Origin: Vicinamibacteria bacterium
GTDB lineage: Bacteria > Acidobacteriota > Vicinamibacteria > Marinacidobacterales > Marinacidobacteraceae
Length of the DNA stretch: 64,000 nucleotides
Assembly (NCBI GenBank): GCA_963422395.1
Contig: OY729431.1
Location: 736,001-800,000, forward strand
Direction: 5' to 3'
The notes under the pieces are model-generated. The model was not told the DNA's origin, did no database searches, and saw only the letters and a program-made list of their open reading frames with translations. The stretch's first letter is position 1, and each line of letters begins with the position of its first letter. Positions 1 to 64,000 of the stretch are shown here, one piece after another. The translations under genes were made by a program, and so were the position numbers.

Positions 1-1260
1 GCGCCGAAGGCCGGACCCGGGCCGCAGCATTTCCCGGTGCGGAGCCTGCTCGACACCGCCGGCTTCTTCGGCGCCTGCCGCCGAATTCAGGAGGAAGTGC
101 AGGATACACGGAGGGCGAGGGAATGGCTCGGCGAGGCCGATCGCCTGGCGAACGCGTTCCGCGACTACCAGCTTCCCCTGATCCACATCAAGGAGGCGGA
201 TCTCGGTAGCGCGGTCACCGTGTTCGCCCGTCTGAACCGGACCGGGCGGAAGATGACGGCGGATGCGATGGTGTCGGCGCTGACCTACGACGAGGGCGGC
301 TTCGACCTCGCCGCAAAGATCACGGAGTTCAAGGCCGAACTGAACCAACGGGGGTTCGGAAATCTCGACCGCGTGCTGCTCCTCCGGGCGGTGCTCGCCG
401 CCCTGAAGCTCGACATCTACGCGCAGGACTGGGCGAATCTGATCCGGAAGCAGGAAGTTCACCCCAAGCTTCCGGGCGCTTTCGAATCGGCCGCCGACGG
501 CTTGCGACGGGCGCTGGATTTCCTCCGGGAACTCGGGGTGACCTCGGACCGATTGCTGCCGTACGGCCTGCAGCTCGTCCTCCTCACCGAGTTCTTCCGG
601 CGGTGCCCGGATCCGGCACCGGAGGCGAAGCGAACACTGAGTCGTTGGTTCTGGGTGACCTCCTTCAGCGTTTGGTTCGGCAGCGGCGGCAGTGCGAGAG
701 TGAGACTCGCACTCCAGGAATTGCGGAATCTGGCGATGGACGCAGGGGCGGACCTCGAGGTCGTGGATCTCGATTCTCCGGCGGCGCCGTTTCCGGAACG
801 GTTCGACGGACGCAGTTCGCGCGTCCGGGCCTTCCTGCTCTACCTCGGATCGCTCGAGCCGCGATCGCTGCGGGGCACTGGCGCCCTCGATCCGGGTGAT
901 TTGCTGGCTTCGCGAGGTACCGGAGCGTTGGGGTATGTGGTGGCGAATCCCGCGCGGGGCGACCAGTGGCTCTCGAGCCCGGCGAACCGGATGTTCGTGG
1001 ACGCGGACCATATCGGGCAAGCCTTCGGATCGCTCGGGGCGCGAACGGACGAAGAGCTGGCCGTGCTGCTGCCCACACATGGGTTTGGACCCGAAGCCAT
1101 CGGGTCGATTCGAAGCAACGACCGGGAGGAATTGATCCGCGAGCGGCGCGAGACCCTCATCGAGGGTGAGCGCAAATTCATGGAACAAAAGGAAGTTGCG
1201 CTGCCGATGGCGCGCACGGCGGCGACCGTGGCAGACAGCGAAGCGTCGGACGACGAGTAG
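1..1260 (+). CDS. DUF262 (GmrSD/ParB-like) domain protein, 5'-truncated by the window edge
   Basis: The frame is open from position 1. AFRDYQLPLIHI...AVTVFARLNRTGRKMT resembles the end of DUF262 (F.RLN..G..L). The C-terminal part has an SPANRMF motif. Confidence 0.6.
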   Translation, partial: APKAGPGPQHFPVRSLLDTAGFFGACRRIQEEVQDTRRAREWLGEADRLANAFRDYQLPLIHIKEADLGSAVTVFARLNRTGRKMTADAMVSALTYDEGGFDLAAKITEFKAELNQRGFGNLDRVLLLRAVLAALKLDIYAQDWANLIRKQEVHPKLPGAFESAADGLRRALDFLRELGVTSDRLLPYGLQLVLLTEFFRRCPDPAPEAKRTLSRWFWVTSFSVWFGSGGSARVRLALQELRNLAMDAGADLEVVDLDSPAAPFPERFDGRSSRVRAFLLYLGSLEPRSLRGTGALDPGDLLASRGTGALGYVVANPARGDQWLSSPANRMFVDADHIGQAFGSLGARTDEELAVLLPTHGFGPEAIGSIRSNDREELIRERRETLIEGERKFMEQKEVALPMARTAATVADSEASDDE

Positions 1261-1431
1261 GTCGGGGGAATGACCGACATTCGAGGGTAGTAGCGGGCGT
1301 TTGCGCAAAGCCCCGGCGCGGCCTCTCGCTCTCGCCGAGCGCTATCCACGGGAGGCTCGCCTTCGTTCCGGCGGCGCCCTCGGGTCGGGAGCGCTGGCAG
1401 GCGGGATCGAGTCTTCTCGACCCCTGCTGAT

Positions 1432-2649
1432 TCAGTCGTCCTCGCTGCTGTCGTCGGTGTCTCGCAGCCCGGGCGGGGGAGCGGGGCGCCGCCGCAGATC
1501 GGCGATCAGCAGACGGACGACGGCGCCGTAGCTCTGGGCGCCGTCGGGGATGCGCATGGTGCGGAGGTAGGAGTCGTTCACCCGCCGTGCGGCGCCGCGC
1601 GCCAGGCCGCGATGCCGGGCCCAGAAGGTATCGAGCGCGTCGAGATCGCGCCGCGGGCCGGGTCCGAGGGCCGCCCAAACTCGCTCCCGGTCGCGGGGGG
1701 CCGCATGTCGGGCGGCAGCGAGCAGGTGCCGTGCGGCGAAGAAGGATGCGGCGTAGCGGAGATACGGGTGGCGGCGTTGCTGCGAGAGAGCCAGATAGGC
1801 CGCGAAGCTGGCTTCGCCCTCGTGGGTCACGGCGCGCTGGTGCGCCTTCTCGTGAGCCGCGGTGAAGACGACCGCGACATCGGGCGGACCGGTGTTCACC
1901 GTCGGCTCTCCGGTGAACGGGACGAAGATGCCGCTGATCCCCAACTTCGACATGAGTCCGGAAAACACCGCCGCCTTCACGGGCGCCGCCCCGCTCGAAC
2001 CCGGGTCGCCGGGGAGATCGAGCGCGTCGAAGGCGTCATCGATCGCGGCACTCAGATCGCCGAAATCCAGGGGGCTGCGAGAAGCGGTCTCCACCGGAAG
2101 ACCGGCGAGTCCATGGGCCCGGGTGGTCTCGGCGGAGATTCGGGCGGCGAGCTGGAGGAGTTCGCGCTCTCCGATCTCCCCCGTCGGGAGGCCCAGGCGG
2201 TGTTCGAGCCGGGGCCTCGCGTAGTTGAGGCCCCATACCCCCAGGAAGACAGCGTAGAGCGCTCCGGCTCCGGCGAGAGCGAAGAGCCCGAGCTGGGCCG
2301 CTCGGCGCCAGCTGCCGCGGCTCCGGAGAACGGCCGTCCCGGCGGCCTCCTCCGCTCGCTGCGGGCTGGCGGCGCGGCGGCGCAGCGCCTCCCGGGGGAT
2401 CCTCCAGAGAAGCCGGCCCAGTACCAAGAGGGCTGCAATCCCGGTGAACAGCTCGGCCAGTGAAAAGGGCAGGAAGCCGCTGATCCAGGAGAAGGCGCGC
2501 ACCACCAGCGGATAGAAGCCGGTGGTGTAGATCGCTTCGACCCGCTCCGGCTCGAGGAGCGCGAGCCGGAAGATCGCGACCGCCAGCACTCCTGCGGAAA
2601 GCCCGGCGGCGACGAACCCCCTTCTCCGGCTGCGTCCCGCCCACCGCAT
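1432..2649 (-). CDS. DUF3810 family membrane zincin-like protein
   Basis: N-terminal TM helices; WGLNYAR, GISGIFVPFTGEPTVN and AHEKAHQ (HExxH) motifs are typical of DUF3810. Confidence 0.75.
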   Translation of the reverse strand: MRWAGRSRRRGFVAAGLSAGVLAVAIFRLALLEPERVEAIYTTGFYPLVVRAFSWISGFLPFSLAELFTGIAALLVLGRLLWRIPREALRRRAASPQRAEEAAGTAVLRSRGSWRRAAQLGLFALAGAGALYAVFLGVWGLNYARPRLEHRLGLPTGEIGERELLQLAARISAETTRAHGLAGLPVETASRSPLDFGDLSAAIDDAFDALDLPGDPGSSGAAPVKAAVFSGLMSKLGISGIFVPFTGEPTVNTGPPDVAVVFTAAHEKAHQRAVTHEGEASFAAYLALSQQRRHPYLRYAASFFAARHLLAAARHAAPRDRERVWAALGPGPRRDLDALDTFWARHRGLARGAARRVNDSYLRTMRIPDGAQSYGAVVRLLIADLRRRPAPPPGLRDTDDSSEDD

Positions 2650-2658
2650 CGGCGAATT

Positions 2659-3435
2659 CTAACGGGCTCCCCGCGGCTCTCCGTTCGGCGGCCGGGCAGA
2701 CGCCTGCCCCGGGTGAGGTTCGCCCGAGTTCGTTCCTGCCAGCAGGCCTCTCGCCGCCGAAACCGAAGGCGTGCGCGCGAAAGCGGTCCCGCGCAGATGC
2801 CGGGCGGCGAGTTCGTCGAAGGCGGCTTCGGGCGCGGTGAGCGTTCTTCGAGAGAGCCGGGCTGCCATCAGCCCGGTGCGGGTGTGGGGACAGTCCGGCG
2901 CGATCGAGTGGGTGAGTTCGTGGGCGAGCACCCGTCCCAGGGCGATGCCGAGCTGCCGGACGCCCGCGGCGGTCTTCGCTCGGCTCGGGGCGCTGCGAGA
3001 GTCCCCGGACCGCCGCCAGCCGATCGCCCGTTCCGCTGCCCCGCGGGAGAGGAACACCGAACGGCGCTTCCCTTCGGCGCCGATCGCCACCCCGATCGTT
3101 GCCGCGGGCGTCCCCCAGTGCTCGGGAAGCTCCGGATAGATCGTTGCCGGGATCACTTCGGGCCCTCCGGCCCGGACGAAGCGGATCCCCACTCCGCTCC
3201 GTGCGAAGGCGGCCGTCGTCTCTCCCTGGATCCACTTCCGCATCTCCCCTTCCAGGAGCCGGTACGGGTCGTAGAGGCACACCCGGAGCGGGCGGGTGCG
3301 GAGTGGGGCCGGCTCCCGAGCCTGCCGCGAGAGCGAGGCGTCCGCGGCGGAGAGCGAGGCGTCTGCGGCAGAGCCGGCGCCGGCGAAGAGGGACAAAATC
3401 CCGGCGAGGGGGAGGAGCAGGAATCGAACACGCAT
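2659..3435 (-). CDS. Secreted hypothetical protein with HExxH zinc-binding motif
   Basis: Signal peptide MRVRFLLLPLAGILSLFAGAGSA; LGRVLAHELTH...HTRTGLM motif. Confidence 0.6.
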   Translation of the reverse strand: MRVRFLLLPLAGILSLFAGAGSAADASLSAADASLSRQAREPAPLRTRPLRVCLYDPYRLLEGEMRKWIQGETTAAFARSGVGIRFVRAGGPEVIPATIYPELPEHWGTPAATIGVAIGAEGKRRSVFLSRGAAERAIGWRRSGDSRSAPSRAKTAAGVRQLGIALGRVLAHELTHSIAPDCPHTRTGLMAARLSRRTLTAPEAAFDELAARHLRGTAFARTPSVSAARGLLAGTNSGEPHPGQASARPPNGEPRGAR

Positions 3436-4777
3436 GACTCCGCTGACGCAGTACTCCGCGACGGGTTCGGAATCCGCCCCGAGTTCAACGAATTCGCGGG
3501 ATCCGTTGAATCCGGGTCCAAATCCTCGATCGGAGCGGCGCCGTGAGCCGCGCCCGGAACCGCCGGATCTGGCGGTCCGCAGCCCGCTTCGTTTCGACTG
3601 CGCCGTCGTCGGCGGCGGAATCGTCGGCCTCGCCGTCGCTCGGCGGCTCCAAGGTCCCCGCGGCGCCGGTTCGGTGGTGGTGATCGAGAAGGAGTCGGAG
3701 ATCGCTCGTCACCAGACGGGACGGAACAGCGGCGTCATCCATTCCGGCATCTACTACCGGCCGGGCTCGCTCCGAGCCCGGAACTGCCGTAGGGGAGTGG
3801 AGCTCCTGCTGCGGTTCTGCCGCGATCACGGCGTGCCCTTCGCGCTCTCGGGGAAGGTCATCGTGGCCGCGAATCCGGCGGAGCGGGAACGGCTCGGAGA
3901 ACTCCTGCGGCGCGGCGAACGAAACGGCGTTCCCGGCCTCCGCCTGCTCGACCGGCGGGGGCTCCGGGAGATCGAGCCGCATGCGGAGGGAACGGCGGCG
4001 ATCCATTCGCCCGGCACCGGCGTCGTCCGTTTCCGCGAAGTCGCGAGGGCGCTCCGGCGCCGGTTCGAGTCCGCGGGAGGGGTCGTCATGACCGGCGCCC
4101 GGGTGCTCGGCGTGGTCGTTTCCGCCGACGGGACCCGGGTCCTCACGAGCGCGGGCGAGGTCGAATGCGCACGGCTGGTGAACTGCGCCGGCCTCCACGC
4201 CGATCGGGTCGCGCGGCTCGCCGGGGACGAGCCGGGCGTTTCCATCGTGCCCTTCCGCGGCGAGTACTACCGGGTGCGCCCCGAGCGGTCGGGGCTCGTC
4301 CGGAGCCTCGTCTATCCAACCCCGGACCCGCGCTTTCCGTTCCTGGGGGTCCACCTGCACCGGAACCTCGACGGGCGAGTGGGCGCGGGGCCGAACGCGG
4401 TGCTCGCCGCAGCGCGCGAGGGATACCGGCGGCGCGATCTGAACTTCCGGGATCTGGGCGAGATGGTGAGGGATCCCGGGTTCCGGCGGCTCGCGCGGCG
4501 CGAATGGCGGACCGCCCTCGCCGAGATCCGGCGGTCGCTTTCCAAACCGGCGTTCGCCGCGGAGCTGCAGCGGCTGGTTCCCGAACTCGAAGAGGACGAT
4601 CTCGAGCCCGGCCCGTCCGGGGTCCGGGCGATCGCCGTGTCCGCCGACGGCAGGATCGTCGACGACTTTCGCATCGTCCGCCGCGAGAATCGGACCCATG
4701 TGCTGAACGCGCCTTCTCCGGCGGCCACCGCCTGTCTCGCGATCGCCGAACAGGTCGCATCGCTCGTCCTGCAGTGA
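3434..4777 (+). CDS. lhgO: L-2-hydroxyglutarate oxidase (FAD-dependent); true start uncertain and may be further downstream
   Basis: VVGGGIVGLA FAD motif, HQTGRNSGVIHSGIYY, PFRGEYY, PFLGVH, NAPSPAATA. Confidence 0.85.
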   Translation: MTPLTQYSATGSESAPSSTNSRDPLNPGPNPRSERRREPRPEPPDLAVRSPLRFDCAVVGGGIVGLAVARRLQGPRGAGSVVVIEKESEIARHQTGRNSGVIHSGIYYRPGSLRARNCRRGVELLLRFCRDHGVPFALSGKVIVAANPAERERLGELLRRGERNGVPGLRLLDRRGLREIEPHAEGTAAIHSPGTGVVRFREVARALRRRFESAGGVVMTGARVLGVVVSADGTRVLTSAGEVECARLVNCAGLHADRVARLAGDEPGVSIVPFRGEYYRVRPERSGLVRSLVYPTPDPRFPFLGVHLHRNLDGRVGAGPNAVLAAAREGYRRRDLNFRDLGEMVRDPGFRRLARREWRTALAEIRRSLSKPAFAAELQRLVPELEEDDLEPGPSGVRAIAVSADGRIVDDFRIVRRENRTHVLNAPSPAATACLAIAEQVASLVLQ

Positions 4778-4886
4778 GCCGCTGCCGTCCCACACACTGC
4801 CTTGCAGGAACCGCGCCGTGGCTGGAGAGCTGGTTCCGGGTAGGATCGAACCCCGTTCCCTGCCCGTTCCCTGGAGGAGTTTCTCG

Positions 4887-6212
4887 ATGCGCCTGCTGTA
4901 TCCCCGACTGCCGATCCGGGTCACCGGCGGAATTCTCGCCGCCGGCGGAATCCTCGCCGCCTCCACCGCAGCGGCCCTGCCGGCGGAGAGATCGCTGGTG
5001 ATCCGCGCCGACCGGCTCATCGTCGGCACCGACGCTCCGGTGATCCTCGCTCCGGTGGTGGTCATCGAGGGTGAGCGGATCGTGGCGGTGGGCCCGGACG
5101 GCGCCGTTTCGGTGCCTGCGGATGCCGAGCTGCTCGATCTCTCCGGGCACACGATCCTCCCCGGGCTGTTCGATTGCCATGTCCACCTGGGCGGGATTCC
5201 GGGTGACGGCGGCGACACCCAGAAGATGCGGGAGACCGTGGCGCACGAGGCGATCTATGGAGTGGCGCACGCGAAGATCACCCTGGAGCAGGGTTTCACC
5301 AGCGTTCGCAACATCGGGGCGGGGAACTACCACGACGCCGCGCTCCGCGACATGATCGAGCGCGGGATCGTTCCCGGGCCCCGGATCCAGGCGGCCACCT
5401 GGGGCGTGGGCGCGACCGGCGGCCATGCGGACATCAACGGCTGGAATCCCGATGTCCCGACCCCCGGGTACGCGATGATCGCGGACGGCGCGGATGCGCT
5501 CCGCCGCGCGGTGCGCTACCAGGTCAAGTACGGCGCCGATGTCATCAAGGTCACCGCGTCGGGCGGGGTCCTCTCCCACGGCGATTCGATCTACGACCAG
5601 GCGTACAGTCTCGAAGAGCTCCGGGCCATCGTCGAGACTGCGGACATGCTCGACACGCCGGTCGGAGCGCACGCTCACTCGCCCGCGGCCATGAACGACG
5701 CCATCCGCGCCGGGGTGGCCAGCATCGAACACGGAACCCTGATAGACGACGAAGGCATCCGCCTCGCCAGGGAGCACGGCACGTTCGTGGTCCCGACGCT
5801 CTACACCCTCGACTACCTCATCGAGGAAGGCGCCGAAAACGGCGTCCCCGAATACGCGATCGCCAAGGCCCGGGAGATCGCAGTGCTGCAGCGCGAGCGG
5901 CTGGCCGCCGCTTTCCACGCCGGAGTCAGGTTCGCCTACGGCACCGACGCCGCCGTGTTTCCCCACGGCAGGAACGCGAGAGACTTCGCGATCATGGTGG
6001 AGGCGATGGACATCTCGCCGATGGCGGCGATTCGCACCGCCACCCTGAACGCCGCCGAGCTGCTTCGCTGGGAGAAGGATCTCGGCTCTCTCGAGGAGGG
6101 AAAGCTCGCCGACATCATCGCGGTCGAGGGAGATCCGCTCGAGAACATCCGGCTGCTCGAGGATGTCCGCTTCGTGATGAAAGGCGGCGAGGTCGTCGTG
6201 AGCCCTCGCTGA
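4887..6212 (+). CDS. Secreted amidohydrolase (Xaa-Pro dipeptidase-like, metal-dependent)
   Basis: GGAGGA Shine-Dalgarno before ATG 4887; PGLFDCHVH, KVTASGG, AHAH, SIEHG, GTDA motifs. Confidence 0.85.
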   Translation: MRLLYPRLPIRVTGGILAAGGILAASTAAALPAERSLVIRADRLIVGTDAPVILAPVVVIEGERIVAVGPDGAVSVPADAELLDLSGHTILPGLFDCHVHLGGIPGDGGDTQKMRETVAHEAIYGVAHAKITLEQGFTSVRNIGAGNYHDAALRDMIERGIVPGPRIQAATWGVGATGGHADINGWNPDVPTPGYAMIADGADALRRAVRYQVKYGADVIKVTASGGVLSHGDSIYDQAYSLEELRAIVETADMLDTPVGAHAHSPAAMNDAIRAGVASIEHGTLIDDEGIRLAREHGTFVVPTLYTLDYLIEEGAENGVPEYAIAKAREIAVLQRERLAAAFHAGVRFAYGTDAAVFPHGRNARDFAIMVEAMDISPMAAIRTATLNAAELLRWEKDLGSLEEGKLADIIAVEGDPLENIRLLEDVRFVMKGGEVVVSPR

Positions 6213-6219
6213 CCGGATC

Positions 6220-6240
6220 GGGTCCGGCCGGGTCGGACCC
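6220..6240. terminator. GC-rich hairpin between convergent genes (possible terminator)
   Basis: GGGTCCG...CGGACCC inverted repeat; no U-tract. Confidence 0.3.
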
Positions 6241-6256
6241 CGAGCCTGGAATCCGG

Positions 6257-7696
6257 CTAACCGTCTCCGATGAGGGCCCTCAGGATCTCGAGGAATTCGT
6301 CGAGATGTTCCGCGTGGGTGCGGAAGATGCCGATCGAGGGGCGGAGCCAGAAGCGGCCGTGGAGCCAGGTCGCGGTGATGAAGATCCGCCCGTCGGCGTG
6401 TATCTCGTCGAGCAGCTTCCGGTTCAGAGCGTCCGTCTCTTCCGGAGACTTCCGGGCCGGCCGCCAGCGAAAGCACATCGTGGACAGTTCCGGGGGCGGT
6501 CCGACCTCGATCTCCGGCCAGCCGCTGAGCTCTTCCTGGAGATAGCACGCGAGCCGCCATTTCTCCTCCAGCGCGGCGGCGAAGGCATCGGTGCCGTGGA
6601 GGAGAAGGGGGAGGAACATCCGCAGCCCGCGGAAGTGCCGGGTGAGTTCCACGGAGCGCTCCGAGGGGGACGGCTCCGCCTGGGGGGCGTCCACCAGGTA
6701 GGGAGCGTCGAAGCGAAAGGTGTCGAGGTGCTTCGCTTCCCGGACCACGACGGCCCCGCTGCCGTAGGGGAGAAAAAGGCTCTTGTGGGGGTCGAGGACG
6801 ATGGAGTCCGATTCCTCGATGCCGCGGAACAGCTGCCGGCGCGCGGGCACCAGCAGGAAGAACCCGCCGTAGGCCGCGTCCACATGGTGCCAGAGACCCT
6901 CGGCGCGGGCGATCCGGGAGATCGCTTGCAGCGGATCCACGGCGCCGGTGTTCGTCGTGCCGGCGGCGGAGACCACGAGCCAGGGGAGCAGCCCGCCGCT
7001 GCGGTCTTCCAGGACCTGCCGGGCCAGTTCTTCGGGAACCATCCGATAGTGCCGGTCCACCGGGATCCTCCGGCAGGGGGCTTCCCCGAGCCCGGCCAGA
7101 TGTACCGCCTTGTGCACCGAATAGTGCTCCTGGTCCGTCACATACACGACCGCCCGCGAGAAATCCCGGGAGCGCAGCCCGCGGGCGTCCCGAGCGGCGA
7201 TGATTCCGGTCAGTCCGGCGACGCTTCCCCCCGAAGTCAGGGTTCCCCCGGAGCCTTCGGGGTATCCCGCCAGCTCGGCGATCCAGCGCACCAGCCGGTT
7301 CTCGAGGTGCACGGCGCCGGGTGAGGCGGGGAAATACCCGGCGAACGCGTTGCCCACCGCCGCCAGGTAATCGCCGAGAGCGCTCGCGAACACGCCGCCG
7401 CCAGGAACCCACCCCAGATCCCGCGGCGAGGCGGGGTTCAGGCCCTGCTGCTCGATTTCCCGGCGGATCAGGTCGAGGAGTTCCGCGAGCGGCCGACCTT
7501 CGGCACCGATCGGCAATCCGGTGATTTCGGGAGATCCGGTCGGTGGACGCCAGGCGGGTCCGTCGGGAAGGGAGTCGAGGAATTCCTCGGCATGGCGAAC
7601 GGCCGCATCGGTCAGGGCGCGCCGCGCCGTCGATCCCGGTTCGAGTCCTGCCGCCCGTCGGCGAAGCGCCTGGGCCTGTCGGCGAAGTTCGTTCAT
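6257..7696 (-). CDS. PLP-dependent group II (aromatic amino acid-type) decarboxylase
   Basis: TSGGS, AGTTNTGAVDPL, HVDAAYGG, DPHK PLP-lysine motif. Confidence 0.85.
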   Translation of the reverse strand: MNELRRQAQALRRRAAGLEPGSTARRALTDAAVRHAEEFLDSLPDGPAWRPPTGSPEITGLPIGAEGRPLAELLDLIRREIEQQGLNPASPRDLGWVPGGGVFASALGDYLAAVGNAFAGYFPASPGAVHLENRLVRWIAELAGYPEGSGGTLTSGGSVAGLTGIIAARDARGLRSRDFSRAVVYVTDQEHYSVHKAVHLAGLGEAPCRRIPVDRHYRMVPEELARQVLEDRSGGLLPWLVVSAAGTTNTGAVDPLQAISRIARAEGLWHHVDAAYGGFFLLVPARRQLFRGIEESDSIVLDPHKSLFLPYGSGAVVVREAKHLDTFRFDAPYLVDAPQAEPSPSERSVELTRHFRGLRMFLPLLLHGTDAFAAALEEKWRLACYLQEELSGWPEIEVGPPPELSTMCFRWRPARKSPEETDALNRKLLDEIHADGRIFITATWLHGRFWLRPSIGIFRTHAEHLDEFLEILRALIGDG

Positions 7697-9129
7697 GAGC
7701 TCCTCGTCAGTCTAGGACGCTGCCTTCCGGCGCCGCCGAGGAGGTATCCCAGCGCGCTGGCCGCGGTGAGGCCGAAAGCGTTCGGAATCAGCACTCCCCG
7801 CGGCAACAGCGCCGGGGCGAGAAACCAGTTCCAGTCGAGCGCGGTGTGGAGGAGCCAGAGCCCGGCGCCGGCAGCCATCGCCGCGAGCGCGGCCCGCGGC
7901 CCGCCCCGCTTTCCGAAGAGCCCTGCGGTCAACGGAACGAAGAGTCCCACCAGGGTGAGTTCGTAGGCGTCCTCGAGCAGCGAGTAGGCGTCGAGACCGC
8001 CGAAGGCGTAGAGGAGGCTGGCGGCGCCGACCAGGACGACCGAGATTCTGCTCAGGCGGAGTGTTCCCGCACGGGGCAGCGGGTGACGCAGGAGATTCTG
8101 CGCCAGCACCGACGCCGCCGAGATCAAGGCGCTGTCCACGGTGGAAAGCAGTGCGGAAACGACCACCAGCAGGAGCGCGAGCACGGCCAGCGGGCTGAAG
8201 AGGATCCGACTCAGCGCGGTCAGGAGGTCGCTGCCCGCAGCGGGGAGCAGCAGCCGCGCCGCGAGTCCGAGGACGACCGGGATCGCTCCCAGAGCGAGGT
8301 AGAGCCCGCCGGCGATCAGACAGGCGCGCCGCGCCACCCGTTCGGAGCGGGCGGCGAAGACCCGCTGCATCACATCCTGTCCGGGGATGTTGCCGAGCGC
8401 TCCGGCGAGCAGCAGCCCCGACCAGGCCATGAGAGCCATGGATCCGGAGGGCGCTGCCCGGAGCAGCGGGGGCGGAGTTTCCTGCCCGAGCCGGGCGATG
8501 CCGACGGCCAACGAGCCGCCGCCGAGTTCGGCGAACGCCGACACCGCGAGCGCCGCCAGCCCGACCGCCACGATGACTGCCTGCGCCGCGTCGGTGAGGG
8601 TCACCGACCACATCCCGCCGATCAGGGTGTATCCCACCGAGACCGCAGCGACTGCCAGCAGCGCAGCGCCCAGCGGTATCCCGAAGAGCTCCCCCAGGAG
8701 CGCTCCGAGGACCGCGAACTGCGCCGCGATCCAGCCGAAGAAACTCGGAACCATGATCGCTGCCGAGACGATTTCGGCGCGGCGGCCGAAGCGGACGGCG
8801 AAGAAGTCGCCGAGGGTGAGGAGTCCGAGGCGCCGCAGCGGTCCGGCGTAGAACAACCCCACCAGCAGGAGGCAGATCCCCGGTCCGACGGGTTCGAGGG
8901 CGGCCGCCGGAAGCCCGGTTTCCCGGACCTCTTCCGCCGCTGCGAGCAGGGGGCCGGCGCCGAACCAGGTCGCCAGCAGGCTCAGCGCGGCGAGCCGGGT
9001 TCCCAGCTGCCGCCCGGCGACCAGATAGTCGGAGAGGGTGTGGATGCGCCGCCCGGCGAACCAGGCGACCCCGAAGAGAGCCGCGGTGTAGCACGCCAGC
9101 GCGGCGCCGAGAAGCGCAGTCGGCGCCAC
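7693..9129 (-). CDS. Sodium:solute symporter family protein (choline-transporter-like)
   Basis: Multi-TM protein; DYLVAGR, YTLIGGMWSVTLTD, QDVMQRVFAARS, SALLSTVDS. Confidence 0.85.
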   Translation of the reverse strand: MAPTALLGAALACYTAALFGVAWFAGRRIHTLSDYLVAGRQLGTRLAALSLLATWFGAGPLLAAAEEVRETGLPAAALEPVGPGICLLLVGLFYAGPLRRLGLLTLGDFFAVRFGRRAEIVSAAIMVPSFFGWIAAQFAVLGALLGELFGIPLGAALLAVAAVSVGYTLIGGMWSVTLTDAAQAVIVAVGLAALAVSAFAELGGGSLAVGIARLGQETPPPLLRAAPSGSMALMAWSGLLLAGALGNIPGQDVMQRVFAARSERVARRACLIAGGLYLALGAIPVVLGLAARLLLPAAGSDLLTALSRILFSPLAVLALLLVVVSALLSTVDSALISAASVLAQNLLRHPLPRAGTLRLSRISVVLVGAASLLYAFGGLDAYSLLEDAYELTLVGLFVPLTAGLFGKRGGPRAALAAMAAGAGLWLLHTALDWNWFLAPALLPRGVLIPNAFGLTAASALGYLLGGAGRQRPRLTRSS

Positions 9130-9136
9130 CGCAGGG

Positions 9137-10567
9137 TCAATCCGGTCGGTGCAGGCGGAGAACGGCCTGCGTCCGTTCCGCTGGATCGGAACGGCCGAAG
9201 GTCCCGCCGAACACCATGGCGGCCAGGCTCAGCGGCAGCGCTACCAGGATGGGTCCGAGCCCGATCCCGAGCGCCGGACCGGCGAACAGGACGAGGGTGT
9301 AGGCGAGGATCCCGACGACTAGCGCCGAGACTCCTCCGGCGAGGTTGGCGCGCCGCCACCAGATCCCGAAGACGACCGGCACGAAGAGGCCCGCCGAGAG
9401 CAGGCCGACGCCGGCGGTGTAGAAGCGGGTGAGCAGTTCGGGAGGCGAAAAGGCCCAGTAGAGCGCCGCCGCCCCGACGAGCCAGGTCGCCCCGAGACGC
9501 GCTGCCGCCTGCGTCCGCTTGCCTCTTCGGGACAGCGATCCGCCGAACAGGTCGTGGCAGATCGCCGAACTCACCGCGAGCAGGAAGGCGTCGGTGGTGG
9601 ACATGACCGCCGCCAGCACCGCAGCGACCGCGATGCCCCGCAGGATGGGCCCGAAGCGGTCGGCGACGATGCGCAGGAACACCTCGTCGGGATCGGTCAG
9701 ACCGGGGAACTCCACGATTCCCACCGGGGCGACCACGAGGATCGCGGCGAGGATCATCACCCCGTACCCGACGGTGGCGAGGTTGAGCGAAATCCGCGCG
9801 CTCCGGGGGGTCCTCGCGGTGGCCACCCGCATCACGATGTGCGGGATGACCGGGATGGCGGTGGCCCAGATGATGAAGTAGCTCGGATAGCCGCCGCCGC
9901 CCGCGGGCAGCCGTCCGAAAGCCGGAGAAGCGGCGGTGGCTTCCGCGAGCGGGGAGAACGGCGAACCCGCGGCGGCGATCACCGCCGTCGTGACCGCTCC
10001 CATGAGCAGGAACAACAGCGCCCCCTGCATCACATCGGTGACCGTGACCGCCACCATCCCGCCGAAGGACACATACAGGACGAACACCAGTGTGGCGACC
10101 GTGATCGCGGTCCGGTAATCCACTCCCAGGAGCGCTTCGGCGGTGATCCCCGCTGCTTTCATCTGGGCCACCATGTACACCGTCAGCGACACCACGATGA
10201 TCGTGGGGACCAGGACCCGCACCACCCGGTGGGGGTAGCGGAAGACCAGGAAGTCGGTGATCGTGAACCGGGCCAGCCGCCGGAGCGGAGCGGCGACCAG
10301 GATGGCGGCGAGCGGAAACCCCACGACCGCCCCGGCGAAGAGCGCGAGCGTCGCCGGAATGCCGCCCGAGTAGGCGAGCCCGAGCACCCCCACCAGCGAT
10401 CCGCCGCTCGCGAGGCTGGCCAGGATCGCGAGCGCGTTCACCCCGGCGCCCACCCGCCGCCCGGCCACCCAGTACTCGTCGGCCGAGCCGAGCACCCGGC
10501 GGGTCGCCAGTGCCCCGACGACCACGCAGACCAGCAGGTAGGCGAGGACGAGCCAGCGTTCGATCAT
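9137..10567 (-). CDS. Sodium:solute symporter family protein (ActP/PutP-like)
   Basis: Start MIERWLVLAY; EYWVAGRR, YVSFGGMVAVTVTD, PHIVMR, AAVMSTTD. Confidence 0.85.
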   Translation of the reverse strand: MIERWLVLAYLLVCVVVGALATRRVLGSADEYWVAGRRVGAGVNALAILASLASGGSLVGVLGLAYSGGIPATLALFAGAVVGFPLAAILVAAPLRRLARFTITDFLVFRYPHRVVRVLVPTIIVVSLTVYMVAQMKAAGITAEALLGVDYRTAITVATLVFVLYVSFGGMVAVTVTDVMQGALLFLLMGAVTTAVIAAAGSPFSPLAEATAASPAFGRLPAGGGGYPSYFIIWATAIPVIPHIVMRVATARTPRSARISLNLATVGYGVMILAAILVVAPVGIVEFPGLTDPDEVFLRIVADRFGPILRGIAVAAVLAAVMSTTDAFLLAVSSAICHDLFGGSLSRRGKRTQAAARLGATWLVGAAALYWAFSPPELLTRFYTAGVGLLSAGLFVPVVFGIWWRRANLAGGVSALVVGILAYTLVLFAGPALGIGLGPILVALPLSLAAMVFGGTFGRSDPAERTQAVLRLHRPD

Positions 10568-10797
10568 GGATTTTTTCCGGACCCGGCCCGATCGGCGGGC
10601 TCGTCCCGTTCCGCCGGCGGAGCGGCTTCCGACAGGAGAAGCAGCAGCAGGATCGCCGGCGACCCCAGCAACAGGGCCGCCATGAGCCAGCCGAATGCCG
10701 CCACCCCGAGCACCTGGATATCCCGGAACCACGGCAGGAAGGCCAGCGCCGAGAACCCGATCAGCCCGACGAGTGCGGCGCGCTCCCTCCGGGGCAT
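10564..10797 (-). CDS. Small two-TM membrane protein coupled to the downstream symporter
   Basis: 77 aa MPRRERAALVGLIGFSALAFLPWF...FGWLMAALLLG; its stop overlaps the symporter ATG (ATGA). Confidence 0.6.
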   Translation of the reverse strand: MPRRERAALVGLIGFSALAFLPWFRDIQVLGVAAFGWLMAALLLGSPAILLLLLLSEAAPPAERDEPADRAGSGKNP

Positions 10798-11001
10798 CGG
10801 AAAGAAGCGGCGACTCGTGGTTCGGGGGTCTGGCAGCGGCACGATTCGGGAGGGATACCGAGTGTATTCCGATCGAACCGCAAAGCCGGCCGCTCGCTGC
10901 GCGGCCAGCATGGCCCCGCGAACTCGCAGCGGGGCGACTTCGTCCACCCGCTGTCGAAGCTCCCCTATCATGGCCGCCGCTCCGATCGGAACCGGCCCAC
11001 C

Positions 11002-11793
11002 GTGCGCGTCATCACCTGGAACCTCAATTCGATCCGCACCCGCCGGAACCGGCTGTTCCGCCTGCTCGAGCGCCACCGGCCCGATGTCCTGTGCCTTCAG
11101 GAACTTCGCGCCGAGGCCGGAGTTTTTCCCACCGCCGAGGTGCGGGCCGCCGGATACCACGCACTCGTCCACGCGCAAGCAGCGCGGAACGGGGTGGCGA
11201 TCCTTTCCCGGGAGCCCGCCCGAGAACGGCGCCGCGGCTTGCCGCCTTGCGCGGCGCGCGGCGAAGCGCGGCTGCTCGACGCCTCGGTGGGGGGAGTGCG
11301 GGTGGTCTCTGCGTATGTCCCCAACGGCAAGGCGGTCACCCATCCCGACTGGGAGTACAAGCTGGGCTGGTTCACCGGGCTGCGGGAGCACCTCGATCGG
11401 GAAGGGGACGCCGGGGAGGCCCTGATCCTCTGCGGCGACTTCAATGTGGCGCCCAGCGATCGGGACGCGAGCTCGCCGAGCCGGGAGAGCGTGCTCTGCC
11501 ATCCTGCGGCCCGGGCCGCGCTCGCCCGCATCCGGACCTGGGGGCTCCTCGACGCCTACCGGCTGGTCTTCGCCGAGGGCGAAGAACCGAAGAAGGGGAT
11601 CTACACCTGGTGGGACTACACCCGGATGGCCTTCGCTCGGAACGAGGGGGCGCGGATAGACCACATCTATCTCACCCGGCCGCTCGCCGGGAAGGTCGAA
11701 GCCGTCTTCGTGGACCGCGACGAGCGCCGCCAGAAGAAGGGGCAGGACATCCCCTCGGACCACGCCCCGGTGGTCTGCGATCTCGCCCTCTGA
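11002..11793 (+). CDS. xth: Exodeoxyribonuclease III
   Basis: GTG start; ITWNLNSIR, LCLQE, YVPNG, GDFNVA, YTWWDY, RIDHI, SDHAPV. Confidence 0.9.
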   Translation: MRVITWNLNSIRTRRNRLFRLLERHRPDVLCLQELRAEAGVFPTAEVRAAGYHALVHAQAARNGVAILSREPARERRRGLPPCAARGEARLLDASVGGVRVVSAYVPNGKAVTHPDWEYKLGWFTGLREHLDREGDAGEALILCGDFNVAPSDRDASSPSRESVLCHPAARAALARIRTWGLLDAYRLVFAEGEEPKKGIYTWWDYTRMAFARNEGARIDHIYLTRPLAGKVEAVFVDRDERRQKKGQDIPSDHAPVVCDLAL

Positions 11794-11934
11794 CCCGTCA
11801 GCGCCGCCCGCTCCGGGAGCGCAGCGCGCGGCGAATGGCTCTTGCGTCGGAAGGGTCTCTTGTCCTACCCTTGTCTGCTACTCGCTGCGTCTTCGGAACC
11901 GGTTTTCCCTAGCCGCTCTCCAGCGTTCAGAACC

Positions 11935-14481
11935 ATGCGCTTTTTCTTGGGCTTCGCTGCTCTAGTGCTCGCTGCAGGCAACCACGCCCAGATCTCTCAC
12001 GCCCGGGCCTTCGAGGCCCGGATCTCCGAAGCCCGGAACCCCGAGGCCCGCTTTTCGCCAGAGAGCCCCGGGCTGTCGGCGGTGCGTGGGTGGTCGTCGG
12101 GGTCGGGGTCGGGGGTGGGGGTTTCAGGAGTTGGGGCTGGGTCGTCGGCGGAGCACAACCGGATGGTTCGGACGTATTGCGTGGTGTGTCACAACGACCG
12201 GATGCGGACGGGGAACATGTCGTTGTCGGGTTTCGATGCGGGGGATGCGTCGTCGAGTCCGGAGTTGTCGGAGAAGGTGGTATCGAAGCTGCGTTTGGGG
12301 ATGATGCCGCCGCCAGGGGCGCGTCGTCCGGCGGAGGAGGTATTGGAGGAGGTTGCGGGGTCTTTGGAGGGTCAGTTGGATCGGAATGCGGAGGAGCATC
12401 CGAATCCGGGGAGGCGTTCGTTTCAGCGTTTGAATCGTGCGGAGTACACGGCGGCGGTTCGGGATTTGCTGGCGTTGCCGGTGGATGCTGCGGAGTATTT
12501 GCCTCAGGACACGATCAGCGCGAACTTCGACAACATCGCGGATGTTCAGTTGTTGTCGGCGACATTGATGGATTCGTATTTGCGTGCGGCGGGCGAGATC
12601 AGTCGGCTGGCGGTGGGCGATCCGAACGCTGTGCCCGCCGAGACGAGCTACTTCGTTTCCCGCTGGTCTTCGCAGCGCCTACAGGTCGAGGGCGCTCCGT
12701 ACGGAACCCGCGGCGGGATCGCGGTGGAGCACACTTTTCCGGCCGACGGACACTATGTGTTCCGGGTTTCGCTGCATCATGAGGTCTGCGGCCCGATCGT
12801 CGGCACCGCTGCCGGAGCGCTGAACTCGGAGCAGGATCCCGAGCAACTCGAAGTCTCGATCGACGGCGAGCGCGTGGCGCTGCTCGCGATCGATCCCTGG
12901 ATGCACACTTCGGACCCGAACGGGGCGACGATGCGGACCGAGCCCATCTTCATCGAAGCCGGGCCGCGCCGGGTGGCCGCTGCCTTCCTGCGCCAGTTCG
13001 ATGGCCCCGTTCAGGACTTGATCTCTCCGCACGACTGGTCGCTGGCGAGCACGAACATCGCGCTCACCTACGGCATCCACAGCCTGCCGCATCTGCGGGA
13101 TGTACTGATTCGCGGTCCGTTCGAGGCGACGGGGGTATCGGAGACGCCGAGTCGGAGTCGGATATTCGGTTGTCGTCCACTGTCGTCGGAGGAGGCGGTT
13201 GGGTGCGCGGAGGAGATCTTGGGACGTTTGGGGCGTTTGGCGTATCGCCGGAGTTTGACGGGGGAGGAGTTGGGAGCGTTGATGGAGCTGTATGCGTCGG
13301 GTTCGGAGAGTGTGGGTTTCGAGGAGGGGATTCGGATGGGGATCGAGGGGATGCTGGCGAGTCCGAACTTCGTATTTCGGATCGAGGAGCCGGTGGATCC
13401 CCGTGAGGCGGCGTTCGGGTATCGGCTGAGCGACACGGACCTGGCGTCTCGTTTGTCGTTTTATCTTTGGGGGACGATACCGGACGAGGAGTTGCTGGAT
13501 TCGGCGGAGTCGGGGCGTTTGTCGGATGCGGAGGAGTATGAGGGTCAGGTGCGTCGGATGCTGTCGGATCCGCGTTCGCTGGCGTTGTCGAAGCGTTTTG
13601 CGAGCCAGTGGTTTCGGTTACAGGATTTGGAGAAGATCAACCCGAACGTGCGTTTGTTTCCGGATTTCCATCAGCAGCTGAAGGAGGCGATGGTGGAGGA
13701 GACGGAGCGTTTTTTCCATCATTTGGTATTGGAGGACCGGAGCGTATTGGAGTTGTTCACGGCGGACTACACATTCGTGAATGAGCGATTGGCGAAGCAC
13801 TACGGGATGACGGGGGTAGCGGGGCCGGAGCACCGTTTGGTGCGGTATGGGGATGCGGGCCGGCGTGGGATATTCGGTCACGGGAGCATTTTGACATTGA
13901 CTTCGCATCCGTATCGGACATCGGCGGTGCTGCGGGGCAAGTGGGTGATGGAGGTATTGCTGGGGAGCCCGCCGCCGCCGCCGCCGCCGAATGTTCCGGA
14001 CCTGGACGCGACGGCGGCGACGGCGGATGGGCGTGAGCTGACGGCGCGGGAGCGTTTGGAGATCCATCGGGACAACCCGGCGTGCCGTTCGTGCCACCGG
14101 ATGATGGACCCGATCGGGTTGGCGCTGGAGCACTACGATGTGACGGGTCGGGAGCGGGTGAAGGACTCGGGGCAGCCGATCGATGCGTCGGGAGAGTTCT
14201 ACGACGGGACGGCGATTCGGGATGTGGGTGATCTGCGGGCGGCGCTGCTGCTGCGGCCGACGCCGCTGCTGCGGACGTTCACGGAGAACCTGATGGCGTA
14301 TGCGTTGGGGAGGCGGGTGGAGTATTACGATCAGCCGCGGGTGCGAGAGATCGTGCGCGAGGCGGCGGAGTCGGACTATCGGATGTCGGCGTTCTTGTTG
14401 GGCGTGGCGCGGAGTCCGGCGTTCCAGAGGAAGGGAGTTTCGGAGCCGTCGCCGGTGGCGACGGAGCTGGGCGAGCCCTGA
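11935..14481 (+). CDS. DUF1592/DUF1587/DUF1595/DUF1588/DUF1585 cytochrome-c domain protein, copy 1
   Basis: Signal peptide; heme motifs CVVCH and CRSCH; RLNRAEY...VRDLL, LASRLSFYLWGTIPD, RTSAVLRGKWV, PPPPPPNVP. Confidence 0.85.
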   Translation: MRFFLGFAALVLAAGNHAQISHARAFEARISEARNPEARFSPESPGLSAVRGWSSGSGSGVGVSGVGAGSSAEHNRMVRTYCVVCHNDRMRTGNMSLSGFDAGDASSSPELSEKVVSKLRLGMMPPPGARRPAEEVLEEVAGSLEGQLDRNAEEHPNPGRRSFQRLNRAEYTAAVRDLLALPVDAAEYLPQDTISANFDNIADVQLLSATLMDSYLRAAGEISRLAVGDPNAVPAETSYFVSRWSSQRLQVEGAPYGTRGGIAVEHTFPADGHYVFRVSLHHEVCGPIVGTAAGALNSEQDPEQLEVSIDGERVALLAIDPWMHTSDPNGATMRTEPIFIEAGPRRVAAAFLRQFDGPVQDLISPHDWSLASTNIALTYGIHSLPHLRDVLIRGPFEATGVSETPSRSRIFGCRPLSSEEAVGCAEEILGRLGRLAYRRSLTGEELGALMELYASGSESVGFEEGIRMGIEGMLASPNFVFRIEEPVDPREAAFGYRLSDTDLASRLSFYLWGTIPDEELLDSAESGRLSDAEEYEGQVRRMLSDPRSLALSKRFASQWFRLQDLEKINPNVRLFPDFHQQLKEAMVEETERFFHHLVLEDRSVLELFTADYTFVNERLAKHYGMTGVAGPEHRLVRYGDAGRRGIFGHGSILTLTSHPYRTSAVLRGKWVMEVLLGSPPPPPPPNVPDLDATAATADGRELTARERLEIHRDNPACRSCHRMMDPIGLALEHYDVTGRERVKDSGQPIDASGEFYDGTAIRDVGDLRAALLLRPTPLLRTFTENLMAYALGRRVEYYDQPRVREIVREAAESDYRMSAFLLGVARSPAFQRKGVSEPSPVATELGEP
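11986..12060 (+). repeat. Five imperfect 15-bp tandem units (AQISH ARAFE ARISE ARNPE ARFSP)
   Basis: gcccagatctctcac gcccgggccttcgag gcccggatctccgaa gcccggaaccccgag gcccgcttttcgcca. Confidence 0.7.
12072..12644 (+). repeat. Constant tract A, copy 1 (partner 18170-18742)
   Basis: Matches its partner at offset 6098; only four substitutions seen (12173, 12282, 12612, 12632). Confidence 0.9.
12099..12121 (+). other. Canonical G-quadruplex-forming motif, copy 1
   Basis: GGGG TC GGGG TC GGGGG T GGGGG: four runs of at least 4 G with 1-2 nt loops. Confidence 0.7.
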
Positions 14482-15882
14482 GCTAGGAGAGAGCGATGCA
14501 CTATCTGACAGGGAAGAGAGTTCCGCGGCGGAGTTTTCTGCGGGGAGCGGGTGCGGCGGTGGCGCTGCCGTTTCTGGATGCGATGGTTCCGGCGAGCGTG
14601 ATTGCGAAGCCGGGGGCGTCGGAGCGAACGCGGCTGGTGGCGATCGAGATCGTGCACGGCGCGGCGGGGAGCAACGAGTATGGGCGGGAGCAGAACCTGT
14701 GGTCGCCGGCTGCGGAGGGTGCGGAGTTCGATCTGTCCGAGGGTGCGTTGAGCCCGCTTGCGCCGTATCGGGACCATGTGACGATCGTGAGCGATTGTGA
14801 TGTGGAGCCGGCAGAGGCGGAGACGGCGCGTGAGATCGGAGGGGACCACTTCCGTTCGAGCGCGGCGTTCCTGACGCAGTCGCATCCGAAGCAGACGGAG
14901 GGTTCGGATGTGCACGCGGGGACTTCGCTGGACCAGCTGTATGCGGCGCGCTTCGGCCAGGAGACGCCGATTCCTTCGATGCAGCTGTGCATCGAGACGG
15001 TGGACCAAGCGGGAGGGTGCGCGTACGGGTATGCGTGCGTGTACACGGACACGATCAGCTGGGCGTCGCCGACGCAGCCGCTGCCGATGACGCGGGACCC
15101 GCGGATCGTGTTCGATCAGCTGTTCGGCGCGGGGGGGACGCCGGAGGGCCGAGTGGCGCGTCAGCAGGCGCGCAAGAGCGTGCTGGACTTCATCGGAGAG
15201 GAAGTCCGGCGGCTCCAGGGGGCGCTGGACCCGGAGGATGTGCGGCGGATGGACCGGTATCTGACGGACATCCGTGAGATGGAGCGTCGGATCGAGCGGA
15301 TCGTGGAGCGGAACACGAGCGGAGAGCTGCGTGACCTGCCGGAGGCGCCGTCGGGAGTCCCGGACTCGTTCGACGAGCATGTGAAGATCATGTTCGACCT
15401 GCAGGCGCTGGCGTTCCAGTCGGACATGACGCGGGTGTTCAGCTTCAAGCTGGGACGGGATGCGTCGAGCCGGGTGTATCCGGAGAGCGGAGAAGCGACG
15501 GCGTTCCACCCGGCATCGCACCACGGGAACGACCCGGAGCGGGTGGAGGTTCTGGGACGGATCAATCGGTACCATGTGGGCTTGGTCCCGTATTTCATGG
15601 AGCGGCTCGCGGGGATCGAGGAGGGAGACCGCTCGCTGCTGGACAAGACGATGATCCTGTATGGGTCCCCGATGGGAGACCCGAACATCCACAACCACAA
15701 GCGGGTTCCGTTCTTCGTCGCAGGCGGTGCGAACGGGGCGCTGGAGCATGGCCTGCATTTGCGGGCGGCGGCGGGTACGCCGCTGGCGAACGTGATGCTG
15801 ACGCTGTTGCACGAGCTGGGTCTGGACGACCTCCCGCGCTTCGGAAACAGCACCGGAGAGTTCTCCCTTTCGGCGTGAGCCG
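13113..15882 (+). repeat. Constant tract B, copy 1 (2770 bp; partner 19211-21980)
   Basis: No differences seen by eye at offset 6098; ORF translations in all frames are identical between the copies. Confidence 0.92.
14496..15878 (+). CDS. DUF1552 domain protein with Tat-like signal, copy 1
   Basis: RRSFLRGAGAAVALPFLDAM; GGCAYGYACVY; HPASHH; follows the DUF1592 gene, the usual pairing. Confidence 0.85.
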   Translation: MHYLTGKRVPRRSFLRGAGAAVALPFLDAMVPASVIAKPGASERTRLVAIEIVHGAAGSNEYGREQNLWSPAAEGAEFDLSEGALSPLAPYRDHVTIVSDCDVEPAEAETAREIGGDHFRSSAAFLTQSHPKQTEGSDVHAGTSLDQLYAARFGQETPIPSMQLCIETVDQAGGCAYGYACVYTDTISWASPTQPLPMTRDPRIVFDQLFGAGGTPEGRVARQQARKSVLDFIGEEVRRLQGALDPEDVRRMDRYLTDIREMERRIERIVERNTSGELRDLPEAPSGVPDSFDEHVKIMFDLQALAFQSDMTRVFSFKLGRDASSRVYPESGEATAFHPASHHGNDPERVEVLGRINRYHVGLVPYFMERLAGIEEGDRSLLDKTMILYGSPMGDPNIHNHKRVPFFVAGGANGALEHGLHLRAAAGTPLANVMLTLLHELGLDDLPRFGNSTGEFSLSA

Positions 15883-15910
15883 GGGGCGCGCCGGGGAGGA
15901 GATCTGGAAA

Positions 15911-17977
15911 ATGGAGATGGAGAGGAACGGAGAGAAGCGGAAGGCGGGGCTGTTGCTGTGCCTCGCGGCGGGGCTCGCGGCGGCGTGCCTATCGCTGGCG
16001 GGGGCCTCGTTCGCGGCGCGGGTGCCGCCGGTTCTGGAGGCGGCGAAGCGTGGAGATGTCGAGGCGCTGCGGTCGGAGCTGCGGTCGGGGGGAGATGTGA
16101 ACACGGCGCAGGGGGACGGTTTCACCGCGCTGCACTGGGCGGCGAAGACGGGGAGCCGCGAGGTGGCGGAGGTGTTGATCGCGGCGGGAGCGGACCTGCG
16201 GGCGACGACGCGGCTGGGAAGCCACATGCCGTTGCATGTGGCGGCGGCAGCGGGGCAGCCGGGGGTTGCGGAAGCGCTGCTCGAGGCCGGCGCTCCGGTC
16301 GCTGCAACCACCGGAACCGGCGCTCGGCCCATCCACTTCGCCGCCGCCTCCGGGAACCCCTCCCTGATCGAAGTGCTCGCGGGGAAGGGCGCTGACCTGA
16401 ATGTGGTCGAACCGCAGTGGGGGCAGACCCCGCTCATGTTCGCCGCCGCCACCGGCCGCGCCGCGGCGGTCGAGGCGCTGCTGGTTCGAGGGGCGGATCC
16501 CTCCGCGACGGCCTCGGTCCTCGATGTGGCGGCGCGGGCAGAAGCCGACCTGCTGGCCCGCCGGGCCCGTCAGGCGCGGGTAGATCGCGAGCGGGGCGGG
16601 GCCGGCGTGATCTACGACCCTCGGGAACGGGACAAGCAGCGCAAGGAAGCGCAGCGGCGGGCGAAGGCGGCCGCTGCCGCCAAGGCGGAGCGCGAGAAAG
16701 GGCGCACCGAAGAAACGCCCGCAGCCTCCGGTTCCGGAAAGAGCGGCTCTGCGGATCTCGCCGACCTGAAGCTGGAGGGAAAGAAGCCAGCGGAGGACGG
16801 GGAGGGCGCAGCCGATGCGGAAGCGTCCGAAGCCGAAAAGGACGAACACGCGGAGGCTCACGGCCACCCCGAAGACGAACTCGTCCGGGAAGAAGAGAAG
16901 ACCCGGAAAGAAGACGAGCAGAAGGCCGCCGCCCGGAAGGGTGGTGACTCCGGGAAGGAAAACCGGCAGCCGCTGCGGTATGCCGAACTCGTGGGCACCC
17001 ACGGCGGTCTGACGGCGCTGCTGCTCGCTGCCCGCGACGGCCATCTCGAAGCGGCGGCGGCTCTGCTGGACGGAGGCGCCGCTGTCGATCAGCGAGCTGA
17101 AGGACACCGGACGACCCCGCTTCTGATGGCCGCCATCAACGGCCACTACGACCTCGGCATGGAGCTGCTCGCCCGCGGTGCCGACCCGAACCTCAGGAAC
17201 ATCTCCGGTGCCGCTCCGCTCTATGCAGCCATCAACGCCCGCTGGATTTCCCAACCCTTCCACCCGCAGCCGGCAGACCACCTGCAGCAGCAGAACTCGC
17301 ATGTCGAGTTCATGGAAGCGCTGATCGAGGCCGGCGCCGATATCGATGCTCGGCTCGAGCGGAAGCAGTGGTACAGCACCTACAACACCGACCAGCTCGG
17401 AGTGAACCGGGCCGGGGCGACCGCCTTCTGGCGCGCTGCGTACGCGCTGGACATTCCGGCGATGGAACTGCTCGTTGCGCACGGTGCGGACCCTTCGATT
17501 CCCACCATGAAGGTCCCCGAACGGACGCTGCGCCGGCTGACGGACCTGGTCTCCGAAGATCCGGAGGAGGATCCTTCGGGGCTGCCCGAGGTGCCCTACG
17601 GAGGGCCTGGCGTCTATCCGATCCACGCTGCCGCCGGGGTGGGCTACGGGCTGGGTCTCGCGGCGAACTCGCATCGCCACGCTCCCGACGCCTGGCTGCC
17701 GGCGGTGCAGTACCTGGTGGAGGAACACGGCGCCGATCCGGACGCCCGAGACCACAATGGATACAGCGTCATCCACCACGCCGCTTCGCGCGGGGACAAC
17801 GAGATGATCGAGTATCTGATCGGGAAGGGCGCCGATCCGTTGGCGGTCGCCCGGACCGGCCAGACGACGATCGATCTCGCGAACGGTCCGGTGCAGCGGA
17901 TCAGCCCCTTCCCGGAAACCATCGCGCTACTCGAAGGTTACGGCGCCAAGAACAACAACCGCTGCGTCGGGTGCTGA
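15911..17977 (+). CDS. Secreted ankyrin-repeat protein with long charged linker and C-terminal CxxC, copy 1
   Basis: GGAGGAG before ATG 15911; TALHWAA, PLHVAA, TPLMFAA, TPLLMAA repeats; ends NNNRCVGC. Confidence 0.85.
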   Translation: MEMERNGEKRKAGLLLCLAAGLAAACLSLAGASFAARVPPVLEAAKRGDVEALRSELRSGGDVNTAQGDGFTALHWAAKTGSREVAEVLIAAGADLRATTRLGSHMPLHVAAAAGQPGVAEALLEAGAPVAATTGTGARPIHFAAASGNPSLIEVLAGKGADLNVVEPQWGQTPLMFAAATGRAAAVEALLVRGADPSATASVLDVAARAEADLLARRARQARVDRERGGAGVIYDPRERDKQRKEAQRRAKAAAAAKAEREKGRTEETPAASGSGKSGSADLADLKLEGKKPAEDGEGAADAEASEAEKDEHAEAHGHPEDELVREEEKTRKEDEQKAAARKGGDSGKENRQPLRYAELVGTHGGLTALLLAARDGHLEAAAALLDGGAAVDQRAEGHRTTPLLMAAINGHYDLGMELLARGADPNLRNISGAAPLYAAINARWISQPFHPQPADHLQQQNSHVEFMEALIEAGADIDARLERKQWYSTYNTDQLGVNRAGATAFWRAAYALDIPAMELLVAHGADPSIPTMKVPERTLRRLTDLVSEDPEEDPSGLPEVPYGGPGVYPIHAAAGVGYGLGLAANSHRHAPDAWLPAVQYLVEEHGADPDARDHNGYSVIHHAASRGDNEMIEYLIGKGADPLAVARTGQTTIDLANGPVQRISPFPETIALLEGYGAKNNNRCVGC

Positions 17978-17984
17978 CAAGAGG

Positions 17985-20579
17985 ATGCGGCGTTTGACTT
18001 TCGATGGCGAGGCGAGGGTCGGCCGCGTTCCCTTTGCGATTTCCGTTTTCCTGATTTCCCTGCTGCCGATTGCCGCCGGGGCCTCTTCGGCTGCGGCAGC
18101 ACCGTCTCTCCCACCGTCCTCGCCGCAGGCGTCAGCGGTCGAAGGATCGCCGCCGCTTTCCGCTTCTGCGCTGTCGGCGGTGCGTGGGTGGTCGTCGGGG
18201 TCGGGGTCGGGGGTGGGGGTTTCAGGAGTTGGGGCTGGGTCGTCGGCGGAGCACAACCGGATGGTTCGGATGTATTGCGTGGTGTGTCACAACGACCGGA
18301 TGCGGACGGGGAACATGTCGTTGTCGGGTTTCGATGCGGGGGATGCGTCGTCGAGTCCGGAGTTGTCGGAGAAGGTGGTGTCGAAGCTGCGTTTGGGGAT
18401 GATGCCGCCGCCAGGGGCGCGTCGTCCGGCGGAGGAGGTATTGGAGGAGGTTGCGGGGTCTTTGGAGGGTCAGTTGGATCGGAATGCGGAGGAGCATCCG
18501 AATCCGGGGAGGCGTTCGTTTCAGCGTTTGAATCGTGCGGAGTACACGGCGGCGGTTCGGGATTTGCTGGCGTTGCCGGTGGATGCTGCGGAGTATTTGC
18601 CTCAGGACACGATCAGCGCGAACTTCGACAACATCGCGGATGTTCAGTTGTTGTCGGCGACATTGATGGATTCGTATTTGCGTGCGGCGGGCGAGATCAG
18701 TCGGCTGGCCGTGGGCGATCCGAACGCTGCGCCCGCCGAGACCGGCTACCATGTGTCGCGTTGGGCGTCCCAGCTGGACCAGGTCGAGGGCGCTCCGTAC
18801 GGAACCCGCGGCGGGATCGCGGTGGAGCATGTCTTTCCCGCTGACGGTGCATACCGATTCCGAGTGGCGTTCCACCATGAGACGACCGGCGCGATCGTGG
18901 GTTCGGGATCGAGTTCGCTCCATACCCTGGACGCTCCGGAACGAGTGGAGATCTCGATCGACGGCGAGCGGGTGGCGCTGCTCACGGTCGACCGCTGGAT
19001 GCATGTCTCCGATCCCGACGGGGTCAACTTGCGGACCGAGCCCATCTTCGTCCGCGGGGGGCCGCGCCGGGTTGCTGCTGCCTTCCTGAAACATTACGAG
19101 GGTCCGGTCCTCGACTTGATCTCTCCGCACGACTGGTCGCTGGCGAGCACCGCGACCTCGAGGACCTACGGCATCCACAATGTCCCCCACCTGCGGGATT
19201 TCTTCATCACCGGTCCGTTCGAGGCGACGGGGGTATCGGAGACGCCGAGTCGGAGTCGGATATTCGGTTGTCGTCCACTGTCGTCGGAGGAGGCGGTTGG
19301 GTGCGCGGAGGAGATCTTGGGACGTTTGGGGCGTTTGGCGTATCGCCGGAGTTTGACGGGGGAGGAGTTGGGAGCGTTGATGGAGCTGTATGCGTCGGGT
19401 TCGGAGAGTGTGGGTTTCGAGGAGGGGATTCGGATGGGGATCGAGGGGATGCTGGCGAGTCCGAACTTCGTATTTCGGATCGAGGAGCCGGTGGATCCCC
19501 GTGAGGCGGCGTTCGGGTATCGGCTGAGCGACACGGACCTGGCGTCTCGTTTGTCGTTTTATCTTTGGGGGACGATACCGGACGAGGAGTTGCTGGATTC
19601 GGCGGAGTCGGGGCGTTTGTCGGATGCGGAGGAGTATGAGGGTCAGGTGCGTCGGATGCTGTCGGATCCGCGTTCGCTGGCGTTGTCGAAGCGTTTTGCG
19701 AGCCAGTGGTTTCGGTTACAGGATTTGGAGAAGATCAACCCGAACGTGCGTTTGTTTCCGGATTTCCATCAGCAGCTGAAGGAGGCGATGGTGGAGGAGA
19801 CGGAGCGTTTTTTCCATCATTTGGTATTGGAGGACCGGAGCGTATTGGAGTTGTTCACGGCGGACTACACATTCGTGAATGAGCGATTGGCGAAGCACTA
19901 CGGGATGACGGGGGTAGCGGGGCCGGAGCACCGTTTGGTGCGGTATGGGGATGCGGGCCGGCGTGGGATATTCGGTCACGGGAGCATTTTGACATTGACT
20001 TCGCATCCGTATCGGACATCGGCGGTGCTGCGGGGCAAGTGGGTGATGGAGGTATTGCTGGGGAGCCCGCCGCCGCCGCCGCCGCCGAATGTTCCGGACC
20101 TGGACGCGACGGCGGCGACGGCGGATGGGCGTGAGCTGACGGCGCGGGAGCGTTTGGAGATCCATCGGGACAACCCGGCGTGCCGTTCGTGCCACCGGAT
20201 GATGGACCCGATCGGGTTGGCGCTGGAGCACTACGATGTGACGGGTCGGGAGCGGGTGAAGGACTCGGGGCAGCCGATCGATGCGTCGGGAGAGTTCTAC
20301 GACGGGACGGCGATTCGGGATGTGGGTGATCTGCGGGCGGCGCTGCTGCTGCGGCCGACGCCGCTGCTGCGGACGTTCACGGAGAACCTGATGGCGTATG
20401 CGTTGGGGAGGCGGGTGGAGTATTACGATCAGCCGCGGGTGCGAGAGATCGTGCGCGAGGCGGCGGAGTCGGACTATCGGATGTCGGCGTTCTTGTTGGG
20501 CGTGGCGCGGAGTCCGGCGTTCCAGAGGAAGGGAGTTTCGGAGCCGTCGCCGGTGGCGACGGAGCTGGGCGAGCCCTGA
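17985..20579 (+). CDS. DUF1592-family cytochrome-c domain protein, copy 2
   Basis: Same motifs as copy 1, with a different N-terminus and central domain. Confidence 0.85.
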   Translation: MRRLTFDGEARVGRVPFAISVFLISLLPIAAGASSAAAAPSLPPSSPQASAVEGSPPLSASALSAVRGWSSGSGSGVGVSGVGAGSSAEHNRMVRMYCVVCHNDRMRTGNMSLSGFDAGDASSSPELSEKVVSKLRLGMMPPPGARRPAEEVLEEVAGSLEGQLDRNAEEHPNPGRRSFQRLNRAEYTAAVRDLLALPVDAAEYLPQDTISANFDNIADVQLLSATLMDSYLRAAGEISRLAVGDPNAAPAETGYHVSRWASQLDQVEGAPYGTRGGIAVEHVFPADGAYRFRVAFHHETTGAIVGSGSSSLHTLDAPERVEISIDGERVALLTVDRWMHVSDPDGVNLRTEPIFVRGGPRRVAAAFLKHYEGPVLDLISPHDWSLASTATSRTYGIHNVPHLRDFFITGPFEATGVSETPSRSRIFGCRPLSSEEAVGCAEEILGRLGRLAYRRSLTGEELGALMELYASGSESVGFEEGIRMGIEGMLASPNFVFRIEEPVDPREAAFGYRLSDTDLASRLSFYLWGTIPDEELLDSAESGRLSDAEEYEGQVRRMLSDPRSLALSKRFASQWFRLQDLEKINPNVRLFPDFHQQLKEAMVEETERFFHHLVLEDRSVLELFTADYTFVNERLAKHYGMTGVAGPEHRLVRYGDAGRRGIFGHGSILTLTSHPYRTSAVLRGKWVMEVLLGSPPPPPPPNVPDLDATAATADGRELTARERLEIHRDNPACRSCHRMMDPIGLALEHYDVTGRERVKDSGQPIDASGEFYDGTAIRDVGDLRAALLLRPTPLLRTFTENLMAYALGRRVEYYDQPRVREIVREAAESDYRMSAFLLGVARSPAFQRKGVSEPSPVATELGEP
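18170..18742 (+). repeat. Constant tract A, copy 2
   Basis: Near-identical to 12072-12644; includes the G4 motif at 18197-18219. Confidence 0.9.
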
Positions 20580-20593
20580 GCTAGGAGAGAGCG

Positions 20594-21976
20594 ATGCACT
20601 ATCTGACAGGGAAGAGAGTTCCGCGGCGGAGTTTTCTGCGGGGAGCGGGTGCGGCGGTGGCGCTGCCGTTTCTGGATGCGATGGTTCCGGCGAGCGTGAT
20701 TGCGAAGCCGGGGGCGTCGGAGCGAACGCGGCTGGTGGCGATCGAGATCGTGCACGGCGCGGCGGGGAGCAACGAGTATGGGCGGGAGCAGAACCTGTGG
20801 TCGCCGGCTGCGGAGGGTGCGGAGTTCGATCTGTCCGAGGGTGCGTTGAGCCCGCTTGCGCCGTATCGGGACCATGTGACGATCGTGAGCGATTGTGATG
20901 TGGAGCCGGCAGAGGCGGAGACGGCGCGTGAGATCGGAGGGGACCACTTCCGTTCGAGCGCGGCGTTCCTGACGCAGTCGCATCCGAAGCAGACGGAGGG
21001 TTCGGATGTGCACGCGGGGACTTCGCTGGACCAGCTGTATGCGGCGCGCTTCGGCCAGGAGACGCCGATTCCTTCGATGCAGCTGTGCATCGAGACGGTG
21101 GACCAAGCGGGAGGGTGCGCGTACGGGTATGCGTGCGTGTACACGGACACGATCAGCTGGGCGTCGCCGACGCAGCCGCTGCCGATGACGCGGGACCCGC
21201 GGATCGTGTTCGATCAGCTGTTCGGCGCGGGGGGGACGCCGGAGGGCCGAGTGGCGCGTCAGCAGGCGCGCAAGAGCGTGCTGGACTTCATCGGAGAGGA
21301 AGTCCGGCGGCTCCAGGGGGCGCTGGACCCGGAGGATGTGCGGCGGATGGACCGGTATCTGACGGACATCCGTGAGATGGAGCGTCGGATCGAGCGGATC
21401 GTGGAGCGGAACACGAGCGGAGAGCTGCGTGACCTGCCGGAGGCGCCGTCGGGAGTCCCGGACTCGTTCGACGAGCATGTGAAGATCATGTTCGACCTGC
21501 AGGCGCTGGCGTTCCAGTCGGACATGACGCGGGTGTTCAGCTTCAAGCTGGGACGGGATGCGTCGAGCCGGGTGTATCCGGAGAGCGGAGAAGCGACGGC
21601 GTTCCACCCGGCATCGCACCACGGGAACGACCCGGAGCGGGTGGAGGTTCTGGGACGGATCAATCGGTACCATGTGGGCTTGGTCCCGTATTTCATGGAG
21701 CGGCTCGCGGGGATCGAGGAGGGAGACCGCTCGCTGCTGGACAAGACGATGATCCTGTATGGGTCCCCGATGGGAGACCCGAACATCCACAACCACAAGC
21801 GGGTTCCGTTCTTCGTCGCAGGCGGTGCGAACGGGGCGCTGGAGCATGGCCTGCATTTGCGGGCGGCGGCGGGTACGCCGCTGGCGAACGTGATGCTGAC
21901 GCTGTTGCACGAGCTGGGTCTGGACGACCTCCCGCGCTTCGGAAACAGCACCGGAGAGTTCTCCCTTTCGGCGTGA
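20594..21976 (+). CDS. DUF1552 domain protein, copy 2 (identical to copy 1)
   Basis: 460-aa translation identical to 14496-15878. Confidence 0.85.
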   Translation: MHYLTGKRVPRRSFLRGAGAAVALPFLDAMVPASVIAKPGASERTRLVAIEIVHGAAGSNEYGREQNLWSPAAEGAEFDLSEGALSPLAPYRDHVTIVSDCDVEPAEAETAREIGGDHFRSSAAFLTQSHPKQTEGSDVHAGTSLDQLYAARFGQETPIPSMQLCIETVDQAGGCAYGYACVYTDTISWASPTQPLPMTRDPRIVFDQLFGAGGTPEGRVARQQARKSVLDFIGEEVRRLQGALDPEDVRRMDRYLTDIREMERRIERIVERNTSGELRDLPEAPSGVPDSFDEHVKIMFDLQALAFQSDMTRVFSFKLGRDASSRVYPESGEATAFHPASHHGNDPERVEVLGRINRYHVGLVPYFMERLAGIEEGDRSLLDKTMILYGSPMGDPNIHNHKRVPFFVAGGANGALEHGLHLRAAAGTPLANVMLTLLHELGLDDLPRFGNSTGEFSLSA

Positions 21977-21980
21977 GCCG
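21968..21980 (+). repeat. 13-bp direct repeat left of the TBDR gene
   Basis: TCGGCGTGAGCCG, repeated at 24975-24987. Confidence 0.75.
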
Positions 21981-22042
21981 AAGACCTGGAAAGGGCGTTT
22001 CGCGCTAGTTCACTGTTTTTCTGGAAGATGAGGATTCCTTTC

Positions 22043-24916
22043 ATGTACAAAGTGTTTATGCACAAAATTCCCATGTTGGTCTTGCCAACGCTACTCATGG
22101 CGGTTTCCGCGCCTGCCCAGCAGACCGGGACGGTCACGGGGACGGCGTCGGATGAGCAGGGTGCGGTATTGCCTGGGGTGGCGGTGACGGTGGACAGCGA
22201 TGCGTTGATAGCGCCGCGCAGCACGACGACCGGGTCTGGGGGTTCTTACAGCCACCCGGCGCTTCCGCCGGGTGAGTATCGGGTGACCTTCGCGCTGTCG
22301 GGTTTCCAGACGGTGATTCAGGAGGGGGTCCGGGTGAGCGTGGCGCGGACGCTGGAGGTGAACGCGACGATGGGACTTTCCGGGGTGGAGGAGACGGTGA
22401 CGGTGACGGGGGACGCCCCGGTGGTGGATGTGCGCAGCGCGACGATCCAGACGAACATCGAGCGGGAGTTGCTGGAGGCGGTACCCACGGGACGGAATCC
22501 ATGGGTGATGGCGGGGCTGGTTCCGGGGATGGTGACGACCCGGATCGATGTCGGTGGGAGCAACGGGATGCAGCAGTACGGCATGGAGATTTTCGGATCG
22601 TCGGCGACGATGCAGAGTTTTCAGGTGGACGGTCTGAAGGTGAACTGGCCTGGGGGGACCGGGGGTTGGACGATGCAGTACTACGGATTTTCGATGTATG
22701 AGGAGTTCAACTTCCAGACCTCGACGCACACTGCGGAGTCGGACACCGGCGGGGTTTTGATGAACATGGTGGTGAAGTCTGGGGGGAACGAGTTCAGCGG
22801 CGACGCGATCGGGCTGTACAACGCGACGGACCTGCAGGGGGAGCCGGCGGAGGCGGGGGGTGCGCCGATCACGCGATCTTTGGACCTGAACGGGACCCTC
22901 GGGGGCCCGATCGTGCGGGACCGGGCGTGGTTTTTCACTGCCTATCGGCACTGGGTGCACGATCAGGAGGTGACGGTTCCGGCGGACTATGTGGGAGCGA
23001 CGCCGGTGGACGACAATCGGATTCGCAATCTTTCGGGGAAGTTGACTTGGCAGGCGAGCGACAACGATCGCCTTTTCGTGACGCTGCAGCGGAACTGGAA
23101 GCAGCGTTTCCACCGGCGCGACAGTCCGTATACGGCGGTTCCGGACGATCTCGCCCGGTTCCAGGACCAGTGGGCCGACAACGCCATCCTGTCCTACAAC
23201 CGGGTGCTGGGCGATGCGGCGCTGCTGGATCTCCGCTTCGGGAGGATGTGGGGAACCACTCCGTACATTCTGTATTCCGAGTATTGCGGGGTTCCGGTGG
23301 ACGAGTATCCGGACGCCCGCCCCTGTACCGAGAACGACATATCGGTCATCGACCCGGTGCGTGCGGAGCAGTTCAACGCGGATCGGCGTGGGGAGTATTG
23401 GAACCCGAACTACCGCAACCAGTTCAACGGCTCGCTGACCTACTACCTGGACACGGCATCTGGTTCGCACAACTTCAAGGTCGGTGCGCAGGCGTCGCGA
23501 GAGGGGATGGACACCCGGACCTTCAAGAGCGGTGATGCGTATGGGGAGCTGAGCGACGGGGTTCCGAGCCGGATCAACATTTCGAGGACTCCGAACTTCA
23601 AGATGGAGAGGTTGAACACCTGGGGGGCGTTCATCCAGGATGCCTGGACGATCGGGGACCGGCTGACGCTGAACCTCGGGGTGCGGCTCGACGGGATCTA
23701 TGGTTATGTTCCGGAGCAGAGCAGTCCGGCGGGGACTTGGACTGCGCTTTCGGACCAGCTCGCCGGGGACATTTTTTCGGTGAACAGCGAGATCACGGGG
23801 TTGCCGGACTGGCCGCTGAACATCGGCCCGCGGCTGAGCTTCGCCTACGACCTTTTCGGCGACGGCCGCGCGGCGCTGAAGGGTGGCTGGGGCCGTTACT
23901 ACACGCAGATGGGGAGCGCGCTGCCAGCGAGCGCGAACCCGAACGGGGGGTCTTCCGCCTGGGTGGGTTGGAACGATCTCGACGGGGACAAGCTGGTGGA
24001 CATCGGGCCCTCGGGGACCCTGGCGGACAGCCCCGAGGTGGACCTGAGCAAGTTCGAGGGATTCACGGGGGGGGCGACCACGGTGTACGACCGTGACGCG
24101 AACCGGCCGTACAGCGACGACATATCGCTGGGAGTGGACATGACGATGGGGTCGGATGTGTCGATCAGCGCGACGTACCATCGGCGCCAACACCGGGATT
24201 CGCTGGGGGTTCTGAACCGGGCTCGCCCGCCGTCCGGCTACGAGCAGAGCAGTTTTTCCTGTTCCAACTGTCCGGAATCTTCCTATACGGTCTATGAGCT
24301 GAAGGATGAGTATCGCGGTCTCCAGGACAATGTGATCACGAGTATCGACAAGCTGCAGAGCAACTACAACGGGGTTGCGGTGCAGATCCAGAAGCGTTTT
24401 TCGAACCGCTGGCAGCTGCTGGGGGGGGCGACCTTTTCGAGCCACCGTGGGGTACCGCACGCGTTGCCGTGGGACAACACCGACTGGAACAACCCGAACC
24501 GGGAGATCAACCGGCTGGACGGAGCGGTGCTGACGGATGTGCCGTGGGTATTCAATGTAGCGGGGAGCTACCTGGCTCCGTACGACATCCAGGTCGGCTG
24601 GAACTATCGTGCGAGGGCGGGGAACCCGCTGGTATCGACGGCGCGGGCGACGGGGCTGGTTCAGGGTTCGGAGTCGATCTACGCCTACGAGCGTGGCGAC
24701 GAACGGACCGAGACGATCACGGATTTGCTGGACATCAACCTCCGCAAGGGTTTCGATCTCGAGGGGGTGCGGGTCGAGTTCGGCGCGGACATGGCGAACA
24801 TTTTCAACTCGCAGAAGGCGGACGCCTTGATCACGGGCTTCGGCTCGCGCTATCTGCAGCCGTCCCGCGTGCTGCCCCCGCGAATCTTCCGCTTCACCGC
24901 GAAACTGCTCTTCTGA
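22043..24916 (+). CDS. TonB-dependent receptor with N-terminal carboxypeptidase-regulatory-like domain (Oar-like)
   Basis: GAGGA Shine-Dalgarno before ATG 22043 (alternative start 22028); GTVTGTASDEQGAVLPGV, ETVTVTG, KSGGNEFSG, FIQDAWTIGDRLTLNLGVRLD, PRLSFAYDLFG; terminal Phe. Confidence 0.85.
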   Translation: MYKVFMHKIPMLVLPTLLMAVSAPAQQTGTVTGTASDEQGAVLPGVAVTVDSDALIAPRSTTTGSGGSYSHPALPPGEYRVTFALSGFQTVIQEGVRVSVARTLEVNATMGLSGVEETVTVTGDAPVVDVRSATIQTNIERELLEAVPTGRNPWVMAGLVPGMVTTRIDVGGSNGMQQYGMEIFGSSATMQSFQVDGLKVNWPGGTGGWTMQYYGFSMYEEFNFQTSTHTAESDTGGVLMNMVVKSGGNEFSGDAIGLYNATDLQGEPAEAGGAPITRSLDLNGTLGGPIVRDRAWFFTAYRHWVHDQEVTVPADYVGATPVDDNRIRNLSGKLTWQASDNDRLFVTLQRNWKQRFHRRDSPYTAVPDDLARFQDQWADNAILSYNRVLGDAALLDLRFGRMWGTTPYILYSEYCGVPVDEYPDARPCTENDISVIDPVRAEQFNADRRGEYWNPNYRNQFNGSLTYYLDTASGSHNFKVGAQASREGMDTRTFKSGDAYGELSDGVPSRINISRTPNFKMERLNTWGAFIQDAWTIGDRLTLNLGVRLDGIYGYVPEQSSPAGTWTALSDQLAGDIFSVNSEITGLPDWPLNIGPRLSFAYDLFGDGRAALKGGWGRYYTQMGSALPASANPNGGSSAWVGWNDLDGDKLVDIGPSGTLADSPEVDLSKFEGFTGGATTVYDRDANRPYSDDISLGVDMTMGSDVSISATYHRRQHRDSLGVLNRARPPSGYEQSSFSCSNCPESSYTVYELKDEYRGLQDNVITSIDKLQSNYNGVAVQIQKRFSNRWQLLGGATFSSHRGVPHALPWDNTDWNNPNREINRLDGAVLTDVPWVFNVAGSYLAPYDIQVGWNYRARAGNPLVSTARATGLVQGSESIYAYERGDERTETITDLLDINLRKGFDLEGVRVEFGADMANIFNSQKADALITGFGSRYLQPSRVLPPRIFRFTAKLLF

Positions 24917-24974
24917 TGTTCTCGGGAGCGCGTCTTTGAGTTTCGACTGCTGCGCGGGAGCGCTGTTCTCGCTG

Positions 24975-24987
24975 TCGGCGTGAGCCG
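24975..24987 (+). repeat. 13-bp direct repeat right of the TBDR gene, preceded by a remnant of the DUF1552 3' end
   Basis: gttctcgctgTCGGCGTGAGCCG versus gttctccctTTCGGCGTGAGCCG; both read FSLSA-stop. Confidence 0.7.
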
Positions 24988-25015
24988 GGGGCGCGCCGGG
25001 GAGGAGACCTGGAAA

Positions 25016-26854
25016 ATGGAGATGGAGAGGAACGGAGAGAGGCGTAGGGCGGGACTGTTGCTGGTTTTCGCGGCAGGGCTTGCGGCGGCGTGCCTATCGT
25101 TGGCGGGGGCCTCGTTCGCGGCGCGGGTGCCGCCGGTTCTGGAGGCGGCGAAGCGTGGAGATGTCGAGGCGCTGCGGTCGGAGCTGCGGTCGGGGGGAGA
25201 TGTGAACACGGCGCAGGGGGACGGTTTCACCGCGCTGCACTGGGCGGCGAAGACGGGGAGCCGCGAGGTGGCGGAGGTGTTGATCGCGGCGGGAGCGGAC
25301 CTTCGGGCGACGACGCGGCTGGGAAGCCACATGCCGTTGCATGTGGCGGCGGCAGCGGGGCAGCCGGGGGTTGCGGAAGCGCTGCTCGAGGCCGGCGCTC
25401 CGGTCGCTGCAGCCACCGGAACCGGCGCTCGGCCCATCCACTTCGCCGCCGCCTCCGGGAACCCCTCCCTGATTGAAGTGCTGCTCGCTCACGGCGCTTC
25501 GCCCGACGCTCGGGAGAGCGCGTGGGGGCGCACCCCGCTCATGTTCGCCGCGGTCAACGATCGGGCTGAAGCCGTTCGGGTGATCATGGAGGCTGGGGCG
25601 GATCCCTCGATCACCGCGGAGATCCTCGATGTAGTGGAGCGCGCCCGGCTGGACATGGAAGAACGGCGCGCTCGGCAGGCCCGCCTCGCCGAGGAGCGGG
25701 GCGGGACCGGCATCATCGAGGCCGAACGTCCGCTGCCCGCCAACGGGACTGACCGCCGCGCACCGAAAGGGACGGGTGCTGCGGGGACGGCCGGTCTGCC
25801 GCCGGATCCCCTCGAGCCGGACCCCGACTCGGAGCGCGATCCGAACGAGCCGAAGCCGATCACTTACGAAGAGCGCGTCGGCACCCACGGCGGGTTGACC
25901 GCCCTGCTGCTCGCTGCCCGGGAAGGCCGTATCGAGAGTGCGCTCGCCCTGCTCGACGCCGGCGCCGCTATCGACCAGCGCGCCGCCGGCAGCGGAACGA
26001 CTCCGCTTCTGATGGCGACCATCAACGGTCACTTCGATCTCTCGATGGAGTTGCTCGCACGGGGCGCCGACCCGACGCTCGCGGATGCGCAGGGAGCCAC
26101 GCCGCTCTACGGCGCGGTCAACACCCGATGGATCCCCAAGGCGCGCCATCCGCAACCGGCCGACTACCTCCAGCAGAAGACTTCGCATCTCGAGCTCCTG
26201 CAGGCGCTGCTCGACGCCGGCGCCGAGGTGAACGCCCAGATCGAGAGCTCGCTCTGGTACACAGTCTTCAATGTGGACCAGTTGGGTGTGGACCGCAGCG
26301 GTGCGACAGCCTTCTGGCGGGCGGCCTATTCGCTCGACATCCCGGCGATGAAGCTGCTCGTGGCCAATGGTGCCGACCCCCACATCCCGACGACCCGGGT
26401 GCCGGAGCGGCGGCGTCTTCCCCGGCTCGTCGAAGACGACGCGGCTGATCCGTCGGGCCTGCCGCCCACTGCCTTCGGAGGGCCGGCGGTCTATCCGATC
26501 CACGCCGCTGCTGGGGTGGGCTACGGACTCGGGCTCGCCGCGAATTCACACCGCCACGCTCCCGACGCCTGGCTGCCGGCAGTGCGGTACCTGGTGGAGG
26601 AGTGCGGGGCCGATGTAACCCTGCGCGACCACAACGGGTACAGCACGATCCATCACGCGGCTTCGCGCGGGGATACCGAGATGGTGCAGTACCTGATCGA
26701 CGAGGGGGCGGATCCGCTCGCAGTGGCGCGCACCGGCCAAACGACCATAGATCTCGCCAACGGTCCGGTGCAGCGCATCAATCCGTTCCCGGAAACGATC
26801 GCCCTGCTCGAAAGGTACGGCGTGAAGAACAACCACGCCTGCGTCGGCTGCTGA
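25016..26854 (+). CDS. Secreted ankyrin-repeat protein with C-terminal CxxC, copy 2
   Basis: 5' end near-identical to copy 1 at offset 9105 up to 25482; ends NNHACVGC. Confidence 0.85.
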   Translation: MEMERNGERRRAGLLLVFAAGLAAACLSLAGASFAARVPPVLEAAKRGDVEALRSELRSGGDVNTAQGDGFTALHWAAKTGSREVAEVLIAAGADLRATTRLGSHMPLHVAAAAGQPGVAEALLEAGAPVAAATGTGARPIHFAAASGNPSLIEVLLAHGASPDARESAWGRTPLMFAAVNDRAEAVRVIMEAGADPSITAEILDVVERARLDMEERRARQARLAEERGGTGIIEAERPLPANGTDRRAPKGTGAAGTAGLPPDPLEPDPDSERDPNEPKPITYEERVGTHGGLTALLLAAREGRIESALALLDAGAAIDQRAAGSGTTPLLMATINGHFDLSMELLARGADPTLADAQGATPLYGAVNTRWIPKARHPQPADYLQQKTSHLELLQALLDAGAEVNAQIESSLWYTVFNVDQLGVDRSGATAFWRAAYSLDIPAMKLLVANGADPHIPTTRVPERRRLPRLVEDDAADPSGLPPTAFGGPAVYPIHAAAGVGYGLGLAANSHRHAPDAWLPAVRYLVEECGADVTLRDHNGYSTIHHAASRGDTEMVQYLIDEGADPLAVARTGQTTIDLANGPVQRINPFPETIALLERYGVKNNHACVGC

Positions 26855-26946
26855 ACGCGCTCCTCCGGGAAGCCCATCCGCCCTCCCGGCCCCCCCTCGA
26901 TACTTCCTCGCCGATTTTTCCAGCCGTCCTCGGAGGCCGCTGCCTC

Positions 26947-27906
26947 ATGCGTCGTTCTGACCGATTTTTCTTCGCTTTCCTGTTGTCGACCGCGTTCTTC
27001 CTGTTCCTTTCGGCCTCGCTGCACGGGCTTGCGGCCCATCCGGCGAACGCCCAGGAGGTGGACTGGGACGCCGTGGAAATCACCACCGAGGACCTGGGGC
27101 ACGGCATCCATGTCCTCTTCGGCCGCGGCGGCAACATCGCCCTCTCCACGGGCGCGGACGGGGCTCTGCTGGTGGACGACCAGTACGCGCCGCTGACCGA
27201 AAAGATCCTCGCTGTGGTCGCTTCCCTCACCGGGGAGCCGGTGCGATTCGTCGTCAACACCCATTGGCACGGCGACCACACCGGCGGAAACGAGAACCTC
27301 GGCAAGGCCGGAAGCCTGATCGTGGCCCACGAGAATGTCCGGCGGCGGATGAACCCGGCGGATTTCGCCGACCTGGTCGGCCGCAGCGATCAGGCGGCTG
27401 CCGCAGCGCTTCCAGTGGTGACCTTCGAGCAGGATGTCACCCTGCACTGGAACGGCCTCGCCATCGAAGCGCGCCACCAGCCGAACGCCCATACCGACGG
27501 TGATTCGGTCATCTTCTTCGGCGATGCGAATGTGGTCCACATGGGCGATCTGTTCTTCAACGGCGCCTTCCCCTTCATCGATGGGGACTCGGGCGGCGGG
27601 ATCGATGGAATGATCGCGGCGGCCGAGACGGTCGCGGACCGGACCGACGAGCAGACCCGGATCATTCCCGGCCACGGGCCGGTGACCGACCGCGCGACCC
27701 TGCTGGCCTACGGTGAAGCGCTGCGCGCGGCACGGGAACGCATCGCCGAGCGTGTGGAAGCCGGCCAGAGCGAGGACGAAGCGGCCGCCGATCATGCCGC
27801 GATCGTGAGCGGAATCGGAACCGACATCGGCTGGGCTCCCGATGCGGTCGGATTCGTGAGCGCCGAGCGCTTCGTCCGGCTCGTCCACCGCAGCCTCAGC
27901 CAGTAG
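26947..27906 (+). CDS. Secreted MBL-fold metallo-hydrolase (cyclase-like)
   Basis: Signal peptide; VNTHWHGDHTGGN, AHTDGD, HMGDLFF, IIPGHG. Confidence 0.85.
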   Translation: MRRSDRFFFAFLLSTAFFLFLSASLHGLAAHPANAQEVDWDAVEITTEDLGHGIHVLFGRGGNIALSTGADGALLVDDQYAPLTEKILAVVASLTGEPVRFVVNTHWHGDHTGGNENLGKAGSLIVAHENVRRRMNPADFADLVGRSDQAAAAALPVVTFEQDVTLHWNGLAIEARHQPNAHTDGDSVIFFGDANVVHMGDLFFNGAFPFIDGDSGGGIDGMIAAAETVADRTDEQTRIIPGHGPVTDRATLLAYGEALRAARERIAERVEAGQSEDEAAADHAAIVSGIGTDIGWAPDAVGFVSAERFVRLVHRSLSQ

Positions 27907-28055
27907 CGACCGGCAGCGAAGCCTCGGTCGGATGCCCGTCCGGATCGGGGCCGGTCGGCTGCTCCTCAGGTTCCGATCCGCCTGCGGTGACGGTTTTCGT
28001 CGCCTTACTCGGAGAAGATGCCCCGGACGCTGTGGTTCGCGTCCATAGCCTGGAG

Positions 28056-29327
28056 ATGAGCAACTTTCGCTTCCTGCACGCGGCCGACATCCATCTCGAC
28101 AGCCCGCTGCGGGGACTCGAAGGACACGACCGCCAGATCGCAGACCGGATTCGCTCGGCGCCGCGCGCCGCCCTCGAAAACCTGGTCCAGAGGGCGGTCG
28201 GCGACCGCGTGCACTTCGTCGTCATCGCCGGGGATCTCTACGACGGCTCCTGGAAGGACTACCGCACCGGCCTGTTCTTCGCCGAACAGATGAGCCGGCT
28301 CCGCGAGGCCGAGATCCCGGTGTTCCTCCTCTACGGGAACCACGACGCCGAGAGCCAGATCACCAAGCCGCTGCAGCTTCCCGAGAATGTGAAGGTATTC
28401 CCCTCGCGGAGTCCGGGCACCTTCACCCTGTACGACCACGGGGTAGCGCTCCACGGTCAGAGTTTCAAGACGCGGGCGGTGACCGAGGATCTCGTCCCGG
28501 ACTATCCGTCGCCGCGCTCCGGGCTGTTCAACATCGGGGTGCTCCATACCGGGCTCGGCGGGATGGACGGACACGACGACTACGCGCCCTGCACCGTTCC
28601 CGAACTGGCGGCGAAGGGATACGACTACTGGGCGCTGGGGCACATCCACCGCCGTCAGATCCTGCAAGAGCGGCCGTGGATCGTTTTCCCGGGCAATCTT
28701 CAGGGAAGGCATGCGCGGGAGACCGGTCCGAAGGGTGCCTTCCTGGTGAGCGTGAACGGCGGCGAAGTGGAGGCAGCCTCGCCGGTGAACCTGGATGTGG
28801 TGCGCTTCACGGTGCTGGCCGTCGCTGTGCCCGGGGCGGACACCATGGACGAAGTTGTCGAAGCGGTCCGCGGGGCTGCCGGAGCCGCAGCTGCGGAAGC
28901 GGAGGGCCGACTGCTCGTCTGCCGCGTCCGTCTCACCGGACGGAGCCCGATCCACAGCCAGCTAGTGAGCGAAAACGACCATCTGCTCGCCGAGGCGCGG
29001 TCCGCCACGCTCGGACTCGGAGACGAGATGGTGTGGATCGAGCGAATCCTCGTCGAGACGAAACCGCCGATGGACCCAGCGGCGCTGGCACGACGGAAGG
29101 ATGCGCTCGGCGACCTGCTGCGCATGTTGCGCGAGGCTCCCCACGACACCGCGTTGGTGGACGACCTGAAGAGCGATGTCGGGGTCCTCGCCACTCGCCT
29201 TCCGCACGAAGTGGGCGAGGGGGTCGAGGAGGCTGCGCTTCGCGCCGCTCTCGACGGCGACACCACGGCGCTGATCCAGGAAACCGCTCCGTACCTGCTC
29301 GCCCGTCTGACTGCTGAGGATTCCTGA
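28056..29327 (+). CDS. Mre11/SbcD-like metallophosphoesterase DNA exonuclease (YhaO-like)
   Basis: FLHAADIHLDSPL, IAGDLYD, GNHD, YWALGHIH, PGNLQGRHARETG. Confidence 0.88.
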   Translation: MSNFRFLHAADIHLDSPLRGLEGHDRQIADRIRSAPRAALENLVQRAVGDRVHFVVIAGDLYDGSWKDYRTGLFFAEQMSRLREAEIPVFLLYGNHDAESQITKPLQLPENVKVFPSRSPGTFTLYDHGVALHGQSFKTRAVTEDLVPDYPSPRSGLFNIGVLHTGLGGMDGHDDYAPCTVPELAAKGYDYWALGHIHRRQILQERPWIVFPGNLQGRHARETGPKGAFLVSVNGGEVEAASPVNLDVVRFTVLAVAVPGADTMDEVVEAVRGAAGAAAAEAEGRLLVCRVRLTGRSPIHSQLVSENDHLLAEARSATLGLGDEMVWIERILVETKPPMDPAALARRKDALGDLLRMLREAPHDTALVDDLKSDVGVLATRLPHEVGEGVEEAALRAALDGDTTALIQETAPYLLARLTAEDS

Positions 29328-29331
29328 CGCA

Positions 29332-32300
29332 ATGCGTTTCGCGCGCCTCGATCTGATCCGCTTCGGGTGTTTCACCGATGTCTCCCTCGAGCTGCCCTCG
29401 AACGAAGGGCGCGATTTCCATATCGTGATCGGGGCGAATGAAGCCGGCAAGACCACCACCGTGACCGCGGTGGAGGATCTGCTGTTCGGGATTCCGGGTC
29501 GGACGCCCTACGCCTTCCGCCACGACTACGCCGCCCTGCGGCTCGGCGCCGTGATCGAGCAGGGAGAACAGCGTCTCGAATTCCGGCGGCGGAAAGGGAG
29601 CCGGGACACCCTGCTGGGGGGCGGCGATCTTCCCTTGCCCGGCGGGGAGGGACGCCTGCTGCCGTATCTGGGCGGGGTGGATCGAAACTTCCTGGCTCGT
29701 ATGTTCAATCTCAGCCACGAGAGGCTGGCGCGAGGCGGAAGGGAGATTCTGGACGCTGAGGGCGAGGCGGGACGGGCGCTCTTCACTGCCGGCTCGGGCT
29801 TGATGGAGCTGCGCCAGCAGGCGCTGAACCTGGAGAAGGAGGCCGAATCGCTCTGGGCGCCGCGGAAGTCGAAGCAGCGTCTCTACTACCAGGCGCAAGC
29901 CCGCCTCGTCGAGACGGAACGCATCCTCCGAGACACGATCCGGCGGCCGAAGGAGTGGAAGGAGTTGCACAAGGGATTCGAGGCCGCCGAGGAACAGACG
30001 GAGGCACTGCATCGGAAATTCGAGGAGCGGGTTTCCGAGATGAAGCGGCTTTCCCGAATTCGCCGCGTATCGGCGGCGGTCCGGCGGAAGGAAGCGCTGG
30101 ACCGGGAGATCGAAGCGCTCGGCCCGGTGATCGAGTTTCCCGAAACCGCTGCCGAAGAGTTGGAAGGCGCGGTGCGCGAGGAGGAAACCACGGCAGCGGG
30201 CATCGAAGCGCTGGCCGAGGAGCGGGGTCGGAAGCAGGAGAAACGCCGGGCCATCGAACGCGACGACGCGCTGCTCGGGAGGCGGGATGCGATCCAGGAG
30301 CTGCGCGAACGGCGGAGCCAGATCCTCCAGATGCGGTCCGACCTTCCCAAGCGCCGCGCCGAGCTGGAAACCGCGATGGACGATCTCCGACGGCTCGGAC
30401 GCGAAGCCGGCTGGGAGAGTCCTCGAGCGAGTTCTGACGCGGAAGCCCTCGACACGGAAGCGCTGCTTTCCCGGGTTCCCTCGCGGGCTCGAGTTTCCGA
30501 AGTGCGAGACCTGCTGCAGCGGCACGGCGCGCTGGAGGAGGCGAAGAGAGGAGCAGAGGAGGCTCTCGACGCCGCAAACAGCCGCCTTGCCGGACAGGAA
30601 GCGAAAATCGAGGGTAGCGTCGCTCCCGTGGACATCTCCCGGCTCGACGCAGTGCTCGCGGAGACCCGCGGCGTACCCGACCTGGAGTCGGCAATTCGGT
30701 CGGGCCGCAAGGCGGTCGCCGAAGCGGAAGACCGGATCGCCCGACTGCGGCAAGCACTTCGTCCATCGGTTCCCGACGAAACGAGATCGGAGGACATCGG
30801 AGCGTTGGCCGCCCTTCCGCGCGCCGTGGTGCAGGAGTGCCGCGATCGGCAGCGGGATCTCGGGAACGAGCTTCGGGAGATTGAAAGGAGACTCGCGGAA
30901 CAGCGGCGGCTCTTGGATCGCCGGCGTCAGGAGCGCACCCGGAGCGCCGGGGAAGAGCGCCTCGAAACGAGGGAATCCCTGGACCTCGTGCGGACCCGGC
31001 GCGACGATCTCTGGAAGCGCCTGCGGCGCCGGTATCTCGGCGACGATCCTGCAGATCAGGTTGCCGATCGGGAGATCGAGGCAGCGCCGCCAGAGAGCGA
31101 GGAGAGGTTGGCGGAGGGATTCGAAGCGGCGGCCCGCGAGGCGGACCTCATCGCCGACCGGCGTTTCGACGGTGCGGCCGCTGCCGGCCGGCTGGCCGAG
31201 CTGGATCGGACGATCCGCGGTCTCGAAGCCGATGTCGAGGAGGCCGCCGCCGAGGAAGCCGCGACGAAGCAGAAGATCCAGGAAATGGAGACCGAGTGGC
31301 GTTCGAGGTGGACCGATTGTCCGTTCGAGCCGGATTCGCCGGCGGCGATGCTGGAGTGGTTGGACCAGCGCGATTCCATCGTCGCGATACTCGGGGAGCG
31401 GCAGAGCGCCGCCATCGAGCTCGACGCTCTGCTTGCGGCAGAGCGCCGCGCCCGGGAGCAGCTGACGGCGGCCCTCGCGGCCTCGGGGGGCGAGCAGCAG
31501 GCGATGCGGGACGAAAGCGTGCGTGTCCTGATGGGGCAGGTCGAAGGCCTGGTGCGGGGGCAGCGCGAGCGGTCGCGTCGGAACGAAGAAGCGCGCGAGG
31601 CACTGCGCACAGCGCGAGCCGAGCAAGAACGCGAAGCGAGCCGCGCCCGAAAGGCCGGTGAAGAGTGGGGCGTCTGGAGAGATGCCTGGAGTGCCTCGCT
31701 GCAGCGGATCGGCCTCGACCCCGAAACCTCTCTGGTTTCGGTAGCCGCGCAGCTGGATCTCTTCGACGCGATGCGAGAGAAGGAGGCTCGTGTCGAGGAA
31801 TTGCGCGTCAAGCGAATCGGCGCCATGGAGCGCGACATCGGTGTGTTCGAATCTCTGGTGGAGCAGATCCTCGGGGAAATCGCCCCGGATTTCGCCGGCC
31901 TCCCGGCCGATGAGGCGGTGCGCCGGCTCGGAGAACGGCTCGACCGCGAAATCGATCACAGCAAGGAGTGCGAGGCGCTCGACGCCGAAACCCGCCGGAT
32001 CTCTCGGGACATCGAGGAGCGGGAACGAGCTCGGAGCGAAGCGCGGGCGAGAGTTGCTCCGCTCTATCGGAAAGTCGGGTCCGAAAACCTCGCTGATCTG
32101 AAAGAGGCGATCGCGCGTTCCGACGACTTGCGGAAGTTGCAGGCCGAGCGCGAGCAGGTGCAGGAGCACCTTCGGGAACACGGAGACGGGTTCGGCTTCG
32201 ACGAGCTGCTGGCCGAGTGTGCCGGCATGAGTCCCGACGACGCTCGGGCGAGGGAGGAGGCCGCCGAGACGCAGCGGAAGGCAACTAGCGAACAGCTAGA

Positions 32301-32913
32301 TGACGCCCAAAGACGCCGGGCCGACGCGCAGAGCAAACTGGAATCGTTTCGCGGTGACGATGCGGCCGCCCGGCTGGCCGCCGAGCGGCAGGAGGCGCTG
32401 GCCGGAATGCGGGAGGCGGCAGCGCGCTATACCCGAGTCCGAACCGCGGCGATCCTGCTGCGCTGGGCGCTGAATCGTTTTCGCCGCGAGAAACAGGGGC
32501 CCATGCTCCGGCGCGCGGGGGAGCTGTTCCGGGAACTGACCCGCGGTTCGTTCGCCGGCCTCGAGGTGGACTTCGACGACCGGGACCGAAGGCTCCTGTA
32601 TGCGGTGCGCAGCGGAAGCGAGAAACTGCCGGTGTCCGGTCTGAGCAGCGGCAGCGAGGACCAGTTGTTTCTCGCCCTGCGCGTCGCCGCCGTGGAGGAC
32701 TATGTTGCGCAGGCGAACCCGCTGCCCTTCGTCGCGGACGATCTGTTCCTGAACTTCGACCCGGAGCGGTCAGCCGCCGGTTTCGAAATCCTCGGGCAGC
32801 TGGCGTTACGGACGCAGGTGCTGTTCTTCACCCACCACGAGCATCTGGTGGAGATCGCCCGCGAGGCGCTGGGTGCCGCGGTGCCGGTCCTCCGGCTCGA
32901 CAGAGCCGCCTGA
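29332..32913 (+). CDS. YhaN-family AAA_27 coiled-coil ATPase (Rad50/SbcC-like)
   Basis: Walker A GANEAGKTT; long coiled coil; signature LSSGSEDQLFLALR; Walker B FVADDLFLNFD; FFTHH. Confidence 0.88.
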   Translation: MRFARLDLIRFGCFTDVSLELPSNEGRDFHIVIGANEAGKTTTVTAVEDLLFGIPGRTPYAFRHDYAALRLGAVIEQGEQRLEFRRRKGSRDTLLGGGDLPLPGGEGRLLPYLGGVDRNFLARMFNLSHERLARGGREILDAEGEAGRALFTAGSGLMELRQQALNLEKEAESLWAPRKSKQRLYYQAQARLVETERILRDTIRRPKEWKELHKGFEAAEEQTEALHRKFEERVSEMKRLSRIRRVSAAVRRKEALDREIEALGPVIEFPETAAEELEGAVREEETTAAGIEALAEERGRKQEKRRAIERDDALLGRRDAIQELRERRSQILQMRSDLPKRRAELETAMDDLRRLGREAGWESPRASSDAEALDTEALLSRVPSRARVSEVRDLLQRHGALEEAKRGAEEALDAANSRLAGQEAKIEGSVAPVDISRLDAVLAETRGVPDLESAIRSGRKAVAEAEDRIARLRQALRPSVPDETRSEDIGALAALPRAVVQECRDRQRDLGNELREIERRLAEQRRLLDRRRQERTRSAGEERLETRESLDLVRTRRDDLWKRLRRRYLGDDPADQVADREIEAAPPESEERLAEGFEAAAREADLIADRRFDGAAAAGRLAELDRTIRGLEADVEEAAAEEAATKQKIQEMETEWRSRWTDCPFEPDSPAAMLEWLDQRDSIVAILGERQSAAIELDALLAAERRAREQLTAALAASGGEQQAMRDESVRVLMGQVEGLVRGQRERSRRNEEAREALRTARAEQEREASRARKAGEEWGVWRDAWSASLQRIGLDPETSLVSVAAQLDLFDAMREKEARVEELRVKRIGAMERDIGVFESLVEQILGEIAPDFAGLPADEAVRRLGERLDREIDHSKECEALDAETRRISRDIEERERARSEARARVAPLYRKVGSENLADLKEAIARSDDLRKLQAEREQVQEHLREHGDGFGFDELLAECAGMSPDDARAREEAAETQRKATSEQLDDAQRRRADAQSKLESFRGDDAAARLAAERQEALAGMREAAARYTRVRTAAILLRWALNRFRREKQGPMLRRAGELFRELTRGSFAGLEVDFDDRDRRLLYAVRSGSEKLPVSGLSSGSEDQLFLALRVAAVEDYVAQANPLPFVADDLFLNFDPERSAAGFEILGQLALRTQVLFFTHHEHLVEIAREALGAAVPVLRLDRAA

Positions 32914-32925
32914 CCGACCCGCGGT

Positions 32926-33957
32926 TCAGCCCCGGATCTGTCTTCCGCTTTCGTCCACCAACCCGTAGCGTCCTGCGTCGGCGCGCCAGCGGTCGGATTC
33001 GATGAGCGCCGTGTAGTCGCTGGCCGGCAGTGCTTCTCCGGCATAGCCTGGCCAGCTCGGGCCGGAGCCGGCTTCGACGGCTTCCCGGATGTGGGCGAGG
33101 CCCCGCTGCATCGCACCGAGAGCGAGGCGCAGCAGCTGTCCGGCGTAGAGCACGAGCGGCACTCGGTTTTCGCGCAGGGTGCTCATCGGCGTGTCGTGGA
33201 CGCTCGCGATGATCGGTCTCCCGGCGGCCTCGGAAACCGGGCCCATCCGGTCCGGGGGGAGTCCGGCGAAGAAGAGCAGGTCGGCGCCGGCCTCGACATA
33301 GGCGGCGCCGCGCTCCATCGCCTCGCTCTCGTCGAGTCCGATGGATACTGCGTCGCAGCGGGCGACGAGCATCATGCCGCCTTTTCTGGCGTCGGCGGCA
33401 GCGCGGATCTTGTCCTGCATCGCCGCGGCCTCGACGAGCACGCCGCCTTCCCCGAGATGCTTCGCCTGCACATGGTCCTCGATCATCACCGCGGCGAGTC
33501 CGGCGCGCTCGTAGCCGCGGATCGCACGGGCCACGGCGAGCGGACTCCCGCCGCCGTCGTCGGCGTCGGCGAAGACGGGCGCCGGCACGCTCCCGGCGAT
33601 CCGGGAAGCCATCTCGATCAGCTCGGTGATCGAGGCGAGCCCGTAGTCCGGGAGTCCGTGGTTCGCCGCCGATCCGGCGCTTCCGCCGATGAGCACCGAT
33701 TCGAACCCCATCTCGACGATGAGACGGGCCGAGATCACATCGAAGGCGCCGGGACAGAGAACCGGCCCGCCGCCGGCGAGCATCGCCCGGAAGCGGTGGC
33801 CCATGTCGCTGCCTGCCGGAGTGTCGGATTGCCCGCTGCCGGCACAGCCGGCCGCTCCGGCAGCGGCGCCGCCGCCGAGGACTGCGGCCCCGGTGCCGGC
33901 CGAGAGCCGGGAAAGCGCCTCGCGGCGTCCGATGGCGTTCGGGGAGCGGGCTTTCAT
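32926..33957 (-). CDS. Isocitrate lyase/PEP mutase family enzyme with Tat/lipoprotein signal
   Basis: GGAG Shine-Dalgarno then MKARSPNAIGRREALSRL...AGAAGC; PGAFDVISAR, GLPDYG, ADADDGGG, MIEDH, ARCDA, AGADLLF. Confidence 0.8.
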   Translation of the reverse strand: MKARSPNAIGRREALSRLSAGTGAAVLGGGAAAGAAGCAGSGQSDTPAGSDMGHRFRAMLAGGGPVLCPGAFDVISARLIVEMGFESVLIGGSAGSAANHGLPDYGLASITELIEMASRIAGSVPAPVFADADDGGGSPLAVARAIRGYERAGLAAVMIEDHVQAKHLGEGGVLVEAAAMQDKIRAAADARKGGMMLVARCDAVSIGLDESEAMERGAAYVEAGADLLFFAGLPPDRMGPVSEAAGRPIIASVHDTPMSTLRENRVPLVLYAGQLLRLALGAMQRGLAHIREAVEAGSGPSWPGYAGEALPASDYTALIESDRWRADAGRYGLVDESGRQIRG

Positions 33958-34859
33958 GGTGATTCTCCTGGGGACGGTTCTCCCGCCGGGCTGCTGCGGC
34001 TCGGATGGTCCAAGGCGCATCGGAACCCGATACTGTGGATCCTGGTGTCGGGGCGGGTGAAGTTTCGGTAGAAGACGCTGGCGATCCGTTCGTCGCTGTC
34101 GGCCCAGCTCCCGCCCCGGAACACTCGGTAGGGGGCGTCTTCGGGCCCCTGCGGATCGTTGTCCACGCTCACCGCGTACTGGCCGAGGTCGTAACCGTCC
34201 GCCACCCACTCGGCGATGTTGCCCACCATGTCGTGGAGGCCGTAGCCGTTTGGGGGGAAGGATGCGACTTCGGCGGGTCCGCGGGGATGGCCGATCCGCG
34301 CCGGGGGCTTGGGGCGAGGCGCCTCTGGGGCGGCGTCTTCGTCGGGCTCCGCACGGTACTGGTCGCCCCAGGGCCACGATGCTCCTTCGAGTCCGCCGCG
34401 GGCGGCCTTTTCCCATTCCGCTTCGGTGGGGAGCCGCTTCCCCCGGAAGGAGCAATAGCTGCGGGCATCGCTCCATGCGACGTTGTAGGCCGGGAGGTGC
34501 GCCTCGTCCTCGGGAAAGCCCTGCCGCCAGTGGAAGGGCTCGGCGCGGCCGGCGGCTTTCGTGAATTCGCGATAGCCCTTTTGGGTCACTTCGTTCTGGT
34601 CCATCCAGAAACCGGGCAGCGTTACCCGGTGGACCGGCCGCGCGTCCACCCGGTCCCGGGTTTGCCAGCCGATCTCGTCGATCAGCCAAAGGCGGGTCCT
34701 GCCCATCCAGAAATCTCCCGCCGGGATCCAGCAGATGTTCTCCGCTCGGTCGTCGGTGCAGTGCGGTTCCGGGCGCGGGGTTTCCACCGCTCCGACGATG
34801 CCGGAAGGAAAACCGGTCAGTAGCCCGACGATCGTCAGTGCCGGAGGGCTGCTAGGCAA
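33954..34859 (-). CDS. FGE-sulfatase (SUMF1-like) domain protein; start uncertain
   Basis: IPAGDFWMG, KRLPTEAEWEKAARGG, NGYGLHDMVGNIAEWV, RGGSW, IGFRC. Confidence 0.82.
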   Translation of the reverse strand: MPSSPPALTIVGLLTGFPSGIVGAVETPRPEPHCTDDRAENICWIPAGDFWMGRTRLWLIDEIGWQTRDRVDARPVHRVTLPGFWMDQNEVTQKGYREFTKAAGRAEPFHWRQGFPEDEAHLPAYNVAWSDARSYCSFRGKRLPTEAEWEKAARGGLEGASWPWGDQYRAEPDEDAAPEAPRPKPPARIGHPRGPAEVASFPPNGYGLHDMVGNIAEWVADGYDLGQYAVSVDNDPQGPEDAPYRVFRGGSWADSDERIASVFYRNFTRPDTRIHSIGFRCALDHPSRSSPAGEPSPGESP

Positions 34860-36324
34860 AGACTTCGGCGATCTCGTCGTCGAACATCATCTCCGAGCCG
34901 CCGAGCGAGATGGAATCCACATAGAGGTACTCGCGGCCGGAGGGGGTGTTGTGGACCGACTTGCGCCAGTCGATGCCGAGTGCCGAATAGATCGTGGCCA
35001 CCGTGTTGTCCATGAAGGGCTGCCCGTCGTGCTTCCAGCCGGGATCCACGACTTCCGAGCCGTCTTCGTTCGTCCGTCCGACCACCCGGCCTCCCGCGAC
35101 CCCGCCGCCGGCGTACAGACTGGTGTAGGCGAAGCGGTAGTGGTCCCGGCCGGCGACCGGGTTCATTTCCGGGGTGCGGCCGAACTCGCTGGCCACCACG
35201 ATCAGCGTCTCGTCGAGCAGGGTCTTCCCCGCCTCGCTCCCCGGCCGGGCGGCGAGGTCGTCGAGCAACGAGGTGAATCCCCGGTCGAGCCGCGGACAGG
35301 TGGTGTAGTGGTTCCACGGGCGCGAGCGGTCGAAGATGCCGGCGTGGTGGTCCCACTTGTCCCCGTCGTAGATGTAGAGGAAGCGGGTGCCGGCGTCGGC
35401 CTCGATCAGGTTGCGGGCGAGGATGCAACCGAGCCCGAACTCGTCCTCCCCGTACCGCTTCCGGTCGTCGGCGCTGGCCTGGAAGAGTCGAGGCCAGCGG
35501 GGATCGGTGAGCAGGCCGTAGGCGGACTGGTAGTAGGAGCGGTAGTCGCTCGCCCGGCGCCCGAGGGAAGCGCGCTCGGCGAGGGAGACTTCGGCGAGCC
35601 GGTTCAACAGACGAAAACGCTCCTCGAGCAGCTGCTGGCTGCCCTCCACATCGCCGCCGAAGGCGTCGAACACGGTGGTCGGGTCGAGGTCGAGCCCGGA
35701 AAATCGGGTCGGCAGGAAGCCGGCGCCGATAGAACCGGCGCGCGCCCGCGTGAGGTAGGTGCTGACATAGGTCGGGAAGGTGTCGGTGTCCCGGCGTTCG
35801 CCGTCGAGTTCGGCGGCGATGACGCTTCCGAAGGCCGGGATCTCGCGGGCGAGCGCCACATTCAGGGCTCTTCCGGTCTGCGTGTGGTACTGCCCGTTGA
35901 AGTGGATCAGTTCGGGCGCCCGCATCGACCGCACCAGGGCGACCTGGTCCATCCGGCTCACGAGCCGCGGGAACAGGGTGCGGGACAGCGAGACTTCATC
36001 GCTCAGCTGGACCATGTCGAGGTCTTTGGGAGTCCAGCGGGTCTGTTTGAAATCCCAAGTGTCCATGGGGCTGATCGCCCCGCCCATTTCGATGAAGATG
36101 CAGTAGCGGGCGGAGCGCCGGGGAGCGGCCTTGCTGCCCGCGTTGCCGCCCGCGCGCGCCTCCAGCGGCCAGACCACCTGGTTCGCGAAGGAGCCGGCGA
36201 GCGCCAGCCCGCCGAGCTTCAGGAGCTCGCGGCGAGCCGGGAGCAGATCTGCGACCCGGGGGCCGCAGCTGCCGTTTCGGTTTCTGGCCGGATCACCGGT
36301 CGGGTTGACGATCGGGCTGCACAT
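34852..36324 (-). CDS. DUF1501 domain protein with Tat-like signal
   Basis: RRELLKLGG; MGGAISPMDTWDFK, WDHH, SEFGRTPEMN, GRDHY. Confidence 0.85.
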   Translation of the reverse strand: MCSPIVNPTGDPARNRNGSCGPRVADLLPARRELLKLGGLALAGSFANQVVWPLEARAGGNAGSKAAPRRSARYCIFIEMGGAISPMDTWDFKQTRWTPKDLDMVQLSDEVSLSRTLFPRLVSRMDQVALVRSMRAPELIHFNGQYHTQTGRALNVALAREIPAFGSVIAAELDGERRDTDTFPTYVSTYLTRARAGSIGAGFLPTRFSGLDLDPTTVFDAFGGDVEGSQQLLEERFRLLNRLAEVSLAERASLGRRASDYRSYYQSAYGLLTDPRWPRLFQASADDRKRYGEDEFGLGCILARNLIEADAGTRFLYIYDGDKWDHHAGIFDRSRPWNHYTTCPRLDRGFTSLLDDLAARPGSEAGKTLLDETLIVVASEFGRTPEMNPVAGRDHYRFAYTSLYAGGGVAGGRVVGRTNEDGSEVVDPGWKHDGQPFMDNTVATIYSALGIDWRKSVHNTPSGREYLYVDSISLGGSEMMFDDEIAEVFA

Positions 36325-36341
36325 TCGCGGGCTTCCCCCTT

Positions 36342-38339
36342 TCAGTGATGCAGCAGGAACTCCGGAGAGTTCAGCAGCGCCCACTGCAGATCCTCGGCGC
36401 CGCGGCGCCGGTCTGCTTCGAGCCGCCCGGCGGCGAGCTCCGCCTCGGCTTCGCTGGGGAAGCGGGAGAGGGTGGCGAGGAACAGCTCTTCCACACAGGC
36501 GGTGCTGTCCTTCCCGGAAGCCAGCAGCTCGGAGACTCGGCCGCCGGCTTCTCCGGAGACCCGGCGGTTCACCACTCCCGACTGCATCATGAGCAGCGCC
36601 TGCAGGATCGAACCGCGGTTCCCGACCGGGGCGGGGGTCATCCGGTTGCTCTGGAAGAAGCTCTGCATCAGCGCGTCCACCTCGGCGCCCTCCCCGCGCC
36701 CGCGCCGGCCTCCCAGGTCGGACGGAGTGGTGAGTTGCTTGACGCGCTGGACCGTGGTTCCGGCGAAGGCGAACTCGGTGGGGACATCGGTGGCGCGCGC
36801 CATCGAATCCACGAGTTCCGGTCCGGTGAGGACCCGCACATAGCGTCTGGGGTAATAGCCGATCCAGCCGTCGTCCCAGTCACCGGCGAGGTGGGGGGAG
36901 AGGCCGTAGGCCGACGACTTCATGATCGTCTTCACGAGGTGCCAGAAACTGAAACCGCTGCGGCGGAAATCTTCCGCCAGGGCGTTCATCAGTTCCGGAT
37001 TCAGCGGACGGGCGGGCAGGGGGTCTTCTCCGCCTTCCGGGAGCCGCTCCATCCGGTCGAGATCGAATGCGTTGTACGGCTCCACGAAGGCCACCGTCAT
37101 CAGTTTTCCCCAGACGAGATTGACGGTCGCTCGGGCGAACTGCGGATGCTCGGTGAGCATCCGCGCCAGCGCGTCCCGCGGGTTTTCGCCGGGGCGCGGA
37201 GTCTCTCCGGTCAGCAGGAACGCCGGCTCGTACGCCAGCCCCTCGAGCCTCGGGAAGCGGCCCTCGGAGAGGGTGTGGTAAGGAGCGTCGTCGCCGGTGT
37301 CGTAGCCCCCTGCCAGATCGTCCACCAGCAGGTCCACCACCACATTCTTCGAGCGGTCGTCCCAGGTGGTGATGAGGCGGACATCCCCGAGGAAGGCGGA
37401 CTGGCGGTAGAACTCTTCGCGGGTGCGTTTCGAGAGCCACTCGTTCAGCGGCTCGAGGTGCGCGGCGCCGTCGTGGCACGAGATGCAGGAGCTGTTGATT
37501 CCGAGGAAGACCCGTGAAACATCCACCTGGAACTGATCGAGCGCGTCGAGACGGTTGTGGATGGAATAGTCGTCCGGGCTCATCACGATCCGGCTCTTCG
37601 CCTGGTGCGACCGCGCGAGGAAAGCCAGCGAGGGGATGCTGCCGTGCGCCTTGGCGACCCCGGTGAGCAGGTCCCGCACCACCTCGTCGTAGGGGCGGTC
37701 GGTGGTCAGCCATTCCTTGATCCAGCTCTGGAACGGGTTGCGCACCGGGCCCACCTGGTGGGCGAGGCGGAACAGATCGCCGAAGAACCAGGCCCACTGC
37801 TCGGCGAACTCCTCGGTTCCCACCAGCTCGTCCACCAGCCGGGCTCGCTTGTCCGGGGAGTCGTCGGCCACGAAGGCCCGCACCGTCTCCGGGGGCGGAA
37901 TGAGCCCGGTGGCGTCGAGCGTGGCCCGCCGGAGGAAGGCGGCGTCCGAGGCCGGACCGGCGTGGGGGATGCCGTTCGCTTCCCACTGCGCCCCGAGGAT
38001 CTCGTCCACCATCGTCCGGCGCGGCAGCGTTTCCGTTGTGCGGTCTCCGGACCCGGGCAGTCGAGCAGTGGACGCGATCGCGTAGTGCGCCTTCTCCATC
38101 GCCGTCTCGCTCTCGGCGGCCTCGCGATGGGCCCGGTCGGCGAGGTGGTCGGCGAGAGGCTCTTGCTGTTCCTGCGCGCCTGCCGGCGCCTGTTCGATTC
38201 CCCGGACTCCGGCGAAGGCCGCTCCTGACGCTCCCGATACGCCGGCGAGCAGGAGCGCGGCCCCGAAGAGCCGCGGCGAGATGCATGGCTGGCGGCGAAC
38301 GAGCCGGAGGCGGCGGAACGGATGGAAGAACGGTCGCAA
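36342..38339 (-). CDS. DUF1549/DUF1553 (PSCyt2/PSD1) domain protein
   Basis: FLRRATLDATGLIP, CISCHD, VNLVWGKLM, LVKTIMKSSAY, DLQWALLNSPEF. Confidence 0.85.
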   Translation of the reverse strand: MRPFFHPFRRLRLVRRQPCISPRLFGAALLLAGVSGASGAAFAGVRGIEQAPAGAQEQQEPLADHLADRAHREAAESETAMEKAHYAIASTARLPGSGDRTTETLPRRTMVDEILGAQWEANGIPHAGPASDAAFLRRATLDATGLIPPPETVRAFVADDSPDKRARLVDELVGTEEFAEQWAWFFGDLFRLAHQVGPVRNPFQSWIKEWLTTDRPYDEVVRDLLTGVAKAHGSIPSLAFLARSHQAKSRIVMSPDDYSIHNRLDALDQFQVDVSRVFLGINSSCISCHDGAAHLEPLNEWLSKRTREEFYRQSAFLGDVRLITTWDDRSKNVVVDLLVDDLAGGYDTGDDAPYHTLSEGRFPRLEGLAYEPAFLLTGETPRPGENPRDALARMLTEHPQFARATVNLVWGKLMTVAFVEPYNAFDLDRMERLPEGGEDPLPARPLNPELMNALAEDFRRSGFSFWHLVKTIMKSSAYGLSPHLAGDWDDGWIGYYPRRYVRVLTGPELVDSMARATDVPTEFAFAGTTVQRVKQLTTPSDLGGRRGRGEGAEVDALMQSFFQSNRMTPAPVGNRGSILQALLMMQSGVVNRRVSGEAGGRVSELLASGKDSTACVEELFLATLSRFPSEAEAELAAGRLEADRRRGAEDLQWALLNSPEFLLHH

Positions 38340-38461
38340 GAGAAGGAAGGCGCCCCGAAGGTCGCTCCGAAGGGGAAGAGCGATTCTACGGAGCCCCCGG
38401 AACCTCGGTCAAACGCTTCCTGCGAGCCGATTTTCTAGACCAGCCCGACCCCGGCCCTTCG

Positions 38462-39511
38462 TTACTGGCGGGTGCGGAGGGTCCGCCACGCTGCCGGCAG
38501 AAACGGGGCGCTGAGCGCCGCGTTGGCCAGCAGGAAGGTCGCGTGGGCCGAGAGGCTGTAGGCGAGAAGTGCTGCTTCGCCGCCCGGAGAGGCGGCTGCC
38601 GCGCCCGCGTGCAGGTAGAGCCAGGCAGCTTGGCTGGTTCCCACCCGCGCCACCACGATCGGCAGCGCTCCGGCCAGGAAGATGATCGGGAGGGTGGTCA
38701 GCAGCGACGACACCGGAATCCCGATGCCGAAGGCCCCGAGCGCGAAGTGATGCCCGAGAGAGGCGGCGAGGAGGAGCGGCGCCTTGAAGGCTGCCGTCGC
38801 GAGGTAGTGCCGGGCGGAGGCCTCGCGGAAGGTGCGCAGCAGGCGCCAGCGGGGAGGGCCCAGCCCGGCGCGCCGAAGCCGTCCGCGGAGGAAGGCCGCG
38901 AGGAGCACGAGTCCGAGGAGAAAGGCCGCGGCGGCGGCCGGCACCCGGTCCGGGGCCCGGCTTCCCAACACCGCGGCGCCCGCCGCCGCCCACAAGAGGA
39001 GATGGGCGCGCTGGCAGATGTCGAGGAAGAGCACCGTTCCGGCACACTCCCAGTAGCCCGACCGCCGCGGCGGCCGGTCTTCGGTGCCGCCCGCGGCCGT
39101 GTCCGGTCTCTTCGGAATGTCGGTTTCTTCTTTCCGCCGGGCGCCGAAGCGTCGGCCGAGGACGCCCACGATCGCCGCCTGCGAGGCCCGTCCGTTCCAC
39201 AGGCTCACCAGATAGTCGAGCGCACGCACCGCGAGAGCCTCCCGGAGAGCCCTCCGGAAGGACAGCTCCGGGGCGTGGAACCAGCGCAGCACTGCCGCGA
39301 GCAGTGCGCTGTCGAGGACTACATAGAGGAGGGAGACCGGCAGGAGCGCCGCGAAGAAACGGGGGAGGTCGGCGCCCGAGAGCGCGGGAAGCAACCGCTC
39401 CGGAGGGATCCGGTGGAACAGCAGGGCGAGGATCGCCAGGGCGCCGAGGAACGGAGCGGCGCCGAGGAAAAACCGGAGCGGATGTGAGCGGGGGCGGCAC
39501 GGCGGTTCCAT
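38462..39511 (-). CDS. Lysylphosphatidylglycerol-synthase TM/flippase-like membrane protein
   Basis: Multi-TM protein; LPIIFLAGALPI...VGTSQAAW resembles UPF0104. Confidence 0.5.
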   Translation of the reverse strand: MEPPCRPRSHPLRFFLGAAPFLGALAILALLFHRIPPERLLPALSGADLPRFFAALLPVSLLYVVLDSALLAAVLRWFHAPELSFRRALREALAVRALDYLVSLWNGRASQAAIVGVLGRRFGARRKEETDIPKRPDTAAGGTEDRPPRRSGYWECAGTVLFLDICQRAHLLLWAAAGAAVLGSRAPDRVPAAAAAFLLGLVLLAAFLRGRLRRAGLGPPRWRLLRTFREASARHYLATAAFKAPLLLAASLGHHFALGAFGIGIPVSSLLTTLPIIFLAGALPIVVARVGTSQAAWLYLHAGAAAASPGGEAALLAYSLSAHATFLLANAALSAPFLPAAWRTLRTRQ

Positions 39512-39563
39512 CTGCTCTTCCGAACCGGCCTCCGAACCGAATCCGCCCGACCGAAAGGCCCAC

Positions 39564-40286
39564 TCAGCGGTCCAGCCCGGTGACCCGGAAGCCGGCGTGC
39601 TGCGCCGGCCCCCGGTTCAGGTCGAGCAGGATTCCGAGTGCGGCTTCCGCCGCCCGCGATCTTGCCAGCGCGCCGGCCGGCACTGCCCGGAGTCCGGTGC
39701 GACCCGCGGCGGCGGCGGCTTCTTCGCGGTCGGCCTCCCGGTCGGCGAAGACCAGCACATCCGGGACGTCCGGCGGTTTTCCCTTCGGAGGATGTGGCGC
39801 GGCATCGGGCTCCGAGATCTGGCCGCCCCGCGGGCTCGGCGGCGGTTCGGCGAGCACCGCGGCGGCGACGGTCTGGAACGCCGCCGCGACCCGCAGGCGG
39901 CGGACGCCTGCTCGGCGGAGAACCCGTTCGGTTTCCTCGGCGGCGGAGGTGTTCGGCCGGGCGCCGGGAGGCCAGATCACCCCGCAGCAGATGACGAGCC
40001 TGCCGTCGAGGATGGGCGCGAGCTCCTCGAGCAGCGCTTCCTGCCCGGCGAAAGGCACGGCGAGGAAGACCGGCTCCGCTGCTGCCGCCGCCTCCCGATT
40101 CGCCGCGCCGGAGATCTCCAGGGGGGACGGCCCGCGCGCCATGAGCCGCGCCGCCGCCTCTTCCGCGCGTCGGGCGCTGCGCGAGCCGATCCGCACCGCG
40201 GCTCCTCCGAGCGCGAGCCGCCAGGCGAGTTCGAGCCCGAAGCGCCCGGTGCCGCCGAGCACCGCTGCCAGGCGAACTCCGCTCAC
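39564..40286 (-). CDS. npdG: NADPH-dependent F420 reductase
   Basis: VLGGTGRFG, IGSRSARRA, LAVPF, SAAEE, AAFQTV; coupled to cofE. Confidence 0.7.
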   Translation of the reverse strand: MSGVRLAAVLGGTGRFGLELAWRLALGGAAVRIGSRSARRAEEAAARLMARGPSPLEISGAANREAAAAAEPVFLAVPFAGQEALLEELAPILDGRLVICCGVIWPPGARPNTSAAEETERVLRRAGVRRLRVAAAFQTVAAAVLAEPPPSPRGGQISEPDAAPHPPKGKPPDVPDVLVFADREADREEAAAAAGRTGLRAVPAGALARSRAAEAALGILLDLNRGPAQHAGFRVTGLDR

Positions 40287-41056
40287 CGGAAGAAGTCCTC
40301 GCCCCGGTCGCGCAGCAGGTCGGCCCCGGTGCCCGGCGGTCCGTCCCCGACGAGGGCGGGGACCCCGCGCACCAGCACCGCCGGAATCCGCCGCAGCTTG
40401 CCCATCAGCAGGCCGGCGGCTGCCGCCAGTTCATCCGCGACCGCGATGGTGGAGGATCGGAGGGTGCGTCCGAGAGTGCGTCCCGCCGGGTCCTGCTGGC
40501 CGCGGTAGTCGAGCAGCGCCGGCACCCCCGCTACCCCGATCGCCACCTCGACCGCTCCGAGGCGGAAGGGCCGGCCCCAGGTGTCGGTGAGGATCACCCC
40601 CACCTTCACCCCCTCGTTCGCGGACTCCCCCGAGAGCCGCCCGGCGAGCTCGCGCGCCGACCGGTCCGGATCCACCGGCAGCAGGCAGAGCGTTCCGGGA
40701 GGAGCGTTCGAGCGGTCCACCCCCGAGTTGGCGCAGACGAAGCCGTGGCGGGTCTCGGTGATGAGCACCGGACCGGCGGTGCGGACCACCCGCTGCGCCT
40801 CGGCGAGCACGGTGTGCACTTCAGCGGGGTCCCGGCGGTTTTCGAGCGCCCACGCGGCCGCGGCCTTCGTCGGTTCGATCCGGTCGGTACGGACCAGGCG
40901 GCCTTCCGCCTTGGAGACCACCTTTTGGCAGACGACGAGCACATCCCCGTCCGCCGGCTCTGCGCCGACTCTGGCGGCAGCGCTCCGAATCCGTCCGGCG
41001 AGATCGTCTCCGGGGCGGATCTCGGGGATCCCTTCGATTCCGAGGAGCTGGAGCAC
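40283..41056 (-). CDS. cofE: Coenzyme F420-0:L-glutamate ligase
   Basis: GIPEIRPGDDL, QKVVSKAEG, HGFVCANSGVDRSN, DTWGRPFR, ADELAAAA. Confidence 0.88.
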   Translation of the reverse strand: MLQLLGIEGIPEIRPGDDLAGRIRSAAARVGAEPADGDVLVVCQKVVSKAEGRLVRTDRIEPTKAAAAWALENRRDPAEVHTVLAEAQRVVRTAGPVLITETRHGFVCANSGVDRSNAPPGTLCLLPVDPDRSARELAGRLSGESANEGVKVGVILTDTWGRPFRLGAVEVAIGVAGVPALLDYRGQQDPAGRTLGRTLRSSTIAVADELAAAAGLLMGKLRRIPAVLVRGVPALVGDGPPGTGADLLRDRGEDFFR

Positions 41057-41083
41057 CGGAGGGGGCGGCTGCCCGGGGTCGGT

Positions 41084-41971
41084 TCAGGGAGACGCCGGAG
41101 CGGCTTCGAAGTCGAGGAAGTCGTAGTGGACGCGGCGGCGGATGCGGCGGAAGAAGTACATCCGGGCGTCCACGGAAAGGGTCACGCGCTGGGGCAGCCA
41201 GATGCGGCCGTCGAACTCGCTTGAAACATCCGCGCTCGTGCCGCGGAAGAGCCGGCCGAAGAGGCCGAGGGCGAAGCTCTCCTCCCGGAGGAGTTCCGTC
41301 CGCACCCGGGCGATCTGGAGCTCCGCGGGGTCCACCCAGAGCTCGCCGCGGCACTTGGACACCACCGACATCATGCGGTTGGGCAGGCGGCCGGTGCCGG
41401 AGCGCGGCCGGAAGCGGACGATCTGCATCGCGCGACCGCCCCAGGGCTCGCCCGCGAACAACTCTCCCTCGAACATGTCGAGTTCCATCGCGTCGCGCAC
41501 GATCTCGTAGAAGAGGTCCATCCCGTTCTTCGGGCGGACCTCGTAGTCGGTGTCGCCGCGTTCTTCGGCCTCGCGGTCCGCTTCGGCTTCCTTGCGGGCC
41601 GCCTTCACCGCGTTCCGGTAGCGGCGTTCTTCCCGTCGCCAGCGGCGTCTGCCGATGGGCTCCTCGTCGAGCTCCAGCAGCTTCCAGAGGTGACGCCCGG
41701 CGACCGGGGTGTACTCGTAGAGCGCGCTCGCGGTGCCGGTCACTTCCCGATTCTCGTCGAGCGCCTCGGTGGTGATCCGCTGGCGGAAGCGGAGCCTCCC
41801 CTCGATGGGCCGGATCTCCTTCCGGTGGTCCAGGACCCGCCGGAGGAGCGCTTCGGCTGCCTGCTGGCCGCCGAGCCGGACTTCCTGCCCGTTTTCCTGT
41901 CCGACTCCCTGCCTCGGGGGAGCTTCGCTCCCCGCCGCTGCGGCGAGAAAGGCGATGGCGAGCAGCGGCAT
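41084..41971 (-). CDS. Secreted hypothetical protein
   Basis: Signal peptide; FRPR, GELWVD and WLP motifs typical of beta-rich periplasmic proteins. Confidence 0.6.
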   Translation of the reverse strand: MPLLAIAFLAAAAGSEAPPRQGVGQENGQEVRLGGQQAAEALLRRVLDHRKEIRPIEGRLRFRQRITTEALDENREVTGTASALYEYTPVAGRHLWKLLELDEEPIGRRRWRREERRYRNAVKAARKEAEADREAEERGDTDYEVRPKNGMDLFYEIVRDAMELDMFEGELFAGEPWGGRAMQIVRFRPRSGTGRLPNRMMSVVSKCRGELWVDPAELQIARVRTELLREESFALGLFGRLFRGTSADVSSEFDGRIWLPQRVTLSVDARMYFFRRIRRRVHYDFLDFEAAPASP

Positions 41972-42112
41972 CGCGGAGAAGTCTAGGAGCCTGCGGCAGC
42001 GGCCGGGAATCGCGACTCGGAATCCGGTCCCGACGGCAGCGAAACCGCCTCCAGCCGAAAACAGCTGTTGCGCCCGAGGCTACGGCTCGGGCGCGGCGCA
42101 GCGGGGGAAAGT

Positions 42113-42138
42113 GTGAAAGGGGGTTTACCCCCGTTCAC
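42113..42138. promoter_or_regulatory. Near-perfect inverted repeat in a divergent intergenic region (possible operator)
   Basis: GTGAAAGGGGGT-TT-ACCCCCGTTCAC, 11/12 arm match. Confidence 0.35.
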
Positions 42139-42284
42139 CGAATAGTGACACCGAAGCCGAACTCGCTGCCTCCGGCAGCAGTTCGGATTCGCGGCGCGCA
42201 GCGCCGGGCGGTTCGGGAGCGGGGCATCCTCCCTCTTCCCCCAAGAATGCCCGACGCCATCCTGACGCCCCGCTCCCGGACCGC

Positions 42285-42320
42285 TCAGTCTCAGTCTCGG
42301 TCTCAGTCTCAGTCTCGGCC
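42285..42320 (+). repeat. Hexamer microsatellite (TCRGTC) x6
   Basis: tcagtc tcagtc tcggtc tcagtc tcagtc tcggcc. Confidence 0.8.
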
Positions 42321-42344
42321 CCGGGTTCCGTTACGGTTCCCGAA

Positions 42345-44111
42345 GTGTCGTTCTCGGGGCTCGACTGGATCGTCTTTTCGTTCTGTCTCACGGTGGCACT
42401 CGGGGTCGGTTTCGCCGCGGCGCGGACCGCGGGGGCCGACGCCAACTCCTTCTTCCTCGCCGGCCGCCGTCTCCCGTGGTGGATTCTCGGCACCTCGATG
42501 GTGGCGACGACCTTTTCCACCGACACCCCGAACCTGGTCGCCGAACTGGTCCGGCAGAACGGAGTCGCCGCGAACTGGACCTGGTGGGCGTTCTGCCTCA
42601 CGGGGATGCTCACCGTCTTCGTCTTCGCGCCGCTCTGGCGCAGGAGCGGCCTCTCGACCGATCTCGGCTTCTACGAGATTCGCTACGCCGGCCGGCCGGC
42701 GGCCTTCCTGCGCGGCTTTCGCGCCCTCTACCTCGGGGTCTTCTTCAACTGCGTCGTCATCGCTACCGTGACTCTCGCCGGAGCCAAGATCGCGGGGGTC
42801 CTGTTCGGTCTGGAAAAGGGGACGGCGATCCTCGCGGCGGGCGCGCTCGCCGCCGCCTACGCGGTGGCCGCCGGCTTCTGGGGGGTGGTGGTCACCGACC
42901 TGCTGCAGTTCGTGATCTCGCTGGCCGGTGCGCTCGTCGCCGCGGTCTGGGCGCTCGATCACCCGGCGGTGGGAGGGCTCTCCGGAATCGCCGAGCGCTT
43001 CGGCGACCACCTGGCTCTGGTGCCTCCCCCGGGGAGCGAAGCCTTCGCGGTGCTCTTCATCGTTCCGGTGGCTCTTCAGTGGTGGAGCGTCTGGTATCCC
43101 GGGGCCGAACCCGGCGGCGGCGGCTATATCGCCCAGCGGATGCTCGCCGCCCGGAGCGAGCGGGACGCGCTCTTCGGAACCCTGTGGTTCAACATCGCCC
43201 ACTACGCCCTGAGGCCCTGGCCGTGGATCCTGGTCGCGCTGGCATCGCTCGCGGTGTATCCCGATCTCGCGTCGCTGCGGCAGGCGCTCCCCGGTCTCGA
43301 CCCCGCGCTCGTCGGCGACGATCTGGCCTATCCGCTGATGCTCCGACTCCTGCCGCCGGGGCTTCTCGGGCTGGCCGCGGCTTCGCTCCTCGGCGCCTAC
43401 ATGTCCACCGTGGACACCCATTTGAACTGGGGCGCGTCCTATCTGGTGGAGGATGTCTACCGGCGATTCCTCCGGCCCGGCGCGCCGGCGCGCGAGTCGG
43501 TGATGGTGGCCCGGATCGCTACTGTCCTGCTGATGACCGCAGCGGGGTTCCTGACCATGGCTCTCGACACCGCGCTGAGCGGCTTCGGGCTCCTCTTGCA
43601 GATCGGCGCCGGTACCGGGCTGCTCTTCATCGCCCGCTGGCTTTGGTGGCGGATCAATGCCTGGAGCGAGATCGCCGCGATGGCAGGTTCGCTCCTCACC
43701 GCGGTGTCTCTCCCGGTGTTCGGAATCGCGCCGGGTTCGATTCCCGGCCTCGTCCTCGGACTCGGAGTGACGACCGCCATCTGGTTGGGCGTCACTCTCC
43801 TCACTCCGCCGGAGCCCGCCGCGGCGCTGGACCGGTTCGTTCGCCGGACCCGACCGCCAGCCGCTGGCTGGAAGGCTGCCTATCGCGGTACCGGTCTCGA
43901 TGCCGCCCCGTCGGGACGGGCGTTCGCCGCCTGGCCGGTCGCCTGCGTTATGGTCTATTCGGTGCTCTTCGGGACCGCGGCGCTGCTCTTCGGCCGGGGC
44001 GCCGCGGCCGTGACCGGCTGGACGGCGCTCGCGCTCGGTGCGGCGGTGCTGCTCGTCCGGTTGCTTCGCCGGCCCTCTCCCGAAACCGCTGTCCCGAAAC
44101 CCTTCCCTTGA
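42345..44111 (+). CDS. Sodium:solute symporter family protein
   Basis: FFLAGRRLPWW, SMVATTFSTDTP, GGGYIAQRMLAAR, YMSTVDTHLNWG. Confidence 0.88.
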   Translation: MSFSGLDWIVFSFCLTVALGVGFAAARTAGADANSFFLAGRRLPWWILGTSMVATTFSTDTPNLVAELVRQNGVAANWTWWAFCLTGMLTVFVFAPLWRRSGLSTDLGFYEIRYAGRPAAFLRGFRALYLGVFFNCVVIATVTLAGAKIAGVLFGLEKGTAILAAGALAAAYAVAAGFWGVVVTDLLQFVISLAGALVAAVWALDHPAVGGLSGIAERFGDHLALVPPPGSEAFAVLFIVPVALQWWSVWYPGAEPGGGGYIAQRMLAARSERDALFGTLWFNIAHYALRPWPWILVALASLAVYPDLASLRQALPGLDPALVGDDLAYPLMLRLLPPGLLGLAAASLLGAYMSTVDTHLNWGASYLVEDVYRRFLRPGAPARESVMVARIATVLLMTAAGFLTMALDTALSGFGLLLQIGAGTGLLFIARWLWWRINAWSEIAAMAGSLLTAVSLPVFGIAPGSIPGLVLGLGVTTAIWLGVTLLTPPEPAAALDRFVRRTRPPAAGWKAAYRGTGLDAAPSGRAFAAWPVACVMVYSVLFGTAALLFGRGAAAVTGWTALALGAAVLLVRLLRRPSPETAVPKPFP

Positions 44112-44147
44112 AGTCGTTGATCCGAAAAACTTTTTGGCGTCCGCGGA

Positions 44148-45272
44148 TCAGAAACGGCGGCGAAGAGTGTCCCGGTCGATGAGTCGGACTCGGGCCTCGA
44201 GTTCCTGCCCCTCGCGCCAGAGCAGCAGCGCCACCTCGTCGCCCACCCGATAGTTGGTTTCCAGCAGCAGCATGAGCTCGCGTTCTTTTTCCACTCTCCG
44301 GCCATCCACCGCGAGCAGGTAGTCGCCGCCGTAGCGAATCCGCAAGTTGCCGAGGCGCGCCGTCCGTCCGGCCCCCCGGAGCCCGGCCCGGTCGGCAGGT
44401 CCGCCCCGCGCCACCGCGCGGACCATCAGGCCGCCCCCGTCGGGGGCGGCGATCCCGGCGCGGCGAAAGGCCCGGGCGAAGCGGTGCGGCACTTCCTGGA
44501 GCGAGAGGGCCAGGTGTGGGTGGGGGTAGCGGCCGCTGCGGATCAGCTCGGGCACCACCCGCGCCACCGTCGCCGAGGGGATGGCGTAACCGATCCCCGT
44601 CGAGGTGCCGGTGGGGCTCACGATGGCGCTGTTCACGCCCACCACCCGGCCGTCCAGATCGAGCAGCGGCCCTCCCGAATTCCCGGAGTTGATGGCGGCG
44701 TCGGTCTGGATGATCTCGCCGATGAAGCGGCGGTCGGGGCTTGCGATCACCCGGCCGAGTCCGCTCACCACTCCGGTGGTGAGCGTCTGGTCGAGGCCGA
44801 AGGGGTGGCCGAGCGCGACCACGAAGCGGCCGACTTCGAGCGCTTCGGAATCGCCCAGGATCAGGGGCGCAGGCTCGTCGGCACCCGGGGCGACCCGGAT
44901 GACGGCCAGGTCGTTCGTCGGATCGGCGCCGACGAGTTGCGCGTCGCGCACCTCGCCGCTGCGGAAGGTGACCTGGAGCTGGTCCGCCGCTTCCACCACA
45001 TGGAAGTTCGTGACGATGTGGCCGTCTCCGTCGTAGAGGAAGCCGGATCCCGAACCCTGCTGGATCACCGGGCCGCGGAACCACTCGTAACCCTGGGTCT
45101 CCGAGGTGATGTTCACGACTGCCGGACTCGCAGTGCGGTGGACCGCGGATACCCGCCGCTCGAGTTCGATCTGCGGAGCCGCCCCGGCGGCCGGGAAAGC
45201 ACCGAGAAGCCAGAGCGCGGCGGCAGTTCGCCGGGTTGCCGGACCGGTGCGGGAACTCGCGGACGGCGCCAT
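44148..45272 (-). CDS. HtrA/DegP-like S1C serine protease with one PDZ domain
   Basis: GSGSGF, VTNFHVV, DLAVI, IQTDAAINSGNSGGPL. Confidence 0.88.
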   Translation of the reverse strand: MAPSASSRTGPATRRTAAALWLLGAFPAAGAAPQIELERRVSAVHRTASPAVVNITSETQGYEWFRGPVIQQGSGSGFLYDGDGHIVTNFHVVEAADQLQVTFRSGEVRDAQLVGADPTNDLAVIRVAPGADEPAPLILGDSEALEVGRFVVALGHPFGLDQTLTTGVVSGLGRVIASPDRRFIGEIIQTDAAINSGNSGGPLLDLDGRVVGVNSAIVSPTGTSTGIGYAIPSATVARVVPELIRSGRYPHPHLALSLQEVPHRFARAFRRAGIAAPDGGGLMVRAVARGGPADRAGLRGAGRTARLGNLRIRYGGDYLLAVDGRRVEKERELMLLLETNYRVGDEVALLLWREGQELEARVRLIDRDTLRRRF

Positions 45273-45296
45273 GCCTTCCGCCCTGTTACGATTTTC

Positions 45297-45315
45297 GATC
45301 ATGGAATCCATTTTC
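45297..45315. promoter_or_regulatory. Putative Fur box
   Basis: GATCATGGAATCCATTTTC matches 13/19 of GATAATGATAATCATTATC and lies 3 nt before the Fe(III)-binding protein ATG. Confidence 0.5.
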
Positions 45316-45318
45316 AAG

Positions 45319-46323
45319 ATGGCGGCGCACCGATGGACGCCGGCAGCCGCAATTGTCCTCATCGGAACCGTCGGCTGCAGCGGCCCCGAGGGTCCCGAAT
45401 CCTTGACGATCTACTGCGGTCGGGGCGAGTCGCTCGTCGGTCCGGTGGTCGAAGGCTTCCAGGCGGAGACCGGGATCCCGGTGGAGGTCCGCTACGGCGG
45501 CAGCGCCGATCTGGCGGCCCAGATCCTCGAGGAAGGCGATCGGAGCCCTGCCGATGTGTACTACGGGCAGGACGCCGGAGCGCTCGGTCAGCTGGCGGGC
45601 GAGGGGCGGCTGCGCCCCCTCTCGGACGCCGTCCTCGGCCGGGTGCCGGAGCGGTTCCGCGATCCCGGCGGCCGCTGGGTGGGCACCACCGGCCGGGCCC
45701 GGGTGTTCGTGTACAACACCCAGCTCCTCACTCCCGAGGAGGTCCCCGACACGATCGCCGGCTTGACCGATCCCCGCTGGAAGGGGCGGATCGGCTGGGC
45801 GCCGACCAACGGGTCGTTCCAGGCGTTCGTCACCGCGGTCCGGCTGCTCGAAGGCGAAGAGGCGGCGCGGGAGTGGCTCACCGGGATCTTGGCGAACGAA
45901 CCCACCGCGTATCCCAACAATATGGCGATCTATCAGGCGGTCGCGGACGGCGAGGTCGAGATCGCCCTCTCGAACCACTACTACCTGTTCCGCTTCCTCG
46001 CGCAACGGGGAGAGGACTTCCCCGCCCGCACGGTGAGCCCGCGCGGCGGCGGCGCCGGCGGGCTGATCAACATCTCGGGGGGCGGAGTGGTGGACACCGC
46101 CCGGAATCCGGAGGCCGCCGAGCGCTTCCTCGCCTACCTGCTCACCGAAGAGGTCCAGCAGCGCTTCGCCGGCGAAACCTTCGAGTACCCGCTGGTTCCC
46201 GGAGTCACCACCGATCCGAGGGTGACCCCGCTCTCGGAGATCCGCCCGCCGGATCTCGCCCTCGGCGATCTCGAAGACCTGCGGGGAACGCTCGATCTGC
46301 TCCGCGAGGCGGGAGCGATCTAG
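45319..46323 (+). CDS. Fe(III) ABC transporter substrate-binding lipoprotein (FbpA/FutA-like)
   Basis: Lipobox TVGC; EEGDRSPADV, TGRARV, NHYY, TFEYPL. Confidence 0.85.
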   Translation: MAAHRWTPAAAIVLIGTVGCSGPEGPESLTIYCGRGESLVGPVVEGFQAETGIPVEVRYGGSADLAAQILEEGDRSPADVYYGQDAGALGQLAGEGRLRPLSDAVLGRVPERFRDPGGRWVGTTGRARVFVYNTQLLTPEEVPDTIAGLTDPRWKGRIGWAPTNGSFQAFVTAVRLLEGEEAAREWLTGILANEPTAYPNNMAIYQAVADGEVEIALSNHYYLFRFLAQRGEDFPARTVSPRGGGAGGLINISGGGVVDTARNPEAAERFLAYLLTEEVQQRFAGETFEYPLVPGVTTDPRVTPLSEIRPPDLALGDLEDLRGTLDLLREAGAI

Positions 46324-46413
46324 CAGCCCGTGTGACTTCGTCCCCGGGCTGCTGACTGAGCCCTTCGCCCCGTCTCCTTCGCGGGGGGAGGGCAAACCCC
46401 GGCGGTTCGGCGC

Positions 46414-48066
46414 ATGGCGGCGATGAGCGATTCCGCTTGGCGGGGGCGTAATCCCTCTCCGTTCCTCCGGGGTGCCGGCCTGCTGGTCGGGGCGCTGTGC
46501 CTGCTCCCGCTCCTCTATCTCGCCGTCCGGGCGCTGGCCGGCGGCGGACTCCTCGAAGTCCTGCTCCGCGAGCGTAGCCTTGCCGTCGCCGGGCGCACGC
46601 TCACGCTGTCGGTATCCGTCGCCCTCGCGTCGGCGGCGCTGGGACTCCCGCTCGCCTGGCTCAGCTCGCGCACCGACCTGCCGGCCCGGAGGCTGCTCAC
46701 CGTCCTGCTGGCGCTGCCCCTCGCCGTGCCCTCGTATGTCGCCGCGTTCGCGGCGGCCACCGCGCTCGGCCCGCGCGGACTGTTGCAGCGCGCCCTCGAA
46801 CCCCTGACCGGCATCGAGCGGCTGCCCGAGATCTACGGTTTCCCCGGTGCCTTCCTGGTGCTCGCGCTGCTCAACTATCCGTATGTCTATCTGGCGGCGC
46901 GCGCTCGGTTCGCGGTGCTGGACGATTCGCTCACCGACGCCGGAAGGGTGCTCGGCGCCGGTCCGCTGCGGCGGCTCCGGCGGATCACCCTGCCGCTCGT
47001 TTCCGGTGCGCTGCTCTCGGGAGGGCTCCTCGCCGCTCTCTACACCCTGAGCGATTTCGGTGCGGTTTCGCTGCTCCGTTACGAAACCTTCACCTGGGCG
47101 ATCTACCTCCAGGTCCGGAGTTCGCTGGACCGCCATACCGCTGCCGGGCTCGCGCTGCTGCTGGTGTTCGCGACGCTGCTGGTGCTCGCCGCCGCGCGGC
47201 GCTTCGAAGCTCGATCGATCCCGGCGGCGACTTCCGCCGTCCGTTCCCGCCCGCCCCGGGTAGTCCCCCTGGGGCGCTGGAAGTGGCCGGCGCTCCTCGG
47301 CTGCCTGCTGGTGCTCGGGCCGGCACTCGGGCTGCCGATCGGGGTCTGTCTCTACTGGCTCCACGAGGCCCCCGCCCATGCGGCGGCGGGTCTGCTTCCG
47401 GCGCTCTCCCGCACCGGGCTCGCATCGCTCGCCGCCGCGCTCGCCACCACCGCGCTGGCGATCCCGGTGGCGTTCCTCGCGGTCCGGTTCCCCTCGCGGG
47501 AGAGCTCGGTGCTGAAGGCGGTGTCCCACATCGGGTTCGGTCTGCCGGGGCTGGTGGTCGGCCTGTCGCTGGTGTTCTTCGCGGTGCAGCTGGCACCGTT
47601 CCTCTACCAGACTCTGGCGCTGCTGGTATTCGCCTACGCCGTCCACTCGCTGCCGCAGGCGCTCGCTCCGGCGGAAGCCGCTCTCGCCTCGATCAGCCCC
47701 CGGCTCGAAGACGCGGCGCGGTCGCTCGGCGCCCGCTCGGTCCGCCGGCATCTGCGGGTGACGCTCCCGCTGCTGCGTCCCGGCCTCGCCTCGGCGTTGG
47801 CGCTCGTTTTCCTGACCACGGTGAAGGAGTTGCCCGCGACCCTGATGCTCGCGCCCACCGGCTTCCGCACCCTGGCGACCACGGTCTGGAACGCCGCCGA
47901 GAATGTGGAATTCGGACGCGCCGCGGCGGCTTCGCTGGCCCTGCTGGGCTGCTCGGCGCTGGCGCTGCTCTTCGTGCTCCGGGACAGCCCCAGCCGGCGG
48001 CTGACCCTTCCCGCCGAAGTGCCGAAAGCGTCCCGGCTTCGCTCGCCGGGGCACCCTCGACCGTGA
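46414..48066 (+). CDS. Fe(III) ABC transporter permease (FbpB-like)
   Basis: Two EAA loops; PLAVPSYV, LSDFG, KELPATL. Confidence 0.88.
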   Translation: MAAMSDSAWRGRNPSPFLRGAGLLVGALCLLPLLYLAVRALAGGGLLEVLLRERSLAVAGRTLTLSVSVALASAALGLPLAWLSSRTDLPARRLLTVLLALPLAVPSYVAAFAAATALGPRGLLQRALEPLTGIERLPEIYGFPGAFLVLALLNYPYVYLAARARFAVLDDSLTDAGRVLGAGPLRRLRRITLPLVSGALLSGGLLAALYTLSDFGAVSLLRYETFTWAIYLQVRSSLDRHTAAGLALLLVFATLLVLAAARRFEARSIPAATSAVRSRPPRVVPLGRWKWPALLGCLLVLGPALGLPIGVCLYWLHEAPAHAAAGLLPALSRTGLASLAAALATTALAIPVAFLAVRFPSRESSVLKAVSHIGFGLPGLVVGLSLVFFAVQLAPFLYQTLALLVFAYAVHSLPQALAPAEAALASISPRLEDAARSLGARSVRRHLRVTLPLLRPGLASALALVFLTTVKELPATLMLAPTGFRTLATTVWNAAENVEFGRAAAASLALLGCSALALLFVLRDSPSRRLTLPAEVPKASRLRSPGHPRP

Positions 48067-49193
48067 CTGCAGAGCGAAACGGCGCGCAGCCGGCGCTCCG
48101 TTGCCGCGGCCTCGAAAAGCGTTTTCCGAGCGGGAGCGGGCGCCGGGTTCTCGCGGGAGTGGACCTGGCGCTCGCCGGCGGCAGCCTGCTGGCGGTTCTG
48201 GGCCCGAGCGGCGGCGGCAAGACGACGCTGTTGCGGCTCATCGCCGGGCTCGATGCTCCGGATGCGGGCCGGGTGGAGCTTTGGGGGTGCGAAGTGAGCG
48301 GGCCGGGAGTCTTCGTGCCGCCGGAGTCGCGCCGGGTGGGATTCGTCTTCCAGGACTACGCGCTGTTCCCGCACCTGACCGCGCTCGAGAACACGGCGTT
48401 CGGAACTCCGGGTCCGGCGGGGCTCGCGCGGGCCTGGGGAGCGCTGCAGCGGGTGGGCCTCTCGGAGGTGGCGGCGCAGCGGCCTCACGAACTCTCCGGG
48501 GGGGAGCAACAGCGGGTGGCGCTGGCGCGGGCGCTCGCCCCCGAGCCTGCGATCGTGCTCCTCGACGAGCCGTTCTCGAACCTGGACGCGCCGCGGCGTG
48601 CCGGGGTCCGCGACGAAGTGGCGCAGCTGCTCCGCCGCCTCGGAACGACGGCGGTGCTCGTGACCCACGACCGCGAAGAGGCGTTCGGGCTCGCCGACCG
48701 GGTCGCGCTGCTCCTCGACGGCCGGGTGGTCCGCGTCGGGCGCCCCGAGGAACTCGCGCGGGATCCCGGCAGCCGGAAGGCAGCGTGCTTCCTCGGAGAG
48801 ACGAACTTCCTGCCGGGGGAGAGCGACGGGCGAAGCGCCGCCTGCGAGATCGGGCGGGTCGAGCTGCTTTCACCGCTCGCGGGCGGACCGGCGCCGCGCG
48901 GCGCGGTGGAGGTTCTGCTTCCGCTCGACGGCCTGATCGTCGAAAACTCACCTGCCGAAACCCTGCCTGCCGGACCCTTGCCCGCTGGGCGGGGCGGCGC
49001 GGTCGCAGCGGAGCTGACCCGGGCCTCGTTCCACGGAGCCTTCCAGCTGCTCGAAGCCCGGCTTCCCTCGGGGGGAAGCGTCTGCGTCCGCTCGCCGGCC
49101 CGTGAGGCCTGGCAGCGGCCTTGGCGTCCCGGCCAGCGGGTCGGTCTCCGGGTCGCGGGCCCGGTACCGGCTTTCCCGCGGGAGGAGTCTTGA
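48063..49193 (+). CDS. ABC transporter ATP-binding protein (FbpC-like)
   Basis: GTG start overlaps the permease stop; GPSGGGKTT, LSGGEQQR, LLDEPF. Confidence 0.88.
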   Translation: MTAERNGAQPALRCRGLEKRFPSGSGRRVLAGVDLALAGGSLLAVLGPSGGGKTTLLRLIAGLDAPDAGRVELWGCEVSGPGVFVPPESRRVGFVFQDYALFPHLTALENTAFGTPGPAGLARAWGALQRVGLSEVAAQRPHELSGGEQQRVALARALAPEPAIVLLDEPFSNLDAPRRAGVRDEVAQLLRRLGTTAVLVTHDREEAFGLADRVALLLDGRVVRVGRPEELARDPGSRKAACFLGETNFLPGESDGRSAACEIGRVELLSPLAGGPAPRGAVEVLLPLDGLIVENSPAETLPAGPLPAGRGGAVAAELTRASFHGAFQLLEARLPSGGSVCVRSPAREAWQRPWRPGQRVGLRVAGPVPAFPREES

Positions 49194-49342
49194 CTTCCGG
49201 CAGCTGATCCGAGAGGGCGCCGCAAGGGTGCCGTCTGCTCCGCCCGGAGAGGGTTCGCCGCCATCCTCCTCGCCGTTCCCTGTTTGACAGACAGGAGGGC
49301 GTCCGCCGAGAATTCCGCACGGGGGAGGGAGCCGAGGAGCGG

Positions 49343-50209
49343 ATGATGTCGAAACGGCGGCTGCTCGGCCTTCCGCTCGCGGCGGCGGCGGCCTGCGGCG
49401 GCGGGGAACCCGCCGACCATCCCTGGAATGCGCTCGACGCCGAGCGGCCGATTGCGGCGGCGGACAGCGTGTTCCTCGAGGAACTCACCTGGATGGAGGT
49501 ACGGGACCGGATCGCCGGCGGTGCGGCGACCGCGATCGTGGCGACCGGCGGCATCGAGCAGAACGGGCCGTATGTGGTCACCGGGAAACACAATGTGGTG
49601 CTGCGGGCGACCACCGAGGCCATCGCGCGGCGGCTCGGCGATGCGCTCGTGGCCCCTATCGTGGATCTGGTTCCCGAAGGCGGCCACGACCCGCCCACCG
49701 GGCACATGCGCTATCCGGGCACCATCGGCCTCAGCGGCGAGACCTTCGAGCTGCTGCTCACCGATGTGGCGCGGAGCCTCGCAGTGAGCGGGTTCACCGA
49801 GGTGATGCTGATCGGCGACAGCGGCGGCAACCAGCGCGGCATGGCGGCGGTGGCGGAGCGCTGGAACGCCGCCCCGCCCCACCCGGGAACCCGCCTCCAC
49901 CACCTTCCCGAGTACTACTCCGAGGACCTGTGGAGCTACGAGCAGCTCCAGGAGCTCGGCATCCATCAGTCGCCGGCAGTGCAGTCGGCCTCGCGCGCCG
50001 GCATCCACGACGACTACCACTACGACGCCATCATGGCGACGGTGGACCCCGGCTCGATCCGCACCCGCGAGCGCCGGGCGGCGGGGCTGTTCTCGATCAA
50101 CGGGGTCCCGCTCGACCCCCTCGACCGCACCGTCGCGAACGGCCACGCGCTCGTCGCCCGCCGCGCGGAGATCACGATCGCCGCCTTTCGGAAGTCGCTC
50201 GCCCGCTGA
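49343..50209 (+). CDS. Creatininase family protein with lipoprotein-like signal
   Basis: LEELTWMEV, GGIEQNGP, GDSGGN; AAAAC lipobox-like motif. Confidence 0.78.
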   Translation: MMSKRRLLGLPLAAAAACGGGEPADHPWNALDAERPIAAADSVFLEELTWMEVRDRIAGGAATAIVATGGIEQNGPYVVTGKHNVVLRATTEAIARRLGDALVAPIVDLVPEGGHDPPTGHMRYPGTIGLSGETFELLLTDVARSLAVSGFTEVMLIGDSGGNQRGMAAVAERWNAAPPHPGTRLHHLPEYYSEDLWSYEQLQELGIHQSPAVQSASRAGIHDDYHYDAIMATVDPGSIRTRERRAAGLFSINGVPLDPLDRTVANGHALVARRAEITIAAFRKSLAR

Positions 50210-50273
50210 CCCGCCCGCGGCGTTGGCAGCCGGCGGGGCGGGGGATGCGGGCGGCTATTCCTGGCTTCTGGTC

Positions 50274-51797
50274 CTAGCTTCTGGCCCGCCCGGAAGCGAG
50301 CCGCGGCCAGAGCGGCGCGCCGGCAGCGGTGACGAGCGTCCGGCCGCCGTTCCAGGCCGCATCTTCATCCAGCGACGGCGCCCGGGAGACACCACCTCCC
50401 AGCCGTTCGAGGATCCGGGCGCAGGACTGCGGCATCACCGGATGGAGCAGGACGGCGGCGATCCGGGTTGCTTCGGCGGCCTCGTAGAGCGTCTCGTCGA
50501 GTGCGGCAGCCGCCTCCGGGTCCTTCGCCAGCGTCCAGGGGGCGCGTTCCGTGAGGAATTCGTTCACCGCGCCCACGATCCTGAAGGCAGCGCCCGCCCC
50601 TTCGTGGAGGCGGAGTGCTTCCATGGAGCCGCGGTAGTCGGCGGCGGCCGCCGCTGCGAGGTCCGGCAGCCGTGAGCGCGCGGAGGGCGAGAGGCGCCCT
50701 CCGCGGTAGCGGCCCGCCATCGAGGTGATCCGGCTCACCAGGTTGCCGAGCGCGTTCGCGAGGTCGGCGTCGTAGCGGGCCTCGAAGCGGTCCCAGGAGA
50801 AGTCGCCGTCCTGGCCGTAGGGGATCTCGCGGACCAGGAAGAGGCGCAGCGGGTCGGGGCCGAAGTGGTCGCTCGCTTCGAGCGGGTCCACCGCGGTGCC
50901 GAGCGACTTGCTCATCCGCTCGCCCTGGAAGTTCACGAAGCCGTGCCCGAAGACCTGGCGCGGGATGGGGAGCCCCGCCGCCATCAGCATCGCCGGCCAG
51001 ATCACTGCGTGGAAACGGGTGATGTCCTTTCCCACGATGTGGAGGTCGGCGGGCCAGCGCTCGTCCCAGCCTGCGGCCTCCTCCCCGTACCCGGTCGCAG
51101 AGAGGTAGTTGACGAGTGCGTCGAACCACACATAGACGACGCTCCGGTCGTCGAAGGGCACCGGGATTCCCCAGCCGAGCCCCGGTCGGCTGACCGAGAG
51201 ATCCAGAAGGCCCGCTTCGAGGACATTCCTGAGCTCGTTGCGCCGGGTTTCGGGTTCGAGGAAACCGGGCTGTTCGTCATAGAGCGCGAGTAGCCGGTCG
51301 CGGTAGGCCGAAAGGCGGAAGAAGTGGTTTCCCTCGGAGATCCAGTCGGGCTTCGACCGGTGGAGCGGGCAGAAGCCGTCCTCGAGATCCTTCTCCTGCT
51401 TGAACGCCTCGCAGGAGACGCAATACCAGCCCTCGTAGGTCCCCTCGTAGAGGTCTCCCCGGGCCCGGATCGCCTCAAGCAGTTTCCGTACCCCGAGCTG
51501 GTGGCGCCGTTCGGTGGTGCGGATGAAGTCGTCGAAGGAGATGTCGAGCTTCGCCCACACCGCGCGGAAGGTGTCCTCCATCTTCCCGCAGTAGTCGAGC
51601 GGATCGAGGCCCTGCTCCGCCGCCCGCCGCCGCACATTCAGCGAGTGCTCGTCGGCGCCCATCAGGAAGTGGGTCCGGTATCCCGCACTCCGCTTGAAGC
51701 GGGCGATCACATCGGCGGTGATCTTCTCGTAGGCGGTTCCCAGATGCGGCGGGGAGTTCACATAGTCGATCGCAGTGGTGAGATAGAAGCGGGACAC
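50274..51797 (-). CDS. metG: Methionine--tRNA ligase (short form)
   Basis: YLTTAIDYVNSPPHLG, CVSC/CPLH knuckle, YVWFDAL, GKDITRFH, RMSKS. Confidence 0.93.
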   Translation of the reverse strand: MSRFYLTTAIDYVNSPPHLGTAYEKITADVIARFKRSAGYRTHFLMGADEHSLNVRRRAAEQGLDPLDYCGKMEDTFRAVWAKLDISFDDFIRTTERRHQLGVRKLLEAIRARGDLYEGTYEGWYCVSCEAFKQEKDLEDGFCPLHRSKPDWISEGNHFFRLSAYRDRLLALYDEQPGFLEPETRRNELRNVLEAGLLDLSVSRPGLGWGIPVPFDDRSVVYVWFDALVNYLSATGYGEEAAGWDERWPADLHIVGKDITRFHAVIWPAMLMAAGLPIPRQVFGHGFVNFQGERMSKSLGTAVDPLEASDHFGPDPLRLFLVREIPYGQDGDFSWDRFEARYDADLANALGNLVSRITSMAGRYRGGRLSPSARSRLPDLAAAAAADYRGSMEALRLHEGAGAAFRIVGAVNEFLTERAPWTLAKDPEAAAALDETLYEAAEATRIAAVLLHPVMPQSCARILERLGGGVSRAPSLDEDAAWNGGRTLVTAAGAPLWPRLASGRARS

Positions 51798-52056
51798 CGG
51801 GCGCGGGCGGATTCTACGCGCCGGTTCCCGCCTGCTCCGGGGCGCCGAGACGGTTCGAACGACGGCCCGGAGGTCGATCCGAGACGCCGGCCCCGAGACG
51901 AGTGAGGCCGGGTCCTCCGGATGGGGTCCGGCGGACGAGACGCGCATCGGGAGGCGCTCCCCCGCCCCCCCGGTAGAATTTCCGCTCCCGGCTCCGGCCG
52001 CCTGTCCCGGCTCGGAACCGGCCCCCGCCCGGGAAATGAGGAGAAGCCCCGTCCGG

Positions 52057-52815
52057 ATGAGCGTGAAGACTGTCTTCGAGACCTGCCGGCCGCGCTGGCA
52101 GGTGCTGGAGAGGGCGATCTGCGAGTCCCTCGAACGTGGATGGAATCCGGAATTTGGCGCCGCTTCATGTCAGTGTCAGCGCCGGCAGTTCGCCGGACCC
52201 CACGCGGACTCCGGAGATCGATTCGATTCTCTCCGCGACGAAACGCGAACAGATCCTTGCCGCGTTGCGGCTTCTCGATTTGGCGGAGATCGCCGAGCGG
52301 CTCGGCTACCTCGACGAGATCACTGGCGACGACGATCCGGCAGAGCCGCCGATGGAGCTCTCGTCCTTGCGCCAGTGCGCCCTGTTCTTCGCCAGCGAGC
52401 CCCGCCGCAGTACTGCAAGCCGTCGGCAGTCGGAAGAGACGGTCTTCCGATGCCGGCAGCGTTCGAACTCCGACAGTGCGAGGAATACCTCTCCGTGAAC
52501 TGGCTCGAGTGCCTCGACGTGTCGAGTCTCGATGCGGCCGTTTCGAAAGTTCGGGCGGTGTTTTAACGAAGGGGCTACTGCGTCAAGCCGAACGGCAGGT
52601 TCGCGGCTCTGGAGGTCGGAGGCCTGAAGTCGGCGGTCGCCGCTCACGCGCCCGGACCGGTGCGGGTGGAAACCCGACCCCGGACCGACGATGCATCCCA
52701 CAGCGGAGTCTTCGGCTACCCCGCCGACGACTTAGCCGTTGCCGTGGAGATCGCGTGCCGGGTGCGTTCCGAGTGCGTCCACCCGGCCACACCTGAGGTG
52801 GATGGAACGACCTGA
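52057..52815 (+). pseudogene. Mosaic of decayed gene fragments
   Basis: MSVKTVFETCRPR (DUF499-ATPase-like N-terminus). A second-frame fragment reads LAEIAERLGYL. A protein-like frame YCKPS...LSVNWLE...F*RRGYCVKPNGRFA...SHSGVFGY is broken by TAA at 52564. Confidence 0.5.
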
Positions 52816-53211
52816 AGCGTGACCTGCGCGAGTGGCGCAACCGGGTCGAGCGGGAATCTACGGGATCACGGCGTCGTCGGACTTCCCGACAGCAGGCGGG
52901 CCATCAGGGAATCGGATAGGTCCCGGGCGCTTTTGGAGGTCCGTTTCCGTAGCGTTTCCATAGGACCGTTCCGGATGGCACGAGTCGAGCGCTACTTGTT
53001 CGCAACCCGGCGCGGGTGATGGTTCCGTCGTTCCCTCGTCCGATACGACACCGTATCTACTGCGGCTTCGGTCGGACCGATCGGATGGACATCATCCCCT
53101 TGAAATTCTTCCGAACCCATGCCAACCCTCCTCGTTATTCCCGATTGCCAAATGTCATGGGCCTGTACACCGGAGTTGATCCGCGGCGCCGGCTCGGGCA
53201 GACTCGCCCGG

Positions 53212-54705
53212 ATGGCGATCAGAGAAACGCGGCGGCACACCTGCCGTTTCCCCGCACTGCTCGCGGTGCTCTCCCTCGCCGCCGCGGCGCCGGCGGCGGC
53301 ACAACTCTCTTCGCGGGCGGTGGCGGACGGCGGCCCCCGTTCGTGGGCGATCGTCGGCGGCTCCGTTCACATCGGGGACGGGACGGTCCTCGAGGCGGCG
53401 ACGGTGGTGCTCCGGGACGGGCTGATCGTCTCGGTCGAGGCCTCGGAGGGGATGGGGAGCGAGGCGCCTTCGGGAGCCTTCCGGTTCGATGCCGCCGGAA
53501 AACATGTCTATCCGGGCTTCATCACCGCGCTCTCGAACCTCGGGCTCCGGGGGGGCGGCGCCGGTGCTGCGCCCGGGAGCGCTCCGAGGGCGGGCGGAGA
53601 GAATGCCGCCCCCCCGCCTTCCCGAGGACCCGAAGACCGTCCGGACACCTTCTCCTGGCGCCTCGCCGCCGACGAGCTGCGAACCGACGACGAGCGGATC
53701 GCAGCTTGGCGGAGCGCCGGGTTCACTTCCGCGGTGTCCGCACCTCGGACCGGGATCGTCCCCGGGCGCGCCGTCTTCTGGAATCTCGCTGGGGCGGACG
53801 GCGTGGACCCGCGCGATCTGGTGGTGGGCGGCGATGCGGCGCTGCTGGTCCGTCTCGAGACCCGTGGCTTCCGCTCCTTCCCCGGTTCCCTGATGGGAGT
53901 CGTCGCCTATCTGCGCCAGCTCTTCCTCGACGCCTCGCACTACGCCGAGGTCTGGCGGATGTACGAGGAGGACCCGGCGGGGCTTCCCCGCCCGCGCCAC
54001 GACCGGGCGCTCGCCCCTCTCGCCGCTGCGGCGGCGGGGGAGCAGCCGGTGCTGCTGCCCGCGCATCTCGAAAAGGAGATCCGACGGATGGTGCGGCTCG
54101 CCGAGGAGTTCGGCATCCGGCCGGTGCTCTACGGCGGGCACGAAGCGGGGGCGGCGGCGGAATTCCTGGCGGAGCGCCGGGTTCCCATCCTGGTGGACCT
54201 GAACTGGCCGCAGGCGGACCCGCAGGCGGATCCGCAGGCCGAAGTCCCGCTCCGGGTGCTCCGGCGGCGCGACCGGGCGCCCGCAGGGCCGGCGGCGCTG
54301 GCGGCGGCGGGCGCCCGCTTCGCCTTCTACCGGGGAGAGTCCCCGGGGCAGCGTTCGATGCCGGGTTCGTCTCCGGGTCCGCGGGGCGGACCGCAGGGGG
54401 ACCGAGGTGCCGGCGGCGCCCTCTCCGCGGTCCGGGAGGCGATCGCCCGGGGTCTCGACCCGGAGGCCGCGCTCACCGCCCTGACCCTTTCGCCCGCGGA
54501 GATCTTCGGAGTCGCGGACCGGGTGGGAACGCTCGCTGCCGGGAGGATCGCGAACCTGCTGATCGCCGACCGGGACATCTTCGACGAAGCGGCGAAACTG
54601 GAAGCGGTCTTCGTGGACGGGGTGATCCACCGCCCCGAAGTCGAAGCGGAGGACACCGAAGTCGAAACTGCGCCCGGGCGTGCCGCCCGGGAGGGCGAGG
54701 AGTGA
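53212..54705 (+). CDS. Secreted amidohydrolase-family protein lacking the HxH metal motif
   Basis: VYPGFITALSNLG in place of PGxxDxHxH; FPGSLMG; GRIANLLI. Confidence 0.75.
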   Translation: MAIRETRRHTCRFPALLAVLSLAAAAPAAAQLSSRAVADGGPRSWAIVGGSVHIGDGTVLEAATVVLRDGLIVSVEASEGMGSEAPSGAFRFDAAGKHVYPGFITALSNLGLRGGGAGAAPGSAPRAGGENAAPPPSRGPEDRPDTFSWRLAADELRTDDERIAAWRSAGFTSAVSAPRTGIVPGRAVFWNLAGADGVDPRDLVVGGDAALLVRLETRGFRSFPGSLMGVVAYLRQLFLDASHYAEVWRMYEEDPAGLPRPRHDRALAPLAAAAAGEQPVLLPAHLEKEIRRMVRLAEEFGIRPVLYGGHEAGAAAEFLAERRVPILVDLNWPQADPQADPQAEVPLRVLRRRDRAPAGPAALAAAGARFAFYRGESPGQRSMPGSSPGPRGGPQGDRGAGGALSAVREAIARGLDPEAALTALTLSPAEIFGVADRVGTLAAGRIANLLIADRDIFDEAAKLEAVFVDGVIHRPEVEAEDTEVETAPGRAAREGEE

Positions 54706-54710
54706 GAGCG

Positions 54711-56084
54711 ATGCCACCACGGATGACTCTTTTGCCGGCGGCGGCGCGGGCTCTCGGCTTCGCCGCCCTCCCTCTGCTGGCCGCGGCGCCGGTTTCCGCC
54801 CAGAGCGCCGCCCGAACCACCGTGATCCGGGGGGCGACGGTGCTCACCGTGAGCGCGGGGACCCTCTCTCCCGGAGCGATCCTCATCCGGGACGGGAAGA
54901 TCGCCGAGGTCGGGGCGAGCGTCGCGGTCCCCGACGGCGCCGCCGTGATCGAAGCCGAGGGGCTCTTCGTGATGCCCGGCATCGTGGACGCCCACTCCCA
55001 CATCGCCGCCGAATCCATCAACGAGGGAAGCGTCGCGGTCTCCTCGATGACCAGCACCGGCGATGTGGTGGATCCGGACGACATCGACATCTACCGCGAA
55101 CTGGCGGGCGGGGTGACCACCTCGAACATCCTCCACGGCAGCGCGAACCCGATCGGCGGCCTGAATGTGGTCATCAAGCACCGCTTCGGTGCGGACGCCG
55201 AGGGGTTGGTCTTCGAAGGCGCGCCTCCCGGAATCAAGTTCGCGCTAGGCGAGAATCCCAAGCGCTCGCGGGGGATGCCGGCGGGCGTCGAGCGCCGCTA
55301 CCCGGCTACCCGGATGGGAGTCCAGGATGTGATCCGCCAGGCGTTCCTGGAAGCGCAGGCCTACCGGAAGGCCCACGCCGACCATGAGGCAGCGAAGGCG
55401 CGCGGCGAGCGGACGCTGCCGCCGCGCCGGGACCTGAAGCTGGAGCCGCTCGTCGAGATCCTGGAGGGGGAGCGCCTCGTCCACGCCCACTGCTACCGCC
55501 AGGACGAGATCTTGCAGCTGCTGCGGCTCGCCGAGGAGTTCGGCTTCCGCATCGCCACCCTGCAGCATGTGCTCGAGGGGTACAAGGTCGCCGACGAGAT
55601 CGCCGCCCACGGCGCCGGCGCCTCCACTTTTTCCGACTGGTGGGCCTACAAGGTCGAGGCCTACGACGCGATCCCCTACAACGCGGCGCTCATGGCCGAG
55701 CGCGGCATCCTGGTCTCGATCAACTCCGACAGCGCCGAGGAGGCCCGCCACCTGAACCAGGAGGCCGCCAAGACGGTCAAGTGGGGCGGGATGAGCGAAG
55801 AACAGGCGCTCGCCATGATCACCATGAATCCGGCGGTCCAGCTCGGCGTCGGCGACCGGATCGGCTCCCTCGAGGTCGGCAAGGATGCCGATCTCGCAGT
55901 CTTCGACCGCCACCCGCTGAGCACCTACGCGGTGAACCGGATGACCTTCGTGGACGGCGAGCTGCTCTTCAGCCGCGAGCGGGACCGGGCGATGCGGGAG
56001 AGCGCCGCCGCCGAACGCGCCGCGCTCGAGAAAAAGCTCGCTGCGAAGCCGGAGAAGAAGTCGACCGGCGGAGGAGAGCGATGA
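54711..56084 (+). CDS. Secreted amidohydrolase (intact metal site)
   Basis: PGIVDAHSH, KFALGENPK, HAHCY, LQHVLEG, NSDS, GKDAD. Confidence 0.88.
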   Translation: MPPRMTLLPAAARALGFAALPLLAAAPVSAQSAARTTVIRGATVLTVSAGTLSPGAILIRDGKIAEVGASVAVPDGAAVIEAEGLFVMPGIVDAHSHIAAESINEGSVAVSSMTSTGDVVDPDDIDIYRELAGGVTTSNILHGSANPIGGLNVVIKHRFGADAEGLVFEGAPPGIKFALGENPKRSRGMPAGVERRYPATRMGVQDVIRQAFLEAQAYRKAHADHEAAKARGERTLPPRRDLKLEPLVEILEGERLVHAHCYRQDEILQLLRLAEEFGFRIATLQHVLEGYKVADEIAAHGAGASTFSDWWAYKVEAYDAIPYNAALMAERGILVSINSDSAEEARHLNQEAAKTVKWGGMSEEQALAMITMNPAVQLGVGDRIGSLEVGKDADLAVFDRHPLSTYAVNRMTFVDGELLFSRERDRAMRESAAAERAALEKKLAAKPEKKSTGGGER

Positions 56085-57451
56085 AAACCGCCGCCGGCGC
56101 CGCCCTCCTGCTCCTCGCCAGTGCCGGTGCCCCGGCCCAGGAGGGGGAGACCTGGGTCATCGAGAACGCCCGGATCCACACCCTGGTCGAGGGGGCTGCC
56201 CCCATCGAATCCGGGTCCATTCTCATCCGCGACGGGCGGATCGTAGAGATCGGCGAGCTGGCCGCCCCCGCCGGTGCGACGGTGATCGATGCCGCCGGGC
56301 TCGAGGTGTATCCGGGGATGATGGATTCGGTGAGCCAGCTCGGCCTCACCGAAATCGGCTCCATCAGTGCCACCGTGGATACCGCCGAGCTCGGCGAGAT
56401 GAACCCGCACCTCAGGGCGCGGACCGCGGTCCATCCGGCGAGCGAGCATCTGCCGGTGGCGCGCGCGAACGGCATCACCCATGCGGTGGTGGCGCCGGGC
56501 CGTCTCGGCGGTTTCGGCGGCGGCGGGTCCGGGATCAGCGGCCAGGCATCCATCGTCCATCTCGACGGCTGGACCGTCGAGGAGATGGATATCGAGCCGT
56601 CGGCGGGGATGGTGCTGCGCTGGCCGACCCACTCCACCCGTTCGTTCGACCCGGCGACCTTCCGGCCCCGGCGGCGCTCCTTCCGGGAGGCGAAAGAGGA
56701 CTACGACCGCGCAGTCGCCGAATTGACCGAGGTCTTCGATGCGGCCCGCCGCTACCAGGCGGGAGTCGAAGCGGCGGCCGCTGCCGAGGGCGGAGCCGGG
56801 GAGATCGAGCGGGACATCCGCCTCGAAGCGCTCGGGCCGGTGGTGGGCGGGGAGCTGCCGCTGCTGGTGGTCGCTCAGAGGGAGCGCGAGATCCGCCACG
56901 CGGTCGAGTTCACCCGGGAACAGGGGGTCCGGATGATCCTGCTCGGCGGCGACGAGGCCTGGAAAGTGAAGGAGCTCCTCGCCGATTCCGGGGTCTCGGT
57001 GATCCTGGGCCCGACGCAGCGGCTGCCCGAGGAGGAGGACGACCCCTACGACCGGCCGTTCACCACTCCCGGCGAGCTCCATGAAGCCGGCGTCGCCATC
57101 GCCTTCGCCAGCTTCGGGTCCGCGAACTCGCGGCTGCTCCCCTACGAGGCGGGACACGCAGTGGGCTACGGCCTGCCCCAGGAGGAAGCGATCCGGGCGA
57201 TCACGGTGACGCCGGCGCGGCTCTTCGGACTCGACGAGGACTTCGGGACGATCGAGGAGGGCAAGGTGGCGAACCTGATCGTGGTGGACGGCGATCCGCT
57301 CGAGATCCGCACCGAGGTCCGCGAGGTGTTCGTGAACGGCGTTCCGGTCTCGCTCGACAACCGGCACCTTCGCCTCTACCACAAGTACCGCGATCGGCCC
57401 CGGCCGGAGCCGCCGCCAGAGTCTCCTTCGGAACCCCCAGCGGAAGGCTGA
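56081..57451 (+). CDS. Secreted amidohydrolase-family protein lacking the HxH metal motif
   Basis: VYPGMMDSVSQLGLTEI, RANGIT, GKVANLIV; start overlaps the upstream stop. Confidence 0.82.
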   Translation: MKTAAGAALLLLASAGAPAQEGETWVIENARIHTLVEGAAPIESGSILIRDGRIVEIGELAAPAGATVIDAAGLEVYPGMMDSVSQLGLTEIGSISATVDTAELGEMNPHLRARTAVHPASEHLPVARANGITHAVVAPGRLGGFGGGGSGISGQASIVHLDGWTVEEMDIEPSAGMVLRWPTHSTRSFDPATFRPRRRSFREAKEDYDRAVAELTEVFDAARRYQAGVEAAAAAEGGAGEIERDIRLEALGPVVGGELPLLVVAQREREIRHAVEFTREQGVRMILLGGDEAWKVKELLADSGVSVILGPTQRLPEEEDDPYDRPFTTPGELHEAGVAIAFASFGSANSRLLPYEAGHAVGYGLPQEEAIRAITVTPARLFGLDEDFGTIEEGKVANLIVVDGDPLEIRTEVREVFVNGVPVSLDNRHLRLYHKYRDRPRPEPPPESPSEPPAEG

Positions 57452-57512
57452 CCCGCCGCCTTCGAGCGACTGCCGTCCGGGGCGCTCCTGAATTCAGCCC
57501 CGGGCTGCTGCG

Positions 57513-60500
57513 ATGGCGCTGACGAACCGGGGCCGTGTCGAGCAGGGGCTCGACCTGCTCCGCCGCGGGCTCGCGCCCTTCATCGATCGCGAACTCAACC
57601 GCGCTGTCCGCGCCGGCCGGCTCGGCAGCGACATCCGCCGCATCCTGGCCGAAAACTCGGAAGAGGCGAAAGCGCCGCTCGCCGACTGGGACGCCGCTGC
57701 CCTGCTCCGGGTCCTGTGGCAGCGGTGGAACGATGTCTTCCGAGAGACGCTCGGCGCGACGGAGCGGAGCCTGGTTTCCGAACTCCGGGGGCACCGGAAC
57801 CAGTGGGCGCACCAGAAACCGTTCTCCGGGGACGACGCCTACCGGGCGCTCGACTCGGCGTTCCGACTGCTGACTGCAGTCTCGGCCCCGGAAGCGCAGG
57901 CGATCGAACCGCTCAAGACGGATCTCCTCCGCGCCCGCTACGAGCAGGAGCGCCGGAACGCGGAGAAGTGCCAGCGCGCCGCCCCGATCGATGGGAAGCA
58001 GACCGCCGCTGCCGGGCTCGCTTCCTGGCGCGAGGTCATCAGTCCCCATGAGGATGTGGCCAGCGGGCGCTATCGACAGGCGGAGTTCGCCGCCGATCTC
58101 TGGCAGGTGTCCCGCGGCGAAGGCGCCGCCGAGTACCGCGACCCCAAGCGCTTCTTCCACCGCACCTTCCTCACCGAGAGCCTTCGGAGGCTGCTGCTCG
58201 GTGCGGTCCGGCGTCTCGGCGGCGCCGGCGGAGATCCGGTGGTGGCGCTCCAGACGAGCTTCGGCGGCGGCAAGACCCACTCGATGCTCGCTCTCTACCA
58301 CCTCTTCTCCGGCACTCCTGCGGGCGAGCTGGCGGGGGTGGACGCACTGCTCGCCGAGGCGGATCTTTCGCTCCCGGCGGGGGTACGGCGGGCGGTGCTC
58401 GTCGGGCACTGGCTGTCCCCTTCGAAACCGCAGGAGAAGCCCGACGGCGTGGCGCCGCGCACGCTCTGGGGCGAGCTCGCCTGGCAGCTCGGCGGCAAGA
58501 CCGCCTACGAGCGGATCCGCCGCGACGACGAGAACGCGACGAACCCCGGGGACGGGCTCGTCGAGCTGCTGCGCGAGTCCGGCCCCGCCCTGGTGCTGGT
58601 GGATGAATGGGTCGCCTACGCCCGTCAGCTGCGCGAGGACGCTCTTCCCGGTGGAACCTTCGAAACCCAGTTCAGCTTCGCCCAGACGCTCACCGAAGCG
58701 GCGAAACGGGTGGAGAACTGCCTGTTGGTGGTCGCGCTGCCGGCTTCCGACCGGCCTATCGACTCCAGCCGGCCCGGCGACGAAGAAGTGGGCGGCCTCA
58801 GCGGCCGGGAGGCGCTCTCGCGGCTCCAGCATGTGATCGGGCGGGTGGCCTCGCCCTGGCGCCCGGCCAGCTCCGAGGAGAGCTTCGCGATCGTGCGGCG
58901 CCGGCTGTTCGAATCGCTCCCGGGACACGCCTTCCAGAAGCGGAACCTCACCGCCCGCAGCCTCGCCGACTTCTACCGCTCGGAGAAGGGTCAGTTCCCG
59001 CCGAAGTGCCGCGAGGCCGACTACGAGAAGCGGATCCAGGCGGAGTACCCCATCCACCCGGAGGTCTTCGACCGCCTCTACGACGACTGGTCGGCGCTCG
59101 CCCGCTTCCAGCGGACCCGCGGCGTGCTCCGACTGATGGCGGCGGCCATCCACTCCCTCTGGGAGAGCGGCGACCAGAGCCCGCTCATCCTGCCCTCGAT
59201 GCTGCCGATCGACGATCCGCGGGTCCAGCCCGAGCTGACCCGCTATCTCACCGACAACTGGACCCCCATCCTCGAAAAGGATGTGGACGGACCGAATTCA
59301 CTGCCGCGTCGGATCGACAGCGAGTTCAAGGTGCTGGGAGCGAAGTGGGCCGCGCGGCGGGTGGCCCGCACCATCTTCCTCGGCTCCGCCCCCAAGGCGG
59401 GCGCCGTGCAGCGCGGGCTCGACGACCAGCGGGTGCGGTTGGGCTGCGCTCTTCCGGGGGACAACCCGGCGGTGTACGACGACGCGCTGCGGCGGCTCGC
59501 CGGCCGCGCCACCCATCTCTACCGGGAGGCGCCGCATTCCTGGTACGACACCCAGCCCACCGTCACCAAGCTGGCCGAGGAGCGCGCCGAGCAGCTGTCG
59601 CCGGACCTCGTGAGCGAGGAGGTCGCCCGCCGGGCGCGCCGCGCGCTCGGAGAACGCGGGCGGTTCGCCGCGGTACACTCGCTGCCCGCCTCTCCCGCCG
59701 AGGTGGCCGACCAGCGGGAGGCCCGGCTGGTGGCGCTCGGTGTGGAAGAGCCCCACCTCAGGAGCGAGAACAGTCCGGCGCAGCAGGCCGCCGCGGCGAT
59801 CCTGGAAAGCCGCGGCAGCCAGCCGCGCCAGTATCGGAACGCGCTTCTCTTCCTCTCCGCCGACGCCAAACGGGTGCCGGATCTCGAGGAGGCGGTGCGT
59901 GCCTTCCTCGCCTGGAAGTCCATCACTGCCGAACGGGAAACGCTGAACCTGAATGTCCAGCAGGCCCGTCAGGCGGAGAACGAGCTGGAGAGTGCCGATT
60001 CCACGGTAGCGGTCCGGCTGCCCGAGGTCTGGCGCTGGCTGCTCTGCCCGAATCAGGAGGAGCCGAGCGACGAGATCGTCTGGGAAGCGCTGGAGCTGCG
60101 CGCTTCGGGCGGCCTCGTCGAGCGGGCGGAAAAGCGGGCGGTGGATGCCGACTGGCTGCTCACCGGATTCGCGGGCTCGCTGTTGCGGCGCGAGCTCGAC
60201 CGGGTGCCGCTCTGGCGGGGCGAGCAGGTCCCGGTCCGCCAGCTCGCCGACGACTTCGCCCAGTACCTCTACCTGCCGCGGCTCGTTTCCCCCGAAGTGC
60301 TCGCCGGGGCGGTCCGCGATGGACTCGGCCTCCGCTGGGCCGAGACTTTCGCCTTCGCCGACGGTTACGACGAGGATCAGGACCGCTATCTCGGGCTGCG
60401 GGCCGGTCAGGCGGTTGTCGTTTCGGTGGAGACCGGCGGGCTGCTGGTGAAGCCCGAGCGGGCGCGGCGGCAGTTCGATGAGGAATCCGCCCCGACGCCG

Positions 60501-60815
60501 CCCTCCGAGGTTGCCGATCCGGCGGCTCCCTCCGATCCGGACTCGCCGGGAAGCTCCGGCCCCCGCGAGCCTCGGAAACCCGTGCGCCGCTACCACGGAA
60601 CCGTCCGCCTCGACCCGCTGCGAGTGGGTGCCGAAGCGGGCCGGATCGCCGAGGAAGTGATCGCACACCTCGCGGGGCCGGAGGGCGCTTCGGTCCGGGT
60701 GTCGCTGGAGATCGAGGCGGAGCAGGACACCGGATTCTCCGAGCGGGTGGTCCGCGCCGTCCGCGAGAACGCCACGGCGCTGCAGTTCGAATCGCACGAG
60801 TTCGAGACCGAATGA
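57513..60815 (+). CDS. Swt1-like HEPN + DUF499 AAA+ ATPase
   Basis: HEPN motif RNQWAH (Rx4H); SWREVISPH...EFAADL; Walker A TSFGGGKTHS; Walker B LVDEW; YPIHPE; FQRTRGVLRL. Confidence 0.88.
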   Translation: MALTNRGRVEQGLDLLRRGLAPFIDRELNRAVRAGRLGSDIRRILAENSEEAKAPLADWDAAALLRVLWQRWNDVFRETLGATERSLVSELRGHRNQWAHQKPFSGDDAYRALDSAFRLLTAVSAPEAQAIEPLKTDLLRARYEQERRNAEKCQRAAPIDGKQTAAAGLASWREVISPHEDVASGRYRQAEFAADLWQVSRGEGAAEYRDPKRFFHRTFLTESLRRLLLGAVRRLGGAGGDPVVALQTSFGGGKTHSMLALYHLFSGTPAGELAGVDALLAEADLSLPAGVRRAVLVGHWLSPSKPQEKPDGVAPRTLWGELAWQLGGKTAYERIRRDDENATNPGDGLVELLRESGPALVLVDEWVAYARQLREDALPGGTFETQFSFAQTLTEAAKRVENCLLVVALPASDRPIDSSRPGDEEVGGLSGREALSRLQHVIGRVASPWRPASSEESFAIVRRRLFESLPGHAFQKRNLTARSLADFYRSEKGQFPPKCREADYEKRIQAEYPIHPEVFDRLYDDWSALARFQRTRGVLRLMAAAIHSLWESGDQSPLILPSMLPIDDPRVQPELTRYLTDNWTPILEKDVDGPNSLPRRIDSEFKVLGAKWAARRVARTIFLGSAPKAGAVQRGLDDQRVRLGCALPGDNPAVYDDALRRLAGRATHLYREAPHSWYDTQPTVTKLAEERAEQLSPDLVSEEVARRARRALGERGRFAAVHSLPASPAEVADQREARLVALGVEEPHLRSENSPAQQAAAAILESRGSQPRQYRNALLFLSADAKRVPDLEEAVRAFLAWKSITAERETLNLNVQQARQAENELESADSTVAVRLPEVWRWLLCPNQEEPSDEIVWEALELRASGGLVERAEKRAVDADWLLTGFAGSLLRRELDRVPLWRGEQVPVRQLADDFAQYLYLPRLVSPEVLAGAVRDGLGLRWAETFAFADGYDEDQDRYLGLRAGQAVVVSVETGGLLVKPERARRQFDEESAPTPPSEVADPAAPSDPDSPGSSGPREPRKPVRRYHGTVRLDPLRVGAEAGRIAEEVIAHLAGPEGASVRVSLEIEAEQDTGFSERVVRAVRENATALQFESHEFETE

Positions 60816-60818
60816 AGC

Positions 60819-60859
60819 GCCGGCGCCGCGGGCTCCTCCCTCGGGTCGGCGGCGCCGGC
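60819..60859 (+). terminator. 11-bp perfect GC stem-loop after the DUF499 gene
   Basis: GCCGGCGCCGC (60819-60829) pairs with GCGGCGCCGGC (60849-60859); no U-tract. Confidence 0.35.
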
Positions 60860-60873
60860 TCGACCCCGGCGGA

Positions 60874-61096
60874 TTAGCAGCCTGTGGATGAAGTGGCGCG
60901 AGCCCCAAGAGCGGTCCAGTTCTCCCGGTGGGGGCGGCGCCCGGCTGGCAAGGCGCGTGAGGGAGGAATACCGGGAGTATTTCGACCGAAACGCAACGAT
61001 GAGCGCCGTGAAACGGGGCGGTTCAGCCGGGGCCCCCACCGGGAGAACCGGGCATCGCCGGCCTTTGGCCGTGTGACTTTGTTCACAGGCTGCTAA
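60874..61096. mobile_element. 223-bp non-coding MITE/REP-like element with nested inverted repeats
   Basis: Terminal IR TTAGCAGCCTGTG/CACAGGCTGCTAA; internal 17-bp perfect IR at 60919-60935/61032-61048; 7-bp IR at 60941-60947/61024-61030. Confidence 0.7.
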
Positions 61097-61102
61097 GGGC
61101 GC

Positions 61103-64000
61103 ATGAAGCTCGAGGAGCTGGCCCCCGGCGCGCGGGTCGGCGGGGTGGGCGCAGGGAGCGCGGTCACCGTGGTCTCCGTCGAGCACCACGGCGAAGGAGC
61201 GCTCACCCTCGTCTTCCGGGATGGCTCCGGAAGGCTCGCCGAGCGGATGCTCTTCCGCGAGGACGAGGCCGGGCTGGTCCCGATCGAAGAGGCGCGTGCC
61301 TGGGCTTTCGACGCCGACGGTGCGCTCTTCAAGCTCGCCTCCGAAGCCGAGCGGATCCGAAACGCCCCCCTGTTCGATCCGCTGCTCGCGGTCCAGACCT
61401 CGGATGTGGAGCCGCTGCCGCACCAGATCACCGCGGTGTACGAGACGATGCTGCCGCGCCAACCACTCCGTTTCCTGCTCGCCGACGACCCCGGCGCCGG
61501 GAAGACGATCATGGCGGGGCTCCTCATCAAGGAGCTGATCGCCCGGGGCGACGCCGCCCGCTGCCTCATCGTCTGCCCGGGCAACCTGGTCGAGCAGTGG
61601 CAGGACGAGCTCTCGAGCAAGTTCGGCCTCGACTTCGAGATCCTGACCCGCGACCGGCTGCAGACCGCAGCGAGCGGCAACTGGTTTCTGGAAACCCCGC
61701 GGGGCATCGCCCGCCTCGACATGCTCGCCCGCCGCGAGGAGATCCGGCCGCTGCTCGAAGCGCCGGACAGCGGCTACGACCTCGTGGTCTGCGACGAGGC
61801 CCACAAGATGTCGGCGCGTTCTTTCGGCGGGGAGGTGAAGTTCACGAAGCGCTACCGGCTCGGGGAACTGCTCGCGGCGCGCAGCCGCCACCTGCTGCTG
61901 CTCACCGCGACGCCCCACCGCGGCATCGAAGGCGACTACCGGCTCTTCCTCGCGCTGCTCGATCCGGATCGCTTCGAGGGGCGGATCCGCCAGAACGAGC
62001 GGCGCGCGGACGACTCGGACCTGATCCGGCGGGTGGTGAAGGAGGACCTGTTCCGGTTCGACGGGCGGCGGCTGTTCCCGTCCCGCTGCGCCTACACCGT
62101 CCCCTACCGGTTGAGCGCAGCGGAAATGCAGCTCTACCATGCGGTCACCGACTATGTGCGGGACGAGTTCAACCGCGCCGAAACCGCGGGGAGCCGGCAG
62201 CGCCGCACCGTCGGGTTCGCGCTCACCGTGCTCCAGCGCCGTCTCGCATCCTCGCCGGAAGCGATCCTCGTTTCGCTGCGCCGCCGGAGGAAGCGGCTCG
62301 AAAAGCGGCGCGCGGAGATGGAAGCGGCCCAACGGGGAGGACAGCAGGGAGGGCAACAGGGCGGGGGAGCCCGACCGCCGGAGCCGAGCTTCCGGACCGT
62401 GGAGGAGAGCTTCCCCTTCGATGATCTCGACGAGCTGCCCGAGGACGAAATCGCCCGTGCCGAGGCCGAGGTGCTCGACCAGGCGACCGCGGCGCGCACG
62501 ATCCCCGAGCTGACCGCCGAGCTCTCGACCCTCCGCCGGCTGGAGCGGCTCGCGCGGCAGGTGCGCCTAAGCGGCGAGGACGCCAAGTGGAGAGGGCTCC
62601 AGGGTGTCCTCGAACAGATATTCGGCGGGCCGGGGAGCTCGGCGAGCGGGGAGCCCCCGTTCGCCTTCGGCGCCGGCCCGATTCCCCCGCCGCAGTCCTC
62701 CCCGCACCACAAGCTCGTCCTCTTCACCGAGCACCGCGCCACCCTCGAATACCTGGAACAGCGTATAGGCGCCTGGACGGGGCGGCCCGCCGCGCTCGCA
62801 GTGATCCACGGCGGCCTCGGGCGGGAGCAGCGGCGGCTGGCGCAGGAGCGGTTCCTGAACGAACCGGAGGTCCGCTTGCTGCTCGCCACCGACGCCGCCG
62901 GCGAAGGGATCAACCTGCAGCGGGCGCACCTGATGGTGAACTACGACCTGCCCTGGAACCCCAACCGGATCGAGCAGCGTTTCGGGCGGATCCACCGGAT
63001 CGGGCAGACCGAGGTCTGCTACCTGTGGAACCTGGTCGCCAGCGGTACCCGCGAGGGTGATGTGTACGAGCGGCTGCTGCAAAAACTGGAGCAGGCGCGC
63101 GCCGCTCTCGGGGGGAAGGTGTTCGATGTGCTGGGGCGGCTCGAATTCGAAGGCCGCCCGCTGCGCGAGCTGCTTCTCGAAGCGATTCGGGAGGGCAACC
63201 GCCCCGAAATCCGAGCGAAGCTCGAGGAGGCGGTCGAGGGCGCGGTGGACGCCGAAAGTCTTCGCCACCTGATCGACGAGCAGGCGCTCGCCACCGAGGT
63301 CATGGAACCCGCCCGGCTCGCCCGGGTCCGCGAGGAGATGGAACGGGCGGCGGCTCATCGGCTGCAGCCCCACTTCATCGGAGCGTTCTTCCGGCTGGCG
63401 CTCACCGAGCTCGGCGGGACGATCCGGCAACGCGAGCCCGGCCGCTACCAGATCAGCCATGTTCCGGCTCGGGTGCGGGAGACGGTTCCCGAGCGGTTCG
63501 CCGGACGCCGTAAGCCGGTCGTGCGGAAATACGAGCGGGTCGTCTTCGACCGGCAGCGGGCGCGGGTCGCCGGCAAGCCGGACGGCGAGTTCGTCGCCCC
63601 CGGACACCCGCTGCTGGACGCGGTGGTCTGGCTCGTCGGGGAGCGCTGGGGCGGATTCCTTCCCCGGGGCGCGGTGCTGGTGGACGAAGGAGATCCGGGG
63701 ACGAAGCCGCGGGTGATCGCGTCGGTTTCGCACGCGGTGGAGGACGGGACGACGCTCCCCTCGGGAGCGCGGCGCGTGGTCAGCCGGAGGCTGCTCCATG
63801 TCGAGATCGGCGAGGACGGCTCGGTCCGGGAGTGCGGCTACGCTCCGTATCTGGATCTTCGGCCGCTCGATCCGGAGGAACCGTCCGCCGCCGAAGTGCT
63901 CGGCCGGCCCGAGTGCGCCTGGATCACTCCGGAGGTTGGGAACGCTGCTCGGAATTACGCGATCACCGAGCTCGTCCCGGCGCACCTCGGCGAGGTGCGC
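61103..64000 (+). CDS. SNF2/SWI2 superfamily-2 helicase of DUF499 systems; runs off the window end and is absent from the ORF track
   Basis: Hand translation: MKLEELAPG..., PLPHQITAVY, FLLADDPGAGKT, DEAHKM, LLTATPH, ATDAAGEGINLQ, EQRFGRIHRIGQ. Frame confirmed by position arithmetic at DEAH and QRFGR. Confidence 0.9.
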   Translation, partial: MKLEELAPGARVGGVGAGSAVTVVSVEHHGEGALTLVFRDGSGRLAERMLFREDEAGLVPIEEARAWAFDADGALFKLASEAERIRNAPLFDPLLAVQTSDVEPLPHQITAVYETMLPRQPLRFLLADDPGAGKTIMAGLLIKELIARGDAARCLIVCPGNLVEQWQDELSSKFGLDFEILTRDRLQTAASGNWFLETPRGIARLDMLARREEIRPLLEAPDSGYDLVVCDEAHKMSARSFGGEVKFTKRYRLGELLAARSRHLLLLTATPHRGIEGDYRLFLALLDPDRFEGRIRQNERRADDSDLIRRVVKEDLFRFDGRRLFPSRCAYTVPYRLSAAEMQLYHAVTDYVRDEFNRAETAGSRQRRTVGFALTVLQRRLASSPEAILVSLRRRRKRLEKRRAEMEAAQRGGQQGGQQGGGARPPEPSFRTVEESFPFDDLDELPEDEIARAEAEVLDQATAARTIPELTAELSTLRRLERLARQVRLSGEDAKWRGLQGVLEQIFGGPGSSASGEPPFAFGAGPIPPPQSSPHHKLVLFTEHRATLEYLEQRIGAWTGRPAALAVIHGGLGREQRRLAQERFLNEPEVRLLLATDAAGEGINLQRAHLMVNYDLPWNPNRIEQRFGRIHRIGQTEVCYLWNLVASGTREGDVYERLLQKLEQARAALGGKVFDVLGRLEFEGRPLRELLLEAIREGNRPEIRAKLEEAVEGAVDAESLRHLIDEQALATEVMEPARLARVREEMERAAAHRLQPHFIGAFFRLALTELGGTIRQREPGRYQISHVPARVRETVPERFAGRRKPVVRKYERVVFDRQRARVAGKPDGEFVAPGHPLLDAVVWLVGERWGGFLPRGAVLVDEGDPGTKPRVIASVSHAVEDGTTLPSGARRVVSRRLLHVEIGEDGSVRECGYAPYLDLRPLDPEEPSAAEVLGRPECAWITPEVGNAARNYAITELVPAHLGEVR

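Follow-up and report, generated by a model that had tools for sequence, protein, structure and literature searches.

A GRINS-type repeat with strand-specific recoding toward G-ending codons in tandem gene modules of an acidobacterium

What makes coding DNA rich in G and poor in C along one strand, and why should that composition switch off and on again inside a single reading frame? This question is raised by a locus of a Vicinamibacteria bacterium (GCA_963422395.1, contig OY729431.1), of which we analyzed the 64,000-nucleotide stretch at positions 736,001–800,000 of the forward strand, here called the window. Coordinates are given in window numbering unless marked "genome". A preliminary description had attributed to the locus a sharply bounded G/T-rich, C-poor signature confined to near-identical tracts, and had proposed either a strand-asymmetric C>T/A>G process or a compositionally foreign donor as its source.

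Two tandem modules share sharply bounded tracts

The window carries two tandem modules, A and B, which align at an offset of 6098 and each comprise a PSD/PSCyt cytochrome-like gene, a DUF1552 gene and an ankyrin gene, all on the forward strand. The PSD-A gene (11842–14481; start codon putative) encodes DUF1587, DUF1595, DUF1592, DUF1588 (PSCyt3) and DUF1585 domains (Pfam E values 1.9e-47 to 1.9e-18) and two CXXCH motifs, CVVCH at amino acid 113 and CRSCH at amino acid 748; the five Pfam domains of PSD-B (17985–20579) are identical in kind. The DUF1552-A gene (14496–15878), of the HXXSHH family (PF07586, E 4.3e-82), has a twin-arginine-type N-terminus (RRSFLRGAG) and an HPASHH motif, and DUF1552-B (20594–21976) is identical to it. 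Ankyrin-repeat genes, recognized by Pfam (Ank families in gene A), follow at 15875–17977 (A) and 24980–26854 (B). Between DUF1552-B and ankyrin B lies an outer-membrane barrel gene (22028–24916; CarboxypepD_reg and OMP_b-brl_4), for which tblastn gave no match in 16 loci from 14 other genomes; a second copy is located at genome 289101–292127. Note that gene calls were made by a crude ORF and GC3 heuristic, with no gene finder, and that the strands of IS elements were fixed via Pfam. The function of PSCyt genes is described as unknown in PMC5615132, the main text of which does not contain the term DUF1552.

Comparison of the two modules divides them into tracts of very different identity. In the constant-left tract (12072–12611 in A, 18170–18709 in B), 538 of 540 letters match (99.6%), with the two mismatches at 12173 and 12282. 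There follows a variable window (12612–13112 in A, 18710–19210 in B) with 131 mismatches in 501 positions, no indels, 74% identity and a dN/dS of 0.31. The constant-right tract (13113–15882 in A, 19211–21980 in B), which spans the 3′ part of the PSD gene, a spacer and the entire DUF1552 gene, is 100% identical, with no mismatch in 2770 positions. The adjoining 5′ tract shared by the ankyrin genes (15860–16368 and 24965–25473, offset 9105) has 16 mismatches in 509 letters. It ends at 16368 rather than at 16280, as had been described, and ankyrin gene A is diverged beyond that point.

The skew is a recoding of third codon positions

Positive GC skew turns on and off at these identity boundaries, and both the sharp bounds and the strand asymmetry that had been noted were borne out. 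The four earlier hand counts per 60 nucleotides are exact (13261–13320, G30 C6 T16 A8; 13201–13260, G28 C10; 12361–12420, G25 C11; 12901–12960, inside the variable window, G17 C21). Genome-wide, GC skew in 300-nucleotide windows (step 100) has a mean of 0.001 and an SD of 0.083. Only 75 such windows exceed +0.3, and they merge into 22 regions, 7 of which, including the two longest (1700 nucleotides each), fall in this locus.

The skew sits in third codon positions. The constant tracts have C3 of 0.11–0.25, G3 of 0.59–0.71 and T3 of 0.05–0.21 (C3 0.11 and G3 0.65 in constant-left tract A), whereas the variable windows and the diverged ankyrin parts resemble native neighbor genes, with C3 of 0.42–0.44 and G3 of 0.38–0.40 (0.42 and 0.40 in variable window A; 0.43 and 0.38 in ankyrin A after 16368). 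Five 90-column windows across the ankyrin 5′ tract have GC3 skews between +0.24 and +0.69, and the skew falls to approximately zero past the tract.

The dominant signal, missing from the preliminary description, is that NNG takes the place of NNC within four-fold boxes (GCC 1%, GCG 93%). The G-ending codon is preferred for almost every amino acid that has one, and C-ending four-fold codons are nearly absent. From native genes to tracts, four-fold sites change from 0.453 to 0.075 C, from 0.398 to 0.747 G and from 0.079 to 0.109 T, and C/(C+T) at two-fold pyrimidine sites falls from 0.776 to 0.629. T is mildly raised (TTG, CGT, TAT), and GAG largely displaces GAA. Of six codons that had been listed as favored, five are indeed raised over native genes (TTG, 38% versus 5% of Leu; CGT, 28% versus 6%; TTT, 20% versus 9%; GAT, 44% versus 32%; CAT, 41% versus 27%), but AAT is flat (22% versus 21%).

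The locus is a GRINS-type repeat

GRINS were described in 2021 as a bacterial recoding of repeated genes, with the cause left open, in a survey of PKS clusters, Streptomyces and five other phyla (PMC8256042). The locus is a repeat of this already-described kind in a new bacterial group, the Acidobacteriota. The published definition calls for more than 500 bp of duplicated sequence at more than 80% DNA identity within a cluster or genome, and the tracts of 540 and 2770 bp are 99.6% and 100% identical. It further calls for mean absolute GC and TA skews each above 0.15 (GC: 150-nucleotide windows, step 30). Mean absolute GC skew is 0.37 in the constant-left tract, 0.32 in the right part of the PSD gene, 0.21 in DUF1552 and 0.33 in the ankyrin 5′ tract, against 0.085 for the genome. 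Mean absolute TA skew exceeds 0.15 in the PSD tracts (0.19–0.21 and 0.16; constant-left, 0.19) and is lower in DUF1552 (0.07), the ankyrin 5′ tract (0.12) and the right tract as a whole (0.11), although this measure discriminates poorly because the background is already 0.147 in a genome of 68% GC. GC and TA skews are correlated, as in GRINS (r of +0.38 to +0.56 in the PSD tracts, −0.10 in the genome and 0.03 in DUF1552), and the signal is strongest at third codon positions. Constant-left tract A has every one of the defining properties. Coincidence of the locus with gene conversion is evident from the trees and from identity profiles in 14 genomes described below.

The locus and published GRINS thus have in common duplicated coding sequence of this length and identity, intense GC skew that changes abruptly, peaks at the third position of codons and falls together with conversion tracts, and skewed transposases of both signs in the same genome. 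The locus differs in lying outside PKS/NRPS genes and in a phylum beyond the five surveyed, in having two copies only, in a sign that is uniformly positive over 4.3 kb, and in weak TA skew over the DUF1552 part. Whereas the PKS examples in PMC8256042 are described there as recent and cluster-specific, here one orthologous locus is skewed across several genera. All uses of the term GRINS, or of its full name, that we found in the literature concern polyketide or peptide synthases. The locus extends GRINS to Acidobacteriota and to ordinary exported proteins, and what it adds over known GRINS is a comparison that spans several genera and limits what the mechanism can be.

Other systems share some of these features. 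GC-biased gene conversion is a fixation bias confined to converting sites that increases both G and C, whichever the strand. At the locus there is no increase in G3+C3 (0.76–0.88 in the tracts versus 0.82–0.85), and the effect is one of G versus C on one strand. In Borrelia vls-type antigenic variation cassettes, segmental gene conversion goes along with a coding strand that is rich in G. The locus differs in having no silent cassettes and in that its variable window is the non-converting part, with types conserved across genera. That conservation also speaks against a diversity-generating retroelement as the source of the variable window, as do mismatches that are symmetric over the bases rather than adenine-specific (G/C 44, C/T 28 and A/G 19 of 131); no match to RVT_1 (reverse transcriptase) was found in the genome at its completeness of 93.8%. 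C>T hypermutation akin to repeat-induced point mutation was likewise rejected, given identical copies and four-fold T of 0.109 beside G of 0.747. Concerted evolution of rRNA operons (PMC8022953, PMC5485169) resembles the locus in that paralogues are closer than orthologues and tract boundaries are sharp, but strand-specific codon recoding goes unmentioned in the titles and opening lines of the abstracts of those papers.

Gene conversion and skew across genomes

The tandem module architecture is present in the examined loci of 13 other genomes, and the pair is orthologous across five genera. In a tree of variable windows, two clades are resolved, each with one window per genome from 15 genomes (SH-aLRT 95 and 94), the module A window being of ancient type alpha and the module B window of ancient type beta. 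In a tree of constant-right tracts, copies instead pair by genome in five genomes (G000, G008, G003, G004 and G012). The variable types are thus ancient and have escaped conversion, while the flanks cluster by genome, which upholds the earlier claim that it is the skewed tracts that are copied repeatedly. Recurrent intrachromosomal gene conversion keeps the module copies identical in this genome, and it is coupled to the skew. Over 335 windows in 14 genomes, which amount to approximately five lineages rather than 14 independent points, skew rises with within-genome copy identity (Spearman 0.75). GC3 skew averages −0.10 in windows under 80% identity and +0.42 in those of at least 99.9%, with high means (+0.35 and +0.42) in windows at least 97% identical.

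How far GRINS reach varies in step with how far concerted evolution reaches. In G013 and G015, diverged PSD genes have native composition (G3 0.37–0.43, C3 0.45–0.55), and the DUF1552 pairs, 99.6% and 100% identical overall, are skewed (G3 0.58–0.62, C3 0.24–0.31). The GRINS state can last at one orthologous locus across genera. Nevertheless, copies do not always imply skew, a rule that failed when tried on multi-copy DUF1552 genes of another family: tandem copies in G028 (3261 nucleotides at 99.97%) and dispersed copies in G030 (99%) are both without skew. In a further set of genomes (g2), copies 88–92% identical lack skew, and some 90-column windows are 100% identical yet unskewed. Such near-identical, unskewed copies indicate that conversion alone is insufficient, or that it needs time.

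Two other paralogue pairs of the host genome bear on simpler causes. A second tandem pair lies on the opposite strand of the same replichore (genome 618382–622635), and GC3 skew on its sense strand ranges from +0.28 to +0.64 over the first stretch of near-identity; hence replication strand does not set the skew. A third pair (pair C, genome 2288027–2291977) has native composition, which rules out protein-family composition as the cause.

A further expectation had been that skew tracks multicopy status genome-wide. This holds for the extremes, as 12 of 20 multi-copy genes have extreme GC3 skew compared with 1% of 1592 single-copy genes. It does not hold as a rank correlation (Spearman 0.045, p 0.066; 1681 ORF-called genes), because skews of both signs occur and there are few repeats. 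IS5-like elements have the same codon style as the skewed tracts, the skew is mirrored in IS481-like elements and in a giant ankyrin gene, and some duplicates show none. The genes with the highest GC3 skew are repeats, and annotation, which covered repeat elements only, identified neither ribosomal-protein genes nor other core genes among them.

A proposed fixation bias favoring G when copies differ

The account that we favor, and that stands about an even chance of being right as a whole, combines ancient GRINS-type tandem modules, recurrent conversion and a G-favoring bias at the fixation of variants. The tandem modules would predate the radiation of the host's family of marine Vicinamibacteria (Acidobacteriota). 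Conversion would homogenize them except in the 501-bp variable window, with its two old functional types, and in the ankyrin 3′ parts, and synonymous sites in the converting tracts would be pushed on the sense strand toward G and, to a slight degree, toward T. Most likely, this bias acts at the spread or loss of variants between copies rather than as transition mutation pressure, through a strand-specific conversion or mismatch-repair bias that would favor sense-strand G over C.

Recent differences between copies, when polarized by other genomes, are for the most part losses of G (G>C 11, G>T 11 and G>A 7 versus C>G 1 and T>G 2, with C>T making up 13 of 49), a polarization that is biased toward conserved, mostly G, ancestral states and leaves 52 of 101 differences unpolarized. 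Nine skewed genomes were also compared at those four-fold sites where they show no variation or a singleton only; G is ancestral at 102 of these sites and C at a single one, versus G 111/C 54 and G 109/C 63 in two g2 sets. Recent changes thus lead away from G, yet the ancestral base is almost always G, which fits loss of C variants after their origin. The rate of C>G cannot be estimated from singleton counts, since conserved four-fold C sites are almost nil.

More generally, and more tentatively, GRINS skew might be made by conversion itself, as a strand-specific G-over-C disparity (a transversion pair) that operates whenever copies differ. Such a disparity could come from conversion that is polarized from a fixed initiation side, with G:G and C:C mismatches handled unequally. 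If so, long-converting tracts would slowly be recoded to G-ending codons while non-converting windows remain native, and the orthologous locus, caught at differing stages in five genera, would amount to a natural time series for the GRINS life cycle. The question of GRINS origin becomes testable as one of conversion disparity. In practice, tracts of this kind bias codon-usage tests for horizontal transfer and act as a confounder when GC skew is analyzed.

Alternative explanations

The order of events may be reversed, which is the second hypothesis of the GRINS authors (PMC8256042), although we consider this doubtful. On that reading, a G(T)-rich strand recombines more readily, by low complexity, G-runs, R-loops or the GT preference of a recombinase, and is homogenized as a result, with the skew having a separate origin. 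The high mean skew of windows at least 97% identical is consistent with this order, as is the excess of runs of three or more G on the sense strand of the constant tracts (114, versus 17 such C runs; 9 and 9 in the variable window). RecA prefers GT-rich DNA. However, G028 and the identical g2 windows display conversion without skew, and the ankyrin 5′ tract is intensely skewed yet less well homogenized (16 of 509) than the tract that it adjoins (0 of 2770). Moreover, skew-first leaves the skew itself unexplained. Counts of 6- to 8-letter words revealed no dominant motif and no over-represented Chi-like word, and canonical G-quadruplex patterns number one to two in three of four scanned tracts, with none in the fourth.

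Selection on mRNA or translation for G-ending, C-poor codons (through tRNA supply, weaker RNA structure or avoidance of Rho-dependent termination, for example), with copy identity arising separately, is unlikely. It would suit a G-ending rule that works at the level of codon families and a C depletion far stronger at four-fold than at two-fold sites. The variable window is nevertheless native despite the same reading frame and presumably the same messenger, paralogue pair C and the g2 orthologues are native, and the mirror pattern of the IS481-like and giant ankyrin genes, together with the repeat nature of the top-skew genes, also speaks against it.

Strand-specific transition mutagenesis (C>T and A>G changes that arise from deamination or from mispairing of tautomers) of a displaced or single strand during copying, as modeled in Fig. 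6A of PMC8256042, is very improbable here. The mild rise in T, the displacement of GAA by GAG and the C>T share of polarized differences are in keeping with it. A transitions-only model, however, allows four-fold G to reach at most 0.47, and C at 0.07 forces T to 0.47, whereas 0.747 and 0.109 are observed; two-fold pyrimidine sites permit only a two-fold C>T rise. Because C gives way to G rather than T at four-fold sites, the C>T/A>G process of the preliminary description is excluded as the main cause. The codon spectrum thus excludes the simplest proposed cause of GRINS, at least here, and points to a G-versus-C bias.

A foreign donor or a chimeric assembly, for which the lower GC content of the skewed tracts (0.58–0.65 versus 0.68 for the genome) and the matching codon style of IS5-like elements might be cited, is scarcely credible, given DUF1552 relatives in 17 of 18 genomes of the same family, the shared architecture and five-genus orthology of the tandem pair, and constant tracts that group by genome and genus. 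Contigs carrying the stretch were found in public runs of three studies. The k-mer depth of constant-right tract A is approximately 1.8 times that of its flanks, and constant tracts stand at 50–52 versus 28–33 in one run (X1) and at 14.4 versus about 8 in another (X6), as should be the case when a single organism carries two copies, which lends no support to chimerism.

Two tandem modules share near-identical, G-rich tracts

The source genome (G000) is a single contig of 2.908 Mb with 68.4% GC, in which the window occupies positions 736001–800000. Two tandem modules, A and B, lie on the + strand of the window at 11842–26854. Module A comprises a PSD/PSCyt gene (11842–14481) carrying Pfam domains DUF1587, DUF1595, DUF1592, DUF1588, and DUF1585 and two CXXCH motifs, a DUF1552 (HXXSHH) gene with a twin-arginine-type N-terminus (14496–15878), and an ankyrin-repeat gene (15875–17977). 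Module B repeats this gene order (PSD, 17985–20579; DUF1552, 20594–21976; ankyrin, 24980–26854), with an outer-membrane barrel gene (22028–24916) inserted between the DUF1552 and ankyrin genes. This insertion was found only in G000 and not in the loci fetched from other genomes. Passages of one published account describe PSCyt-family genes as having no known function (PMC5615132).

When the modules are compared at an offset of 6098, they differ by 2 mismatches over 12072–12611, by 131 mismatches and zero indels over the 501 letters of 12612–13112 (the variable window; dS 0.70, dN 0.22, dN/dS 0.31), and by 0 mismatches over the 2770 letters of 13113–15882. The 5′ ends of the ankyrin genes (15860–16368 and 24965–25473) differ at 16 positions, and beyond these shared ends identity drops to 19–86% in 90-column windows.

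The preliminary description had reported, from hand counts of four 60-nt stretches, that the constant tracts are rich in G and T and poor in C and that this signature switches off within the variable window. All four counts were reproduced exactly, and the observation is confirmed and is stronger than a reading of the sequence alone could show. In both copies, 60-column stretches of the identical tracts have GC skews between +0.07 and +0.66 and those of the variable window between −0.19 and +0.17; the genome-wide standard deviation is 0.083 (300-nt windows). Of the genome's 22 merged regions in which GC skew exceeds +0.3, seven fall in the PSD locus, the two longest among them. The signal is carried by third codon positions: the constant tracts have C3 of 0.11–0.25, G3 of 0.59–0.71, and T3 of 0.05–0.21, and in the variable windows and the diverged stretches of the ankyrin genes C3 is 0.42–0.44 and G3 is 0.38–0.40, as in neighboring native genes.

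The locus evolves in concert by gene conversion

A tree of 31 variable-window rows, with paralogue C (a third PSD-DUF1552 pair of G000) as outgroup, contains two clades (SH-aLRT 95 and 94), each holding one window from each of 15 genomes. Because both clades include all 15 genomes, the two window types are older than the radiation of the family. In the constant-right protein tree, same-genome copies pair in G000, G008, G003, G004, and G012, and grouping by copy occurs only in genera g2 and g6. The locus is thus one of concerted evolution by gene conversion, from which one window escapes. The order of the two window types (12612–13112 and 18710–19210; fetched loci L013–L028) is swapped in G000, G008, and G003 relative to the other 12 genomes, which a past exchange of windows or of flanks would explain.

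Skew and copy identity rise and fall together

Near-identity and skew extend over all but the variable window in G000 (genus g1) and in G008 and G003 (g4). The PSD genes of G013 and G015 (g6) are mostly 59–93% identical per window and native in composition (G3 0.37–0.43, C3 0.45–0.55), and the DUF1552 genes of the same genomes are skewed (G3 0.58–0.62, C3 0.24–0.31), with overall identities of 99.6% and 100%. G004 and G012 (g5) have skewed DUF1552 genes of 98–99% identity, with the 3′ half of PSD partly so, and in six g2 genomes the copies are 88–92% identical with G3 about equal to C3. Copy identity correlates with GC3 skew at a Spearman rho of 0.75 across 335 windows (150 columns each) from 14 genomes, which are related and therefore amount to about five lineages rather than 14 independent tests. 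Mean GC3 skew is −0.10 below 80% identity, +0.02 at 80–90%, +0.10 at 90–97%, +0.35 at 97–99.9%, and +0.42 at 99.9% or above. The proposed link between skew and repeated copying was right, and what the comparison adds is that skew and concerted evolution grow and shrink together over five genera.

There are counter-examples. Tandem copies in G028, from another family, lack skew at an identity of 99.97% over 3261 nt, and unskewed 90-column windows of 100% identity occur in g2 genomes. Dispersed DUF1552 copies in G030, a 9.2-Mb relative, are likewise unskewed at 99% identity. In G030 the DUF1552 query has about 17 matches, with identities near 65%; the four units fetched (L040–L043) are 1.7–2.2 kb long and ~99% identical to each other, no PSD gene match was found in their fetched flanks, and the unit looks like a mobile or amplified one.

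The codon spectrum points to a conversion-coupled G-against-C bias

Base frequencies at four-fold sites are A 0.071, C 0.453, G 0.398, and T 0.079 in native single-copy genes and A 0.069, C 0.075, G 0.747, and T 0.109 in the constant tracts. At two-fold Y sites, C/(C+T) is 0.776 in native genes and 0.629 in the tracts; at two-fold R sites, G/(A+G) is 0.707 and 0.968, respectively. The working rule of the tracts is a G-ending codon wherever one is available (GCG 93%, CCG 92%, ACG 83%, GAG 97%), together with a mild shift toward T (TTG, CGT, TAT).

The preliminary description had suggested a strand-asymmetric C>T/A>G process such as deamination. We modeled this by raising the sense-strand C>T and A>G rates alone. 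With factors of 2.0 and 12.6 fitted on two-fold sites, the predicted four-fold C is 0.40–0.42; with a factor of 50, C of 0.06–0.09 is reached only with T of 0.44–0.47; and G never exceeds 0.47, against the observed 0.747. Because the model misses the observed spectrum, deamination or tautomer transitions are not the main cause here.

Between-copy differences in the skewed genomes were polarized by other genomes, which resolved 49 and left 52 unpolarized. Changes from G form the majority (11 to C, 11 to T, and 7 to A), and the others include C>T (13, of which 5 at first positions), T>G (2), and C>G (1). In nine skewed genomes, four-fold sites of the invariant or singleton class have G as ancestral base in 102 cases and C in 1; in two g2 sets the same class gives G 111/C 54 and G 109/C 63. 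New C variants appear in the tracts but fail to persist, which fits a bias acting while a variant either gains ground or disappears between the two copies; because polarization favors conserved states, the support for this is modest. The codon-level spectrum favors a bias of G against C that is linked to conversion.

The locus belongs to a described class of repeats

GRINS are defined as duplicated sequences of >500 bp and >80% identity whose absolute GC and TA skews each average >0.15, measured in 150-nt windows with a step of 30 (PMC8256042). Third codon positions show the strongest skew, both signs occur, and the repeats coincide with gene conversion; the authors leave the mechanism open and suggest tautomer-driven C>T/A>G errors, with skew promoting conversion (PMC8256042). 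The PSD constant tracts qualify, with absolute GC skews of 0.37 and 0.32 and absolute TA skews of 0.19 and 0.16; the genome background of absolute TA skew is itself 0.147, so that TA skew discriminates poorly here. The DUF1552 and ankyrin parts exceed the threshold in GC skew (0.21 and 0.33) and fall below it in TA skew (0.07 and 0.12). The PSD locus belongs to this already described, poorly understood kind. Its phylum, Acidobacteriota, is outside the five surveyed in the GRINS paper (PMC8256042). In the literature searched, the term or its full name occurred in five papers, all on PKS or NRPS.

A compositionally foreign donor, which had also been proposed, is not supported. DUF1552 protein relatives of 84–89% identity occur in 17 of 18 same-family genomes, mostly as two nearby copies, together with a paralogue at 57–60% identity, and loci fetched from 13 other genomes show an unchanged module order. 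The protein family as the source of skew was rejected on the composition of paralogue C (2288027–2291977, minus strand), which is native (G3 0.38–0.41, C3 0.48–0.49); its PSD protein is roughly 55–60% identical to those of A and B.

A chimeric assembly, against which the preliminary description had cautioned, is contradicted by k-mer depth. The stretch was found in contigs of public runs from three studies. In run X1, k-mer depth is 28–33 for the unique flanks and variable window, 50.5 for the constant-left contig, 52.4 for a contig of exactly 13113–15882, and 47.5 for the ankyrin 5′ tract; in run X6, unique and constant sequence have depths of ~8 and 14.4. A ratio of ~2:1 is that expected of a two-copy repeat inside one organism. 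In X6 the right tract lies on one contig, which carries 24 differences relative to the window, a hint that this strain carries the same variants in both copies, bearing in mind that contigs may mask minor variants. The ends of the G000 contig (1–35903 and 2872301–2908270) form a mutual repeat of ~36 kb with some diverged patches and no skew, likely because a circular assembly was left untrimmed, with strain variation as a possible contributor.

Also rejected were a diversity-generating retroelement (symmetric mismatches, no RVT_1 match in the genome, and conserved window types), RIP-like mutation of repeats, and ordinary GC-biased conversion (G3+C3 does not rise).

Skewed repeats elsewhere in the genome

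A genome-wide relation between skew and copy number, proposed earlier as a check, held only in part. Among 1681 genes called crudely by ORF length and GC3, with the overlapping ends of the assembly excluded, GC3 skew exceeds +0.2 in 12 of the 20 genes whose 25-mers are ≥80% multi-copy versus 1% of 1592 single-copy genes (Mann-Whitney p of 5.6e-5 for multi-copy fractions ≥0.5 versus <0.02), but across the full gene set the rank correlation does not reach significance (rho 0.045, p 0.066).

The sign of the skew is mixed among the genome's repeats. IS481-like (1116501–1117728, 1739814–1740935, 1970700–1971950, and 2568682–2569906) and IS5-like (1888261–1889473 and 1786188–1787708) insertion sequences have intense third-position skews of opposite direction. 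The IS5-like transposase genes show the codon pattern of the PSD tracts (GCG 77%, CCG 77%, GGG 59%, CGG 59%, TTG 25%), and the IS481-like genes and a 2450-residue ankyrin gene show its mirror (GCC 63–67%, CTC 70–83%). The skewed insertion sequences agree with the report that transposases are the commonest GRINS carriers (PMC8256042). The ankyrin-repeat gene (516011–523363, minus strand; L039:1112–8464) has internal repeats with 25-mers occurring up to 43 times, C3 of 0.71, G3 of 0.21, and a mean absolute TA skew of 0.49, and its skews are above the GRINS thresholds.

A second tandem pair (618382–622635, minus strand; L038), with a weak LVIVD-repeat match, is GRINS-like, and its sense-strand GC3 skew is +0.28 to +0.64 in the first near-identical stretch. 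Because this pair is opposite in strand to the PSD locus and in the same replichore, replication direction does not set the skewed strand. The barrel gene is duplicated (window 22028–24916 and genome 289101–292127); the 5′ parts of its copies are 91–96% identical and the more skewed (GC3 skew +0.36 to +0.70), and the remainder is 96–100% identical and weakly skewed. Short MITE-like repeats of ~200 bp, present in 20–30 copies in the genome and weakly skewed, include two in the window at 42057–42286 and 60872–61082 (genome 778057–778286 and 796872–797082).
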